Source of the DNA: a virus | Direction: 5' to 3' (one strand) | DNA: 52,637 bases | IMG/VR virus record: IMGVR_UViG_3300035041_000009 | Location: 1-52,637 of that record | Shown: positions 1-52,637 of the stretch, piece by piece | Layout of the letters: the number at the start of each line of letters is the position of its first letter | How positions within the stretch are numbered: the first letter of the stretch is position 1 | The notes under the pieces: model-generated | Told to the model about the DNA's origin: nothing | The model's database searches: none | What the model saw: only the letters and a program-made list of their open reading frames with translations | Translations under genes and position numbers: made by a program

Positions 1-127
1 ATGCGTAAAGTCCGCATAGTCGAAGCGCCGTTCGGTTACGCTGTAATATATCCTGCCATTGTCGTCCTCGGCTACACGCAGAAACATATCACCGTGTACA
101 CGGTCAATGTCTTCGATGAACATCTGT
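1..127. repeat. Direct terminal repeat, copy 1 (identical to 52511-52637)
   Basis: Compared by eye base by base and found identical. It lies inside a coding sequence, so it is most simply a circular-assembly overlap. Confidence 0.95.
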
Positions 128-171
128 AATTCTTCGTCCGTCATACTTTTAAGTGTTGGCACTTCCATCAT
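1..171 (-). CDS. 5' part of a junction-spanning 77-aa acidic hypothetical protein (continues at 52448-52637)
   Basis: Reverse strand reads AAGGGAGGAATG ATG GAA GTG..., with ATG at 171 or 168 after a strong SD. It is in frame with ORF 52448..52633 once the 127-nt repeat is collapsed. Confidence 0.7.
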   Translation of the reverse strand, partial: MMEVPTLKSMTDEELQMFIEDIDRVHGDMFLRVAEDDNGRIYYSVTERRFDYADFTH

Positions 172-228
172 TCCTCCCTTTCCCTTTCGTTATGCCCGAC
201 CGAAGCCGGGGCCATAAATGTTTTTAGA

Positions 229-738
229 TTAAAAGCAGTCGCTGACGTTAAAATCCTCACCAGCAGCTTCAAGCTCTTCATATTTTTCGTAAGCATCAAC
301 CCAAAGCTGATAGTCTTCGTCGCTGATGGTGGTGTCATTTTGCTTGGCCTCGTCAACAAAGCCATACTCGTTGACGAATGCGCCAAGCAAGCAGGTTTCT
401 GAACCATACGCCAACTCGGCTTCTTTTTCTGATACAAGCTCAGCCAGGTCACTTACCTTTTTGGCCTGGTTTGCGGCCATGGTAAGACCCCATTCGCCAT
501 CGACAAACTCGCCGCTTGCGTCTAAGTAGATGGAAACATTTTCTTTGTCGTGGTGCAGAAAACAGGGGCCGGGGTAGTTGGCGTGGAGGGTAAATCTATC
601 TGCTGCGATGATATCGTGTTTGGTGATTTCACCTGTTATATCAATCCCTCCGTTGCCATGGTCTACAACTCCTTCAATGCCGTGCTTTTCTATTAAGCTA
701 ATCGCCTCTTTGCCCGTTACTGTCTGATTGTTTTTCAT
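229..738 (-). CDS. Strongly acidic hypothetical protein (169 aa)
   Basis: Track ORF with an SD-like AGGAGAGAGG upstream of the ATG at 738. My hand count gives about 35 D/E versus about 11 K/R. No family was recognised. Confidence 0.75.
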   Translation of the reverse strand: MKNNQTVTGKEAISLIEKHGIEGVVDHGNGGIDITGEITKHDIIAADRFTLHANYPGPCFLHHDKENVSIYLDASGEFVDGEWGLTMAANQAKKVSDLAELVSEKEAELAYGSETCLLGAFVNEYGFVDEAKQNDTTISDEDYQLWVDAYEKYEELEAAGEDFNVSDCF

Positions 739-913
739 GACCTCTCTCCTTTCGCCTCATTCGGCGTCTCAGGTTGTGGGGATCGGCTTATCCGTTCCCC
801 TGACTTGTGTGTAATACTATCATACCATCATACATCGTCAAGCCCTAAAAATGCTACTCAGTGCTTTTTCTTCGCAAGTGCCCGTAAATCTGAAAGAAAA
901 AAATGTAAAAATA

Positions 914-942
914 TTGATTGAGTTTCCACTGTGTAGTAAACT
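914..942 (+). promoter_or_regulatory. Candidate sigma70-type promoter upstream of the packaging operon
   Basis: TTGATT (914-919), a 17-nt spacer and TAAACT (937-942), inside the 430-bp divergent intergenic region. Confidence 0.3.
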
Positions 943-1164
943 GTGTATATGGGGTACTCAATATGCAAAGGCAGTTCAGGGCGTGTGCCGGGCTTTAGAT
1001 AGCGCGTGCAGCGTAGGACTGACTGAGCCGAGAATCCCGCGCGGCTTTGATATGCGCTGCCCGGAAATGGGCGGCAAGGGGAATAACTATCTAAAAGTTT
1101 TGTGCCTGGGCAGACAGCGGAATGGATGCTCGTGTGCTGTGGGCAGGGGAATAAGGGAAGAGAG

Positions 1165-1680
1165 ATGGCAAGACGATTGACAAAGGAAGGACTGACGAAC
1201 CAGCAGGACCTTTTTTGTCGTGAGTACATAGCCAACAATATGAACGGGACTAAAGCAGCCATAAGTGCTGGATATAGCAAGAAAACTGCGCGAGAGCAGG
1301 CGACGCGGCTGTTATCAAAAGTTCACATTCGTCAAAAAGTTGACGCATTAAAGGCTGAACGTTGCAAAGAGGTGGATGTAACAGCGCAGAGGATAATAGA
1401 AGAGCTGGCAAAGATGGCGTTTGCGAACGTCGCGAACATCTACGACGACCAGGGGCGGTTGCTGCCCATACACGAAATGCCGGAAGATGTCGCAGCGTGC
1501 CTGCAGGAAGTAACCGAAGGCGTGGACAAGGAAGGCAACGTGCAGCGCAAGTACAAGATGGCAGATAAGAAAGCCACCTTGGAACTGCTCGGTAGATACC
1601 TCGGTATGTGGGTAGACCGGAAAGAGGTATCGCAGCGGATCGCAATAGAGGCAGACTTTGGCTTGGACGAGGATGAGTAA
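1165..1680 (+). CDS. terS: Terminase small subunit (Terminase_2/P27-like)
   Basis: LTNQQDLFCREYIANNMNGTKAAISAGYSKKTAREQATRLL is the classic TerS HTH signature. ATG 1165 follows GGAAGAGAG. The gene sits immediately upstream of TerL. Confidence 0.85.
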   Translation: MARRLTKEGLTNQQDLFCREYIANNMNGTKAAISAGYSKKTAREQATRLLSKVHIRQKVDALKAERCKEVDVTAQRIIEELAKMAFANVANIYDDQGRLLPIHEMPEDVAACLQEVTEGVDKEGNVQRKYKMADKKATLELLGRYLGMWVDRKEVSQRIAIEADFGLDEDE

Positions 1681-3100
1681 GCCGGCACTACATATCAAGT
1701 ACAAAGCAACGCCGACAGCGCGGAAGTTCCACCGCTCTGAGGCAAGGGTAAGAGCGATACAAGGACCTATAGGAAGTGGTAAGTCGGTCGCATGCTGCTG
1801 GGAAATCTTCCGTAGGTGCTGCGAGCAACAGCGAAACCAGCAGGGGATACGCAAATCACGCTGGGCGATAGTCCGTAACACTTACGGTGAGCTGAGAGAA
1901 ACAACGCTCAAGACCTGGCAAGATTGGTTCCCTGAACCGGAGTTCGGCACGCTTAAAGATGGCGCGCCCATAACATTCAGGCTGCGGGTAAACGATGTGC
2001 AGGCAGAAATACTGTTCTTAGCACTCGATAGACCCAAGGACGTGAAGAAGCTCCTTTCCCTCGAACTCACAGGCGTGTGGTTCAACGAGGTCCGGGAGAT
2101 CAGCAAAGAGTTAGTGGACGGTGCGGATGGTCGCATAGGTCGTTATCCAGCTAAACGAGACGGCGGCGCTTCATGGTACGGCATGATCCTCGATACCAAC
2201 CCGCCTGATGACGATCATTGGTTCTACCACCTCGCCGAAGAAGAAAGGCCGAAGGGGTGGGCTTTCTTCCGCCAACCTCCAGGGATGCTCAAGCTGGGGG
2301 ATGGGCAATATAGGCGCAACCCCGAGGCGGAGAACATCGAGAATCTGCCCGATGGGTACTATGAAAACCTCTTACCCGGTAAAACCCGCGAGTGGATTCA
2401 GGTCTATGTCCTCGGTGAGTACGGCACGATAGCAGAAGGTCGGCCCGTTTTCCCCGAGTTCCGGGAGATTCACCTGGCTCAAGGTAAATTACTTCCATAC
2501 CCAGGGCTGCCGCTGGTAATAGGTTATGACTTCGGGCTCAACCCTTCGGCGGTTTTCACACAGCAAAGCCCTCACGGGCAGTTCAGAGTGTTGGATGAAC
2601 TGGTTGCGGACGGAATGGGGCTGAGACAGCACATAACCGACGTACTTAAACCCCACATAGCACAACACTACCCCGGCTTCGATGTAAGGATTGTTGGCGA
2701 CCCGGCAGGGGTAGCAAGGGCGCAGACGGATGAAAGAACCTGCTTTGAGATATTAGAAGAAGCAGGCTTTGAGGCAGAACCGGCAGCAACAAATGACTTC
2801 ACGGCACGAAGGGACGCAGTTCAAGGTCCCATGCTGAGACTTGCAGACGGAAAACCTGGATTCGTAGTGAGTACAACATGCAAATTGCTCCGCAAGGGAT
2901 TTAGAGGGGCATATCAGTACAGACGAGTTCAGGTCCCTGGGGAAGCGAGATATACCGACAAGCCCGATAAGAACATGGTCAGTCACCCGATGGACGCCCT
3001 TCAATACGCGGCACTTTACTTCGCACAGCCTTCAGCAAGCGCACAACGGCGACACATACCCACTGACAGGTATAGACCTGCAACGGCAGCGGGATACTAA
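1673..3100 (+). CDS. terL: Terminase large subunit
   Basis: Walker A GPIGSGKSV. RWAIVRNTYGELRETTLKTW is typical of TerL ATPases. The ATG overlaps the terS stop. Confidence 0.9.
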   Translation: MSKPALHIKYKATPTARKFHRSEARVRAIQGPIGSGKSVACCWEIFRRCCEQQRNQQGIRKSRWAIVRNTYGELRETTLKTWQDWFPEPEFGTLKDGAPITFRLRVNDVQAEILFLALDRPKDVKKLLSLELTGVWFNEVREISKELVDGADGRIGRYPAKRDGGASWYGMILDTNPPDDDHWFYHLAEEERPKGWAFFRQPPGMLKLGDGQYRRNPEAENIENLPDGYYENLLPGKTREWIQVYVLGEYGTIAEGRPVFPEFREIHLAQGKLLPYPGLPLVIGYDFGLNPSAVFTQQSPHGQFRVLDELVADGMGLRQHITDVLKPHIAQHYPGFDVRIVGDPAGVARAQTDERTCFEILEEAGFEAEPAATNDFTARRDAVQGPMLRLADGKPGFVVSTTCKLLRKGFRGAYQYRRVQVPGEARYTDKPDKNMVSHPMDALQYAALYFAQPSASAQRRHIPTDRYRPATAAGY

Positions 3101-4998
3101 TGGAAGAGCAGCAGCAAACAGACGAAAACTTGACGGCAGCGGATGAGCTGGGGCTTAGACTGGCAGCACGCTTTGACGATTGCAAGTCCGAGCGCCGGGA
3201 TTATGAAGACCGCTGGCTCGAAAACCTGCGCATGTATCGCGGGGAGTACGGACCCGATGTGTCGATACCGAAGAACCGGAGCCAAGCCTTCCTGCGCCTC
3301 ACCAGGATCAAGGTGCGAGCGATGGATTCGCGCATACTCGATATGCTCTTTCCTTCCGGGCGTACCGAGTCATTCAAGATCGAAGCAACACCGGAGCCGG
3401 ATGTTGACCCGGAGTTTTTGGCAGAAGTAGCAACGCGCTATGAGCAGCAGGTGGGGCAACAGCCAAGCGAAGAAGAGCTACAGAAGCTAGTCCGGGAGCA
3501 CGCACGCGAGAGCGCAGAGGCAATGGAACGTCTGATAAAAGACCAGCTTTCCGAACTGCGGTATAAATCCGCATGTCGGCAAGTGTTCCACTCCGGGCAC
3601 CTTTTCGGCACCGGCGTGCTTAAAGGCCCGATGGCTGACTACAAAGAGCGCACCGGTTATCGGCAGATCGGCACAAATGAGTATGAGTTCTACCGCGAGA
3701 CGCAGACAACCCCGTATTTCGAGCCGGTGAGGATATGGGATATTTACCCGGATATGTCTGTCATGGATGTTGAAGACGCGGATTATGTTTTCCAGCGCCA
3801 CGTAATGAGCAGACAAGAGCTGAGAGGGCTTGCTAAGCGGCAGGACTTCGACGCTCAGCGGATTATTGACTATCTCAAGACCCAGCCAGAGGGCGACGCT
3901 CAACCCATGTATTGGGAAGACGAGCTAAAGAACGTCAATCCCCAAATGGATTCATCCAAGCGCACCATAAACCGTAAATACGAAATCCTGGAGTATTGGG
4001 GCTACGTTGACGGGCACGATCTGATAGAGGCGGGCGTTGATATAGAAGATGAGAACGTGGAGTATCAGGCGAACGTGTGGGTGTTAGGTGGTCGAACAAT
4101 CAAGGCTGTGCTTGCTCCGTACGATAGCCAAAGACTCCCGTATTATTTCTATTACTACGAAAAAGACGATACCTCCATTTTTGGTATCGGTGTGCCTGAG
4201 ATTGGGGAGGACACGCAAGACCTTGCTAACTCAGCGAACAGAGCGATGATTGATAACGCGGCTATCGCAGTCGGCCCCCAGGGTGAAGCCAACCTAGATT
4301 TGCTCGACCCGTCAGAAGATCCGCGCGATATTCACCCCATGAAGATATGGCTGCGTAAAGGGCGTGGGGCAGACGCGCAATATCCGGCAATCAAGTTCTT
4401 CTCTCCGCCCAATCACACCAAAGACCTTCTTAACATGGTCGAGACATTCAGGGTGTGGAACGACGAAGTTACCGGGATTCCCTCATATATGCACGGCGAT
4501 TCGGATGTATCCGGCGCTGGCAAGACCGCTTCCGGGCTTTCAATGCTCATGGGTGCGGCCAACCTGACCATGAAGGACGCGGTAGAGAACTTCGATTGCG
4601 GCATAACTGTACCGTTCCTAAAGGAAATGTACTCCTGGAACATGAAGTACAGCGACGACGAGAAAATAAAGGGTGACTACGAAGTAAAGGCTACCGGATC
4701 AACAAGTCTGGTAGCTAAAGAGGTAAGGGTAGGCAACCTGCAGAATTTTATGCAAATGACCGCCAACGAGATGGATCAGCCCCTTGTAGATCGGCGCAAC
4801 ATGCTTGAAACCATACTCAAGGAGATGGAGCTACCCGAACATATACTCAGGCCGGAAGAGGAAACGGACTATATCAAGCAACTGGAGCAGGCTTTGCAGC
4901 AGATGCAGCAGCAGATGCAAGTGGTTCAACAACAGATGGAGGGAGCGGGTGCCGGAGATCAGATGCGAGAGATGCAACAGGCTTCTTGGCAGAATTGA
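3100..4998 (+). CDS. Portal protein
   Basis: 632 aa, directly after TerL with a TAATG overlap. N-terminal DRWLENLRMYRGEY-type portal signature and a Q-rich C-terminal tail. Confidence 0.8.
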   Translation: MEEQQQTDENLTAADELGLRLAARFDDCKSERRDYEDRWLENLRMYRGEYGPDVSIPKNRSQAFLRLTRIKVRAMDSRILDMLFPSGRTESFKIEATPEPDVDPEFLAEVATRYEQQVGQQPSEEELQKLVREHARESAEAMERLIKDQLSELRYKSACRQVFHSGHLFGTGVLKGPMADYKERTGYRQIGTNEYEFYRETQTTPYFEPVRIWDIYPDMSVMDVEDADYVFQRHVMSRQELRGLAKRQDFDAQRIIDYLKTQPEGDAQPMYWEDELKNVNPQMDSSKRTINRKYEILEYWGYVDGHDLIEAGVDIEDENVEYQANVWVLGGRTIKAVLAPYDSQRLPYYFYYYEKDDTSIFGIGVPEIGEDTQDLANSANRAMIDNAAIAVGPQGEANLDLLDPSEDPRDIHPMKIWLRKGRGADAQYPAIKFFSPPNHTKDLLNMVETFRVWNDEVTGIPSYMHGDSDVSGAGKTASGLSMLMGAANLTMKDAVENFDCGITVPFLKEMYSWNMKYSDDEKIKGDYEVKATGSTSLVAKEVRVGNLQNFMQMTANEMDQPLVDRRNMLETILKEMELPEHILRPEEETDYIKQLEQALQQMQQQMQVVQQQMEGAGAGDQMREMQQASWQN

Positions 4999-5050
4999 GG
5001 GTAAGTGGGAGATAAAGTGCCCCAAGTGTAAACACATCAACAAAAACTAA
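4949..5050 (+). CDS. Com-like zinc-finger protein (33 aa), overprinted on the portal 3' end
   Basis: GTG 4949 lies 6 nt after GGAGG (4938-4942). Translation VPEIRCERCNRLLGRIEGKWEIKCPKCKHINKN fits the Mu Com pattern RC..C..LL...G...IKCP.C. It is in the +1 frame relative to portal. Confidence 0.6.
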   Translation: MPEIRCERCNRLLGRIEGKWEIKCPKCKHINKN

Positions 5051-5074
5051 ATACACACCACAGAGTGCCAACAG

Positions 5075-5111
5075 AGCGCCGGACCTTAACAGGGTTACGG
5101 CGCTTTTTTTT
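5075..5111 (+). terminator. Rho-independent terminator
   Basis: Stem AGCGCCG (5075-5081) pairs with CGGCGCT (5098-5104), followed by a T9 run. Confidence 0.75.
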
Positions 5112-5124
5112 GTTTGGAGGCTAA

Positions 5125-5331
5125 GTGAGAACCAGAGCCAGTTTAATAAACGAGCTGAAAGATTACCAGGATTCAGCCACTTACAAGATTTTAGCAGAAC
5201 TTTTGAGTTTAGAAGAGGACGAGCGTTTAGACCGCCTGCGTCACGCAGAAACGGTAGCAGACGTTCACAGGTTGCAGGGCGCACTGGAAGCCCTGGAGAG
5301 CATTCAAAACGCAATGCAGATACCGCGGTAA
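5125..5331 (+). CDS. Hypothetical protein (68 aa)
   Basis: GTG start 4 nt after GGAGG (5116-5120). Helical composition. Confidence 0.6.
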   Translation: MRTRASLINELKDYQDSATYKILAELLSLEEDERLDRLRHAETVADVHRLQGALEALESIQNAMQIPR

Positions 5332-5350
5332 GCGGCCTGCGGAGGTGCAG

Positions 5351-6169
5351 ATGAGTTCAGCAGAAGAGATGAGGCAGGAGCAGGAAAACGAGTTTGATTC
5401 CGCATGGGAGACCGAAGAAGCCCCCGAAACCGACGAGGAAACCGAAACGCACGAACCGGAAGAACCGGAGAGTGCGCCGGAGAACGAAGGTGACGGCCAG
5501 GCAGAGGAAACCCAGGAGGAAGAAGAAACCCCGGAAGAGAGGCAACGCCGCAAGTCATGGGAAGGTCGCCTGCGCAAGCGCGAGGAAGAACTACGCGCTA
5601 AAGAGCAGGAAATACTCGCAATGCAGCAGCAAAGACAGGACAGCCAGAAGGCCCCTGAGCAGGAGATTGACGAGGACGATCCCGAATGGCAGCAGCTTGT
5701 CGAGGACCTGGGGGAGGACTTGGCACTACGAGTCCGCAAGCAGGCGCAGAGCGTCACGCAGAAAGCCATGCAGTCCGAGCTGGACAAGGTGAGGCAGGAG
5801 ATGCAGCAGCAACTTGAACCCCTCACCAAACAGCAGCAGGAAGTGCAGGCGCAACAGCATGTGAAACGGATCACTGAGAAACACCCTGACGCATTCGATC
5901 TTGTCCAAAGCGGCGACATTCAGGCGTGGGTAGAGGAGAAGCCCGCGTATCTGCAACCCGCATACAGGCAGGTAATCGAGCAGGGAGACGCAGATTCCGT
6001 TGTAGCAATGCTGGACGAGTTCAAGCAATCGAGAAAGACAACTACAAAACAACCGAAAGCACCGCCCGACCAGGCCGTGAAAAGCCGTCGCAGCGGACGT
6101 GTACGAACGACAGCGGCCGCAAAGGACGACTTCGACGCTGCATGGGACGAGGCTGTGCGCAGCGAATAG
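5351..6169 (+). CDS. Putative scaffolding protein
   Basis: Highly acidic N-terminus and long E/Q/R coiled-coil composition. Located between portal and major capsid. ATG 5351 follows GGAGG. Confidence 0.6.
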   Translation: MSSAEEMRQEQENEFDSAWETEEAPETDEETETHEPEEPESAPENEGDGQAEETQEEEETPEERQRRKSWEGRLRKREEELRAKEQEILAMQQQRQDSQKAPEQEIDEDDPEWQQLVEDLGEDLALRVRKQAQSVTQKAMQSELDKVRQEMQQQLEPLTKQQQEVQAQQHVKRITEKHPDAFDLVQSGDIQAWVEEKPAYLQPAYRQVIEQGDADSVVAMLDEFKQSRKTTTKQPKAPPDQAVKSRRSGRVRTTAAAKDDFDAAWDEAVRSE

Positions 6170-6179
6170 GAGCTAAATC

Positions 6180-7184
6180 ATGGCAACAACAGCATACGGT
6201 GATATTTCACCACGTACCGCAGCATACGCACAGAAGGAGCTACTCAAGCGCGGAGAGCCTTACCTGGTACTTGAGCGTTTCGGCCAGGGCAAACCTGTGC
6301 CTGACCGCTCTTCCAAGGTAACTAAATTCCGTCGCTACGAAGCCCTGGACGCCACCCCTTCAGCACTGTCTGAGGGTGTGACACCTTCAAGTTCAACCCT
6401 CACCCATACTGATATCACTGCAACCCTGCAGCAGTATGGCGACCTCGTGACCATTTCTGACGTAGTAATGGACACTCACGAGGACCCGGTGCTTGCCGAA
6501 GCCAACGAGATTCTTGGCGAGCAGGCTGCGCAGATGATCGAGAAAGTGCGTTTTAACGTACTTAAGGCCGGCACCAACGTGCATTACGCCAACGGTGCGG
6601 CACGTGGCGAAGTAAACACTGTGGTTACTCGCGACCTCCAGCGCCGTGTACTGCGCAGTATGAAGCGCCAGAACGCACGCGCAATCACTAAAGTGGTTCG
6701 CTCAACTCCGAGTTACGGTACTGAAAACGTAGCCCCGGCGTTTATCGCACTGACTCACCCAGACCTTGAGGGCGATATCCGCAACATGAGCGGTTTTAAG
6801 CCCGCTGAGGACTATGGGGCACTGTCTCCGTATCCTAACGAGCTGGGCGCGGTTGAGGGTGTGCGCTACCTGACTTCTACTGTTTTCGAGCAGTGGGAAG
6901 ATGCAGGCGCAACCGCAGACCCAGCCACAACCGGGAGCAACACCCTTCTGTCCACTACCGGCACCGCTTCCGATGTGTACCCGATTCTGTATATCGGTGC
7001 TAACGCATACGGCATTGTGCCTTTGAAGGGCAAGGGCGCAATCACTCCGATGGTAGTTAACCCCAAACCTTCCGACTCTGACCCGCTGGCACAGCGCGGC
7101 CATGCGTCATGGAAGGCAATGCAGACCGCTGTTATCCTGAACGATCTGTGGATGGCGCGTCTTGAGGTTGCTGCATCGGTATAA
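6180..7184 (+). CDS. Major capsid protein (N4-gp56-family, HK97 fold)
   Basis: N-terminal YGDISPRTAAYAQKELLKRGEPYLVLERFGQGKPVPDRSSKVTKFRRY matches my memory of the N4-gp56 MCP family. Strong SD and a strong terminator downstream. Confidence 0.85.
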   Translation: MATTAYGDISPRTAAYAQKELLKRGEPYLVLERFGQGKPVPDRSSKVTKFRRYEALDATPSALSEGVTPSSSTLTHTDITATLQQYGDLVTISDVVMDTHEDPVLAEANEILGEQAAQMIEKVRFNVLKAGTNVHYANGAARGEVNTVVTRDLQRRVLRSMKRQNARAITKVVRSTPSYGTENVAPAFIALTHPDLEGDIRNMSGFKPAEDYGALSPYPNELGAVEGVRYLTSTVFEQWEDAGATADPATTGSNTLLSTTGTASDVYPILYIGANAYGIVPLKGKGAITPMVVNPKPSDSDPLAQRGHASWKAMQTAVILNDLWMARLEVAASV

Positions 7185-7195
7185 CTTAACCGATA

Positions 7196-7225
7196 GGGGA
7201 GGGGTTCGCCTCTCCCCGCTTTTTA
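7196..7225 (+). terminator. Rho-independent terminator after the capsid gene
   Basis: GGGGAGGGG-TTCG-CCTCTCCCC hairpin (UUCG tetraloop), followed by GCTTTTT. Confidence 0.8.
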
Positions 7226-7239
7226 ATGGAGCAGCATAG

Positions 7240-7683
7240 ATGAACTTTACAAAAGAACAGTTGACGGAAAAGACACAGGCGGAACTCGTTGAAATAGCTG
7301 TAGACCTCGGGCTTGAGCTTGACCCTTCAGAGGATAAAGACCTTTTGATCGGCGCAATTCAGGACGCGCAAGGCAAAAAGGCCAAGCGGACTACCCGCAA
7401 GCGCACCACGACCAAGAAGGCCGAAGAACCGAAAGCCTCCGACCCAGAAGAGCGTGTAAGCGTGATCTTCCACGAGACTTCCGGGCCTGACGGTGACGCA
7501 GCCGTAAAACTCTCCCTTAACGGTGAGGCGGTAGTGGCAAAGCGCGGTGAGGTAGTGAATATCAAGCGCAAGTTTCTCAAGGGCGTAGTGGATAACGCGG
7601 TTATCACCGAGTTTATCCGCGACGATAACACCGGCGAGATCAAGACCCGCAATGTGCCGCGTTTTCCGTACTCGTTCGCATAA
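7240..7683 (+). CDS. Hypothetical virion-module protein with an N-terminal HeH/Rho-N-like motif and a basic linker
   Basis: LTEKTQAELVEIAVDLGLEL followed by KKAKRTTRKRTTTKK. Position is after the MCP. Confidence 0.7.
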   Translation: MNFTKEQLTEKTQAELVEIAVDLGLELDPSEDKDLLIGAIQDAQGKKAKRTTRKRTTTKKAEEPKASDPEERVSVIFHETSGPDGDAAVKLSLNGEAVVAKRGEVVNIKRKFLKGVVDNAVITEFIRDDNTGEIKTRNVPRFPYSFA

Positions 7684-7693
7684 AGGATAGCTT

Positions 7694-8359
7694 ATGGCAA
7701 CGATAACAGCACAAAGCATACTCAATCGTGCTGCAACGATTCTGCAGGACACGACAAACACGCGCTGGCCTGAAGATGAGCTGTTGGATTGGCTCAACGA
7801 CGGACAGCGGGAGGTTGTGCTGGCCAAGCCAGACGCAGCGGCAAAGGTTGAGTCTGTGGAACTCGTTGAGGGTACGCAGCAGGCAATCCCCGCCGATGGC
7901 TTGTCGTTGCTCGATGTTATCCGCAATGTGGCTGCAGATGGAAGCCCAGGCAGGGCGGTAAAGGTGACGCAGAGGCAACAACTTGACGACACCTTACCTG
8001 ATTGGCATGCACAGGCGCAGGGAGCGAGCGTGCAGCTGTTCGTGTTTGACGAGCGAAACCCAAAGGGGTTTTGGGTGTATCCGCCCAGCGATGGATCGGG
8101 GAAGGTCGATGTGCTGTATTCCGCTGCCCCTGCGGATGTGACGCTGGCTGAAACCTTGAGCGTCGATGATGTGTATGCCAATGCTCTGCTTGACTATGTG
8201 CTTTATCGCGCCTACATGAAGGACGCGGATTACGCTGCCAACGACCAGCGAGCAACGGCGCAATATCAGAGGTTCATGCGGGCATTGGGAGTCCGGGACA
8301 ACACGGAATCAAAGAACAACCCGTATGTGCGCAAGACTTCCCCGGTAGTTGGAGGGTAA
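7694..8359 (+). CDS. Putative head-tail adaptor or head completion protein
   Basis: Position and size only. Tightly packed in the structural operon. Confidence 0.55.
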   Translation: MATITAQSILNRAATILQDTTNTRWPEDELLDWLNDGQREVVLAKPDAAAKVESVELVEGTQQAIPADGLSLLDVIRNVAADGSPGRAVKVTQRQQLDDTLPDWHAQAQGASVQLFVFDERNPKGFWVYPPSDGSGKVDVLYSAAPADVTLAETLSVDDVYANALLDYVLYRAYMKDADYAANDQRATAQYQRFMRALGVRDNTESKNNPYVRKTSPVVGG

Positions 8360-8992
8360 ATGGAATATGCAGAGCTGAAAACCATATTGCCGCTGATACG
8401 CCCGGACGTGCCGCAGTGTCCAGATGTGACGATTGAGCAATATCTGGTGCGGGCAGCGCGTAAATTCTGTGAGGAGAGCCGGGTGTGGCAGCAGTGGGAG
8501 AACGAGCCGATATACCCGGGGCTTGAGACATACCCACTTGAGCCGGAACAGGGCGAAGTGGCTGTTATAAACAAGGTGCAAACCGAAGGCGGCGAAGAAC
8601 TCCGGGCGCTGGATTACACCCTTGCAGGCGACGAAGAGTTTAACCGCCAGGCTATGCAGGGGGTGCAGGGCTACACGTTCGATCCCCCGGCGACATTGCA
8701 TATTCAGGGCACGCCAACGCAGGATATGGAGCTGTTCATCCGGGTGGCGCTCAAGCCGACCCTGAGCGATGCGATCGCACCCCTTTGGCTAGTAGAGAGG
8801 TACGAGGAGGCGCTTGTGGCAGGCACGCTTTACCGCTTGATGATGTTGACGGGTAAAACCTGGAGCAGCCCAGATTTTGCGGCTGTCCACAAAAGAACAT
8901 TCGAGAGCGGCGTTGCTTCGGCACGTATCCATGAGCTGAAAAAGCACACCAGCGCCAGCGTAATGATAAACCCACGTCCGTTCGGGCGATAG
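8360..8992 (+). CDS. Hypothetical structural protein
   Basis: Track ORF. The ATG abuts the previous stop, with an SD (GGAGGG) inside the upstream gene end. Confidence 0.7.
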   Translation: MEYAELKTILPLIRPDVPQCPDVTIEQYLVRAARKFCEESRVWQQWENEPIYPGLETYPLEPEQGEVAVINKVQTEGGEELRALDYTLAGDEEFNRQAMQGVQGYTFDPPATLHIQGTPTQDMELFIRVALKPTLSDAIAPLWLVERYEEALVAGTLYRLMMLTGKTWSSPDFAAVHKRTFESGVASARIHELKKHTSASVMINPRPFGR

Positions 8993-9001
8993 GAGGTCGA
9001 T

Positions 9002-9415
9002 TTGCAGAGTCTTTTATATAACCCTTTCAGGCTATACCTGAGCAACGGCACCGTAGACCTGGACAATGACACATTCAAGATCATCCTCCTGGATAATGCC
9101 TACGTGCCCGACCTTGAATCTGCCACCTATGCCGAGATTGCCGCCAACGAACTACCGGATGGCAACGGCTACACCGCAGGCGGGCAGACATTGGCGAACG
9201 TAACCCTCACGCGAGCAGGAAATAAGGTGACGTTTGATGCAGATGATCCGGTGTGGCCCGGCTCAACATTCGACGCGCGTTATGCCGCCATTTACGACGC
9301 CACCACCGTAGATCAGGTGCTTATGGGGTATCTGGACTTCGGAGAGGTTAAGAATGTGAGCAACGGCGTGTTTACCGTCCATTTTCATGTAGATGGAATC
9401 TTTGAGTTGGGATAA
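9002..9415 (+). CDS. Hypothetical structural protein
   Basis: TTG start 5 nt after AGGAGG (8991-8996). Confidence 0.65.
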   Translation: MQSLLYNPFRLYLSNGTVDLDNDTFKIILLDNAYVPDLESATYAEIAANELPDGNGYTAGGQTLANVTLTRAGNKVTFDADDPVWPGSTFDARYAAIYDATTVDQVLMGYLDFGEVKNVSNGVFTVHFHVDGIFELG

Positions 9416-9418
9416 CCG

Positions 9419-9880
9419 ATGGATTGGATAGAAACACTCTGGACAGATAGATCGGCAGACCAGTGGGTAGGCGACAGCGGGGCGGTAACGGTTCCGCTGT
9501 CTGCTTATGCGCAAGCTGTTGATTTGGCTGACGTATTTTATGACTACATGGTAATGGCTGAGACAGCAAAGGCAACCGCAACAATGCCGGAGCATACCAC
9601 GTCAATCAGCTATACCATGTACCCACAGCCTTTCATTTTGCCCACGCGAGTTATGCAGCCGAACTACGCAGGCCCGCTATTGCGCGAGTACGCCATCCTT
9701 CAATCAGGCGTGACGCGCTCCATAATTTTGCAAACAATCGCGGAGGATTCAGCTAAGAGTGTAATCCTTGAAACTCCCGTAAATATATACCTGTTCGCGC
9801 AAACTCCCGTAAATACAAAACTAACGGCACAAACACCCGTTGACGCATACGGTTTAGCATCGGAGGTATCGAATGATTAA
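9419..9880 (+). CDS. Hypothetical structural protein
   Basis: Track ORF in the operon. C-terminal short QTPVN/QTPVD repeats. Confidence 0.6.
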   Translation: MDWIETLWTDRSADQWVGDSGAVTVPLSAYAQAVDLADVFYDYMVMAETAKATATMPEHTTSISYTMYPQPFILPTRVMQPNYAGPLLREYAILQSGVTRSIILQTIAEDSAKSVILETPVNIYLFAQTPVNTKLTAQTPVDAYGLASEVSND

Positions 9881-10178
9881 CAGCAACAAGATATATGTGG
9901 GCGATGTTGGCCTGGCAGTGATCTGCAACATTGGCGTGCAGACGACCTACGCAGAAAACATCGAGCTAAAGGTGCGCAAGCCGGACGGAACGGAAGTTAT
10001 CTGGGGCCCTGGTGAGCCGCACGAGGTTGACGGTGTGCCGAACTACGTGCGGTACATCACCAAAGAAGGCGACCTGGACCAACGAGGGCGCTACAAGATC
10101 CAGCCCAAGCTTAAACTGTCCGGCTGGGAAGGATACGGAGAGACCGACGATATCCGCGTAGACGGGAGGTATAGATAA
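9873..10178 (+). CDS. Small beta-rich structural protein (Ig-like suspected)
   Basis: ATG follows GGAGG and overlaps the upstream gene by 8 nt. Confidence 0.65.
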   Translation: MINSNKIYVGDVGLAVICNIGVQTTYAENIELKVRKPDGTEVIWGPGEPHEVDGVPNYVRYITKEGDLDQRGRYKIQPKLKLSGWEGYGETDDIRVDGRYR

Positions 10179-11975
10179 ATGGCGCAGGTTTATGTAAGCA
10201 GCACACGGTTTACCGATGAAACAGATCAGACGGATAAGTACGTCTACGGACGGCGATTAAAGATTGATTGCGGCGTGGATGGGATATTCTACACCCATGT
10301 GACCGACAGCAGCTATCTGAACGGCGTAGCCACGGTAACGGTGAACGATCCGGTAATAACTGCCAACCTCATAGCAGTGCAGGTCGGCGTTGTTTCATCC
10401 GGGAGTAAGGGCACTATCCCTCTCCATTCTCACGACAGCGACGAGCAGGGCGGACAGGCGAGCGCAGAAGCGATTAAGACACAATACGAATCCAATGCAA
10501 ATACCAACGCCTATACGGACGCCGAAAAGAGCAAGCTGGCAACGGTGGAGGACAGAGCCAACCACACAGGCACGCAACTGTCTTCTACCATCTCCGACTT
10601 CGACACCGCGGTACAAGCTGCCGAAACCGTAACCAGCCTATCCCTCACAACCAATACCCTCACATACGTGGATGAAAACGGCACATCCCACGACATAGAC
10701 CTCAGCTTGTACCTTGATGATACCAACCTCGCAAGGCTTACATCGGGAACACTGGATGGGGCTACAGGGATCGCAACCTTCACGCGTGACGATGCTTCAA
10801 CCTTCACCGTGGATTTTTCTGCGTTATTGGACGATACCCAGGTAACGGTTGAGGACAATCTTACCAGTACATCGGCGGACAATGCCCTCTCTGCCAACCA
10901 GGGCCGCGTTTTAAACAATCAACACATAGCCCTGCGCGAATCGGTGGCTGAACTCGACATCAACCCCATAATTTACGACGATTTCGGTGATGCTAACTGC
11001 ATGGTGCGCGTGCCGAAATTTAAGCTGGAAGATATCGACGCCTCACTCGGCACGGGTATTCATCCTGCGTTCATCGTAAATGGGGTAGAAAAAGACGCTA
11101 TCTATTACGGGCAGTATCCAGCGAGCGTAAAGGGCAGCAATTACGTATCTGTGCCCAACGCCGATCCTGCCAATACTATAAACTTCGATGAAGCTCTGGC
11201 AGCGTGCGCGGCAAAGGGGGCAGGCTGGCACCTATCCACCAACGCTGAATGGTCTGCGCTGGCTTTATGGGCGTGGAAGAACGGCACTATGCCACATGGA
11301 AACAACGACTATGGGCGCGATATCGACTATAAGCACGAAACGGGGAGGCTTACTGATCCCGCTGCGATTCTCGGCGATAGCGGCACAGCGCGTACCGCCA
11401 CCGGCACCGGCCCTGCTACATGGGCGCACGACCACACTATGCACGGCGTACACGACATGAACGGTAATGTGTGGGAGTTGCAAGGGGGTATGCGCATCGT
11501 CGACGGAGAGATTCAGATACTTGCCGACAACAATGCAGCCGACAGCACGAAAGACCAGAGCGCGACTAGCAGCGAATGGAAAGCGATTTTGCAGGACGGG
11601 TCTCTGGTTACACCGGGTACAGCCGACACCCTGAAATATGACGCTACCGGCGTAAATGGCGGCGGATCGCCGATCTTAAATAACACCGTGACTTCACAAT
11701 CCACGGGAACTGAATACTCATATGCGTACCTTGAGAGCCTGTCCGCCGAAACTGGGGTTTCAGTGCCTGCGCTACTGATCGCGCTGGGTATGTATCCGGT
11801 AGGAACAGGGCTCGGAGGTGACATAATATATGTCCGCAACGTGGGAGAGCGTTTCCCGGTCCGCGGCGGCAACTGGTACTTCGGCACGAGTGCCGGGGTG
11901 TTCTTTCTCCGCTTGAATACCGATCGGTCGTATCGGCACAGCGTTCTCGGGTTTCGCCCCGCTCTTGTAATCTGA
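10179..11975 (+). CDS. Tail fibre with a C-terminal FGE-sulfatase/C-type-lectin-fold domain
   Basis: Fibre repeat NAYTDAEKSKLATVE. The C-terminus carries GWHLSTNAEWSALALWA, NGNVWELQGG and RGGNWYFG...VLGFRPA, the SUMF1/FGE-domain signatures. Confidence 0.8.
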   Translation: MAQVYVSSTRFTDETDQTDKYVYGRRLKIDCGVDGIFYTHVTDSSYLNGVATVTVNDPVITANLIAVQVGVVSSGSKGTIPLHSHDSDEQGGQASAEAIKTQYESNANTNAYTDAEKSKLATVEDRANHTGTQLSSTISDFDTAVQAAETVTSLSLTTNTLTYVDENGTSHDIDLSLYLDDTNLARLTSGTLDGATGIATFTRDDASTFTVDFSALLDDTQVTVEDNLTSTSADNALSANQGRVLNNQHIALRESVAELDINPIIYDDFGDANCMVRVPKFKLEDIDASLGTGIHPAFIVNGVEKDAIYYGQYPASVKGSNYVSVPNADPANTINFDEALAACAAKGAGWHLSTNAEWSALALWAWKNGTMPHGNNDYGRDIDYKHETGRLTDPAAILGDSGTARTATGTGPATWAHDHTMHGVHDMNGNVWELQGGMRIVDGEIQILADNNAADSTKDQSATSSEWKAILQDGSLVTPGTADTLKYDATGVNGGGSPILNNTVTSQSTGTEYSYAYLESLSAETGVSVPALLIALGMYPVGTGLGGDIIYVRNVGERFPVRGGNWYFGTSAGVFFLRLNTDRSYRHSVLGFRPALVI

Positions 11976-12027
11976 TTTTCTGGCAATCTGTTGAGCGCCT
12001 GACAAGCAATAAATAGGAGTAAAATAT

Positions 12028-12540
12028 ATGACAAAAACATACATAGCAACAAACAAGCCAGACAAAGTTATGCTGGTTGAAGATGGAGAGATTAGCCACG
12101 CGATAAACCCCAAATGCGAAGAATGGGCAGGATACGAAGCGTATTTGGCAGAAGGAAACCAGCTCATAGAGCCGCAGCCCTCTGAAGCGCATGTATTTAT
12201 GCAGGGCGCGTGGGTGCTGGATGCTCAGCTGCAGGAGCAGTTGCAGACCCGGTACCGGAAGATGTGCGAGGATGCCATAACCCAGCACATCCAGGCTGAG
12301 GTAGAGCGCTACAATGCTGCCAACGATGTAATATTCCGCGATATCCACAGCTGCAAAGCCTATGCAGACGTGCAAAACTACACGCACCAGCCATTTTGCG
12401 CCGCAGTGTGGGCGTGGAACGTGGACGTATGGGAAGCTGCACGGAACATTCTGGCCGATGCAAAGAGCGGCACCAGGGCAACGCCTACGGTGGATGAATT
12501 GCTGGGCGAGTTGCCTATGTTTAGTGAAATACCCGCGTAA
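12028..12540 (+). CDS. Hypothetical protein (possible fibre accessory or chaperone)
   Basis: Good SD (AGGAG). The functional suggestion rests only on its position after the fibre gene. Confidence 0.6.
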   Translation: MTKTYIATNKPDKVMLVEDGEISHAINPKCEEWAGYEAYLAEGNQLIEPQPSEAHVFMQGAWVLDAQLQEQLQTRYRKMCEDAITQHIQAEVERYNAANDVIFRDIHSCKAYADVQNYTHQPFCAAVWAWNVDVWEAARNILADAKSGTRATPTVDELLGELPMFSEIPA

Positions 12541-12585
12541 CAATCGTGCAGATAGACAGTTTTTACACACTTTCGTGAGGGGTAA

Positions 12586-14175
12586 ATGCGCATAGACATA
12601 TCGACATTCAAGGGCACAGCACCGCAAGTGGCTCCGCACCTTCTCCCTGACGGTGGGGCGACGGTAGCCAAGAGCTGCGAACTCGGCTTTGGCGACCTTA
12701 GGCCGATTCATGGGCTAAGCGCGGGAGATACAACCGCCATCGCGGGGGATATAAAAACCCTCTACCGCTATCTGGATAGCTTTTGGTTTACCTGGCTCGC
12801 GGATGTGGACGTGGTGCGCGGGCCTGTAGCGGGCGACACAAGCGGGCGCGTGTACTTTACCGGTGACGGAGTGCCAAAGTTCACCTACGCCTCCGTGGCA
12901 ACGAGTGGGAGTATTTACCCCTCGGTGGATTACACCCTGGGCGTCCCTGCACCCGCAACCGCGGCGACATTAAGTATTGCCGGGGGCACGGCTTCCGACG
13001 ATATAGCGGATCAGCGCGACAGGGTTTATGTATACACATACTCAAACGGCTTCGGGGAAGAGTCCGCACCCTCTCCCGCTTCAAGCATTATCACCGTAAG
13101 TGGTACGCAGACCGTACTTGTGGATAGTCTGGACAACCCTCCTTCCGGCAGTTACGCACCCTTCCAATACAAGAACATCTATCGCACCGACGAGAACGGC
13201 GCCTACCGCTACGTGGCAAGTGTGGACGTAGCAAACTCCTCTTACACAGACGCTATCGACGATGCCGCCCTGGGTGCGGAGCTTTTAACGACTGACTGGA
13301 ATATGCCGCGTGACGACATGCAGGGGCTTACCTTCATGCCCGGTGGTACGCTGGTGGGCTTTTCCGGCAAAACGGTATGCTTCAGCGTGCAGAATCAGCC
13401 CCACGCCTGGCCTGTCGAGGGGGAATACGTGGTGCATGATGATATTGTCGCAATCGGCACTTTCGGTTCATCGGTGTTTGTCGCCACCACATCGTATCCG
13501 GTAGTCCTCACCGGGGCGGACTACTCCAGCATGAGCGTTGAACGCCTGGAGGTATCGCAGGCATGTTTGTATAAGCGCGGCATGGTGGATGCCGGGACCG
13601 CCATTATGTACCCATCCCCCGAAGGCCTAACCCTTGTCGGCACATCTTCGGCACGCGTGCTGACTGAGGGGACGGTGGATCGTGAGCAGTGGAGCGCCTT
13701 AATCGAGGGCTTCCGCTTCGGCGTTTACCACGATGGCAAATATATAGCCTTCACTGATACTGGCGGTTTTATCGTGAGCCTTGCCGACGGGAGTATCATT
13801 GACCACGACATTATGGCTGTAGGTGGGTATCTGCACGAAAAGACCGGCAAACTTTATCTGACCAAAGACAACGACAGCACTGTCTACGAATGGGACGCTG
13901 GCAGTGCGATAGCGTACACATGGCGCAGCAGGGAGTACCAACTACCTCTGCCGGGGAACTTTGGGCTTGTGCAGGTGGTGGCAGAGGCTTACCCGGTAAC
14001 GGTCACGGTTTACGCCGACGGAGAGCAGAAAGCGCAATACAGCGTAGGCTCAGCAAGGGCGCTCAGGCTACCCGGAGGGTTCAGGGCGAGAACGTGGGAA
14101 TTGTCGCTTGAAGGGACAAACCGCGTCCTATCTGCACACCTGGCGCAATCAGCGCAGGAACTTCAACAGGGGTAA
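12586..14175 (+). CDS. Tail/baseplate-like structural protein (529 aa)
   Basis: Large beta-rich ORF in the tail module. Confidence 0.7.
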   Translation: MRIDISTFKGTAPQVAPHLLPDGGATVAKSCELGFGDLRPIHGLSAGDTTAIAGDIKTLYRYLDSFWFTWLADVDVVRGPVAGDTSGRVYFTGDGVPKFTYASVATSGSIYPSVDYTLGVPAPATAATLSIAGGTASDDIADQRDRVYVYTYSNGFGEESAPSPASSIITVSGTQTVLVDSLDNPPSGSYAPFQYKNIYRTDENGAYRYVASVDVANSSYTDAIDDAALGAELLTTDWNMPRDDMQGLTFMPGGTLVGFSGKTVCFSVQNQPHAWPVEGEYVVHDDIVAIGTFGSSVFVATTSYPVVLTGADYSSMSVERLEVSQACLYKRGMVDAGTAIMYPSPEGLTLVGTSSARVLTEGTVDREQWSALIEGFRFGVYHDGKYIAFTDTGGFIVSLADGSIIDHDIMAVGGYLHEKTGKLYLTKDNDSTVYEWDAGSAIAYTWRSREYQLPLPGNFGLVQVVAEAYPVTVTVYADGEQKAQYSVGSARALRLPGGFRARTWELSLEGTNRVLSAHLAQSAQELQQG

Positions 14176-14178
14176 TAT

Positions 14179-16437
14179 ATGGCGTTCAAAAGACCATCCA
14201 TCCCGGCATTATCCGCCAAGACACCGAGCGATATACGCCGGGCGATAACCGCGCTTGTTGACCACTTGACCGGTATGGGCAGGCAGCAGGAGTTAGCGGA
14301 GCAATCCATAAGGAGGATAGCCGGTGACTTGAGCAATGTAGGAGTGTTCCCCGCGCAGCCTGCGCCTACGGGTTTTGTGGTCAACGGCGCATTTAACACA
14401 ATAATCCTGCAATGGGATCAATCGCAGACAAGCGGATTCTCTCACACCGAGATATGGCGCTCTACAACCGACAACCTGGCAGAAGCGTCTTACGTTGGCT
14501 CAACCTCTGCGTTTATCTTCTCCGACACTCCGCCGGATTCCAGGCTGAGCAGGACATATTACTACTGGATCAGGTATGTAAACCAGGGAGGGCAGCCCGG
14601 CCCCTTCAACGATACAGCCGGGACACCTGGAAGCACGGCGGACGATCCGGGTTATGTACTTGAAGTCTTAACCGGGGAAATAACTGAGGGCCAGCTATAT
14701 CAAGACCTTAACACCCGCATTGACAAGATAGAGGTCCACGGTGAAGCTATAAGCGCCCACGATCTTGCTATAAGCGCGAACGAAACAGCGATAAACAACG
14801 AGCAAACGGTAAGGCAAGACGCAGACGATGCATTGGCGCAGGACATAACTACTGTTTCAGCAGTTGCGAACGCTAAAGGCGACATATACCGGCAGGCCAC
14901 CCAGCCGGCAGGCAAGGCGGGTGATCTGTGGTTTGACACAGACGATAACAATAAACCGTATTACCATGATGGTAACGCGTGGGTTGAGGCAAGAGATGGC
15001 GAAATAGCACTAAACGCTGCCGCTATCCAGACAGAGCAGACAGCAAGAGCCGATGCGGACAGCGCATTGTCCTCGGAGATAACAACACTTGCAAGCACGG
15101 TAGACGGGAACACCTCAGCAATCCAGACGGAGCAAACCGCCAGAATTGACGGTGACAATGCTTTGGCGCAGGACATAACCACCCTGCAAACCACGGTAGA
15201 CGGGAACACCACTTCCCTGCAAACCAAGGCTGAAGTGTCTGATCTAAACGCCGTATACGAGGTAAAGACGGACATAAACGGGCGTGTTACCGGCTTCGGC
15301 CTGGTGGCGGATGCAACCTCTACAGAATTTGGCATATACGCCGACAGGTTTTGGGTGGCCGACCCGAGCGACAGCGCGAACGTGAAGATACCGTTTGTAA
15401 TAGATGGCGGGCAGGTGGTTATGGACACCGCGCTGATCCGTGAACTTACCGCAACGAACTTTGTTGGACAGAAAATAGTAGCGGACGAAGTGGTTGCGGG
15501 TGCAATAACGGCAGCGTCCATAGAGACCGGGACAATAACCGCGAGCAAGTATGCAGAAATACGCAACTCTTTAGTTTACAATGGCTCCGAATCACTGGAT
15601 TCTTCATACCCGCTGGAAGTACCATTTATGATTTTGAGCGAGACAATCGCGATAAAAGCGGTGCGCCTCTCTTTCCAAATTATGCCATATCGCGCGTATT
15701 CAAAGGCGGCGTCTAGCGGGGGCGGCTTTTCTGATGCCGATACATCTACGCCGAATGCTGGCATAAGCCACATGCACTGTGTCACATTCCCTGCAGGAAC
15801 GAACGAACATAATGATAACAACGCAGTGTATTACGATGCTGCCAACAACAGGCTTTGCTCCGCTGCAGTCCCGTCATACCCCCAGGAATACATCGAGTTC
15901 GAGACAGAAGAGGGGCACATCCATAAGCTGCCTGTTTACAACGATGCCGCGCCCGGTGACGTCAACAAGCATATCAAGATAGAAGGCGGAAAGATTACCG
16001 TAGGAAGTGCAGGGGGCGGGTATATAGAAACAACATCAACAGATAACCATGCGCATCACATACCCGTGGATTACAGCTCAGGGAATGTACTTTACCTTTA
16101 CTATTACGGCGGTTCATTCAAGGTGAACTCGGAGACGAGAACCTTGTGTACCCTACCAACGGCAGACCAACACACCCATTCCGTCTCTATCAGCGCACCC
16201 GATCACACCCACGGTATAGATTATGGGATTTTTGAAGAAAACAACAGCCCGACAATCAGCGTATATACAGACAACGGTGGCGGATACTCTCTCTATGGGT
16301 CGTATTCGTCCGACCAGATCAACAAGATTTTAACCACGCGGTTTTCCGGTACGGGTTGGAAGGGTATAAGGTTCAACGCTTCGCAAAGGTGCCGCATTTC
16401 CTACGTGCTTGAATGCAAGCTAGATATAACCGCATAA
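14179..16437 (+). CDS. Host-specificity/tail-spike protein (FN3-like domain, coiled-coil repeats, HxH-rich C-terminal needle)
   Basis: FN3-like PTGFVVNGAFNTIILQWD...YYYWIRYVN. J-like VTGFGLVADATSTEFGIYADRFWV. Five HxH motifs lie in the C-terminus. Confidence 0.8.
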   Translation: MAFKRPSIPALSAKTPSDIRRAITALVDHLTGMGRQQELAEQSIRRIAGDLSNVGVFPAQPAPTGFVVNGAFNTIILQWDQSQTSGFSHTEIWRSTTDNLAEASYVGSTSAFIFSDTPPDSRLSRTYYYWIRYVNQGGQPGPFNDTAGTPGSTADDPGYVLEVLTGEITEGQLYQDLNTRIDKIEVHGEAISAHDLAISANETAINNEQTVRQDADDALAQDITTVSAVANAKGDIYRQATQPAGKAGDLWFDTDDNNKPYYHDGNAWVEARDGEIALNAAAIQTEQTARADADSALSSEITTLASTVDGNTSAIQTEQTARIDGDNALAQDITTLQTTVDGNTTSLQTKAEVSDLNAVYEVKTDINGRVTGFGLVADATSTEFGIYADRFWVADPSDSANVKIPFVIDGGQVVMDTALIRELTATNFVGQKIVADEVVAGAITAASIETGTITASKYAEIRNSLVYNGSESLDSSYPLEVPFMILSETIAIKAVRLSFQIMPYRAYSKAASSGGGFSDADTSTPNAGISHMHCVTFPAGTNEHNDNNAVYYDAANNRLCSAAVPSYPQEYIEFETEEGHIHKLPVYNDAAPGDVNKHIKIEGGKITVGSAGGGYIETTSTDNHAHHIPVDYSSGNVLYLYYYGGSFKVNSETRTLCTLPTADQHTHSVSISAPDHTHGIDYGIFEENNSPTISVYTDNGGGYSLYGSYSSDQINKILTTRFSGTGWKGIRFNASQRCRISYVLECKLDITA
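15022..15213 (+). repeat. Tandem 2 x 96-nt in-frame repeat inside the tail-spike gene
   Basis: AIQTEQTARADADSALSSEITTLASTVDGNTS is followed by AIQTEQTARIDGDNALAQDITTLQTTVDGNTT. A more diverged copy lies near 14790-14880. Confidence 0.8.
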
Positions 16438-16510
16438 TCAACCACTTACCTTGTAAAACTTCCGTATTTACGGTATATTGTAAGAAATAAACACAGGACA
16501 CCTTTAAGGC

Positions 16511-16553
16511 CCTGCTGTGCTTTATCCTTCGGGACTGCATAGCAGGTTTTTTT
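16511..16553 (+). terminator. Rho-independent terminator after the tail genes
   Basis: CCTGCTGTGC (16511-16520) pairs with GCATAGCAGG (16537-16546), followed by T7. Confidence 0.75.
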
Positions 16554-16565
16554 ATTAGGAGCAAC

Positions 16566-16949
16566 ATGCGCAGCGTAAACCTGAGACAAGATTGGGAGTT
16601 TATCCGCAAAGGCTTAGAGCAGATTCAAGCCAAAAGCGCCGCCCTGGATTGGATACCCGAAGATTACTACATGCTTTTGAAGCAAAGGGTAATGGATGGG
16701 TATATCTGGGAAGGAACGGGGTTTATCCTCTTTCGGGACGTGGACAACCCATTCACGCAGGAGCGCGGCATATTCGTCATGGCGGCGTGGAGCCCTGACA
16801 CAAAGAACTCACACCGCGCGTGGAAAGAGTTTGAACAACAGGCGCAAGGTTGCGCATACAAGTTTATAGAAATGGACAGCACAAGGAGCGGATGGGAACG
16901 CCATAGCGATTGGCGCCCTGTCCGCACCGTATACAGAAAGGAGCTTTAG
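16566..16949 (+). CDS. Hypothetical protein
   Basis: ATG follows AGGAG. First gene after the terminator. Confidence 0.65.
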   Translation: MRSVNLRQDWEFIRKGLEQIQAKSAALDWIPEDYYMLLKQRVMDGYIWEGTGFILFRDVDNPFTQERGIFVMAAWSPDTKNSHRAWKEFEQQAQGCAYKFIEMDSTRSGWERHSDWRPVRTVYRKEL

Positions 16950-16951
16950 CC

Positions 16952-17536
16952 ATGGGCGGAGGCGGCGGAGACGACGTAGATCCGAAGGAAAGCGCACAGG
17001 AGCGCGAACTTGCAGCAATCAGCAAAGAACAGATGGATAGATGGTGGAACCAGGGGCGACCGGCGCAGATGCAGTGGATTGAGGACGGTCTTGTAGATGA
17101 AAACGACCGCAGCCTTATGGGTGACGCTGTAGGTGCCAAGGTGCATCAGCAGGCACAGCAGCAGAGAACCGCCCTGGGGCAACAGCAGAGAAGCCGGGGG
17201 ATTTCCCCCACGTCAGGCAACGCCACAATGGGGCGCGCAGCCCTTGAGGACGAGGTAACCGGAAGGATTGGTGGACGCGCCCAGGCAACGGGGCAGCACT
17301 CGATGACAAACAAAAACCTTGGGCATTTGATGAACGCCACATCGGTACTGCGCGGTGAAGGTGTAGACGCGCAACAGGGACTATCAGACCTGGCCGACGC
17401 TGCGACCAGGGACAGTATCCACGATGCTAACATGAATCTCTACGATAACCAGACCGAAGGTCAGGAGATCGGTGCGGTTGCCGGAGCAGGACTTCGAGGG
17501 CTTGAATCCTGGTATGGCAACAGGAATACGGGTTAG
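16952..17536 (+). CDS. Hypothetical internal-virion-module protein
   Basis: ATG 16952 follows AAGGAG. Q/G-rich. Confidence 0.6.
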   Translation: MGGGGGDDVDPKESAQERELAAISKEQMDRWWNQGRPAQMQWIEDGLVDENDRSLMGDAVGAKVHQQAQQQRTALGQQQRSRGISPTSGNATMGRAALEDEVTGRIGGRAQATGQHSMTNKNLGHLMNATSVLRGEGVDAQQGLSDLADAATRDSIHDANMNLYDNQTEGQEIGAVAGAGLRGLESWYGNRNTG

Positions 17537-17546
17537 GCGGTGACTT

Positions 17547-18113
17547 ATGAGTATTTGGGATAATTTTTACGGTGGCCTTTTGTCACCTGACATTCCGCAA
17601 TCAACATCCAGCCCCACGACCGTCAATATAGGCGGATCGGCAGACATTAGTGAAAGTATGCGTGAGGCTGCAGAGGCCGGGCGTAACTTCACACCAGGGA
17701 GGACTTCCGCAGCGACGGGGTACGCGGAAAGCTCGGACGCAACCGACACCCTGGCGCAGCTCACCCGCGACCAGTGGGAGTACTACAAGCAGGTAGGCGT
17801 TCCCCTTGAGGATGCGCTTTACAGTTCGTACCGGAATAAAGGCCTTTGGAACGAAGAAGTGCAAACCGCCGGTGACGCTTCCGACGCGCAATATCGCAAC
17901 GCCATGAGCAATATCCAGCGCGAACAGGGGCGCTACGGTGTGAATATGTCCAACCGCCAGACCGACGCAATCGAGCGCAGGCTAGGGCTATCGGCAGCGG
18001 CGGCAAAGGTAGCCAACCGCAACGACGCGCGCAAGATGATGCAGGAAACCGACAACGCAACCATGACGGGCGGATCAACGCAGTCTGTAACGCTTAAATC
18101 ACTAATGGAGTAG
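17547..18113 (+). CDS. Hypothetical internal-virion-module protein
   Basis: Track ORF in the operon. Confidence 0.6.
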   Translation: MSIWDNFYGGLLSPDIPQSTSSPTTVNIGGSADISESMREAAEAGRNFTPGRTSAATGYAESSDATDTLAQLTRDQWEYYKQVGVPLEDALYSSYRNKGLWNEEVQTAGDASDAQYRNAMSNIQREQGRYGVNMSNRQTDAIERRLGLSAAAAKVANRNDARKMMQETDNATMTGGSTQSVTLKSLME

Positions 18114-18117
18114 AGAT

Positions 18118-18390
18118 ATGTCACGAGGACTTCTGGGCTTAGGCCAAAGCTATCAGGATATGGGGAAAAGTGGATTGCAGAAATCCTCAAACCTTGAGCG
18201 CGAGCGCGAACAGCGCGCGGAGATGAACGAAAAGCAGGAGGAAGCGGCGGAGAAGCAAGCCAAGGGCTCGGCGGCCGGGCTAGGGGCTGCGGCGGGGGCC
18301 TCCATGGGCGCGTCCTATGGTTCATGGGGCGGACCTATCGGCATGGTAATGGGCGCAGCAATCGGCTACGCAGCATCGAGCTTGTTTTAA
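18118..18390 (+). CDS. Small protein with a C-terminal glycine-zipper membrane segment
   Basis: GSAAGLGAAAGASMGASYGSWGGPIGMVMGAAIGYAASSLF. Confidence 0.65.
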   Translation: MSRGLLGLGQSYQDMGKSGLQKSSNLEREREQRAEMNEKQEEAAEKQAKGSAAGLGAAAGASMGASYGSWGGPIGMVMGAAIGYAASSLF

Positions 18391-18399
18391 GGGGGATAT

Positions 18400-19812
18400 A
18401 TGAGCAGTCAGGGTTTTGTCGGCGGTCTTATGCAAGGCTACGACTTTATGGACGATAGATACAACCGCAAAGCACAGAACGAACGCCTTGCGCGTCAGGA
18501 GGACAGGCAGGACAAGCGCCTGGGGATGCAGGAGGAAGCGCACGAGATAGAAAAAATGCAGCGGGAACGTGCGGACGAAGCGCGGAAGATTCAGGCGGTT
18601 CAATACAAGATGCAGAATCAAGTCCCCCTTTCTGAAGATGAGCAGAAGATTGTAGACCGCTATGCCGGTGACGAACGCACGCAGCGGTTTATGCAGAAGG
18701 TGGAGAAAGACCCGCGCAAGGTGTACAGCGCTGCCGATTCCATCCTGCGGGGCGTCAAGGGTGAAGCGAGCAAGACCGATGTTATCAACGCGAGTAACTA
18801 CCTGTTCGACAGCTGGATCGGTCAAGGGGATGGGAAAAACAAGCGCATATCGGACTTAAAACCCATAGACGGGAAGATATACGCAGAGCTGGAATACGAC
18901 GACGAGGAAACGGGAGAACGCGTGACCGGGGCCCCGCTTACCTACCGACGCAAAAAGAGTGACAGCGTTGTGCGTGATCTTGAAGTGGGTAGAGCGGCGG
19001 AAGCGGCTCAGATGATGAAAGCCCTTGCAGCAGAGCGTATCCGCCTGGGCGACACCGGACCGCTAGAACAGCAGGCGAAGCAACAGCAGGCGCAGCGTGA
19101 ATTGGGGCTTAAACTCTTTGAGCGCGGGCTTGACCGTGAAGATATGGCGATTGAGCACGGGTACGACATGGAGAAGGCGCGCTACGAGGGCAATGTGGAG
19201 TTGCAGAAAGAAGCCGTGAAGAAGGCAGAGCAGGCCCTTGGAGAAATGCAGGGGTATATCGACCAATTATTTGAAGAGCCTGTTCTTGACGAAGAAGGCA
19301 ACCAGATCATGCAGGTGGATATGCAAGGCAACGAAGTTCCGGTTACCCGCACCAACCTGGCAGACAAGGCAGAGTTTGTCGTTTTTACGCTACAACGAGG
19401 GCACCGTAATTGGGACGACTCTTACCGTGAGTTTGTGCAGGTAAAACGACAGCAGGCGCAGCAACGGCAGGCAGAGCTGCGCGCACAACAGGTCCAAGAG
19501 CAGGCGCAGAAGAAGGTCGCGAACACTGAACAGCTAATCCAGGGCGGAGATGTGCAGGCGGCAAAAGAGGTGCTTGCAGAGTACCAAAACCAGACCCCTA
19601 AGGTTTACCAATTCATTATGGAGAACCTCTCCGAAGAAAGCCGCAAGGCGCTTCAACAGCCGGCACAGCAACAGCCTGAAAAAGAGTACACCCTGGGCAA
19701 AGGCTTACAGGACGCAAAGACCAACCTTGGGCGAGTGGGGCAAAAAGCAGCCGGAAAAGCAACCGGGCTTAGCGATTGGGTGGACAGCCTAAACTTTAAT
19801 TGGAAGAAATAA
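18400..19812 (+). CDS. Q/E/K-rich coiled-coil protein (470 aa), probably an internal virion protein
   Basis: Track ORF. SD is GGGGGA. Composition and position support the call. Confidence 0.65.
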   Translation: MSSQGFVGGLMQGYDFMDDRYNRKAQNERLARQEDRQDKRLGMQEEAHEIEKMQRERADEARKIQAVQYKMQNQVPLSEDEQKIVDRYAGDERTQRFMQKVEKDPRKVYSAADSILRGVKGEASKTDVINASNYLFDSWIGQGDGKNKRISDLKPIDGKIYAELEYDDEETGERVTGAPLTYRRKKSDSVVRDLEVGRAAEAAQMMKALAAERIRLGDTGPLEQQAKQQQAQRELGLKLFERGLDREDMAIEHGYDMEKARYEGNVELQKEAVKKAEQALGEMQGYIDQLFEEPVLDEEGNQIMQVDMQGNEVPVTRTNLADKAEFVVFTLQRGHRNWDDSYREFVQVKRQQAQQRQAELRAQQVQEQAQKKVANTEQLIQGGDVQAAKEVLAEYQNQTPKVYQFIMENLSEESRKALQQPAQQQPEKEYTLGKGLQDAKTNLGRVGQKAAGKATGLSDWVDSLNFNWKK

Positions 19813-30501: not shown

Positions 30502-31092
30502 ATGGAAAACTACTGCGTTCTTATCGACCCCGGCCACGGAGGTATCTTCTCCGGTGCCGTAGCGGGCGGTGTGAAGGAAAAAGATATTACTCTTGGCGTG
30601 TCGTACCAGTTGTTCGAGAGATTGCGCGAGAAGGGCATACACGCGCTTATGACGCGCATGGCAGACCACGAGCTGAAACTAGACCTTGGCGCTGACCTTC
30701 AGGAGCGGTGCAACATCGAACACAAAATAAAGCCCGCGCTCTTTATCTCACTCCACTGCAACGCTGCATCCAGCGAGCAAGCACACGGGTTTGAAGTTTT
30801 CACCTCGCCCGGAGAAACCCCGTCAGACGCAACCGCCGCAAATATCTACACCTACATGCAGGCGGATCATCCGAATATCACTTACCGCACCGACTACAGC
30901 GACGCCGACCCGGACAAGGAAGCAAACTTTGCGGTCCTCACCGGCACGCGCGGCCCTGCGGTATTGGTAGAGCTTGGCTTTCTGACCAACCCCGAAGAAC
31001 GCAAGCGCCTGACCAGCCCCCACTATACAAGCGCAATCGCTGAAACAATCGCAGAAGCAATCATTGCATCCCCCTGGCTCTTCGGGAGGTGA
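30502..31092 (+). CDS. N-acetylmuramoyl-L-alanine amidase (Amidase_3) endolysin
   Basis: LIDPGHGG...SLHCNA...GFEVF...ELGFLTN signatures. ATG 30502 was chosen because the track start (30436) lies on the predicted promoter. Confidence 0.85.
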   Translation: MENYCVLIDPGHGGIFSGAVAGGVKEKDITLGVSYQLFERLREKGIHALMTRMADHELKLDLGADLQERCNIEHKIKPALFISLHCNAASSEQAHGFEVFTSPGETPSDATAANIYTYMQADHPNITYRTDYSDADPDKEANFAVLTGTRGPAVLVELGFLTNPEERKRLTSPHYTSAIAETIAEAIIASPWLFGR

Positions 31093-31415
31093 AATTGTCG
31101 GAAACGTGCCACGACATACACAACAAAGTTGGGAACCTGAAAGTAACCGTAACCCTGGTTCTGGCAGCGTTCGGAACCATCCTGGTGTTGACCGGATATA
31201 ACATCAACCAGACCCTACAAACGCGGCAGGAAATGATCCGCACGATGGGCGAAATGCGCACCGAGATACGCGAAGATGTAGCGCGGATCGGCGGGCAAAT
31301 GAGCGCCACAAGTCTACGCATTAAGCATCTGGATGACCGCATATTTGAAAACCGGGAATTACTTGTGGATCACGAAAAGCGGATACAGAGGCTAGAAAAG
31401 CATGGGGGAGAATAA
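31089..31415 (+). CDS. Membrane-anchored coiled-coil lysis protein (i-spanin- or holin-like)
   Basis: One TM segment (VTVTLVLAAFGTILVLTGY) followed by a charged helix. Overlaps the amidase stop. An alternative TTG at 31095 lies 5 nt after GGAGG. Confidence 0.65.
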   Translation: MKLSETCHDIHNKVGNLKVTVTLVLAAFGTILVLTGYNINQTLQTRQEMIRTMGEMRTEIREDVARIGGQMSATSLRIKHLDDRIFENRELLVDHEKRIQRLEKHGGE

Positions 31416-31418
31416 CGG

Positions 31419-31586
31419 GTGCATAGCAATCAAGGCCTACGGAACCTGTCGCTTGAAGAGTTGCAAGGGGTGTCACGCGCAACCTGGCAACGTTGCCCGT
31501 ACTCGTGCTGTGGAGTTTGCCCGTGCCGGACAGCCCGGCAGTGCAGTGCTTGGGATAGATGGCCCTGCAAGGTAGCGGAGGAATAA
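31419..31586 (+). CDS. 55-aa cysteine-rich protein (not in ORF track)
   Basis: GTG follows GGGGGAG. RCPYSCCGVCPCRTARQCSAWDRWPC contains 8 Cys. It abuts the next start. Confidence 0.45.
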   Translation: MHSNQGLRNLSLEELQGVSRATWQRCPYSCCGVCPCRTARQCSAWDRWPCKVAEE

Positions 31587-31712
31587 TTGAAAAAACTCAG
31601 ATACATATTTCTGGCAATCAAGTTTTTACTTCAAGGCGACAACCTTCAAGAAGCCCGGAGGTTCGCCGCTAAGCTGGTGTACGGGTTTAAGCGGGCAGGT
31701 GGAAAGGGGTAG
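31587..31712 (+). CDS. 41-aa basic peptide (not in ORF track)
   Basis: TTG lies 6 nt after GGAGG (31576-31580) and immediately follows the preceding TAA. Confidence 0.4.
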   Translation: MKKLRYIFLAIKFLLQGDNLQEARRFAAKLVYGFKRAGGKG

Positions 31713-31715
31713 CGG

Positions 31716-31967
31716 ATGGTAGCCGTAAATTATGATCCGATATTCGGATACACAGGTCTAGATACCACCAAGGCCACGCAAAAACAAAAGGAGGGAAACG
31801 TGTTTAAAATAATGAGCGACATGGCAGAGATGCCCACAAGATTGCCCCTTAACGCACCCAAGCGGGAGCAGGGGCGGAGAATGAAGATGAAAAACGGCCT
31901 CATGCACGCATCGGATGGCAGAGTGTACGACCCTCGCCCCGACGGGTGGAGGCGTGTTCATGGGTAG
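31716..31967 (+). CDS. Hypothetical protein (83 aa)
   Basis: Track ORF. ATG follows GGAAAGGGG. Confidence 0.6.
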   Translation: MVAVNYDPIFGYTGLDTTKATQKQKEGNVFKIMSDMAEMPTRLPLNAPKREQGRRMKMKNGLMHASDGRVYDPRPDGWRRVHG

Positions 31968-32038
31968 TGACACAAAAAGGCCGAACGGAGATGGCAAGGG
32001 TTCAAGCCTGAAACACGAGTGGCCGGATATTTAAACAA

Positions 32039-32122
32039 GGGCGCGTTGGGCAGGTGGTGAGCCCCACAGACTGTAAATCTGTCGCTAACGCTTTGGTAGT
32101 TCGATTCTACCCGCGCCCACCA
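32039..32122 (+). tRNA. tRNA-Tyr (anticodon GTA), class II with long variable arm, CCA encoded
   Basis: Folded by hand. Acceptor GGGCGCG/CGCGCCC, D stem GGGC/GCCC, anticodon arm ACAGA-CTGTAAA-TCTGT, T arm GGTAG-TTCGATT-CTACC, discriminator A, then CCA. Confidence 0.85.
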
Positions 32123-32249
32123 TAAAGTACCCGCTCTGCGCAAGCATCGGGCTCAAGTCCGCAATAGCGGCATAGCTCACCTGCCAGGACGTAGGCGGAG
32201 TAACGGGGTTGTTGCATGGCATCCCCAGCTGACTAAAACAGGAGGAAGC

Positions 32250-32744
32250 ATGAAACAGTACATCGGAGTAAAAATTATCAACGCAAAACCCATGAACCGC
32301 CAAGAGTACAACGACTTCCGTGGCTGGAAGCTTCCCGAAGATGAAAATGGCGCAGATGAGGGTTACCTGGTCGAGTATGTAGACGGTGGGCAGGCCAATA
32401 CCGAGCAATACGAGGGCTGTGTAAGTTGGTCGCCTAAGGATGTTTTCGAGCGCGCCTACCGCCAGACTGAAGGCATGACATTCGGCATGGCAATAGAGGC
32501 GGCAAAGAAGGGCTGCAAGATCGCACGTAAAGGTTGGAACGGTAAAGGTATGTTCCTGTATTACGTCCCGGCCAATAAATATCCTGCTGTCAATAACAAT
32601 TTGGGAACAATGATGGGTGTCTTTGAAAACGATATGGTTCCCTATGGCGCGTATATCGCGATGAAAACTGCGCAAGATAACGTGGTGCCGTGGCTTGCTT
32701 CGCAAACTGACGTGTTATCTGAAGATTGGGAGATTGTCCGCTAA
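32250..32744 (+). CDS. N4-gp49/Sf6-gp66-like N-terminal domain fused to a DUF2829 (Tad2-like) domain
   Basis: N-terminus: IINAKPMNRQEYNDFRGWKLPEDENGADEGYLVEY...VSWSPKDVFERAY. C-terminus: MTFGMAIEAAKKGCKIARKGWNGKGMF...VPWLASQTDVLSEDWEIV. Confidence 0.8.
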   Translation: MKQYIGVKIINAKPMNRQEYNDFRGWKLPEDENGADEGYLVEYVDGGQANTEQYEGCVSWSPKDVFERAYRQTEGMTFGMAIEAAKKGCKIARKGWNGKGMFLYYVPANKYPAVNNNLGTMMGVFENDMVPYGAYIAMKTAQDNVVPWLASQTDVLSEDWEIVR

Positions 32745-32971
32745 TGGGCAAGATAGAAGTTTTGCCGGAGCAAAGATGGGGTGCGGACGCCGCGCTTCAC
32801 TCCGCTCTGGAATCCATAGGCCCTGAAGATAAGGTGTTGATATTGGGCATTGTGACCCTTGATGACGGTTCGACACAGCGAGTGATGCGTTCTGCGAACA
32901 TGACGCAAGGCGAGGCCCTGTTTGAAGTGGAGCTCAGAAAACTGGAACTATTGACTGAGGCGGAGGACTGA
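32744..32971 (+). CDS. Hypothetical protein (75 aa)
   Basis: TAATG overlap with the upstream stop. Confidence 0.6.
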   Translation: MGKIEVLPEQRWGADAALHSALESIGPEDKVLILGIVTLDDGSTQRVMRSANMTQGEALFEVELRKLELLTEAED

Positions 32972-33112
32972 GTGGCGGAAAGTAAGTGCAAAGCCCCAAC
33001 AGAAGTGTACCAGCGGGTAACCGGCTTCATGCGCCCAGTCCAGACATACAACAAAGGGAAGGCTGAGGAATACCGCGAACGCGTCAACTACAAACCGGAG
33101 GTAACGCCATGA
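32972..33112 (+). CDS. 46-aa stand-alone NrdD-type glycyl-radical-domain peptide (not in ORF track)
   Basis: GTG lies 5 nt after GGAGG (32962-32966). MAESKCKAPTEVYQRVTGFMRPVQTYNKGKAEEYRERVNYKPEVTP resembles the class III RNR C-terminus (..vysRvtGYlrpv..wN.GK..E...R). Confidence 0.55.
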   Translation: MAESKCKAPTEVYQRVTGFMRPVQTYNKGKAEEYRERVNYKPEVTP

Positions 33113-33285
33113 AAAGACTACTCACACTATTTATCATCACCCTCATGCTGTCCGGCTGCGGCCTCAACTGGGAGGCGGGCTTTAGCGTGGGCGTTGATCT
33201 GGCAGAGCTGCGCAAAGAGCGCGAAGCCCAGGGCAAGCCACACATTGAAGATGTAGTATTCGGTGATGAAGATGCAGAAGATTGA
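33109..33285 (+). CDS. Small lipoprotein (58 aa, not in ORF track)
   Basis: ATGA overlap with the upstream stop. MKRLLTLFIITLMLSGC has an LSGC lipobox. Acidic C-terminus. Confidence 0.65.
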   Translation: MKRLLTLFIITLMLSGCGLNWEAGFSVGVDLAELRKEREAQGKPHIEDVVFGDEDAED

Positions 33286-33709
33286 TAGCATTGTCACATA
33301 TAAGAGCGGATACAAGCACCAGAACGATAAGCTGAGGGTGTACCAGACACGCATATGCCCACCCCAGGTGGTAGAATCCCGCTATATCACCTTAAACACA
33401 GACGGGCGCCTATTTATCAACGGCGCATACGCATGGGACGGCCCTACCGGCGTGCCGGAGTGGCTGGTGAAACGCTGGATGAAGTGGCTCATGCGCCCAA
33501 GCCTGATCCATGACGCTCTGTGTCAACTCGCCCGCGAAGGTCTGCTATCCCCCAAATACGCGGAGCAGATAGATATTGAGTTTAAGCTGGCGTGCCACCA
33601 AGACGCGCGTTGGAAGTGGCTTGGCAATACGGCTTACTTCTTTGTGCGCAAGTTCGGCAGTTTTGCCACCGACCCCGCAAACAAGCGGCCAATCCTCACG
33701 GCCCCTTAA
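33263..33709 (+). CDS. DUF1353-like protein
   Basis: YAWDGPTGVP...SLIHDALCQL pattern. The start is ambiguous (GTG 33263, ATG 33266 or ATG 33272). Confidence 0.65.
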   Translation: MMKMQKIDSIVTYKSGYKHQNDKLRVYQTRICPPQVVESRYITLNTDGRLFINGAYAWDGPTGVPEWLVKRWMKWLMRPSLIHDALCQLAREGLLSPKYAEQIDIEFKLACHQDARWKWLGNTAYFFVRKFGSFATDPANKRPILTAP

Positions 33710-34784
33710 TGCCATTGCCCCCGGTAGCCCCTCCTTCTGCCGGGGGATTTTTTAACACCGCGTCCCGCAACGCCTCCGCCATCTCCTGCAGCTGCGGATC
33801 GTACCTGTGTCTGTTGTACGTCTGCGTCAGTTTGTCTACAGAGTGCCCCAGGAACCGATGTATCAGGAAATCGTCAAAACCTTCCGCTGCAAGGATTGTG
33901 GCACATGTCCGGCGAATATCATGCGGGCGATACCTGCGCTTATGCCTCGCACAGTGCGTGGCAAGCCCGCCCTTGGTAGATAGGCCAAACACTCGACCTT
34001 CGCCCTCTCCGATGAACTCCAGAGCCTCAGAGACAAGATAAACGCGCTTATATGTTTTCTTGCCACCCTTGATCTGCTCACATATCCACCACTCTCCGTC
34101 AATGTCGGAATACTTTACACCCTTGCACTCGCCGCCGCGCTGCCCGGTTAGAAGCATAAAATATAGCACCCGGTCTGCTTCGGATTGATCCCTGCGCGCG
34201 ACGATCTCCGCTATCTCTTCACTGTTTAGCACGACCCGGCGCGGCCCGTTCTCTTTAGCTTTGCGCAGATTCACACATGGGTTTGCTTCAATCCAGCCCA
34301 TTTGGCAAGCATAGGTGCATATCCTTGACACCCTGGACTTTGTGATATTGTATTGCCGCGGCGTGCTTTTTTTATGTTCGAGCAATTCAGCCACATGCAC
34401 ACGCTTTAGCTTGTCAATCGGCATATCCCCGATGTAGGGGTAAACGTCCTGCTTCAGAGAACGCTTGGCCTCCTTTCCCTCGTCTGCGTAGTTGAAGGTT
34501 TCTATAGCCTTTTTAGCGACCTGCTCAAAGGTGAGCCCCGGCCTGCCGATGTCTCCGCGCTCTCTTTGAGACACCAGCTTTGCATGGGCCTGACGCGCTT
34601 CGTGTAGTCCAAGTGCCGGGTAACCACCTATGCGCTTTTGTTTACGCTTGCCCTTTTCCTGAAAGCGGTAGTACCAGGTTTTCTTTCCGGACGGCTCTAT
34701 GTATAGTGTCAAGCCGTCGCCGTCGGTGACAGAATACCGCTTTTCTTTCGGTTTCAGGCTCTTTACTTTTCGGTCTGATAACAT
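33696..34784 (-). CDS. int: Tyrosine integrase, P4-type (Arm/DUF4102 N-terminus)
   Basis: MLSDRKVKSLKPKEKRYSVTDGDGLTLYIEPSGKKTWYYRF at the N-terminus. Catalytic region HDIRRTCATILA...LGHS...Y. ATG 34784 lies 5 nt after GGAGG. Confidence 0.9.
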   Translation of the reverse strand: MLSDRKVKSLKPKEKRYSVTDGDGLTLYIEPSGKKTWYYRFQEKGKRKQKRIGGYPALGLHEARQAHAKLVSQRERGDIGRPGLTFEQVAKKAIETFNYADEGKEAKRSLKQDVYPYIGDMPIDKLKRVHVAELLEHKKSTPRQYNITKSRVSRICTYACQMGWIEANPCVNLRKAKENGPRRVVLNSEEIAEIVARRDQSEADRVLYFMLLTGQRGGECKGVKYSDIDGEWWICEQIKGGKKTYKRVYLVSEALEFIGEGEGRVFGLSTKGGLATHCARHKRRYRPHDIRRTCATILAAEGFDDFLIHRFLGHSVDKLTQTYNRHRYDPQLQEMAEALRDAVLKNPPAEGGATGGNGIKGP

Positions 34785-34930
34785 GCCCGCCTCCATGTGC
34801 CATTTCATGTGCCAGTGATGGGTTACAATGTGACACAACATGACACATAAAGTCTATATGTTGTTTTACAAGGTACTGAAATTGCAGGTATTTTTTCATA
34901 CATTCCAGTTACTTACAAAACCCGGAATTA

Positions 34931-34977
34931 GCCTCCTAAGCGATAGGCCGCAGGTTCGAATCCTGCCGGGACCGCCA
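34931..34977 (+). other. attP core: 3' portion (anticodon loop to CCA) of a tRNA-Arg(CCU)
   Basis: GCCTCCTAAGCGATAGGCC-GCAGG-TTCGAAT-CCTGC-CGGGACC-G-CCA. No matching 5' acceptor strand (GGTCCCG) lies upstream, so it is a fragment. It is adjacent to int. Confidence 0.7.
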
Positions 34978-34982
34978 TAAAA

Positions 34983-35018
34983 AACAAGCCCTTAGCCGTG
35001 AATGGTTAAGGGCTTGTT
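34983..35018. terminator. Perfect 12-bp hairpin flanked by an A-run and a T-run (bidirectional terminator candidate)
   Basis: AACAAGCCCTTA (34983-34994) pairs with TAAGGGCTTGTT (35007-35018). A6 upstream, TATTT downstream. Confidence 0.6.
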
Positions 35019-35053
35019 ATTTGCCATGTGCCACCCCATGTGCCATCTTCAAG

Positions 35054-35082
35054 CAAAAAAATAGCCCGGCGCGAACCGGGCG
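35054..35082 (-). terminator. Rho-independent terminator of the moron cassette
   Basis: Minus strand reads GCCCGG-TTCGCG-CCGGGC, followed by TATTTTTTT. Confidence 0.7.
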
Positions 35083-35088
35083 TGGGGC

Positions 35089-35364
35089 TTAATAGCTGTA
35101 TGTGCCCCTGGTACCGTAGTGCTTTTTATTGTACGTGGGTGATTTGTCTGTCCACGTCCGACTTCTGGTCCCCATCTTGCCCGTGTTCGGGTTGTAGTTT
35201 CCCTTTACGGAGTAATTGTTGTTGTAACTGCTGTCCGGCGTTGAGCGGTAATGCCCGCTTACATAGGTGCCGTCAGATTTAACGTATGGCTTCACGAATG
35301 TTGCCGCGAATGTTGGAGCTGCGATTAGTGCGAATACTGCTAGTGCTACGATTACCTTTTTCAT
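35089..35364 (-). CDS. Secreted Y/N/S/T/K-rich small protein (91 aa)
   Basis: Signal peptide MKKVIVALAVFALIAAPTFA-AT. The mature part contains KSDGTYVSGHYRSTPDSSYNNNYS..GNYNPNTGK. Confidence 0.75.
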   Translation of the reverse strand: MKKVIVALAVFALIAAPTFAATFVKPYVKSDGTYVSGHYRSTPDSSYNNNYSVKGNYNPNTGKMGTRSRTWTDKSPTYNKKHYGTRGTYSY

Positions 35365-35366
35365 GT

Positions 35367-35504
35367 CTACATTCCTTTCTGGTTAAGTTTTTCCTGATAC
35401 CTATGTAGGCGCAGAAAGTGAAGCCCTGCTTGTGCCATACGACGCTGAAAATAGCCTGGCAGGGCGCGGTGGATAGATAATAGTCTTTTTTCCCGTGGAC
35501 TCAT
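35367..35504 (-). CDS. 45-aa basic peptide (not in ORF track), co-transcribed with the secreted protein
   Basis: Strong SD (GGAGAGAGACA) before the ATG. The stop lies 2 nt before the next ATG. Confidence 0.45.
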   Translation of the reverse strand: MSPREKRLLSIHRALPGYFQRRMAQAGLHFLRLHRYQEKLNQKGM

Positions 35505-35604
35505 TGTCTCTCTCCTTCAAAAGTATAAGTATATATGAATAACATTATTTAAATGTACTTCCAGGGGAGATTGAAAACAAGACTGTGCCTATAAAATCCT
35601 CATG

Positions 35605-36027
35605 CTATTTTTTCCGGTTATTCTTTTCCATCCATATCCCATTTATGTATTCACGCACTTGCTGTTGCGCATCAGCGTTCAAATCGCGGAACGATTGTAT
35701 TAACCACGCCTCCACGCCACTTATTGTTCCCAGGTAAACCTGACTCCCCGTCTCGGTAATGTGCGGAGCGTCTACGGATGTTTCGCGCACTGTTGCAGAC
35801 CTGGGGAACTCCAGCAAACCCGTAGGGCGCTCCCCCGTTCGTAACCATGTGGGATCGCAATCAACTTTTTGTGATATTTCCCAGATTTTGTTGTCCGGAA
35901 TTTTTTCCCTATTATTCCACATGCTGAGCGTGCCAGCCTTAAACCCTATAATTTCAGCTATTTCCTTCAATTCCTCAACACCGAGGTGCTTTCTCAGCCT
36001 TTCAATTTGTGGGCAAAAACCTTTCAT
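35605..36027 (-). CDS. CI-like repressor (Phage_CI_repr HTH)
   Basis: LKEIAEIIGFKAGTLSMWNNREKIPDNKIWEISQKVDCDPTWLRTGE. Divergent from the early operon. An alternative GTG start lies at 36081. Confidence 0.8.
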   Translation of the reverse strand: MKGFCPQIERLRKHLGVEELKEIAEIIGFKAGTLSMWNNREKIPDNKIWEISQKVDCDPTWLRTGERPTGLLEFPRSATVRETSVDAPHITETGSQVYLGTISGVEAWLIQSFRDLNADAQQQVREYINGIWMEKNNRKK

Positions 36028-36043
36028 AGCGTGATATTTCCTG

Positions 36044-36072
36044 TTGACACCCCACACAATGTGGGTTAGTGT
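36044..36072 (+). promoter_or_regulatory. Rightward early promoter with an embedded palindromic operator
   Basis: TTGACA (36044-36049), a 17-nt spacer and TAGTGT (36067-36072). The spacer contains CCCACA-CAA-TGTGGG (36051-36065). Confidence 0.6.
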
Positions 36073-36149
36073 TGGTTTCACAAGGGCGCACAGAGGCGCA
36101 TCAGCGAATATTTAAGGCTAAACAATACCACAAAAAGGAGGTGAATCAC

Positions 36150-36344
36150 ATGGAACAAAAAGCAACCTTGCTCAGCATCAGAGAGGCAGCGGAGTACCTG
36201 GGAGTATCCAAAAGCACCCTGCGGATCAAGCTCAATAACGGGCAATGGAAGATTCCCAGCGTCGAGTTTGGCACTGACTCACTCCGCAGGTACGACATTC
36301 GCGACCTGGACGAGTTTATTAGCCGCTACAAGGTTAGCGCGTAA
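36150..36344 (+). CDS. Cro/excisionase-type HTH protein (64 aa)
   Basis: ATG follows AAGGAGG. LSIREAAEYLGVSKSTLRIKL is a MerR/Xis-type HTH. Confidence 0.75.
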   Translation: MEQKATLLSIREAAEYLGVSKSTLRIKLNNGQWKIPSVEFGTDSLRRYDIRDLDEFISRYKVSA

Positions 36345-36393
36345 GGAAACCTTAACGCAGAATCCGGCGGGCGCAAGGAAAGGAAAAATTAAA

Positions 36394-37029
36394 ATGACGG
36401 AAATAGTCAAGGCAACATTCGAGGATGAAGAAATTAGCTTCCGCGAAGATGGTTGGTTCAATGCAACGGAAGCGGCGGCAAAATTCGGGCGCATCCCGAA
36501 TGACTGGTTACGTCTTCCGGACGCAAAAGCGTACATCGGGGCGCTGGAGAGAAAATACGGGAAAATCTCGTATTACAAAACAAGACGGGGGCGGAGCGGC
36601 GGAACATGGATGCACCCCAAACTAGGCGTTGTATTCGCCAGATGGCTAAACATTGACTTTGCGCTTTGGTGCGATGAACAAATCGACAACATCCTTCGCG
36701 GAAAGATCGACGCTAAGCGTATGCGTCACGAGGCAGCAGCATCGTTCAAGGTGATGCAGGACATGCTCCACGATGTACGCAACGGCAACGGCAAGATCAC
36801 AAAGCCGTATCACTACAGCAACGAAGCCCGCCTTATCAATTACGCGCTCACTGGTGAGTTTGGCCGTGTGGACCGAGACACGCTACCGGCGCATGAGCTG
36901 GATGCCCTGGCTTTGCTGGAAAAGAAAAACACCGTCCTGCTCGGGCGCGGCGTTGACTACAGAGACCGTAAAAAGATGCTTGAGCAGTACGCGCTTGATT
37001 TAAGGGCAAGCAAGGAGATTGCGGCATGA
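36394..37029 (+). CDS. KilA-N domain protein (antirepressor-like)
   Basis: FREDGWFNATEAAAKFGRIPNDWLRL...GGTWMHPKLGVVFARWLNIDFALWCDEQI. Confidence 0.8.
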   Translation: MTEIVKATFEDEEISFREDGWFNATEAAAKFGRIPNDWLRLPDAKAYIGALERKYGKISYYKTRRGRSGGTWMHPKLGVVFARWLNIDFALWCDEQIDNILRGKIDAKRMRHEAAASFKVMQDMLHDVRNGNGKITKPYHYSNEARLINYALTGEFGRVDRDTLPAHELDALALLEKKNTVLLGRGVDYRDRKKMLEQYALDLRASKEIAA

Positions 37030-37208
37030 ACTTCCTACGCATGACTGACTTGCAGCGCAAGTTTAGCGTCTCGCGCAAAACCCTGTGGCGCTGGCGCAAG
37101 GCGCACGGCTTTCCCAAGCCGGTGCAGATCGGCGGGGAAGGAATACAACTCTGGATCAAAGAGGAGGTGGAAGAATGGGCGCAAGAAAAAGCACAAAGAA
37201 CCGCATAG
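37026..37208 (+). CDS. AlpA-family regulator or excisionase
   Basis: LRMTDLQRKFSVSRKTLWRWRKAHGFPKPVQIG. Confidence 0.8.
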   Translation: MNFLRMTDLQRKFSVSRKTLWRWRKAHGFPKPVQIGGEGIQLWIKEEVEEWAQEKAQRTA

Positions 37209-37318
37209 AGAACGCGGTGCTGACAATCATCGTTCTCACCCTTCTGGCAACGTGTTTTTACCTGACCTTCAAGGAAGGTGGAGCATGGGATTACAACATG
37301 GAGCAGGTGTTGAAATGA
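37175..37318 (+). CDS. 47-aa membrane peptide
   Basis: ATG follows GAGGAGG. TM segment AVLTIIVLTLLATCFYL. Overlaps the AlpA-family gene's 3' end. Confidence 0.5.
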   Translation: MGARKSTKNRIENAVLTIIVLTLLATCFYLTFKEGGAWDYNMEQVLK

Positions 37319-37488
37319 GCGAAGGACTGAAGTGGTTTTTGGAGACCTTGCACGCAGCGCGTAGGCAGACCCGCCAAGATCTGCAACGCGCACGGGCAAG
37401 GGTGGATGAGCTGGCGGAAAAGGAAGTGGAACTTACCGCCAAAATCGAAAGTGTGGAGGAGACTATCAGGAAAAGGAGCGCGGCATGA
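37315..37488 (+). CDS. Hypothetical coiled-coil protein
   Basis: ATGA coupling with the upstream gene. Confidence 0.55.
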   Translation: MSEGLKWFLETLHAARRQTRQDLQRARARVDELAEKEVELTAKIESVEETIRKRSAA

Positions 37489-37682
37489 ACTGGGATGCTT
37501 TTAGGCAAGGGCTGGACACCAGCAGCGTTGACGATTTGAACAACTACATAAAGGAATTGCGTGGGGCCAGGGCGCACGTGACCCAGGCAATCGAGCATCT
37601 GCGGGAGGAAGACGCAGAGATCGACATCGAGATACAGCGAATGTATCAGCGAATTAAAAGACTGAAGGAGGTTGCAGCATGA
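37485..37682 (+). CDS. Hypothetical protein
   Basis: Track ORF with ATGA coupling. Confidence 0.6.
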   Translation: MNWDAFRQGLDTSSVDDLNNYIKELRGARAHVTQAIEHLREEDAEIDIEIQRMYQRIKRLKEVAA

Positions 37683-37849
37683 GGGAATCACACGATGACT
37701 GGGGTATCTGCCCATATTGCGGGCAACTGGACGAAGCAGGCAACCGTTGTGGATGCGACGCGCAAAGCCTGTATGACTTTGAAGAGGAGCGCGGGGATTA
37801 TCTATACCACCGCATGAAGGACATGGAAGCGGAGGAGATGACGATATGA
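37679..37849 (+). CDS. 56-aa zinc-ribbon-like protein (not in ORF track)
   Basis: ATG follows GAAGGAGG. Contains CPYCG...CGC. ATGA couplings at both ends. Confidence 0.6.
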   Translation: MRESHDDWGICPYCGQLDEAGNRCGCDAQSLYDFEEERGDYLYHRMKDMEAEEMTI

Positions 37850-38586
37850 GCAAGATTGACTTTAAAAGGTTCGCTGAACCGTTCCCTGCTGATGATGTGG
37901 AATGGCGCATTGCTCAGAAGGGTGTTGGCAGGAACGACAAACCGTGGGCAAAGGTTCTTGCTTACATAACCAACCGCGCGATTATGCAGCGTTTAGACGA
38001 TGTAGCAGGCCCGGAAAACTGGAAGAACGAGTTTGTGCATATTGAAGGTGCATTCTTGTGCGGTTTGTCTATCAAGATAGATGGTGAGTGGGTTACGAAA
38101 TGGGACGGTGCCCAGGAAAGCCAGATCGAAGCAACCAAAGGCGGATTATCTGGGGCGATGAAGCGGGCCGCTGTCCAATGGGGGATAGGCCGTTATCTGT
38201 ATGGCCTGGATGAAGGGTTTGCAGAAGTTTGCGACAACGGGCGCTTTTACAGTGGCAGGGATCAGCGCAACAATATCCCTGCATTTAAGTGGAACCCCCC
38301 GAAGCTCCCAGCCTGGGCGTTGCCGCAAACAACAGACAGGCGGAAAGAGGAGAAACGGGGGACCACAGGTGTAAATAATCACGATCATAATACCCAAAAC
38401 AAACCACCGCGTCAAAGAAGTAACGGCGCTTCCGTCCTTTCGCAAGAGCAGTTCGAGCAATATCTTCCGGCTTGGAAGGTGCAAGTCAAGGAAGGTAAGC
38501 GCACCGTACAGGACATTGTGAACGCGGCAAGGGACAAGGGCATCAACCTTACAAACACACAAATAAAGCAACTGGAGGCAGCATGA
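37846..38586 (+). CDS. Rad52/Sak-type single-strand annealing protein
   Basis: RIAQKG...AYITNRAIMQRLDDVAGPENW...KGGLSGAMKRAAVQWGIGRYLY. Confidence 0.8.
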   Translation: MSKIDFKRFAEPFPADDVEWRIAQKGVGRNDKPWAKVLAYITNRAIMQRLDDVAGPENWKNEFVHIEGAFLCGLSIKIDGEWVTKWDGAQESQIEATKGGLSGAMKRAAVQWGIGRYLYGLDEGFAEVCDNGRFYSGRDQRNNIPAFKWNPPKLPAWALPQTTDRRKEEKRGTTGVNNHDHNTQNKPPRQRSNGASVLSQEQFEQYLPAWKVQVKEGKRTVQDIVNAARDKGINLTNTQIKQLEAA

Positions 38587-40238
38587 ACACACACGACAAC
38601 ATAGAGCAGGGAACCCCGGAATGGCACGCACTACGCGCTGAACACTTCACCGCGTCCGAGGCATCCGCAATGATGGGGGAGAGTAAATACAAAAGCCGGA
38701 ATCAACTCCTGGAAGAGAAGGCCACCGGCAAAACCCCCGAAGTATCCGAAGCAAAGCAGAGGATATTTGACCAGGGGCATGAGGCGGAAGTTGCAGCACG
38801 CGACATTCTGGAGATGGAGACGCTTGAAAGTTACCCACCGCTGGTAGCTACGCGCGAGATTGAAGGTCTGCCACTGTTGGCTTCGTTCGACGGTTGCAGC
38901 CTGGGAAGCCGCGGACTGTGGGAGCACAAGCTGTGGAACGAAACCCTGGCGGAGAATGTGCGTAATGGCGCGCTGACTCCTGACTATTATTTTCAGCTGG
39001 AGCATCAGTTGCTTGTAGCTGGAGATAGCGCCACAACCGTCACATTCACTACATCAGACGGAACCATGGAAAAGCGCGAAAGTATGGTTTATGAATCTGT
39101 GCCTGAACGGCGCGAAAGGCTCATTGCCGGGTGGCACCAATTCGCAGCGGACCTTGCCAACTACAAGCCCAAGGCCAAGCAGGAGAAGGTAGAAGGCGCG
39201 GACGCTGACGGTTTCCCTCTCGTTAAATACGAAGTGCACGGCACCGCCATTCACTCCAACCTGCGCGACATTCTCCCCATCGTGAAGGAGCGCGCAAAAG
39301 AAGAAATGGCCCGCCCGCTGGAAACGGATCAGGACTTTGCGGATAAGGAAAAGCAGGTAAAGGCGGTAAAGGCAGCGCGTAAGCACCTGAAGGAAACAAC
39401 GGAAGATGTAAAGGGTGAGTTTGTGTCCTTCGCTGAATTTTCATCCTTAGCGGCGGAAATGGATAGCGTACTGCAGAAGCTCCAGAGCCACGGCGAGAAG
39501 GCCGTTAAAGATGCCAAGGCGCAGAAAAAGCGCGAGATTGAGCAGAGTGCAGACGAGGCCCTGCGCGAGCATATCGCAAGCGTGAACGAAAAGATTGCCC
39601 CCCTGCACATTGAAAACATCATCGACATTATCCCGGACTGGGGCACAGCGATGAAGAACAAGCGCACCCTGGAATCATTGCAGAACGCCGTGGATGAAGA
39701 GTTGAGCCGGGTGCAGATCGAGATTGCGCAGGCGGTAAAGATCATCCAGAACAACCTTGAATTTTTCAACAGTCAGAAAGACTACCACTTTCTGTTCAAC
39801 GATTTGGAGCGGATCATCAACCAGCAGTCCGAAGGCTTTAAGGCCCTGGTGCAGCAGCGTATCGCGGACTACGAAGCGGAGCAGAAGGAAAAGCGCGAAC
39901 GTGAGGAGAGGGAGCGCAAGGAGCGCGAAGCGGCAGAGGTAAAGCGCAGGGAAGAGGCTGAAGCGCGGCGCAAGGAACGGGAAGAAGCGGATGCCAAGTG
40001 CAGGGAAGAAGATCGTGCGCAGGAGGTTAAGACCGAACCGGAGGAGGCCCATGAAGCATCGGCAACGAATGCACAAACGCCTGCTGAAGTGCCAATACCT
40101 GAGAAGGTTTCTACGGGCGAAGCGTACACGCTCATTGATGAAATAGAGGCATGGGCGCAGCGACACCAGTTGGAACCATCGTCCTTGCGGGAGCTGTTCC
40201 AGATTATCCGCAGGCATTATGCGAAGGAGGCAGCATAG
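38583..40238 (+). CDS. YqaJ/lambda-Exo-type exonuclease with a long charged C-terminal extension
   Basis: GTPEWHALRAEHFTASEASAMMGESKYKSRNQLLEEK...ASFDG...WEHKLW. The C-terminal half is an E/R/K coiled coil. Confidence 0.8.
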   Translation: MNTHDNIEQGTPEWHALRAEHFTASEASAMMGESKYKSRNQLLEEKATGKTPEVSEAKQRIFDQGHEAEVAARDILEMETLESYPPLVATREIEGLPLLASFDGCSLGSRGLWEHKLWNETLAENVRNGALTPDYYFQLEHQLLVAGDSATTVTFTTSDGTMEKRESMVYESVPERRERLIAGWHQFAADLANYKPKAKQEKVEGADADGFPLVKYEVHGTAIHSNLRDILPIVKERAKEEMARPLETDQDFADKEKQVKAVKAARKHLKETTEDVKGEFVSFAEFSSLAAEMDSVLQKLQSHGEKAVKDAKAQKKREIEQSADEALREHIASVNEKIAPLHIENIIDIIPDWGTAMKNKRTLESLQNAVDEELSRVQIEIAQAVKIIQNNLEFFNSQKDYHFLFNDLERIINQQSEGFKALVQQRIADYEAEQKEKREREERERKEREAAEVKRREEAEARRKEREEADAKCREEDRAQEVKTEPEEAHEASATNAQTPAEVPIPEKVSTGEAYTLIDEIEAWAQRHQLEPSSLRELFQIIRRHYAKEAA

Positions 40239-40544
40239 ATGTACTACAACACCACCAACCTGAAAGGAGCGGAACTGAAAGCCGCCCAGGATAAAGCCCG
40301 CACCCAGGAGCAGGACGTTTACGAAATCCTGTACCTGGCGAACCGGCCCCTGGGTGCGAGTGAGGTAATGGAGAGGCTTCGTCACTTCAATAAGCGCCCG
40401 CCCATAACATCGGTGCGGCGGGCAATATCGAACTTAAAGAAAAGCGGATTAGTAGAGCGGGCAGATCATCAGATTATCGGCCCGTATGGCAGACGCGAAT
40501 ATGCGTGGACACTTAAACGTAAGGAACCCATGGGATGGCAGTGA
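40239..40544 (+). CDS. Winged-helix DNA-binding protein
   Basis: VYEILYLANRPLGASEVMERL...ISNLKKSGLVE. Confidence 0.6.
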   Translation: MYYNTTNLKGAELKAAQDKARTQEQDVYEILYLANRPLGASEVMERLRHFNKRPPITSVRRAISNLKKSGLVERADHQIIGPYGRREYAWTLKRKEPMGWQ

Positions 40545-41173
40545 GGCAAGAACAAGGAGGAGTGGTCTGCAAGGGGCGTCGCTGGACAGAAGCGGAAGTG
40601 GAATTGCTTAGGCAAGGTTTCGGCGCCGGCATCCCTGATGATGAAATGGCGGTTCTTTTAAGGCGGACGCATGTTGCCATAAAGCAAAAGCGCAAGAGAA
40701 TGAAGATTACTGGCGACCCCAATCAAAGGCGGCTGTCTGATAAGGCAAGAACTGGAATGGCTAGGAAAAAGAGGGGGCCAGAAAGCCACTCATGGAAAGG
40801 CGGCAGGCGCATAACTTCAGGCGGATATGTCGAAATACACATGCCAAGCCATCATCGTGCAAGAAAAAATGGATACGTTTTCGAGCATATAGTTGTCGCT
40901 GAGAAAAAAGAGGGGAGAAGGATGTCACGCGATGAATGTGTCCATCATGCCGATGGGAACAAAGAAAATAATTCCCCTGAAAATATCATAGTAATTAAAA
41001 GGTCGGCCCATTCGGGACAACACGCAAGGCTTAGAAGCAGGAAGGTCGAAATGATTTGCAGCGTATGCCACGCCCCGTTTTACGTAAAGCCATCCCATCG
41101 GGAAAAAAGGAAAACATGCAGTAAATCATGCGCGGCACAAATAACTTTATGGAGAGGAAACCAATGTCAGTAA
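40535..41173 (+). CDS. HNH endonuclease with a Myb/SANT-like N-terminus
   Basis: RRWTEAEVELLRQGF in the N-terminus. HNH core: GYVFEHIVVAE...VHHADGNKENNSPENI. Confidence 0.8.
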   Translation: MAVRQEQGGVVCKGRRWTEAEVELLRQGFGAGIPDDEMAVLLRRTHVAIKQKRKRMKITGDPNQRRLSDKARTGMARKKRGPESHSWKGGRRITSGGYVEIHMPSHHRARKNGYVFEHIVVAEKKEGRRMSRDECVHHADGNKENNSPENIIVIKRSAHSGQHARLRSRKVEMICSVCHAPFYVKPSHREKRKTCSKSCAAQITLWRGNQCQ

Positions 41174-41658
41174 ATAAGTGGATAGGTATCGGCAATCTTA
41201 CTCGTGATCCGGAAAGCAGATTTACACCTTCCGGCACTGAAGTTTGTAACTTTAGCATTGCCTGCAATGACAGGTTTAAGGACCGTGAAGGCAATAAGCA
41301 GGAGAGTGTCGAATATGTAAACATTGTCGCATGGCGTCAACTTGCTGAAATCTGCGGTAAATATTTGCAGAAGGGCAAGCAGATTTATGTTGAGGGGAAG
41401 CTCAAAACGAGAAAGTGGCAGGACAGAAACGGTGTCGACCGTTACACCCCCGAAATTGTAATTGACACTATGCAAATGCTCGGCAGTGCATCCGATAGCC
41501 AGCAGAACACCGGTGCCGGACAAAATGCCGGACAATCCCAGCAGCAAAACAACGCCCAGACCCCCGGAAACACTGGCGGTTATGCTGGACAAAATGGCGG
41601 ACAGCCTGGATATGCAAACGGCCCTGACTTTGCGCCGGACGATTCTACCCCTTTTTAA
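41164..41658 (+). CDS. ssb: Single-stranded DNA-binding protein
   Basis: MSVNKWIGIGNLTRDPESRFTPSGTEVCNFSIA..., a Gly/Gln-rich linker and a DDSTPF tail. Confidence 0.92.
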   Translation: MSVNKWIGIGNLTRDPESRFTPSGTEVCNFSIACNDRFKDREGNKQESVEYVNIVAWRQLAEICGKYLQKGKQIYVEGKLKTRKWQDRNGVDRYTPEIVIDTMQMLGSASDSQQNTGAGQNAGQSQQQNNAQTPGNTGGYAGQNGGQPGYANGPDFAPDDSTPF

Positions 41659-41666
41659 AATCCAAA

Positions 41667-41701
41667 GGGCGGCAGACCCACCAAAGCCGCCCTCTCTTTT
41701 T
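41667..41701 (+). terminator. Rho-independent terminator after ssb
   Basis: GGGCGGC pairs with GCCGCCC, followed by TCTCTTTTT. Confidence 0.7.
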
Positions 41702-41716
41702 GCCTATGGAGGATAT

Positions 41717-42232
41717 ATGCAACAACACCTAAGCGCACCGCAAGTTTGCCTGCTGTTTTCCAGCACCGTACTTGGATTGTTAGACACCCTGAAGCAACGC
41801 AGGGTTGAAATCCTGGGCGGATGGGATCGGGCCGTTATTAAGCGCGGAGTTATCAAAAAGACCGACCCCGCTGTGGAGCAGATACAGGAGATGGAGGAAC
41901 GCTTTTTCGCCGTGTCCGCGGATCTGGAAAAGTTGTGCGGGAAACTCACCGTAAATGTAATGCGGCGCAACGGCAAGCCTTTAAGCCTGGTAGATGACCC
42001 TGCACGTAACTTTATCCACATGATTGCCGGGAGAATGATCGACGAGCTGCAACACTTTGTCGATACCGCCGCCAACGGATGTGAGCCGGGCGTTACCTAC
42101 CTGGACGGTTACAACGACGCCATAGACGAACTGGAGCACCTGATGTTCAAGCACAACATGAGTCGGCAAGCCGCACTTGACGCGCTGAGAGAAGGGCACA
42201 AGCGGCGCAATACGCTGGGAGAAGCAGCATGA
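41717..42232 (+). CDS. Hypothetical protein (171 aa)
   Basis: ATG follows GGAGGA. The upstream part of the track ORF overlaps ssb and the terminator. Confidence 0.65.
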   Translation: MQQHLSAPQVCLLFSSTVLGLLDTLKQRRVEILGGWDRAVIKRGVIKKTDPAVEQIQEMEERFFAVSADLEKLCGKLTVNVMRRNGKPLSLVDDPARNFIHMIAGRMIDELQHFVDTAANGCEPGVTYLDGYNDAIDELEHLMFKHNMSRQAALDALREGHKRRNTLGEAA

Positions 42233-42729
42233 GTAATCCAAGAAACTTCAACACCAACACTGCAAACCATGACGAGTGGTTAACTCCGCCAGAAATTATA
42301 GAGGCTCTCGGCCCCTTCGATCTGGACCCATGCGCACCAACGCCTGAGACACGACCGTGGTCTACTGCCGTGAGACATTATTCCATCCACGATGACGGTT
42401 TATTGAAGCCTTGGTATGGACGGATATGGTGTAACCCGCCGTACGGCAGAGAAACTTTTGCCTGGCTCAACAAGCTGGCTGAACACGGGGATGGAATTGC
42501 TTTGATTTTTGCCAGGACAGAGACGCGCGGATTCCATGCAGAAATATGGGATAAGGCGGATGCTGTCTTCTTCTTCAAGGGGCGGCTGAAATTCCACAAG
42601 GTAACCGGTGAGCAGGGAAACACCGCAAATGCCCCCAGTTGTCTTGTAGCTTACGGTCAGAACAATGTCAGGGCGCTGAGGCATAGCGGATTGAAGGGAA
42701 AGCTTGTGGAACTTAGGGAGGCTGCGTAA
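42229..42729 (+). CDS. Phage Dam-family DNA N6-adenine methyltransferase
   Basis: DEWLTPPEIIEALGPFDLDPCA...LLKPWYGRIWCNPPYGRE. Confidence 0.85.
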   Translation: MSNPRNFNTNTANHDEWLTPPEIIEALGPFDLDPCAPTPETRPWSTAVRHYSIHDDGLLKPWYGRIWCNPPYGRETFAWLNKLAEHGDGIALIFARTETRGFHAEIWDKADAVFFFKGRLKFHKVTGEQGNTANAPSCLVAYGQNNVRALRHSGLKGKLVELREAA

Positions 42730-43136
42730 TGACACTGCTACAGCTTATCGAACAATCAGCGGTTAATGCCCTGGATCACGGCTTTGACGTAACCCAGCAC
42801 GAAACCCAGCTGTTACTCATCGGCACTGAAATTGCCGAGGCCCTGGAGCATGTTGAGCCTGGTAACAATCAGGCAATTCTGGAAATACGCGAGACCTTTG
42901 AGCACACGATGTTCTGCCTTGAAGACTTTCGCCGACAAGCAAAAGACTATACCGACACATCCGCAATACCCACAGCACAGCACCGCTCAGAATACGTGGA
43001 AGAGCTGGCGGACATAATCATCCGCGTGTGCAGTTACGCCGGTGGAAACGGCATGGCGCTGGATTTGGTGCTGATGCTTGAAGAAAAAACCAGCAAAAAT
43101 AAGGCTCGTCCGTATCGGCACGGCAAAGGATTTTAG
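42729..43136 (+). CDS. MazG-like nucleotide pyrophosphohydrolase
   Basis: All-alpha protein with LIGTEIAEALE and EELADIIIRV motifs. Confidence 0.7.
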   Translation: MTLLQLIEQSAVNALDHGFDVTQHETQLLLIGTEIAEALEHVEPGNNQAILEIRETFEHTMFCLEDFRRQAKDYTDTSAIPTAQHRSEYVEELADIIIRVCSYAGGNGMALDLVLMLEEKTSKNKARPYRHGKGF

Positions 43137-43144
43137 GGGGACAT

Positions 43145-43705
43145 ATGCCACGCAAAAAGCCTTTGACGAAAATGGTGTTGGAGCATCTGCAAAAGTACGG
43201 CCGCATTGATTATGCGCAGGTGTCAGAACTCGCGTGGTCATCTAAACAGCCATGCCAGGTGATTTATTACCTGCGCCGCGCCGGACACGACATACGCGGG
43301 AATGGTCGCCCGGCCACAGAATGGACATACCACGGCGAAATTGACAATGCCGAAAAAACCGCAACGGCACGGCGGCACAGCCTGGGTCCTGCTCTCGAAG
43401 ATGCAGAGGTTAAATGCTCGGTGTGTGGGTATGTGTTCCATGTGCAGGTATGGCCGGGAGAAAAACCAGATAGCCGGAGAGTGTGCCACCGTTGCCGTCA
43501 GCGGCAAACAGACATAGGTACTGATGAGGTGATGAGCATACCCGCGCCCAGCGCACAGGTGAAACCAGAACTCCCCGAGTGCAAGGTATACCGCCCCAGG
43601 GACAAAGGGTTTGAAGAACGAGCGCGGGAGGTCACACACATAAAGAAGATTAAAAACCGTGCTACAGACCTGGCGCCGAGCGTGAGGTTTAGCTTTAAGT
43701 ATTGA
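43145..43705 (+). CDS. wHTH plus zinc-ribbon protein
   Basis: N-terminal wHTH-like region, then CSVCG...CHRCRQ. Confidence 0.6.
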   Translation: MPRKKPLTKMVLEHLQKYGRIDYAQVSELAWSSKQPCQVIYYLRRAGHDIRGNGRPATEWTYHGEIDNAEKTATARRHSLGPALEDAEVKCSVCGYVFHVQVWPGEKPDSRRVCHRCRQRQTDIGTDEVMSIPAPSAQVKPELPECKVYRPRDKGFEERAREVTHIKKIKNRATDLAPSVRFSFKY

Positions 43706-43714
43706 GGGGTAAAT

Positions 43715-43885
43715 ATGTGCGAGGAAAAGATAAAAATAGAGCTGCCAGTTAAGGAGATCAACAAACGCGGCACCGGCTGGATAACCAAGCAGATGGAGAA
43801 CGCAGGCATGAAGCGATACCCGTACACATGGAGGGGCAAGGGGCTGGATACGGTAGTGATAGAGGGGGTTAAATGCAGCGAATAA
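43715..43885 (+). CDS. 56-aa hypothetical protein (not in ORF track)
   Basis: ATG follows GAGGGG. Fills the gap and overlaps the next gene by 13 nt. Confidence 0.45.
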   Translation: MCEEKIKIELPVKEINKRGTGWITKQMENAGMKRYPYTWRGKGLDTVVIEGVKCSE

Positions 43886-44274
43886 TTATCAGAGACGCGG
43901 CACTCCGGGAGCGAGCATTGGAGTGCGTAAGAAAAGCTCCCGAAGGCCACGAGGTAGTTATCAAGAAGTATAAACCACCAAAGACCATCCCGCAACTATC
44001 GTACTGCTTTGGGGTGATCTACAAGACGATCATCCAGTTTGTTGAAGAGAGTTACGGGGAAACATTCACGCCCGAGGAAATCCATAAGTGGATGAAAAAG
44101 CAGATCATCGGCGTGGATTACAAAGAGTTTGACGGTGAGGTGATAGAGACCGAGCGCGAACTTAAAAAGTCAGACCGGGAGGAATGGAGCAGGTACATAG
44201 ACTGCGTGATCCGGTACTGCTGGAATAGGTGGGGGCTGATGATACCGGCCCCGGAGTGGAGGGAAGAACATTGA
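43873..44274 (+). CDS. NinB/Orf-like protein (tentative)
   Basis: VVIKKYKPPKTIPQLSYCFGVIYKTI loosely matches the NinB pattern (...RSLDQNRKLWA...). It sits in a nin-like region. Confidence 0.5.
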   Translation: MQRIIIRDAALRERALECVRKAPEGHEVVIKKYKPPKTIPQLSYCFGVIYKTIIQFVEESYGETFTPEEIHKWMKKQIIGVDYKEFDGEVIETERELKKSDREEWSRYIDCVIRYCWNRWGLMIPAPEWREEH

Positions 44275-45464
44275 CATGGATAATACCAAAGAATTTACAG
44301 CTATCGAGTGGTGCGCCGGATACGGAGGCATTCAGCTTGGACTTAGACGAGTTATCCCGAATATGCGAACAATCGCTTATAGCGAGATCGAAGCCTTCGC
44401 TTGCGCGAACTTGGTTGCGAAGATGGAAGCGGGAAAGTTGGATGCAGCACCTATATGGCCGGATCTTAAAACCTTCCCGTGCAAAGAGTTTCACGGAAAA
44501 GTGGACTTGCTTGTTGCCGGATACCCGTGCCAGCCATTCAGCGCCGCAGGTAGACGAGGCGGAGCAGACGATCCCCGCCACCTCTGGCCGTATATCCGAG
44601 ACGCAATTAGAATTATTCAGCCCCGATACTGCTTCTTTGAAAACGTCGATGGACACATATCGCTTGGACTCTCCACAGTCATCTCAGATTTGGAAGAAGA
44701 TGGTTACCGAGCAACGTTTGGAATATTCAGCGCGGAAGAATGCGGCGCTCCACACCGCAGAAAGCGGGTGTTTATCTTGGCAGACCGCAACAGTATCAAC
44801 GGGGGCACATCGCCAAGCAGACGGGACAATGACAGACAAGCTAGACAGACAGGTGAAGAAGTGGGCGACACCCAACACAATGGATTATCTGGATTGCAGG
44901 ACACCGGAAGGGGTGTTGAGACAAGCAACTGGAGCGCGGAAGGGCAGATCAAGACCGGCAAACCTACGGGAGCAGGTAGACCCTGTAACGTGCGAGATAT
45001 ACAAGAAAGCGAACTGGCCCACCACCACCACCAGGGATTACAAGGGTTGCGGCAATGCAGTGGACAGGAAGGACGGCAAGCACCGCTTGGACACTTTGGA
45101 AGCGGTGGCCAAGTTTGGCCCGCAAGACCGGGAGAACCGCAATATGAGTGGGAGCCACCGAGAACTACAGGAGGAGTGGACTACACCTCTGGCAGACGAC
45201 ACTGGATTCCGTCAGAAACGATACTCACAAGGCGGAACAGCACTTTCGATGCAGGCACAAGGCAAGCTGAACGCCCGCTGGGTAGAGACTTTAATGGGCT
45301 TACCCGTGGGATGGACTATGCCGAGTTGTGCCGAACCTGTGATAATCGCACCGATGAACTGCGGTTGTTGGGAAACGGTATCGTGCCTGCAACAGCAGAG
45401 CGGGCATGGCGGGTGTTGTATGGGAGGCTGTGATGAACTTCAAGCAAAAAAAATGGCGCAATAA
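44271..45464 (+). CDS. Fully overlapping +1-frame ORF (about 398 aa) with WxTP..D repeats and an LNxxWVExLMGxPxGWT motif (frame B)
   Basis: Open from 44229 to 45464. TTG 44271 lies 7 nt after GGAGGG and overlaps the upstream TGA. Motifs are KKWATPNTMDY, NWPTTTTRDYKG, EEWTTPLADD and KLNARWVETLMGLPVGWT. The first ATG in this frame is at 44442. Confidence 0.5.
   Translation: MTWIIPKNLQLSSGAPDTEAFSLDLDELSRICEQSLIARSKPSLARTWLRRWKRESWMQHLYGRILKPSRAKSFTEKWTCLLPDTRASHSAPQVDEAEQTIPATSGRISETQLELFSPDTASLKTSMDTYRLDSPQSSQIWKKMVTEQRLEYSARKNAALHTAESGCLSWQTATVSTGAHRQADGTMTDKLDRQVKKWATPNTMDYLDCRTPEGVLRQATGARKGRSRPANLREQVDPVTCEIYKKANWPTTTTRDYKGCGNAVDRKDGKHRLDTLEAVAKFGPQDRENRNMSGSHRELQEEWTTPLADDTGFRQKRYSQGGTALSMQAQGKLNARWVETLMGLPVGWTMPSCAEPVIIAPMNCGCWETVSCLQQQSGHGGCCMGGCDELQAKKMAQ
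44276..45433 (+). CDS. DNA cytosine-5 methyltransferase (frame A)
   Basis: Motifs in canonical order: I EWCAGYGG, IV GYPCQPFS, VI ENV, VIII RKRVFILA, then WPARPGEPQYEWEPPR and X LLGNGIVP. Confidence 0.85.
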   Translation: MDNTKEFTAIEWCAGYGGIQLGLRRVIPNMRTIAYSEIEAFACANLVAKMEAGKLDAAPIWPDLKTFPCKEFHGKVDLLVAGYPCQPFSAAGRRGGADDPRHLWPYIRDAIRIIQPRYCFFENVDGHISLGLSTVISDLEEDGYRATFGIFSAEECGAPHRRKRVFILADRNSINGGTSPSRRDNDRQARQTGEEVGDTQHNGLSGLQDTGRGVETSNWSAEGQIKTGKPTGAGRPCNVRDIQESELAHHHHQGLQGLRQCSGQEGRQAPLGHFGSGGQVWPARPGEPQYEWEPPRTTGGVDYTSGRRHWIPSETILTRRNSTFDAGTRQAERPLGRDFNGLTRGMDYAELCRTCDNRTDELRLLGNGIVPATAERAWRVLYGRL

Positions 45465-45726
45465 AAAATACCTGGACTTCGTGCGCTCACTCCCGTGCTC
45501 ACTTTGCGGAGCGCCAGCGGACCACGCCCACCATATCATCGGCATAGGCGGTATGGGCGGCATGGGAACAAAAGCCAGTGACCACATGACAATGCCGATG
45601 TGCGCAGGCTGCCACCGGGCAATGCATGACGATCCGAGTAAATGGAGCCTACAGTGGGAATTTATCGCGCATACACTCGGCAAGGCGATAGATGCGGGGG
45701 TGCTGGATGTTAAAGGCAGAGGTTGA
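45433..45726 (+). CDS. DUF968-like zinc/HNH-like protein
   Basis: KKYLDFVRSLPCSLCGAPADHAHHI...MPMCAGCHRAMH. Confidence 0.7.
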   Translation: MNFKQKKWRNKKYLDFVRSLPCSLCGAPADHAHHIIGIGGMGGMGTKASDHMTMPMCAGCHRAMHDDPSKWSLQWEFIAHTLGKAIDAGVLDVKGRG

Positions 45727-45804
45727 TCCCGATTTTTGCAGAGAATTTTGCTGCGCCGGGCGTTTTTTGGATAAACGCGGCTGCATGGCAAGTGGAGGTG
45801 AAGA

Positions 45805-46197
45805 GTGTCCGAACAAAAACGCAAAAAGAAAACGTGGCCGATAACACCAATCGGCAAGCCACGCATGACACGCCGAGACAAGTGGGCGAAGCGTCCAGCG
45901 GTAATGAGGTATTGGGCGTTTTGCGAAGAAGTCAGGGCGCGGGGAATGACGATCCCGGAAGCAGGGGCAAGGATTGAATTTCATATCCCCATGCCTAAAT
46001 CTTGGAGCAAAAAGAAGCGCAAGCTAATGAACGGCAAACCACACCAACAGAAACCGGATTTGGATAATATAATCAAAGGATGTATGGATTCGGTGTATTC
46101 CGAGGATTGCACGGTCCACGAAATCTACGCGAAAAAGGTGTGGGCTGAGACCGGCGCGATAGTGATTGAGGAGGTATTGGATGGCAAGACCAGCTAA
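45805..46197 (+). CDS. rusA: RusA-family Holliday junction resolvase
   Basis: GTG lies 6 nt after GGAGG. PMPKSWSKKKR...KPDLDNIIKGCMDS. Confidence 0.8.
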   Translation: MSEQKRKKKTWPITPIGKPRMTRRDKWAKRPAVMRYWAFCEEVRARGMTIPEAGARIEFHIPMPKSWSKKKRKLMNGKPHQQKPDLDNIIKGCMDSVYSEDCTVHEIYAKKVWAETGAIVIEEVLDGKTS

Positions 46198-47218
46198 AGA
46201 GACTGTTGACTACTTCCCTCACACAACGACCCACGGTTCAACAATGTTCATCCTGGAAGAGCAGTGGGGCAATGACGGTTATGCGTTCTGGTTTAAGATG
46301 CTGGAAATGTTGGGAGCAAAGCCTGGGTTGCACATCGACACCAATAAACCCAAGAACTGGAAGTTTCTGCTGGCGAAAACTCGCGTAACGGAGGTTTCCG
46401 CGACGGAAATACTTGACTGCCTGTCTGAACTGGAGGCAATCGACCCCGATTTATGGGGTGTCGGCGTGATCTACTCGCAAAAATTTGTAGATGGCGTCAA
46501 GTCTGCGTTTGAGAAGCGCAAGGGGTTTATTCCGTCAAAAACACAGTTGATGGAGAGTTTCCGACGCGGAAACCCCCCGACAAGTGATATTTCGGGGGGG
46601 AATCCGGCGGAAGAAACCGGGAAAGGAAAGGAAAGGGAAAGGAAAGGAAATAAAAAGGGTTCCGACAACTCTGGCGAGAAGTCGGCCCCGCCATGGCGAG
46701 AGAAGTTTGCACCCGAGGTCGTAGAGTTTGTCGAGCAGTTCCAGGGCTACGTTGCGCAGACGCAAGGGGCGAAGGCTCCGAAGGTCAACGACACATTGCT
46801 GAAAACCTGCGCAGACACGGTGGAGAAGCTGACCCGCATTGACAGCCACAGCTTGACAACGGTGGTGGACGTGATGCGCTGGGCGGTGGCAGACGAGTTC
46901 TGGTCGAGCAACGTGCTGTCACTCGCAAGCCTGCGGAAAAAGAAAGAGGCGGGTGGACAGACGAAATTTCAAAAGATTTTAGCAGCCTACGAACGCACAT
47001 CGGTTACATCGTCGGACGTGCTGAACGAGATGGTAAGGAGGATTGAAGGTGGAAAACGAACTGAGGCAGAAGGCGTTTGCGCTGATATTAAAACGATTGC
47101 TCCGCATAGCGGAACTGGCCCCACACGGTACGCCGGGACCGAAGCAGATCCAGGCGACAGCGGAACGCTGGTTGGAGGTGGTCGAGCGCAAGCAGGGGGG
47201 AACCTGGATCGCTGGTGA
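46181..47218 (+). CDS. Replication organiser/initiator (DUF4373, Lin1244-like N-terminus)
   Basis: VDYFPHTTTHGSTMFILEEQWGNDGYAFWFKMLEML. ATG follows GAGGAGG. The last ~170 nt overlap the next gene. Confidence 0.75.
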   Translation: MARPAKETVDYFPHTTTHGSTMFILEEQWGNDGYAFWFKMLEMLGAKPGLHIDTNKPKNWKFLLAKTRVTEVSATEILDCLSELEAIDPDLWGVGVIYSQKFVDGVKSAFEKRKGFIPSKTQLMESFRRGNPPTSDISGGNPAEETGKGKERERKGNKKGSDNSGEKSAPPWREKFAPEVVEFVEQFQGYVAQTQGAKAPKVNDTLLKTCADTVEKLTRIDSHSLTTVVDVMRWAVADEFWSSNVLSLASLRKKKEAGGQTKFQKILAAYERTSVTSSDVLNEMVRRIEGGKRTEAEGVCADIKTIAPHSGTGPTRYAGTEADPGDSGTLVGGGRAQAGGNLDRW

Positions 47219-47426
47219 TGGGCAGCGGATTGCTCATGCCTTCGACGAACTGGAAGCGCAGATTGTTCACTGGCCCATGCCCTCGCACCTGCTGGAGCTG
47301 ATGGCGCCGCGCAAGTCGGGCGGAGTGCTGCCGTTCCCGGAACGCACCGAGGAGGAATGCCAGGAGGGGATAGAGAAAATCCGCGCGATCCGGAAGAAAA
47401 TCAGCGAAGGCATGTCAATCCACTGA
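47049..47426 (+). CDS. Hypothetical protein (possible replication accessory)
   Basis: GTG lies 7 nt after AAGGAGG (47035-47041). Confidence 0.55.
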   Translation: MENELRQKAFALILKRLLRIAELAPHGTPGPKQIQATAERWLEVVERKQGGTWIAGDGQRIAHAFDELEAQIVHWPMPSHLLELMAPRKSGGVLPFPERTEEECQEGIEKIRAIRKKISEGMSIH

Positions 47427-47516
47427 CTGACAGCATTACGGAATAGCGGGAAAAAGAGCAAAATACCGCCTGTAATCAAAAAACGAGGCGAAAGGTATAC
47501 CCCAGTATGGGTTAGG

Positions 47517-47900
47517 GTGAGAAAGTGGCTTAGAATGGAAATTAGAGCGTGGAAGAGAGGTCATTCAGGCTGGGAGCTTTTGAGTCTGGCTGAGGCGAGA
47601 ACCCCGGACGCGATTATCAGCGCCGTGAAGTCAACAGGCGGGATCATCCGCGTGGATGTGGGCAACACAAGCCACTACCGCACCACGTCCGATCGTTCCC
47701 GCTGGGTGGCGCTGATACGCGGCAGTGGTGAAGTCAGGGAACTGGACGAGGAGGCTTTCCGCAAGACGCTGACGGGTTGGGACGAGCACGAGGGTGCGGC
47801 TCTCGAAATGGTTGAAAACATATTCGGTGAAAAAACTTATATTAAACACGTTAAATTCAATAAGGACGCTGGCACAGAAAGTAATAATAATAAAAACTAA
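47517..47900 (+). CDS. Hypothetical protein
   Basis: Track ORF. Start uncertain (GTG 47517 or ATG 47535). Confidence 0.55.
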   Translation: MRKWLRMEIRAWKRGHSGWELLSLAEARTPDAIISAVKSTGGIIRVDVGNTSHYRTTSDRSRWVALIRGSGEVRELDEEAFRKTLTGWDEHEGAALEMVENIFGEKTYIKHVKFNKDAGTESNNNKN

Positions 47901-47916
47901 CGAAAGGGGCAGTGTA

Positions 47917-48366
47917 GTGAATGATTCGGCGGAAAGTTTAGAGCAACTTTTTTTAAAAGAGCGCATACGCCACAATGCAGAATATTTAGAGCGCAGAAGG
48001 GTGGAGCCACGCCTGGGCCTGTGCCTGTCATGCGGAGAAGTTAAGATACTGGACATGGAGGGTGCCATGGGTGAGTGCAGCGAATGTCTTTCGGGGCAAA
48101 AAACGTTTGAGGGCGATGTAACGCGAGTGTTGGATAACTTAAAAGAAATTTTGCTTCAGAAAAACCGCAAGTACGGGGATGCTGCCCTCAATCCCATCCG
48201 CATCTTCGCGAAGTCTGACGCAGTGGAGCAGATCAGGGTGCGGATAGACGATAAGCTCAAGCGCATACAGAACCGGCAGGATGACGAAGACGAGGATGTG
48301 GAGTTGGATCTGTTGGGATATCTGGTGCTGCTGAGGATAGCGAAAAGGAAAGGCGGTGAAGCATGA
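47917..48366 (+). CDS. Zinc-ribbon plus DUF1599 (nucleotide-modification-associated domain 1) protein
   Basis: CLSCG...CSEC, then LLQKNRKYGDAALNP...RIDDKLKRI...DLLGYLVLL. GTG 47917 follows AAAGGGG. Confidence 0.65.
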   Translation: MNDSAESLEQLFLKERIRHNAEYLERRRVEPRLGLCLSCGEVKILDMEGAMGECSECLSGQKTFEGDVTRVLDNLKEILLQKNRKYGDAALNPIRIFAKSDAVEQIRVRIDDKLKRIQNRQDDEDEDVELDLLGYLVLLRIAKRKGGEA

Positions 48367-49073
48367 ACGTAACCCTTATATCACACACAGATATGCCCAC
48401 CACCACCTGCGCCCGCGCTGCCAGGACATGCACATCGGTACACCCGTGGGCAGAATATGACCCTGATAAACTATTACGCCGCGTACTTGACATGGGCCAT
48501 GAGTCCATCGCAGAACACGCTAGCTTTACTTTCGTAATCGAGGGCATCAGCCGCGCATGTAGTCACCAGCTTGTGAGGTACCGCCATGCCAGTTATGCCC
48601 AGCAGAGTCAGCGCTATGTGAAACTAAGCCCGGACTGTGCGAGTCACGAATGGTACGTGATGCCTGACACTGTTCAGGGCAATAGAAAAACTGCCAGCCG
48701 TATGGCCAGGGCAATGCAGGAGGTCCGCGAGGCGTACCATGACCTATTGGACGAAGGTGTGCCGGCTGAGGACGCACGCTTTGTGCTTCCCAACGCCGCA
48801 TGTACAAACATTACAGTAACGCTCAACGCCGCCGAACTCCGCCATATGATGCGGCAGAGGCTGTGCAATCGGGCGCAGTGGGAGATTAGGGCCCTTGTGG
48901 GCGAGATGGCAGAGCTTGCGCGTGGAGTTGCTCCTGTGCTGTTTGAGGGGGTTGGGCCGGCATGTTTGAGCGGGGAGTGTCCGGAAGGAAAACGCAGCTG
49001 TGGCAGATGCGGAAGACCGTTCTGGCATGATCTTGAAAAACGGAGAAAAGAAGGCGAGTTTACAAACAGCTAA
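48363..49073 (+). CDS. thyX: FAD-dependent thymidylate synthase ThyX
   Basis: HESIAEHASFTF and the ThyX motif RHASYAQQSQRY (RHRxxSxxxxSxR type). Confidence 0.88.
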   Translation: MNVTLISHTDMPTTTCARAARTCTSVHPWAEYDPDKLLRRVLDMGHESIAEHASFTFVIEGISRACSHQLVRYRHASYAQQSQRYVKLSPDCASHEWYVMPDTVQGNRKTASRMARAMQEVREAYHDLLDEGVPAEDARFVLPNAACTNITVTLNAAELRHMMRQRLCNRAQWEIRALVGEMAELARGVAPVLFEGVGPACLSGECPEGKRSCGRCGRPFWHDLEKRRKEGEFTNS

Positions 49074-49122
49074 CGCTTGCCGATAACCGGCGAGTGAAAC
49101 GATCTACATATGGAGGTGTCTA

Positions 49123-49374
49123 ATGGGATATTGCGTGTGTGGAGAAAACAGCCCAATTTGTTTTTGCTCGGGTCATCAAAACGACAAATCGAAAGAGTGG
49201 AAATATTTTGAGTTTGAGCAATGCCCATCGTGCGGAAACGATGTCGAGGTGTTGACCGACGCACCAGCCGGATATGTACAGGACGGGGATGCTGTGCGGT
49301 GCGTCGATGCCAACTGCGGTTTTCGGTCTAGTGTGTCTGTTGATGACGAAGAAATCTGGATTCAAGACGCATAG
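49123..49374 (+). CDS. Cys-rich zinc-ribbon protein
   Basis: CxC...C, CPSCG and C..NC motifs. ATG follows GGAGG. Confidence 0.6.
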   Translation: MGYCVCGENSPICFCSGHQNDKSKEWKYFEFEQCPSCGNDVEVLTDAPAGYVQDGDAVRCVDANCGFRSSVSVDDEEIWIQDA

Positions 49375-49400
49375 TGCTGGGATTAGGAAAGGATAGAGAG

Positions 49401-49682
49401 ATGGGAACAAACGCAAGCATACTTAGTTACGAAATGAATAAAAAAGATATCAACGAAGAATGGCAAAAACAAAGCGAGGCGCAGAAACGAGAGATAGCAG
49501 AACTCCGCGCACAACTGGCAAGTTATGAAGAGGTAATGAGATGCGCTAAAAATCTCGTTAGTGTAAAAGGCACGCTTCATAACTTTATGAGTATTGGTCT
49601 TCATGCAGATAATACTCCTGCTTTTAAGGCATTAGAAAAAGCTGTCCGTGCAGCGAAGGAGGTATCTAGTGGAAGATCTTAA
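49401..49682 (+). CDS. Hypothetical coiled-coil protein
   Basis: ATG follows GGATAGAGAG. Confidence 0.55.
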   Translation: MGTNASILSYEMNKKDINEEWQKQSEAQKREIAELRAQLASYEEVMRCAKNLVSVKGTLHNFMSIGLHADNTPAFKALEKAVRAAKEVSSGRS

Positions 49683-50022
49683 TTATAAAATCAAAAGAGA
49701 GAAATTCCTATGTGAAGCAATGGGCATTTGTTGGCACGAAAACTTTCCCGTGTGTGATAAATGTGGTGAAGAATATGATGTAGTCAATTTCCACAATAGT
49801 CTACCCGATTTTTCGACATGGGAAGGATTTGGAAAACTATTCGAGTGGGTAAAGGATCAGCGTTGGTATGCAAAACTGTGTTTTACGGTTATAAGGACAG
49901 GGTACTCAGCATACCCGGGCAGTGTAATGAGTATTCCAGACAAGTATATTGACCCTGATATTTTTGCTGATGCGGTTTATGAATATTTAAGTAATGTAGC
50001 GAAGGAGGCTAAGAATGACTAA
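49669..50022 (+). CDS. Hypothetical Cys-containing protein
   Basis: GTG lies 6 nt after AAGGAGG. Confidence 0.55.
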   Translation: MEDLNYKIKREKFLCEAMGICWHENFPVCDKCGEEYDVVNFHNSLPDFSTWEGFGKLFEWVKDQRWYAKLCFTVIRTGYSAYPGSVMSIPDKYIDPDIFADAVYEYLSNVAKEAKND

Positions 50023-50269
50023 TACACTAGACAAAGAATTGGCTCATGCTGACCAAGGTGTAGAAAGAGTATTGTACGAGGAAACCATGACGCTATCACC
50101 GGAAAAAGCATTGCAATTATTAGCGGCAGGAGAAAAACTAAGGAGAACTGATTGGGACGATTTTAGGTACATTTACTTATCCCCTTGTACTGATTGGCAT
50201 ATCACAGATGAAAACGGTAACGATCATCATGTTTCCGATTTCAATGATTTTGAAGTTTACAAAGAATAA
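50015..50269 (+). CDS. Small protein, possibly a short DUF2829-like variant
   Basis: ALQLLAAGEKLRRTDWDDFRYIYL...ITDENGN...DFNDFEVY loosely resembles short DUF2829 proteins. Confidence 0.5.
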   Translation: MTNTLDKELAHADQGVERVLYEETMTLSPEKALQLLAAGEKLRRTDWDDFRYIYLSPCTDWHITDENGNDHHVSDFNDFEVYKE

Positions 50270-50293
50270 TACGTGCAGCGAAGGAGGCGAGAG

Positions 50294-50488
50294 GTGAAAG
50301 TATCTAAGAAGCAAGCGATAAAGATAATTGAAAGGCTGACAAGTAGAGATGGTGGTTTTGATGACTGGTGGGTAGATATGATGGACGACATGGGCCTATA
50401 CGACGAAAATAATGATACTTGGCCCTCACTTTTCGATGTTCTTGAGGCACTTGGAGTTACTAAACAGGAGTACAGGGAGGTTATATAA
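50294..50488 (+). CDS. Hypothetical protein
   Basis: GTG 50294 follows AAGGAGG (50281-50287). Confidence 0.55.
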   Translation: MKVSKKQAIKIIERLTSRDGGFDDWWVDMMDDMGLYDENNDTWPSLFDVLEALGVTKQEYREVI

Positions 50489-50871
50489 TGAGTAATCTAA
50501 CAGAAAGACTCCGCGAACTCTCCCGCGCACAGCATGAAGATCTGAGTGTAGCGGGTGAAGCGGCGGATAGAATAGAAGTTCTCCAGCGAGATATTGTGGA
50601 ACTGAACAATACGCTTAAACAGTATAAGCGTGTACTCAAGAAAATGGCAGACTGGGATGTTGTAGAAAAAGAGCAGCGAGACTTGGAAATTGAGTGCGGA
50701 GAACGCCGTTTTAATGACCTTCTTGATATACATATGGCGCTCAGTAGAAAAAATAAAAGATACCGCGTATTGCTTGAGGAGCTGTATGCATGCTCAAACT
50801 GTCTGGAGAATTGGGATTTACCGGTAGGGTTTAAAGACATAGTGGAAGAGGTGTTGAGAGATGACGCTTGA
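50488..50871 (+). CDS. Hypothetical coiled-coil protein
   Basis: TAATG coupling. Last gene of the rightward operon. Confidence 0.6.
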   Translation: MSNLTERLRELSRAQHEDLSVAGEAADRIEVLQRDIVELNNTLKQYKRVLKKMADWDVVEKEQRDLEIECGERRFNDLLDIHMALSRKNKRYRVLLEELYACSNCLENWDLPVGFKDIVEEVLRDDA

Positions 50872-50977
50872 AGAGGTAAAGGGTGAAGAGGGCTGAGGTT
50901 TTCTTGCATAAACCCCTGAAATTTGGTACATTACAGATAGCCGTAATTCTCCTTTCTTTGGTTAGATACACCTCCTG

Positions 50978-51005
50978 GCCCCGGTTCGCACTGGGGCATT
51001 TTTTT
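50978..51005 (+). terminator. Rho-independent terminator ending the rightward early operon
   Basis: GCCCCGG-TTCGCA-CTGGGGC, followed by ATTTTTTT. Confidence 0.75.
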
Positions 51006-51972
51006 AGCGGCTCACCTTTTTAATTGTTACCGGCAAATTGTCGCTATCGCCCACAAGGATGGGAGAAATCCATTTGATTTTCGGCACCGTTCGACCTTTC
51101 CCGGTCCAATATAGGTGCCAGTGGGCTTTACGGATGTGTGCTGCCTTTGCAGGTCCGGAATCGGTGGTTTCGGCGGCGTAGCGGATTTTCTTGCCGAGAT
51201 TAAAGCCCACCTCGCGCACAGACATCCTTGGTGCCGGGAAAAACCGTATTCCCTTCTTGGTCTTCTTTGGTTGCGGGGTGTCGGGCTTTCTTCCGGCAAT
51301 GTCTGGATCGTTGGCGCAGAGGTAGAGCAGTAAAGACAAAAGCGGCGCAACTTCTGCGGCGCTGCGGGTCGCGTCTGGAAGGATGTCTTTAGCCAGACCG
51401 TTTGCCTGCTTGTTCGTTTCTTCGTACGCCGCATCTATGCATTCTGCCAGGGTTTCGCGGGTGAGATGTATGGGCATGGGTAATAGTACATCCCCCTCTT
51501 TGCTGGTTACATCCAGCAGTAGCCTGAGTTCTGTCCGCGCGGTGTTTACATCAAATTCGAGGTGGGCAAAAAAACCGTTAAGAACAGTACCGAGTGCACG
51601 GTCGTCCGCAGGGCTCATGTCCTCCGGGGTTTCAATGTAAACGCACCATTCAGGAAGGTGGTGCAGCAGTTCGTGCGGTATTTTGTCTATCGGGCTTGTG
51701 GATAGACTTTTTGCAACGTCTGTATCGAAGCGGTAGATGGTTTGCGTCACGCGCCAAGCATCCAATGCTGCCAGAGCAGACACATCAAGTATGGCCGCGC
51801 GTGGATCGTGGTATTGCCCCACGACAGCATAATGTGCTGCCATAGGGGTGAAACACCAGTCCGGCCAGGCTGGGATATCTTTCCCCTTGTCAGCTCTGAG
51901 CCTGTCAAGAGTTTTCCATGCACCAGGGTATAGGCGGGAAAAATCTGCTAGTATTTTTTGTGGTCTCAGCAT
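51004..51972 (-). CDS. Hypothetical protein (322 aa)
   Basis: ATG 51972 lies 4 nt after the upstream TAA (GGGAGCATAATCCCATG). C-terminal RKAHWHLYWTGKGRTVPKIKWISPILVG motif. No family assigned. Confidence 0.7.
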   Translation of the reverse strand: MLRPQKILADFSRLYPGAWKTLDRLRADKGKDIPAWPDWCFTPMAAHYAVVGQYHDPRAAILDVSALAALDAWRVTQTIYRFDTDVAKSLSTSPIDKIPHELLHHLPEWCVYIETPEDMSPADDRALGTVLNGFFAHLEFDVNTARTELRLLLDVTSKEGDVLLPMPIHLTRETLAECIDAAYEETNKQANGLAKDILPDATRSAAEVAPLLSLLLYLCANDPDIAGRKPDTPQPKKTKKGIRFFPAPRMSVREVGFNLGKKIRYAAETTDSGPAKAAHIRKAHWHLYWTGKGRTVPKIKWISPILVGDSDNLPVTIKKVSR

Positions 51973-51976
51973 GGGA

Positions 51977-52402
51977 TTATGCTCCCTGTATTTTTGCGCC
52001 ACACTTCTCCAGCACTTCGCGGTGACTGTCAACAATCCCGTGTCGCTGCCAGAATCTATAGGCGACATCGTGGATCGCAACTTTGCCAGCCAGCGGTAGC
52101 GCGTCGATTCGCATGCCGAACGCGCGGGGGTCGATGCCCCATTTACTGCCAAGCCCGTCATTTTCCCCAGCTTCGATTACATCTGAGCCGAGGAATAGCG
52201 CCTGCCGTCCCTCAAGGACAACGCCGTTAAGCATGTCCATGAGGTATAGCCACTCAGCTTCTTTCAGTTCCGGCATGGCATCGGCAATGACCGCCTGCCA
52301 ATCCTGGATGATTCCGGTCAGACGCCGGGAGAAAGCGCCGGGTTCATCGCACCCGATGACCGGCATGATTTCGTCGGATAAATAAATAGTTTTTCTGGGC
52401 AT
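51977..52402 (-). CDS. Hypothetical protein (141 aa)
   Basis: Track ORF. AAGGAGA SD upstream. Confidence 0.7.
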   Translation of the reverse strand: MPRKTIYLSDEIMPVIGCDEPGAFSRRLTGIIQDWQAVIADAMPELKEAEWLYLMDMLNGVVLEGRQALFLGSDVIEAGENDGLGSKWGIDPRAFGMRIDALPLAGKVAIHDVAYRFWQRHGIVDSHREVLEKCGAKIQGA

Positions 52403-52415
52403 AGTGTTTCTCCTT

Positions 52416-52440
52416 AAAAAAAGCCCCTCCGGAGAGGGGC
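52416..52440 (-). terminator. Intrinsic terminator or attenuator inside the leftward operon
   Basis: Minus strand reads GCCCCTC-TCCG-GAGGGGC, followed by T7 and then AAGGAGA and an ATG. Confidence 0.65.
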
Positions 52441-52447
52441 GGTGTGG

Positions 52448-52637
52448 TTATTCTGCGAAGTTTTTTCTTGAATCAAGCTCAGACTGAATTTCGTCTTTGT
52501 AATAATACGTATGCGTAAAGTCCGCATAGTCGAAGCGCCGTTCGGTTACGCTGTAATATATCCTGCCATTGTCGTCCTCGGCTACACGCAGAAACATATC
52601 ACCGTGTACACGGTCAATGTCTTCGATGAACATCTGT
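52448..52637 (-). CDS. 3' part of the junction-spanning 77-aa acidic protein (see 1-171)
   Basis: Track ORF 52448..52633. The reading frame continues through the 127-nt repeat to ATG 171 or 168. Confidence 0.7.
   Translation of the reverse strand, partial: QMFIEDIDRVHGDMFLRVAEDDNGRIYYSVTERRFDYADFTHTYYYKDEIQSELDSRKNFAE
52511..52637. repeat. Direct terminal repeat, copy 2 (identical to 1-127)
   Basis: Identical by direct comparison. Confidence 0.95.

Follow-up and report, generated by a model that had tools for sequence, protein, structure and literature searches.

Introduction

Polyvalent proteins are thought to be the first to act in the infected cell, before any phage gene is expressed, and probably help to decide whether an infection survives host restriction and other defences. 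Phage P1 DarB (2,255 aa) is packaged in the head and shields phage DNA in cis from type I restriction (PMC5512222); it combines in one polypeptide a gamma-class N6-adenine methylase (TP...NPPF, aa 91-274) with an SF2 helicase-like ATPase, the Walker A motif of which lies at aa 857. P1 DdrB carries a ParB-superfamily domain and, C-terminal to it, an HExxH metallopeptidase domain (PMC5512222), and phage N4 gp50, the virion RNA polymerase (vRNAP, ~3,500 aa), which has a zincin-like domain, is the podovirus precedent for packaging and injection of a protein of ~380 kDa. Knock-down of PTXU04_00025 (gp25, 2,197 aa) of E. coli phage PTXU04 strongly lowers plating efficiency, the gene being required for plaque formation (PMC11879866); gp47 of the Stx phage phi24B is abundant in the virion proteome and has been proposed to be a conduit-forming ejection protein (bioRxiv 10.64898/2026.04.10.717836); and JC1 gp69 yielded 51 unique peptides from purified virions (PMC9144972). 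The temperate podophages Parlo (Serratia; gp081, 3,764 aa), ZX1 (Klebsiella; 3,867 aa) and Skulduggery (Pseudomonas; gp28, 3,695 aa) encode giants annotated as DarB-like antirestriction or PLxRFG proteins, Ruegeria phage 45A6 (3,912 aa) and a Comamonas thiooxydans phage-plasmid (WP_224651464, 3,832 aa) have giants of the same group, and Vibrio phage 1.232.O (gp28, 3,292 aa) has an LPD38-bearing polyvalent protein.

Here we describe a protein of this sort in IMG/VR virus record IMGVR_UViG_3300035041_000009, analysed over its full 52,637 nucleotides (the window). The kind of protein was already described in 2017 and is annotated in cultured phages, so that the present one adds a further example; the detail newly found is a sister phage that has the same two ends with other enzyme modules in the middle.

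Results

An open reading frame without a single stop in 3,480 codons occupies 19800..30242 on the + strand, in agreement with the earlier note, which had reported one 10.4-kb ORF here (3,480 aa when counted from TTG 19800, as in the ORF list). An in-frame stop at 19797 directly precedes TTG 19800. The note had further claimed that an ATG start is absent and that TTG 19800 and TTG 19833 are the sole candidates, and this holds, since the first later in-frame start codons are TTG at codon 73, GTG at codon 77 and ATG at codon 145. TTG 19833 follows AAGGAG at a spacing of 6 nt, again as claimed, and avoids overlap with the upstream gene, which ends at 19812; in the sister phage an independent gene call begins at the same TTG after the same AAGGAG, giving a protein that starts LAEKQ. 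The giant genes of Parlo, ZX1 and Skulduggery have annotated GTG starts. Residues are numbered from TTG 19833 throughout.

19833..30242, + strand: giant polyvalent protein gene (3,469 aa when read from TTG 19833), with no further large gene after it in the virion operon
19821..19835, + strand: ribosome-binding site and start (AAGGAG 19821-19826, 6-nt spacer, TTG 19833-19835), read from the sequence
30392..30419, + strand: terminator-like hairpin with a 12-bp stem and then a T-run, closing the operon of which the giant gene is the last gene

Genes for terminase, SU10-type portal, capsid, tail fibre and tail tip lie upstream and an Amidase_3 endolysin gene lies downstream, so that the giant gene is located among late/virion genes, as described for polyvalent proteins (PMC5512222). 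The succession of virion genes, giant gene and lysis genes is that of Parlo, ZX1 and Skulduggery, and lysis-type genes also follow the giant genes of 45A6 and the sister phage. Four upstream genes had been taken for internal virion proteins, a reading we could not uphold, as their only matches, where they have any, are PHROGs of unknown function. The count of three DNA methylases in this phage was correct: Dam (42229-42729), a C5 methylase (44276-45433) and the N6-adenine methylase of the giant gene. Megablast with the giant gene against 50,697 phage records gave no match.

The sister phage is metagenomic (locus L008, protein P0016, IMG/VR UViG_3300035050_000030), and the DNA segments that match between it and the window are mostly 80-92% identical. 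P0016 is 84% identical to the window protein over aa 1-971 and 82% over aa 2247-3469, and with dN/dS values of 0.06-0.22 against the sister gene these two ends, which hold the constant frame, are under purifying selection. Exactly across aa 972-2246, in turn, there is neither DNA nor protein homology to the sister, in which LPD5-LPD1-RadC replaces the helicase-methylase block (payload slot 1), and further downstream a different domain replaces the ParB-like domain (payload slot 2). The slot boundaries are located in inter-domain linkers, with the reading frame preserved.

19833..20912, + strand: N-terminal module, aa 1-360, with three Gly/Ala-rich hydrophobic segments and an invariant motif
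20913..22745, + strand: low-complexity (acidic or basic) and helical region, aa 361-971, assigned by composition; frame common to the sister phage
22746..26570, + strand: payload slot 1, aa 972-2246, bounded as the interval lacking homology to the sister locus
26580..26699, + strand: conserved linker between the slots, aa 2250-2289, with a DNA match to the sister locus
26721..27083, + strand: payload slot 2, aa 2297-2417, predicted ParB/sulfiredoxin-fold domain with a conserved G-x-H-R
27084..27602, + strand: zincin-like metallopeptidase candidate, aa 2418-2590, with HEGLH at 27195-27209 and an invariant Glu at 27351-27353
27603..30239, + strand: C-terminal LPD38 module, aa 2591-3469, from Pfam, homologues and an AF2 model

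Within the linker, 118 bp (26581-26698) are 96.6% identical to the sister, while the flanks on both sides have no DNA match to it; we do not claim a recombination hot spot at this site because the adjoining C-terminal region already reaches 92%, from which ~97% does not clearly stand out. A search for internal direct repeats that might serve as cassette-exchange sites gave only chance-level pairs of 18-19 nt. The domain in slot 2 of the sister is perhaps an AcrIF11-like ADP-ribosyltransferase, a tentative call that comes from a precomputed Pfam match of unverified position; against AcrIF11 in the PDB (6kyf) the domain scores E 0.72, which is not significant.

Three Gly/Ala-rich hydrophobic segments had been noticed near the N-terminus, and hydropathy analysis recovers all three as weakly hydrophobic (Kyte-Doolittle maximum 1.26-1.42).

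19974-20030, 20487-20549 and 20754-20816, + strand: Gly/Ala-rich hydrophobic segments (aa 48-66, 219-239 and 308-328), from hydropathy
20661-20720, + strand: motif EGxFEELPQSxQE...N.A, invariant in the N-terminal module

In an alignment of the N-terminal module (A4), E277, G278, E282, P284, Q285 and Gly positions are invariant, and its dN/dS against the sister is 0.08. As a single sequence the module retrieved only the sister contig from IMG/VR; with the motif EGxFEELPQSxQE...N.A, 451 IMG/VR contigs were found, and in the best 80 of these the motif always lies near the N-terminus of very large ORFs, the content downstream of the module being highly variable. A PDB search with its profile gave no relative. 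The region that follows, aa 361-971, has the long acidic or low-complexity stretches that the sequence had suggested (Asp and Glu make up 28% of aa 701-800), matches no Pfam family and evolves with a dN/dS of 0.12-0.15 against the sister.

Slot 1 appears to hold an SF2/SNF2-like helicase fused to a gamma-class N6-adenine methylase, an assignment supported by profile matches to both domains.

22875-23237, + strand: small helical domain
23238-23702, + strand: Gly/Arg-rich linker
23730..25472, + strand: predicted SF2/SNF2-like helicase ATPase, aa 1300-1880, from Pfam and PDB profiles
23829-23843, + strand: Walker A, GTGKT, read from the sequence
24081-24092, + strand: Walker B, DEAD, read from the sequence
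25314-25346, + strand: motif VI, QQEGRIYRVGQ, read from the sequence
25635..26207, + strand: predicted gamma-class N6-adenine methylase, aa 1935-2125, from Pfam and the DarB alignment
25662-25688, + strand: TP motif of the methylase, FATPEPL
25734-25760, + strand: methylase motif I, VLEPSAGHG
25917-25928, + strand: methylase motif IV, NPPF
26328-26570, + strand: small C-terminal domain of slot 1, after the methylase

The helicase, proposed earlier as SNF2/DEAD from its motifs, matches Pfam ResIII (E 3.5e-11), DEAD (5.4e-07), Helicase_C_4 (7.3e-06), SNF2-rel_dom (2.9e-05) and Helicase_C (1.1e-03), as well as the PDB profile of the SsoRad54-like 1z63_A (E 8.8e-06). Coiled-coil-type Pfam matches in the 100 aa following DEAD mark a coiled-coil insert after Walker B, in keeping with a fused SWI2/SNF2-related SF2 ATPase that has a helical insert at this point. 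The gamma-type methylase was likewise supported, by Pfam MTS (E 4.8e-06) and N6_Mtase (2.1e-05) and by alignment to the P1 DarB methylase (25% identity, E 8.5e-6). Its motif order TP, I, IV, with the TP...NPPF pair, agrees with the description in PMC5512222, and the N-terminal TP motif together with NPP(Y/F) is that of the EcoKI/TaqI-like gamma class; no target-recognition domain is recognisable in this methylase. All motif positions given by the earlier note were found again on re-reading the sequence.

The cassette recurs, helicase first and methylase second, in Parlo, ZX1, Skulduggery, 45A6 and the Comamonas phage-plasmid, where ~900-1,250 aa are 40-49% identical to the window; for the giants of Parlo, ZX1 and Skulduggery with a DarB-like or PLxRFG annotation, the identity of this block is 40-44%. 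No recent donor was identified among the database relatives, because the best of these are only ~50% identical. As in the window, DarB joins methylase and SF2 ATPase in one polypeptide, but the two proteins are not collinear: the P1 order LPD36-methylase-helicase is reversed in the window, as it is in Parlo, ZX1, Skulduggery and 45A6. The similarity is confined to the methylase, the helicases of the window and DarB showing no significant pairwise similarity, and DarB, unlike the window protein, lacks the LPD38 module, the ParB domain and the zincin-like domain. The earlier comparison with P1 DarB stands for the combination of methylase and helicase in one protein and needs correction for the domain order. 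JC1 gp69 has only the small helical domain in common with the window.

For slot 2 the earlier note had proposed a ParB N-terminal-like domain. The window sequence by itself matched no Pfam family. The fold is supported by the relatives of the domain: the eight best PDB matches of a profile built from 25 relatives (A2) are ParB, SbnI and sulfiredoxin (E 1.7e-4 to 2e-3), and Pfam ParB_N is matched by 7 of the 25. The signature of the domain is the following.

26847-26858, + strand: GTHR (extended as GTHRLAAA, 26847-26870), within the ParB-like domain

In the profile alignment G-s-H-R falls over G-E-R-R, that is, on the catalytic Arg, which is consistent with a ParB fold that has its active-site Arg. 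The ParB-HExxH pairing and its order are those of P1 DdrB; the ParB type of DdrB (Pfam ddrB-ParB), however, is not that of the window, whose relatives match ParB_N. Membership of the DdrB-ParB clade was rejected, as the window segment and all 25 relatives are without a PF18763 match; at the end of strand 2, where the DdrB clade has Asp/Asn, the consensus of the relatives is Asp and the window has Gly. By these sequence comparisons the domain falls in a clade related to ParB_N and made up mostly of small proteins that stand alone; protein P0001 is 57% identical to it over 56 aa.

Downstream of slot 2 lies the HEGLH motif, from which a zincin had been proposed. A word-indexed search with aa 2240-2620 returned one homologue and a full HMMER search 876, and the HExxH domain is present in 88 of the 92 large proteins so recovered. 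In an alignment of 23 diverse relatives, 26-46% identical to the window domain (A3), H41, E42, H45, E93 and a Tyr are invariant, thus the HExxH and later Glu expected of a zincin. In the AF2 model (pLDDT 79) three strands precede the HExxH helix and further helices come after it, a topology compatible with the proposal. Five of the 23 members weakly match DUF6782/Peptidase_M78, with DUF6782, a putative metallopeptidase, in four (best E 0.0015). Profile and fold searches brought no significant match: the best PDB profile matches, IrrE and the zincin-like region of N4 vRNAP, stand at E about 1.3, Foldseek against the PDB gave nothing below E 1, and hhalign to P1 DdrB gave E 0.063 over 26 columns only. 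Invariant residues, compatible predicted topology and weak hits lead us to regard the domain as a zincin-like metallopeptidase candidate. An N4-like virion RNA polymerase was considered and rejected, as the window protein has no polymerase domain and no significant similarity to gp50.

The about 1,000 C-terminal residues that the earlier note had left unassigned are accounted for by the zincin-like domain and an LPD38 module widespread in phage polyvalent proteins. Pfam PF18857 (LPD38) is matched with E 1.5e-35 and 123 bits (cut-off 27).

29361-29894, + strand: Pfam LPD38 core
29895-30239, + strand: basic C-terminal tail, after the LPD38 core

The basic tail shows 0 non-synonymous changes in 115 codons against the sister. 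The C-terminal module has 14 homologues, some of which are stand-alone proteins of 800-900 aa; one of these stand-alone LPD38 homologues has an SU10-type portal gene as its neighbour. No close prophage relative was found when GTDB species representatives were searched with the module. Its AF2 model (pLDDT 70) has no significant Foldseek match in the PDB but resembles the C-terminal ends of numerous phage LPD proteins (TMq 0.7-0.78), the fold being found downstream of N-termini that are RelA/SpoT, lysozyme-like or methylase in type.

The C-terminal unit of zincin-like domain and LPD38 (~1,040 aa) is shared with PTXU04 gp25 and Vibrio 1.232.O gp28 at 31-32% identity (gp25 against window aa 2428-3465: 31% identity, predicted-fold TMq 0.77), and phi24B gp47 has LPD38 and a metallopeptidase by annotation, together with LPD5 and LPD1 as in the sister phage; it is too distant to be recovered by tblastn with the window protein. 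The N-terminal payloads of these three proteins are unlike those of the window. Overall, the sister, Vibrio 1.232.O and PTXU04 supply the closest relatives of the parts outside the cassette: the first 970 aa, the ParB-like domain and the last 1,040 aa. Parlo and ZX1 have a piece of the N-terminal module in common with the window, and outside the cassette the similarity of Parlo-type giants is weak or below BLASTP detection; the Comamonas protein carries LPD38 as well. Collinear giant ORFs of 3,300-3,900 aa occur in Parlo, ZX1, 45A6, Skulduggery, Vibrio 1.232.O, the Comamonas phage-plasmid and the sister phage.

Discussion

Helicase, N6-adenine methylase, ParB-fold domain, HExxH domain and LPD38 lie within one ORF, the multi-effector arrangement of polyvalent proteins (PMC5512222). 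The giant protein also matches the PHROG "DarB-like antirestriction"; in an NCBIfam search nothing rose above cut-off, the PLxRFG model being unmatched. Together, LPD38, the PHROG match, the relatives, the gene order and the profile tests support its assignment as a phage-type polyvalent protein of the "DarB-like" giant virion protein kind, and bear out the polyvalent architecture at the end of the virion module that the earlier note had recognised.

We consider it likely that the protein is one very long polyvalent chain, carried by the virion and injected along with the DNA, and built from a constant frame (the aa 1-360 module, the aa 361-971 region and the C-terminal zincin-like/LPD38 unit, aa 2418-3469) and two payload slots. 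Packaging and injection we infer entirely from relatives, and the protein may, by the same analogy, be active against restriction. The gene would be transcribed late, at the end of the virion operon, its weak TTG start presumably giving few copies. The protein would then enter the head by means of its frame, most likely the C-terminal module, for which a packaging role is our guess; head incorporation is suggested because stand-alone LPD38 proteins are encoded beside portal genes and distant giants that share modules have been found in virions by mass spectrometry. On infection the chain would be ejected unfolded through the tail, the hydrophobic N-terminal segments perhaps engaging the envelope, and the zincin-like domain may cleave it into working units, as PMC5512222 leads one to suppose. 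The helicase would travel along the incoming DNA and the methylase would meanwhile modify adenines, so shielding the DNA in cis against restriction, an effect known for P1 DarB only; the ParB-fold domain may be an NTP-dependent nickase or an NTPase. The Dam and C5 methylases of the phage could protect its DNA without the giant protein. Probably the frame is required for infection as such, the payloads being accessory and exchangeable between phages.

A possible, though less probable, reading is that the main role of the protein is structural, as an ejection protein that builds or extends a channel across the cell envelope in the manner of those of T7 and P22, with the enzyme domains as secondary passengers of little effect. 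PTXU04 gp25, with which it shares the C-terminal unit, is needed for plaques on a laboratory host, a conduit-forming role in ejection has been proposed for phi24B gp47, the Gly-rich hydrophobic segments of the N-terminal module are conserved, and the frame is strongly conserved where the payloads are swapped. The hydrophobicity of these segments is weak, however, ~1,400 aa of intact enzyme domains are retained with conserved catalytic motifs, and neither the N-terminal profile nor the C-terminal model shows sequence or fold similarity to a solved podovirus ejection protein in the PDB (T7 gp14-16, P22 gp7/gp16/gp20 type); among the matches listed, 9k2v was the single ejectosome entry, at E 7.3 and TM 0.06. 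This reading overlaps with a packaged and injected polyvalent protein and does not exclude it.

Much less credible is an unpackaged, late cytoplasmic helicase-methylase that modifies progeny DNA before packaging in the way of ordinary phage methylases. The N6-adenine methylase is credible from its Pfam matches and the gene is co-transcribed with late genes; against this, stand-alone Dam and C5 methylases are already present in the phage, and in architecture, LPD38 and location behind the virion genes the protein agrees with others that have been detected in virions. That the ORF is an artefact (an assembly chimera, or a gene fusion through sequencing errors), as its unusual length, non-ATG start and mosaic relatedness to other phages might suggest, we reject with near certainty in view of same-size, same-order single ORFs in eight independent genomes, complete cultured phages included, purifying selection on both ends, the uninterrupted frame and slot boundaries that fall in linkers and keep the reading frame.

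Returning to the polyvalent protein with frame and slots, the window and the sister phage amount to a natural swap experiment in which a conserved frame is set against exchangeable enzyme cargo. The split between frame and cargo provides testable boundaries for which parts direct packaging and ejection, and the same boundaries could be used to engineer phages that inject chosen proteins. A more general proposal, to which we give slightly less than an even chance, is that the giant protein serves as a delivery frame for cargo in general, with two slots that are interchangeable and have conserved linkers as their boundaries. Were this so, packaging and injection of essentially any cargo would need no more than the N-terminal module and the C-terminal zincin-LPD38 unit; the helicase-methylase and ParB-fold cargo would be directed against restriction and the LPD5-LPD1-RadC and AcrIF11-like cargo of the sister could be directed against CRISPR, cargo being exchanged by recombination within linkers and tracking changes in host defences.

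The giant ORF and its domains

The giant-ORF finding is real: as the earlier note had claimed, a single uninterrupted ORF of 3,480 codons occupies 19800-30242 (+), preceded by an in-frame stop at 19797. The codons before 145 include no ATG, again as claimed; the bacterial starts following TTG 19800 and TTG 19833 are codons 73 and 77, and AAGGAG indeed lies 6 nt ahead of TTG 19833. This spacing, the lack of overlap with the upstream gene from TTG 19833, and the same start in the giant gene of sister-phage contig L008 (IMG/VR UViG_3300035050_000030), which has an identical AAGGAG and TTG and an independently called N-terminus LAEKQ, led us to number residues from TTG 19833 (3,469 aa). The operon setting, with a terminator-like hairpin 3′ of the gene at 30392-30419, fits a late, low-copy virion protein begun at a weak TTG. 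Giant genes start with TTG in the window (19833) and in L008 (10001), with GTG, as annotated, in phages Parlo, ZX1 and Skulduggery (L001 15366, L002 4111 and L004 4600), and with ATG in 45A6, Vibrio 1.232.O, PTXU04 and Comamonas; the called sequence of P0017 has V as its first residue.

All seven sequence motifs reported earlier are present in place, and the acidic stretches and three Gly/Ala-rich hydrophobic segments (aa 48-66, 219-239 and 308-328) are real. Pfam and PDB profile matches support the proposed SNF2/DEAD helicase, and Pfam matches together with motif order (TP, motif I, NPPF) bear out the gamma-type N6-adenine methylase; this order is described by Iyer et al. for gamma-class EcoKI/TaqI-like methylases of polyvalent proteins (PMC5512222). 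The count of three phage methylases stands, with Dam at 42229-42729, a C5 methylase at 44276-45433 and the giant's own.

Domains of the giant protein matched by Pfam
aa 1313-1430: SF2 helicase N-lobe (Pfam ResIII, DEAD, SNF2-rel_dom; PDB SNF2/Rad54 1z63)
aa about 1760-1870: SF2 helicase C-lobe (Pfam Helicase_C_4, Strawberry-notch type, and Helicase_C)
aa about 1960-2120: N6A methylase (Pfam N6_Mtase, MTS)
aa 3177-3354: LPD38 (Pfam E 1.5e-35)

The helicase-methylase unit recurs as one block, at 40-49% identity, in Serratia phage Parlo, Klebsiella phage ZX1, Pseudomonas phage Skulduggery, Ruegeria phage 45A6 and a Comamonas phage-plasmid, and no closer donor was found in a 5.8-billion-protein collection. 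The Comamonas thiooxydans record (NZ_CP083940.1), a 57.7-kb circular "plasmid" that resembles a phage-plasmid, encodes a 3,832-aa LPD38 protein with the same cassette at 49% identity, and genes for a replication initiator and an AAA ATPase 3′ of it.

At the N-terminus, aa 1-360 align with those of other giants, with EGxFEELPQSxQE and several Gly positions invariant. The motif occurs on 451 IMG/VR contigs; in the best 80 loci its position is without exception close to the N-terminus of a very large ORF, and the content behind it is highly variable (median complete length 2,628 aa). A profile of this module found no relative in the PDB.

The "about 1,000 unassigned C-terminal residues" of the earlier note instead form an LPD38-bearing module with relatives: over aa 2428-3469, identity to the C-terminal ends of PTXU04 gp25 and Vibrio 1.232.O gp28 is 31-32%, and all 14 database homologues carry LPD38. 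Some of these are stand-alone proteins of 800-900 aa, the gene of one lying immediately 5′ of an SU10-type portal gene. AlphaFold predicts aa 2590-3469 as mainly helical (pLDDT 70); the model has no PDB match, and it can be superposed (TMq 0.7-0.78) on the C-terminal ends of numerous phage proteins of the "large polyvalent protein associated domain" type, whose N-termini hold RelA/SpoT, lysozyme-like or methylase domains.

The ParB-like and HEGLH domains

Searched alone against Pfam, neither region matched a family. A full HMMER search with aa 2240-2600 recovered 876 relatives, which split into two separate domains. Domain A (aa about 2297-2417) is mostly found on its own, in proteins of 110-170 aa. 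The eight best PDB matches of its 25-member profile are ParB, SbnI and sulfiredoxin (E 1.7e-4 to 2e-3), the family G-s-H-R falls on ParB G-E-R-R, and Pfam ParB_N picks up 7 of the 25 members; this sequence evidence supports a ParB/sulfiredoxin fold, and with it the ParB-like domain proposed earlier. The DdrB-type ParB clade was rejected: PF18763 matches neither the window domain nor its 25 relatives, and where the clade has Asp, closing strand 2, the window has Gly.

The 92 large proteins recovered include 88 with domain B (aa about 2418-2590), at varying positions. The domain's residues H41, E42, H45, E93 and Y97 do not vary among 23 members that share 26-46% identity with the window domain, and its AlphaFold model (pLDDT 79) runs from three strands to the HExxH helix and more helices, a layout given by Iyer et al. 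for zincin-like peptidases of polyvalent proteins (PMC5512222). Statistical matches are weak: IrrE and N4 virion RNA polymerase in the PDB (E about 1.3), P1 DdrB by hhalign (E 0.063), Pfam DUF6782, a putative metallopeptidase, in 4 of 23 members and Peptidase_M78 in one; Foldseek with the model found no PDB match. The zincin assignment of the earlier note is thus plausible, not proven.

Exchange of cargo between sister phages

L008, a 55.9-kb contig from JGI sample 3300035050, is syntenic with the window across the compared stretch and encodes a 3,301-aa giant, P0016 (gene 10001-19906). Identity between the two proteins is 84% over aa 1-971 and 82% over aa 2247-3469, and P0016 has nothing in common with aa 972-2246.

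DNA identity of the window to L008
19038-22744: 81%
22745-26580: no match
26581-26698: 97%
26699-27107: no match
27108-31694: 92%

At the helicase-methylase position P0016 carries LPD5, LPD1 and a RadC-like JAB domain, and at the ParB-like position an unrelated segment of about 190 aa. A precomputed Pfam match to AcrIF11_ADP_ribosyl, an anti-CRISPR ADP-ribosyltransferase family, is placed somewhere between RadC and LPD38, probably in the slot that holds the window's ParB-like domain; direct comparison of this segment with PDB AcrIF11 gave no significant similarity, and a local Pfam scan of P0016 no AcrIF11_ADP_ribosyl match. The slot boundaries fall within linkers. Purifying selection acts on the shared frame (dN/dS 0.06-0.22). 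The most constrained part of the protein is the basic helical tail of the last 115 codons (29895-30239), with 0 non-synonymous differences from L008 and 17% of synonymous sites differing, a candidate packaging or portal-binding signal.

Relation to known polyvalent proteins

The polyvalent reading of the earlier note was largely right: the protein fits the phage-type definition (PMC5512222), and relatives in cultured phages are annotated as "DarB-like antirestriction protein", "PLxRFG protein" or "LPD38 domain-containing protein". Compared with P1 DarB, the methylase alone is significantly similar and the domain order is reversed; the pairing of a ParB-superfamily domain with an HExxH domain behind it recalls P1 DdrB. 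Tested for membership, the window domain falls outside the DdrB clade. To this already known class we add the assigned C-terminal third, a corrected domain order and ParB clade, and a sister-phage pair with exchanged cargo.

The split into frame and cargo is shown here, as are the domain identities and gene position, and a constant frame with exchangeable enzyme cargo is the best-supported model. The frame, made up of the N-terminal module, a conserved middle region, the zincin-like domain and the LPD38 module, would steer packaging and ejection while bearing the cargo. In the window this cargo is an SNF2-like translocase fused to a methylase, which would modify entering DNA in cis together with a ParB-fold domain, a putative NTPase or nickase. 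Proteolytic processing and anti-restriction activity, like packaging and ejection, are what we infer for the giant protein. The data on virion association and requirement are from relatives: JC1 gp69 gave 51 unique peptides in purified virions (PMC9144972), phi24B gp47 is abundant in the virion proteome and a proposed ejection protein (bioRxiv 10.64898/2026.04.10.717836), and knock-down of PTXU04_00025 strongly lowered plating (PMC11879866). The window giant is probably virion-associated, and its frame probably required.

Genome context

Very uneven DNA identity along the genome (no match, about 70%, up to 97.8%) indicates extensive mosaicism between window and L008 beyond the giant gene; 40225-41595 in the early region is 97.8% identical to L008 28532-29901. 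The tail-tip or fibre gene encodes 752 aa in the window (14179-16437) and 1,112 aa in L008 (2078-5416), and its homology, which spans the 5′ region and one short stretch inside the gene, suggests different receptor-binding parts. The window phage is temperate, with a tyrosine integrase, and also encodes a Rad52-like annealing protein, a YqaJ-type exonuclease and a ThyX thymidylate synthase (33696-34841 (-), 37846-40238 and 48363-49073); L008 has an ERF-family protein in place of the Rad52-like one. A very hydrophobic 40-aa ORF (MANQGWLLILTVIGGVFFAGNSLAMMLLGIVLIIILATIF; 30245-30367) begins 2 nt past the giant-gene TGA and is 100% identical to called gene L008 19909-20031; its location just ahead of the terminator and the amidase endolysin makes it a possible small membrane protein or lysis-related protein.

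Follow-up and report, generated by a model that had tools for sequence, protein, structure and literature searches.

The DNA analyzed here, which we refer to as the window, comprises 52,637 nt (positions 1 to 52,637 of IMG/VR virus record IMGVR_UViG_3300035041_000009) and looks like a complete temperate phage genome, with an N4-gp56-type capsid gene, a terminase, and a portal. It also encodes a 3,480-aa polyvalent protein, an Amidase_3 endolysin, tRNA-Tyr, a CI repressor, a KilA-N protein, Rad52- and RecE-like recombination genes, Dam and C5 methylases, and a P4-type integrase accompanied by an attP that resembles a tRNA 3' end. Between the lysis genes and the integrase gene lies an accessory cluster whose order is Tad2-like gene, 81-aa ORF, 46-aa ORF, lipoprotein gene, and 148-aa ORF (Table 1). 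The 46-aa ORF, which we call the mini-NrdD (or mini) gene, is the subject of this analysis.

Table 1 Positions of the mini-NrdD gene, its signals and key codons, and other window features discussed in the text
Feature	Position	Strand	Remarks
Tad2-like gene	32250..32744	+	PF11195, E 7e-26; first gene of the accessory cluster
Upstream 81-aa ORF	32726..32971	+	No Pfam or PHROGs family match; kept as a 75- to 81-aa gene in L001 and L093-L098
Shine-Dalgarno GGAGG	32962..32966	+	5-nt spacer to GTG; kept in L001 and L002
Mini-NrdD gene	32972..33112	+	GTG start; 46 aa, corresponding to the glycyl-radical loop plus C-terminal tail of class III ribonucleotide reductase (RNR); from the ORF list and PF13597
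Cys6 codon TGC	32987..32989	+	12 residues N-terminal of Gly18; homologous to the fourth zinc ligand (CPxC) of full-length relatives
Gly18 codon GGC	33023..33025	+	Predicted radical glycine in RVTGF; invariant in 98/98 family sequences; aligns with the RIVGY Gly of T. maritima NrdD
Downstream 58-aa predicted lipoprotein (MKRLLTLFIITLMLSGC...)	33109..33285	+	Weak LPAM_1 match
Terminator-like hairpin	33729..33747	+	Consensus scan only; marks the end of the rightward cluster, with the convergent integrase gene following immediately
ThyX thymidylate synthase	48363..49073	+	PF02511, E 2e-61; only other nucleotide-supply gene among the window ORFs scanned

The mini gene encodes MAESKCKAPTEVYQRVTGFMRPVQTYNKGKAEEYRERVNYKPEVTP (46 codons), the same peptide that was quoted in the original prediction, and the GTG start, the 5-nt gap to GGAGG, and the ATGA coupling described there are all present. 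Its TGA stop and the ATG of the lipoprotein gene share bases in this ATGA, and at the other end the TGA stop of the 81-aa ORF (32969-32971) directly abuts the GTG. At two related loci, L001 and L002, the start codon is an ATG at the same position, preceded by the same GGAGG. The entire cassette recurs on two 56-kb IMG/VR contigs and on several metagenome contigs (six contigs counted), and the mini and lipoprotein genes remain paired in a 60%-identical phage (L003) and on the P0001 contigs. We take the ORF to be a genuine accessory gene of this temperate phage, and one that is translated.

Neither an NrdD body nor NrdG was found in the window, whether by tblastn with cellular NrdD and NrdG queries or by Pfam and PHROGs scans of the neighboring and replication genes, which upholds the earlier claim that both are missing. 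PHROGs contains no family for the peptide or its two small neighbors, and megablast searches with the locus returned no match among deposited phages or E. coli genomes. The closest cultured phages share only 31 to 36% portal identity with the window phage and have diverse Proteobacteria as hosts; relatives of the capsid are almost all metagenome proteins, the only named one (72%) belonging to a gammaproteobacterial MAG, Ca. Thiodiazotropha. The host of the window phage was not identifiable from these portal or capsid relatives.

The peptide had been likened to the extreme C terminus of class III RNRs, and this likeness is statistically real. PF13597 (NRDD) matched the peptide with an E value of 1.4e-8 and a score of 34.3 bits, above the gathering cutoff of 26.2, and the alignment placed peptide residues 5 to 40 on profile positions 526 to 562 of 562 only. 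Several NCBIfam NrdD equivalogs likewise matched at their extreme C termini only, scoring 10 to 28 bits against cutoffs of 326 to 585 bits, and the best PDB match, a weak one (E 0.31), was to residues 610 to 642 of the 651 residues of T. maritima NrdD. The C-terminal RVxG[FY] glycyl-radical motif is present as R15-V16-T17-G18-F19, and the peptide carries C6, E11, R15, G18, R21, P22, V23, N27, G29, K30, E33, and R37. Being only 46 aa long, the protein lacks the ten-stranded barrel, the finger loop with the catalytic Cys, and the nucleotide-binding sites; it is a fragment-sized NrdD homologue and not an RNR enzyme. AlphaFold2 run with a 98-sequence alignment gave a mostly coiled model (pLDDT 69.8, pTM 0.21), and the peptide by itself is predicted to have no autonomous fold, as one would expect of a loop that takes up its structure within a partner protein.

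Conservation of the gene had been named as a check on its function, and homologous micro-ORFs with the same start position and GGAGG were indeed found. Metagenomes yielded eight close homologues of 45 to 57 aa, among which the core K-C-x4-EVYQRVTGF-x-RPVQT-x-NKGK-x-EE is invariant. Comparison of the window with L002 gave a dN/dS of 0.058 (14 synonymous and 5 nonsynonymous differences in the 40-codon core), so the mini is under strong purifying selection. Fragmented phage nrdD genes are known (introns, inteins, homing endonucleases), and one might therefore take the ORF for a nonfunctional remnant of a formerly complete phage nrdD. A dN/dS of 0.058 with 14 synonymous changes, together with the conserved ribosome-binding site and start, excludes a decayed remnant. 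Moreover, there is no remnant of an NrdD body upstream, hundreds of clusters share a sharply conserved length and a start immediately ahead of the Cys, and phages of unrelated types have the gene independently; we regard this explanation as effectively refuted.

The peptide proved to belong to a very large family. A 9-sequence profile searched against 1.84 billion cluster representatives gave 3,676 matches at an E value of ≤1e-3 and 425 at ≤1e-10, and the 150 best of these were all 46 to 190 aa long. With a 98-sequence profile, at least 7,970 clusters (90% identity) matched at an E value of ≤1e-6, the top 120 being 44 to 94 aa long. From these searches we define a stand-alone “mini-NrdD” family of 44 to 70 aa with at least 7,970 clusters, for which no dedicated model exists in Pfam, NCBIfam, or PHROGs. 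Its motif is E-V-Y-x-R-V-x-G-[FY]-x-R-P-V-x-x-[WY]-N-x-G-K, to which the window peptide conforms, as do its ORF length and start. The residues corresponding to E11, R15, G18, R21, K30, and R37 are invariant across the family, and all six are kept in the window peptide. Among 158 family proteins, the first residue is Met in 151 and lies ~3 residues before the conserved Cys, the Gly is most often residue 16, and the Cys stands 12 residues ahead of the Gly in 111. Cys6 itself is invariant in one alignment (A1) and present in at least 90% of the 98-sequence alignment (A2). Fragments of full-length NrdD at contig edges were considered as a source of such short proteins and ruled out, given the 151 of 158 Met starts and the sharp peak of the Gly position at residue 16.

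The cellular members of the family indicate what the mini is likely to do. On a 317-kb contig of GCA_964604705.1 (L011), a 54-aa mini lies between a 692-aa nrdD (ATP-cone plus NRDD) and a radical-SAM nrdG. The NrdD ends in ...TPTFSICPVHGYIRGEHHQCPHHKEDEAQ...ADRR-stop (GEHHQCPHH...ADRR*) and has no glycyl-radical motif; the mini opens with MSKKCMEKTEVYSRVVGYFRPV... in a different frame from nrdD and has its own GGAGG. Three abundant metagenomic members are also in split operons, one of which contains two tandem minis. We then scanned GTDB, one genome per species, with the family profile. An initial scan with window-specific patterns (YQRVTGF[FM] and PVQT[YF]NKG) had returned no confirmed locus, and the broader profile, which was needed, gave more than 587 confirmed matches. 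Contexts were read for the best 80 of these: 65 loci had an NrdD body, a mini, and NrdG; 1 had an NrdD body and a mini; 3 had a mini and NrdG (two of them at contig edges); 7 had a lone mini; and 4 were full-length NrdDs (archaea and Aquificaceae). Split loci occurred mainly in Desulfuromonadales but also in Victivallales, Spirochaetota/Leptospirales, Omnitrophota, Planctomycetia, and others, and they include the isolates Malonomonas rubra DSM 5091 and Geothermobacter hydrogeniphilus HR-1 as well as several chromosome-level assemblies.

We considered whether the split could be bridged by selenocysteine insertion, stop-codon read-through, or frameshifting. TAA, TAG, and TGA are all used at the split loci, the mini can be in any frame relative to nrdD, and the median gap is ~55 nt; the split is therefore not recoding. 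From their gene content, operons with an nrdD body that lacks the Gly loop, a mini, and nrdG appear to encode a true two-polypeptide class III RNR. In these cellular genomes the enzyme encoded by the operon would have no Gly loop other than that of the mini, which is thus predicted to be an obligatory subunit and not a backup.

The point of fission is precise. Full-length relatives read ...GEHF-x-CP-x-C-G-x-x-TEVYSRVVGY... (also CPKCG..TEVYSRVVGY), whereas split large subunits end inside the zinc ribbon with ...GEHF-x-CP-[H/Y/C]-x and a short tail. All 61 split large subunits compared lack a Cys where the fourth zinc ligand would be, and the mini begins ~3 residues before the corresponding Cys. 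Because the mini starts just ahead of a Cys that is absent from the large subunits, the fourth zinc ligand travels with the mini. These alignments suggest that the zinc site may be completed in trans, helping the two polypeptides to dock. Two observations weaken this idea: Spirochaetota-type minis have no Cys, and His is the residue found at CP-H in most large subunits.

Outside split operons, the context of minis is almost always viral. A survey of phages for homologous micro-ORFs had been proposed along with the initial identification of the peptide, and in IMG/VR 248 contigs encode a family member. Among the best 80 of these 248, 79 loci could be classified, and in all 79 the mini stands alone, neither an NrdD body nor NrdG being encoded within 5 kb. 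In 50,697 deposited phage genomes, by contrast, the only matches were full-length NrdDs, so that cultured phages of that collection have yet to yield the lone form. The lone copies lie in quite different phages. Minis P0229 (uncultured Desulfuromusa, 3-Mb contig) and P0225 (Desulfuromonas acetoxidans) are in Mu-like prophages, between gam/early genes and gemA/mor, and the L024 mini adjoins GemA. In L040 (Victivallaceae), the mini is located between AAA_24 and DUF669/RusA in a lambdoid replication module, and in L042 (Desulfuromonadales), it follows a Peptidase_M15 endolysin gene near an integrase. In each of two MAGs, a split operon coexists with a lone mini on a prophage (42485_Bin_1, with L020 and L042; MAG38, with L056 and L024).

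Phage minis track the lineages of cellular ones. The median best identity between phage minis and cellular operon minis was 75% over 36 aa, and phage minis mirror the signatures GYFRPV[SA]NWN of Victivallales and CGFFRPVQQWN of Desulfuromonadales and the Cys-less KVPVEVYSRVVGYFRPV type of Spirochaetota. The presence or absence of the Cys agreed in 88 of 90 pairs of a phage mini and its best operon match. This is the pattern expected if the phage copies must work with the large subunit and activase of the host.

The window mini shares with the cellular split-operon minis its family, length class, start near the Cys, and invariant E, R, G, R, K, and R. It differs from them in that nrdD body and nrdG genes adjoin the cellular copies, whereas the window copy is carried on a phage genome without either and falls in a phage-only subclade. 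Since it does not lie between a Gly-loop-less nrdD and nrdG, we assign it to the phage-borne subgroup and not to the operon subgroup. We think it probable, going by these sequence comparisons, that the phage peptide serves as a glycyl-radical subunit of a replaceable kind, one that host NrdG would activate and that would plug into the host NrdD body. In an infected or lysogenic cell, host NrdG would abstract hydrogen from Gly18 of the phage peptide, whose loop would enter the barrel of the host NrdD large subunit; Cys6 may aid docking by completing the zinc site. The glycyl radical on the peptide would then make the catalytic thiyl radical.

A benefit to the phage could come from oxygen damage. 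It is established for glycyl-radical enzymes (GREs) that O2 cleaves the chain at the Gly and so destroys the glycyl radical (2026 GRE review). In a split enzyme, such damage would cost only the cheap 5-kDa subunit, the supply of which may then limit active RNR. With the damage confined to that subunit, extra phage copies would therefore increase anaerobic dNTP synthesis, or restore it, to the benefit of phage DNA replication; lysogenic conversion is an alternative benefit that they might bring. A benefit of dosage fits the tandem minis in some cellular operons and the capture of minis by many phages, and the ThyX gene shows that the window phage invests in dNTP supply too. Counting against the model is the location of the window gene, which lies outside the replication genes, where the late/lysis region ends, and is coupled to a lipoprotein gene.

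The original prediction was framed by analogy with GrcA/YfiD, and part of that framing stands. GrcA is a spare part for oxygen-cleaved pyruvate formate-lyase (PFL) (2026 GRE review). Like the mini, GrcA/YfiD of E. coli is a small stand-alone glycyl-radical protein that acts in trans and is activated by the activase of its parent enzyme, as we propose for the mini, and the mini is indeed a stand-alone phage gene. The likeness is one of concept only: there is no sequence relationship, the parent of GrcA is PFL and not an RNR, and GrcA has 127 aa versus the 46 aa of the window peptide. PF01228 (Gly_radical, the GrcA/PFL type) was absent from a Pfam scan of the peptide even at an E value of ≤10, PF13597 being the sole return, so the peptide is not a GrcA homologue. 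Nor is it an isolated oddity: the family to which it belongs is huge, and those of its members that are cellular make up the small subunit of split NrdD. Given those cellular members, the closest model is that of a detachable radical subunit of the host of which the phage carries a copy, and rescue of an O2-cleaved full-length NrdD is the less direct analogy.

In its strict form, the GrcA analogy would have the peptide, together with NrdG, replace the C-terminal piece lost from an O2-cleaved full-length host NrdD. The same homology and conservation evidence applies to this possibility, the peptide extends to either side of the Gly in the way that GrcA does with respect to PFL, a full-length NrdD in the host is conceivable, and the sole named capsid relative is from a gammaproteobacterial MAG. 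However, wherever the host lineage of a lone mini could be inferred, host NrdD is already split; the strictly conserved Cys, homologous to the fourth zinc ligand, would be redundant beside the intact ribbon of a full-length enzyme; and the deposited phage genomes contain no lone mini. We consider strict rescue of this kind unlikely.

The window mini is among those most divergent from cellular minis (67%; core identity of 50 to 67% to the minis of L013-L092). It belongs to a 'YQRV...TYNKGK' subclade (YQRVTGFM...TYNKGK in the window), every examined member of which is on a phage or mobile contig, and a diverged function of this subclade, such as inhibition, is possible. The peptide might thus be a decoy that competes with the host small subunit or the NrdD C terminus for NrdG or for the barrel, an idea that we rate as rather improbable. 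Equally doubtful is the effect that a decoy would have, which is to shut down or re-tune anaerobic dNTP synthesis in the host, for example, as a prophage growth brake or in exclusion. The substitutions that this subclade carries near the Gly loop (S to Q at -4 and W to Y at +9) and the accessory location beside a Tad2-like gene, outside the replication module, are what a decoy might show. Set against them, the Gly and every family-invariant residue are kept, the gene lies among early or replication genes in other phages, and a phage without its own RNR would starve its own replication under anoxia by inhibiting that of the host.

The coupling to the lipoprotein gene raises a further possibility, namely, that the mini has a function outside RNR that is tied to a lipoprotein or membrane partner, such as radical or oxygen sensing for lysis timing or the envelope. 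The ATGA overlap, the retention of the gene pair in the 60%-identical phage, the position downstream of the lysis genes, and the existence of single ORFs in which a mini is fused to a TM/lipobox segment are all in keeping with such a role. Yet a lipoprotein/TM-type neighbor or fusion accompanies only 9 of 71 distinct phage minis, on which count we rejected a family-wide functional link to lipoproteins, and the sequence constraints on the mini are the same as those on the cellular RNR subunits. A role of this kind seems to us very improbable.

Returning to the replaceable-subunit model, several known systems resemble parts of it. Phage T4 Y06I is a GrcA homologue and shows that phages can carry a glycyl-radical spare part. 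The full-length NrdDs of T4, Clostridium phage phiCTP1 (gp46), and Oceanotoga phage vB_OteS-UFV02 have a homologous Gly loop (42 to 53% identity over ~35 aa), but each is a whole enzyme of 585 to 802 aa, whereas the window phage carries only the last ~40 residues. Precedents for RNR catalytic subunits made of two polypeptides are the split class II NrdJa/NrdJb of Pseudomonas aeruginosa and phage nrd genes split by introns, inteins, or homing endonuclease genes (HEGs). These differ in class, split point, and cause, and all of their pieces reside in one genome, whereas the window phage holds a single piece; the ~55-nt gap at the split nrdD-mini junction contains no mobile element.

The original prediction knew of no described NrdD equivalent of GrcA, and the searchable literature describes none. 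According to the 2026 GRE review, spare parts are known only for formate lyases, and whether other GREs have them is “yet to be determined.” RNR architecture papers mention split enzymes for class II only, and a phage RNR survey describes split genes only via an intron, intein, or HEG. Searches of the literature outside closed access returned no description of a split or truncated NrdD or of an NrdD small subunit, although priority is not guaranteed. On balance, we lean toward the view, drawn from sequence and gene order, that class III RNR in many anaerobes consists of two polypeptides with the radical on a detachable subunit of ~50 residues and that hundreds of uncultivated phages, the window phage among them, have captured that subunit alone. 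This would be the first spare-part system outside PFL and the smallest radical-carrying subunit known.

If the detachable-subunit reading is true, an oxygen-labile cofactor has been made cheaply replaceable. The split NrdD of cultivable Desulfuromonadales would provide a system for the study of activase recognition, radical transfer, and oxygen damage with a 5-kDa radical peptide, and whether GREs other than PFL have spare parts is now directly testable. The lone phage copies suggest auxiliary metabolic genes of a new class, one that would supply a consumable protein cofactor rather than an enzyme. There are also consequences for annotation. Adjacent split nrdD genes may pass for truncated pseudogenes, and thousands of mini ORFs are either uncalled or, where databases name them, labeled only “anaerobic ribonucleoside-triphosphate reductase” or “hypothetical protein.”

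Cellular members of the mini-NrdD family, the stand-alone glycyl-radical C-termini of class III ribonucleotide reductase, differed in copy number and gene context. In the cellular split operon that encodes P0218 (ENA ERZ1426847 and ERZ1426660), nrdD (666 aa) and nrdG flank two tandem minis of 51 and 50 aa, an arrangement that suggests selection for radical-subunit dosage. A lone chromosomal mini in a low-GC MAG has uvrA, rpmE, and prfA as neighbors, and no phage genes were recognized among the nearby ORFs, judging from ORF sequences alone; in a Desulfuromusa MAG, a mini is paired with nrdG and the upstream nrdD is absent. Among the cellular loci (L013-L092), the split NrdD large subunits of Desulfuromonadales share a conserved C-terminal tail (CPHH-x-EG-x-AA-stop), and the strikingly conserved Ala-Ala at the very end might serve as a docking or processing signal.

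The viral L175 protein retains the entire CxxC...CxxC ribbon together with the Gly loop; it is a complete glycyl-radical domain rather than the shorter mini. The ATGA coupling of the mini to a small acidic predicted lipoprotein is a feature of the window's phage lineage, and in some Victivallales-type phages a single ORF fuses the mini both to a TM/lipobox segment and to an extracytoplasmic domain. Such coupling or fusion is not general, occurring in 9 of 71 distinct phage minis.

Features of the window and of related loci (L, loci; P, proteins of the mini family)
Feature	Location	Strand	Remarks
Small acidic predicted lipoprotein ORF	window 33109-33285	+	ATGA-coupled to mini
Other loci and proteins with the lipoprotein coupling or TM/lipobox fusion	L003 8147-8305; P0033, P0042, P0083, P0120, P0142; L132, L157
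Stand-alone 64-aa viral protein	L175 (IMGVR_UViG_3300033487_000228) around 490-597		MPRCGKCGSELIDVCPECKQPVDVYSRVVGYMRPV...
Lone chromosomal mini	L019 (JABGVJ010000096.1) around 10001-10129		low-GC MAG
Mini + nrdG pair	L091 around 5682-5792		Desulfuromusa MAG
Tad2-like domain protein	window 32250-32744	+	PF11195, E 7e-26
Giant ORF	window 19800-30242	+	3,480 aa
ThyX	window 48363-49073	+	PF02511
ThyX	L004 3931-4593	-	PF02511
Small Cys-rich ORF	window 31402-31575	+	conserved motif
Small Cys-rich ORF	L001 6833-6985; L003 7805-8026		conserved motif
Integrase, P4-type	window 33696-34841	-
tRNA 3'-end-like sequence	window 34930-34985		...GGTTCGAATCCTGCCGGGACCGCCA; adjoins integrase

In the window, the mini lies two genes downstream of a Tad2-like gene, which related contigs also carry in this conserved cassette and which is a candidate anti-Thoeris counterdefense gene. 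The giant ORF is a "polyvalent protein," because LPD5, LPD1, RadC, AcrIF11-like ADP-ribosyltransferase, and LPD38 domains are found in its homologue from a contig that is closely related to the window (98% identity in the capsid). ThyX is common to the window phage and the 60%-related mini-carrying phage lineage (L004). A small Cys-rich ORF with the motif C-x-[IV]-A-I-[KA]-A-Y-G-x-C-x-L-x-x-C-x-x-C-H-[AG] lies near lysis genes in all three related phages (window, L001, and L003). Finally, the tRNA 3'-end-like sequence is probably the attP core of the P4-type integrase, with a tRNA gene as the target, and could serve as a pointer to the host.

Follow-up and report, generated by a model that had tools for sequence, protein, structure and literature searches.

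A phage orphan C5 methyltransferase gene with two completely overlapping, conserved reading frames that probably encode two chains of one enzyme

The window analysed here, a viral DNA stretch of 52,637 nucleotides (IMG/VR record IMGVR_UViG_3300035041_000009), carries a C5 methyltransferase gene in which two reading frames of one strand overlap completely. Both frames are conserved open among relatives, the start codons of both are conserved, and protein-level purifying selection acts on them in alternating segments. We consider it probable that one orphan phage C5 methyltransferase is made from a single mRNA as two polypeptides, pA from frame A and pB from frame B. It is our inference that pA and pB are both translated and associate with each other, and that the repeated modules of pB take part in target recognition.

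The features of the locus are listed in Table 1. Frame A starts at an ATG, and frame B, in the +1 register relative to it, would comprise 411 aa from a GTG at 44229; the start supported by homologues is the TTG at 44271. No other same-strand pair of open frames of at least 150 codons overlaps near-completely in the 52.6-kb window. A first-pass annotation, made from the sequence alone, had reported two fully overlapping ORFs of about 400 codons on one strand and a set of methyltransferase motifs in frame A; the ORF coordinates were confirmed and the motifs were located again in the sequence. The surrounding genes encode NinB/Orf, an HNH-like protein and RusA, and no partner restriction endonuclease of a type II restriction-modification system was found among the neighbours; the locus thus described is a phage orphan context in a nin-like region. 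The IMG gene call at the locus is frame B (P0001). Near and distant searches of INPHARED phages and E. coli genomes returned no close DNA relatives.

Table 1 Features of the methyltransferase locus, with positions in the window
Feature	Position	Strand	Basis or remark
Shine-Dalgarno GGAGGG, common to both starts	44258..44263	+	Read from sequence
TGA stop of upstream NinB/Orf-like gene (43873-44274)	44272..44274	+	Read from sequence
Frame A ORF, pA 385 aa, alpha-like: motifs I-VIII, disordered linker, WP..PGEPQ..WEPPR, motif X	44276..45433	+	
Frame-A catalytic core	44306..44782	+	I 44306-44329, IV 44519-44542, VI 44639-44647, VIII 44753-44782
Frame-A island WPARPGEPQYEWEPPR between frame-B modules	45116..45163	+	Selection, motif census
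Frame-A motif X (DNRTDELRLLGNGIVP) and C-terminal helices	45341..45430	+	Selection, AF2
Frame B ORF, pB ~397 aa, beta-like: N-terminal helical segment, four WxT(P) modules, motif IX-like block	44271..45464	+	Open from 44229
Frame-B conserved N-terminal segment (ELSRICEQSLIARSKPSLARTWLRRWKRESWMQHLYGRILKPS)	44349..44477	+	Constrained in both frames
Frame-B predicted long helix (IWKKMVTEQRLEYSARKNAALHT), over frame-A motifs VII-VIII	44688..44756	+	AF2
Frame-B WxT(P) modules, putative tandem target-recognition modules	44778..45206	+	Starts 44778, 44862, 45015, 45177
Frame-B motif IX-like block KLNARWVETLMGLPVGWT	45264..45317	+	Selection, profile alignment

We compared 160 homologous loci from many phyla and many studies, isolate phage genomes included, at 34-68% identity; 80 were viral and ascertained through frame B, and 80 were bacterial and ascertained through frame A. 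In nearly all of them the gene body was open in both A and B, and the third frame held 4-32 stops. Family members are carried, for example, by Geminisphaera colitermitum TAV2, Dyadobacter, Devosia pacifica and phage C75C1. Frame A had no in-gene stop in 80/80 frame-B-ascertained viral loci (third frame, 10-32 stops), and frame B was stop-free, or had stops only in the final ~10% of the gene, in about 75 of the 80 frame-A-ascertained bacterial loci. Over the catalytic region, frame B showed 0 stops in 63/63 genes, and the third frame a mean of 6.9. Synonymous shuffles that kept protein and codon usage gave rise to 2.5-13 stops (about 7 and about 13 per gene). Resampling from the phage's own codon usage gave P(no stop) = 0.0008 for frame B over 44276-44782 and P < 0.0002 for frame A over 44784-45317. 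The earlier statement that a second frame would hardly stay open by chance was borne out for both parts (<1e-3), and the homologue alignment proposed with it revealed a second frame conserved open at the 160 loci, with synonymous variation suppressed in segments. A motif census found the catalytic motifs and motif X only in A-called proteins, and the WxT modules and LMGxPxGW only in B-called proteins; single-frame fusion proteins were absent among 240 homologues. One locus in which three frames were apparently used (L112) was left out of account; it lies on a pilon-polished MAG contig from long reads, and indel errors are the probable cause.

A selection map was drawn from codon-phase diversity and relative synonymous diversity. 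Results showed that purifying selection alternates A-B-A-B-A along the gene, in the order frame-A motifs I-VIII, frame-B WxT module, frame-A WP..PGEPQ..WEPPR, frame-B WxTP module with the motif IX-like block, and frame-A motif X. The most variable codon phase of the catalytic core was the frame-A wobble, and at 44496-44675 relative synonymous diversity was 0.60-0.76 in A vs 0.13-0.23 in B. All three codon phases were suppressed in the conserved N-terminal segment of frame B, where the frame-A synonymous diversity was 0.17-0.38; along the predicted long helix of frame B it was 0.43-0.47. Further downstream, the 45126-45170 block belonged to frame A (conservation 0.85; synonymous diversity 0.51 in A vs 0.15 in B), 45171-45215 to frame B (0.86 in B vs 0.20 in A), the motif IX-like block again to frame B (conservation 0.96; 0.76 in B vs 0.04 in A), and the motif X segment to frame A (conservation 0.98; 0.82-0.98 in A vs 0.11 in B). 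Off-frame conservation partly mirrors the coding frame, as with IPASHS in frame B, which is the shadow of YPCQPF in frame A.

The shared GGAGGG lies 7 nt ahead of the frame-B TTG (44271) and 12 nt ahead of the frame-A ATG (44276), and the TGA of the upstream gene overlaps the TTG and stands 1 nt ahead of the ATG; all of these elements, pointed out in the first-pass annotation, are present. Judged from its sequence, this layout would suit termination-reinitiation. An upstream ORF of at least 50 codons ends no more than 13 nt from the starts in 38/76 homologous start contexts (TAATGTGG or TGACATGG). Start codons of both frames were present in 76/76 contexts, in the form ATGTGGAT or ATGACATGGAT, and at ATGACATGGAT-type starts the Thr codon was ACA throughout, with TCA once as the exception. 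All frame-B homologues begin with MWI(L/I)PK. Two observations count against a two-polypeptide enzyme: at 55/76 starts the frame-A GTG follows automatically from the Met-Trp of frame B, and the reason why pB should start at the 5' end and not internally is not obvious. Internal beta-like starts occur in EcoHK31I beta and Paenibacillus pAP1.

Frame A has motifs I, IV, VI and VIII in order and a C-terminal motif X (LLGNGIVP, 45341-45388), as is required of a C5 methyltransferase, and at least 5815 of its homologues carry PF00145. The PF00145 match to frame A itself (E=9e-34) covered residues 7-225 only and ended at profile position 215/324; phrog_363 matched residues 2-380, and TIGR00675 scored 92 bits, under its cut-off of 100.65. 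AF2 gave a pLDDT of 84-97 at residues 1-171, <50 for most of 172-357 and 95 at 367-385, with a local rise to about 60 at the WPARPGEPQYEWEPPR island, and Foldseek matched pA to M.HhaI and M.HaeIII (E~1e-12) over about 180 columns only. Past motif VIII, frame A has conserved motifs of its own, WP..PGEPQ..WEPPR and LG.D.DG, and the WPARPGEPQYEWEPPR motif was found in 109/120 frame-A homologues. A folded small domain, motif IX and a recognisable TRD were not found in pA by AF2, Foldseek or PF00145 alignment, and pA does not hold TRD and motif IX together between motifs VIII and X. As modelled, pA is a catalytic large domain plus motif X helices, with a disordered linker of ~185 residues between them.

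Frame B has 1799 homologues (E down to 1e-98, coverage about 90%), none with a Pfam domain, and has no Pfam or NCBIfam match itself; phrog_1008, a 'DNA methyltransferase' family, matched it with E=2e-13. Separate profile searches of the two frames, as suggested earlier, were thus productive for A in Pfam and PHROGs, and for B in PHROGs but not in Pfam. The conserved N-terminal segment of frame B, with invariant Trp, Arg and Lys (97 sequences), is a candidate pA-binding segment. The AF2 model of pB is mostly disordered (mean pLDDT 54) and the isolated modules do not fold; helices were predicted at residues 24-79 (pLDDT about 70-75) and 134-163 (pLDDT 88-97), and W140, V144, R148 and R154 of the latter are invariant in 97 sequences. 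Homologues have between 1 and about 9 WxT modules. Three WxTP repeats had been described in the window; the modules are there, but four starts were located. Likewise, the KLNARWVETLMGLPVGWT block had been placed in the right frame, with its start at 45266 instead of 45264. A PDB sequence search with the frame-B profile and a Foldseek search with the low-confidence pB model gave no match, and C-terminal fragments (chimera, pure A and pure B) had no matches in Pfam. A profile that joined motif IX from B with motif X from A matched only the C5 methyltransferases 4onq and 4onj in the PDB (E=0.18, both motifs aligned), and the pure-A profile matched nothing there. Splicing the frame-B block into A added only 1 bit to the PF00145 score, with the alignment then at 1-317/324. 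Homology of KLNARWVETLMGLPVGWT to motif IX is modestly supported by these alignments.

The single-chain actinophage enzyme Jarcob gp70 was matched by the A profile at residues 10-49 (motif VIII) and 228-253 (motif X), and by the B profile between them, at residues 109-221 (12.6 bits on gp70 alone). The B profile aligned to the LLPTP modules of gp70, and the motif IX-like block to its FSEWMMGWPAGW; the profile-to-frame assignments were valid in 7 loci (E 1e-16 to 1e-99). Profile alignment thus shows segments of frame B to be homologous, at the level of sequence, to the VIII-to-X region of a single-chain enzyme. The first reading had rightly recognised methyltransferase-associated signatures in frame B. 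A de novo overprinted gene is one whose second frame has no homologues in a non-overlapping context, and frame B does not fit that description, because its segments are homologous to in-frame parts of gp70. The motif IX part was located in frame A in ReT1v-1 and Gudmit, which indicates that such pieces, as parts of a single enzyme, shift from frame to frame. At another locus (L082), frame B carries an inserted HNH/NUMOD4 domain of ~170 residues, over the length of which frame A also remains open. The junction from B to A carried a -1 slippery heptamer in 0/105 loci, the gene lacks a frame-A stop that could drive a +1 shift, and it contains no homopolymer; the marks of programmed ribosomal frameshifting, a slippery site or stimulatory stop and closure of the abandoned frame, are missing.

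If two polypeptides are made, ribosomes would land on the single Shine-Dalgarno sequence or reinitiate after the upstream TGA, and initiation at ATG 44276 would yield frame A, at TTG 44271 frame B. pA would supply the large domain (I-VIII), for AdoMet binding and catalysis, and the motif X helices, and its ~185-residue disordered linker would be the out-of-frame reading of the functional segments of pB. pB would contribute a partly constrained helical N-terminus, encoded over the catalytic region, followed by the four recognition-like WxT(P) modules and the motif IX-like block; pA and pB would then assemble as an active enzyme, as M.EcoHK31I alpha and beta do. With its tandem modules, the enzyme may be specific for more than one sequence. 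Genuine dual coding from one landing pad had been proposed for this DNA, and the openness, the starts, the frame-specific selection and the L082 insert support it. Our analysis would refine that proposal by analogy: frame B is suggested to encode what the enzyme lacks in pA, namely the target-recognition and motif IX part, rather than some accessory protein unrelated to it.

The Bacillus phages SPR, phi3T and rho11s have orphan C5 methyltransferases with short tandem target-recognition modules between motifs VIII and IX, and these multispecific enzymes are single chains read in one frame. By this description, the window gene is like them a phage orphan, and its tandem WxT(P) modules, here in frame B, may resemble theirs. 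M.EcoHK31I of E. coli HK31 is a C5 methyltransferase whose two-frame design was shown experimentally (Lee, Kam & Shaw 1995, via PMC2836561, PMC3404938). It is described there as an alpha chain (I-VIII, X) and a beta chain (IX), both needed for activity, beta being coded by a 176-aa internal ORF in another frame inside the alpha gene; N-terminal residues of beta are required for association and the TRD is assigned to alpha (PMC2836561, PMC3404938). The window gene similarly has an alpha-like chain with I-VIII and X and a motif IX-like block in the other frame, and the constrained N-terminal segment of pB may parallel the association residues of beta; the likeness is one to the published description of M.EcoHK31I. 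Unlike EcoHK31I beta, frame B spans the full length of frame A (about 397 vs 385 codons) and the starts are 5 nt apart; moreover, the repeated recognition-like modules lie in the beta-like frame, whereas the EcoHK31I TRD is in alpha, and the window gene is a phage orphan with no restriction enzyme partner.

M.AquI is a C5 methyltransferase that occurs naturally as two chains and depends on their assembly (Karreman & de Waard 1990, via PMC3404938), and the window enzyme is predicted to be split in a like manner. M.AquI is described as cut once, into a larger alpha (I-VIII) and a smaller beta subunit (IX-X) (PMC3404938), so that motif X, unlike that of the window gene, lies in beta; we found no description of a full-length frame overlap for M.AquI. 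Mycobacteriophage Jarcob gp69/gp70 is closer to the M.AquI type. Out-of-frame 'hidden' HNH endonuclease inserts, the ShiLan domain, occur in actinophage methylase genes (PMC11855218), and the methylase frame of L082 is likewise open across an HNH insert read in the other frame. The second frame is treated there as limited to the insert, whose translation is left unexplained (PMC11855218), whereas at our loci the methylase gene is covered over its whole length by an open, selected second frame, which in L082 is continuous with the HNH domain. No family-wide description of the two-frame architecture was found in the literature searched.

Several other readings of the locus were weighed. It is unlikely that frame A is a complete, unusual methyltransferase and frame B an independent overprinted accessory protein, such as a regulator or an anti-defence factor. 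Clear selection on both frames, the conserved post-VIII motifs of frame A and a largely disordered pB with no match in Pfam, NCBIfam or the PDB would all agree with it; however, pA lacks a folded small domain, motif IX and a recognisable TRD, the frame-B blocks align between VIII and X of gp70, the motif IX part lies in frame A of ReT1v-1 and Gudmit, and M.EcoHK31I alpha without beta is reported as inactive (PMC2836561). Quite unlikely, in our view, is a single chain made by programmed recoding, with a start in A, a +1 shift after motif VIII and one or more shifts back. Such a chain would be collinear with single-chain gp70, and the spliced A-B-A chimera aligns to PF00145 over nearly the whole profile (1-317/324), but the selection pattern would require at least 4 shifts, the slippery heptamers, frame-A stop and homopolymers are absent, and recoding leaves unexplained the whole-gene openness, the conserved frame-B start and the open frame A over the HNH insert. 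A simple A-B-A frameshift product was rejected on the A-B-A-B-A map and the absent recoding signals.

That only one frame is translated, and the other is open through codon or amino-acid composition, is very improbable. Partial mirroring of the coding frame (IPASHS/YPCQPF) speaks for it, but the synonymous shuffles and the codon-usage resampling exclude openness as a by-product, the wobble phase switches frames along the gene, and the start codons of both frames are conserved. The chance that the layout arose as an error of assembly or sequencing, or marks a pseudogene, with two compensating indels in a conventional A-B-A methyltransferase, is negligible. The A-B-A homology layout agrees with it; against it, two-frame conservation at 160 independent, divergent loci, isolate phages among them, excludes sequencing error and pseudogene formation, and chance openness of each part of the window gene falls below 1e-3. 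The A-B-A chimera that the first-pass annotation had offered as its alternative therefore kept its motif layout (I-VIII and X in A, GWT in B) and lost its compensating indels or read errors to the 160 loci.

We suggest tentatively, as a possibility short of probable, that the two-frame format is a general, largely unrecognised build of phage and prophage C5 methyltransferases, with thousands of genes, in which indels merely shift pieces between chains; an indel would not destroy the enzyme, because both frames would be translated from the 5' end. The phyla named for this format are Actinobacteria, Firmicutes, Proteobacteria, Bacteroidota, Verrucomicrobia and others. If true, it would explain the differing frames of motif IX, of the modules and even of motif VIII (the window, ReT1v-1, Gudmit and Jarcob) and why the module number varies freely. 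It would also account for the translation of 'hidden' out-of-frame homing endonucleases in methylase genes, a question left open in PMC11855218, and the overlap, at ~385 codons, would rank with the longest conserved ones known on a single strand in prokaryotic viruses. Should both chains be produced, a design known from one enzyme, M.EcoHK31I, would extend to a widespread, ancient class of phage anti-restriction methyltransferases, and a complete same-strand overlap with segment-wise constraint would offer an unusually clean system for studies of sequence sharing. A systematic fault of annotation would then come to light: thousands of records would lack catalytic or recognition subunits, and the frame-B family's 'hypothetical proteins' would be methyltransferase subunits. 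The calls made by IMG, PGAP and phage annotators give either frame A or frame B, or fragments, but never the two together.

Two overlapping open frames were observed on one strand at the cytosine methyltransferase locus: frame A, which encodes pA with C5 methyltransferase motifs, and frame B, offset by +1 and encoding pB. When the entire window was scanned from stop to stop, this was the sole same-strand pair with both frames open for at least 150 codons and with near-complete overlap. The first-pass annotation had placed the motifs correctly to within one codon, and the single SD (GGAGGG, 44258-44263), TTG (44271) and ATG (44276) from which it proposed that both frames could be fed are all present, the TTG being overlapped by the TGA (44272-44274) of an upstream NinB/Orf-like gene. 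Directly downstream, the ATG of an HNH-like gene (phrog_96) overlaps the frame-A stop (TGATG) and the gene also overlaps the final 32 nt of frame B, so that three reading frames are used around 45433-45464.

Features of the window, and the frame under selection along the overlapping genes
Feature	Position	Strand	Frame selected	Details
Frame B ORF	44229..45464	+		411 aa, GTG start (ORF listing)
Frame A ORF	44276..45433	+		385 aa, ATG start (ORF listing)
Motifs IV-VI	44496-44675		A	synonymous diversity A 0.60-0.76, B 0.13-0.23
First WxT module	about 44775-44810		B	
WP..PGEPQ..WEPPR	45126-45170		A	A conservation 0.85, synonymous diversity 0.51; B 0.15
WxTP module	45171-45215		B	B 0.86, A 0.20
KLNPRWVETLMGLPV	45261-45305		B	B conservation 0.96, synonymous diversity 0.76; A 0.04
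Motif X	45351-45440		A	A conservation 0.98, synonymous diversity 0.82-0.98; B 0.11
HNH-like gene	45433-45726	+		
3,479-aa ORF	19800-30239	+		
tRNA-Tyr (GTA), single gene	32039-32122	+		
Low-G+C segment	49000-51000			

Openness was examined in homologous loci. In 80 viral loci recovered with frame-B peptides, frame A had no stop in the gene body (80/80) and the third frame had 10-32. To remove ascertainment bias, 80 bacterial loci (Verrucomicrobia, Planctomycetes, Bacteroidota, many Alphaproteobacteria and others) were recovered with frame-A peptides; in ~75 of the 80, frame B either lacked stops or had them confined to the gene's final ~10%, with 4-29 stops in the third frame. When only the catalytic region was counted, frame B was stop-free in 63/63 genes, whereas the third frame averaged 6.9 stops. 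Synonymous-codon shuffles, which hold each protein and its codon usage constant, yielded ~7 stops (B) and ~13 (A) per gene. When the window gene was resampled with the phage's own codon usage, the probability of no stop was 0.0008 for B over 44276-44782 and <0.0002 for A over 44784-45317. These results rule out chance openness or artefact, and bear out the earlier estimate that a second frame would improbably stay open by chance.

The start codons are conserved as well. All 76 non-redundant contexts carried a start codon in both frames, and the start region took two forms. In ATGTGGAT, the frame-A GTG is overlapped by the frame-B ATG; in ATGACATGGAT, each frame starts with ATG, and the frame-A one is kept intact by a Thr codon that is ACA in every case but one (TCA). 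In the window, the region reads TTGACATGG. An upstream ORF of at least 50 codons stopped within 13 nt of the starts in 38/76 contexts, a layout of upstream stops and adjacent starts that would suit reinitiation into either frame.

Selection was mapped by codon-phase diversity and relative synonymous diversity in 65 non-redundant genes. Selection alternated by frame, requiring at least four switches, and both frames were constrained over the first ~75 codons (44271-44495) and at 45306-45350. This interleaved map indicates protein-level purifying selection on each frame somewhere. Openness, conserved starts and frame-specific selection thus support and sharpen the dual-coding reading of the first-pass annotation, and we regard dual coding under selection as close to certain.

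Profile searches on the two translations gave different families. Frame A matched PF00145 (E=9e-34) over residues 7-225 only, corresponding to profile positions 1-215 of 324, and its phrog_363 match reached both ends of pA. Frame B matched phrog_1008 'DNA methyltransferase', with no match in Pfam or NCBIfam. All of the at least 5815 frame-A homologues carried PF00145; none of the 1799 frame-B homologues (E down to 1e-98, ~90% of length covered) had a Pfam domain. The latter aligned end to end and all started with MWI(L/I)PK, at the same place as the frame-A start. A motif census of 240 homologues confined the catalytic motifs and motif X to A-called proteins, and the WxT modules (putative target-recognition modules) and LMGxPxGW to B-called proteins, with no single-frame fusion among the 240. 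A second subfamily within alphaproteobacterial loci L083-L162 (e.g. L133, L145, L148) shared the two-frame layout with different sequences, namely TLNPLFVEALMGWPTGWT... in frame B and LEPAVRRGADGLAHRVDRLRLCGNGVVP in frame A.

Structure models suggest what each product would supply. In the AlphaFold model of pA, the large domain (residues 1-171, pLDDT 84-97) and the C-terminal helices (pLDDT 95) were predicted with confidence, separated by a ~185-residue disordered stretch; Foldseek matched M.HhaI, M.HaeIII and DNMT1 (E~1e-12) over ~180 columns, the large domain alone. Modelled alone, pB was mostly disordered, with three helices predicted confidently (24-79, 134-163 with pLDDT up to 97, and 334-341), and had no Foldseek match. 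A profile joining the frame-B motif IX-like block to frame-A motif X, searched against the whole PDB, matched solely the C5 methyltransferases 4onq and 4onj (E=0.18), aligned across motifs IX and X; the pure-A profile from the same DNA had no PDB match. Mycobacteriophage Jarcob offers a single-chain comparison: within its gp70, motif VIII, three LLPTP modules, FSEWMMGWPAGW and motif X all share one frame. On this chain the frame-A profile matched residues 10-49 and 228-253 and the frame-B profile 109-221, in between. Splicing the middle of frame B into A extended the PF00145 alignment to positions 1-317 of 324 with a gain of just 1 bit, which is suggestive. Together, these comparisons suggest that frame B may provide the small-domain parts missing from pA.

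The pieces could instead be joined by recoding rather than by separate translation of two frames. However, no -1 slippery heptamer occurred near the B-to-A junction in 105 non-redundant loci, frame A has no internal stop able to stimulate a +1 shift, and the window gene has no homopolymer able to support transcriptional slippage. Recoding would also leave unexplained the full-length openness, the frame-B start codon and the insert-bearing locus L082 described below. A heterodimeric enzyme made from both frames is the explanation we favour with reasonable confidence, by inference and by analogy with one experimentally studied precedent. M.EcoHK31I requires both its alpha chain, with motifs I-VIII, X and a predicted TRD, and its beta chain, whose N-terminal residues are required for association (PMC2836561, PMC3404938). 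The window gene would operate in a similar manner but, compared with the published description of that enzyme, differs in its complete overlap, its two adjacent starts, the recognition-like modules on its second frame and its setting, that of an orphan phage gene within a nin-like region. In the literature searched, of incomplete coverage, we found no description of this family-wide two-frame architecture; earlier recognition, for example in REBASE, is possible.

Seven annotated or metagenomic loci matched the frame-A profile in frame f and the frame-B profile in f+1 (E 1e-16 to 1e-99). C75C1, Sphingomonas and Paenibacillus pAP1 had both frames laid out as in the window, the pAP1 frame-B ORF having an internal start. 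ReT1v-1 carried motifs I-VIII, a linker, W..WE and motifs IX and X in frame A and four LPTP modules in A+1; Gudmit, motifs I-VIII, two modules and motifs IX and X in A and three further modules in A+1; Jarcob, motifs I-VI in A and everything from motif VIII onward in A+1. The two-frame design is found repeatedly, its pieces being divided differently from locus to locus. The Jarcob methyltransferase (L163 1798-2968) is annotated as two overlapping CDSs, gp69 and gp70: the frame of motifs I-VI ends at a stop, and motif VIII, the LLPTP modules and motifs IX and X lie in the +1 frame. This arrangement would be explained either by a split of the M.AquI type or by +1 recoding at the stop of gp69. 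On a pilon-polished Rickettsiales MAG contig (L112 2459-3838), the pieces are spread over three frames: one holds the N-terminus together with motif IX and the last module, the +1 frame holds the modules, and the -1 frame holds W..W and motif X. Indel errors in the long-read assembly are the probable cause, although this could be a further natural rearrangement.

In L082 (1-1708, the metagenome contig encoding protein P0112), frame B carries an inserted HNH/NUMOD4 homing-endonuclease-like domain of ~170 residues. Across this ~510-nt foreign insert frame A remains open, and it resumes at motif X (569 codons open in A, 562 in B, the third frame full of stops), which argues that ribosomes read frame A across the gene's whole middle and that frame B is translated. 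The insert resembles the 'hidden HNH' inserts of actinophage methylases, comparable out-of-frame insertions whose translation was left unexplained (PMC11855218); a translated second frame would account for their expression. Annotation pipelines differ over which frame is called. On this contig IMG called frame B (P0001) from an internal ATG and left frame A uncalled; in Sphingomonas (L167 1398-2507) PGAP called frame B alone, as 'hypothetical protein', leaving the methyltransferase frame unannotated; ReT1v-1 (L165 1756-2958) has a frame-B 'hypothetical protein' and a 50-aa 'DNA methyltransferase' fragment.

Elsewhere in the window, PHROG matches along the 3,479-aa ORF included DarB-like antirestriction (residues 21-1292), a segment resembling endolysins (1029-1144) and, at about 1941-2144, a DNA methyltransferase domain. 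The ORF probably encodes a giant antirestriction protein of several domains, in which case the phage would carry two very different methylation/anti-restriction devices. The low-G+C segment (0.43, against about 0.53 elsewhere) had neither tandem repeats nor an Rfam match; with its strongly positive GC skew (+0.245) and row of small plus-strand ORFs (71-127 aa), it may represent a foreign-derived moron or cassette of early genes.
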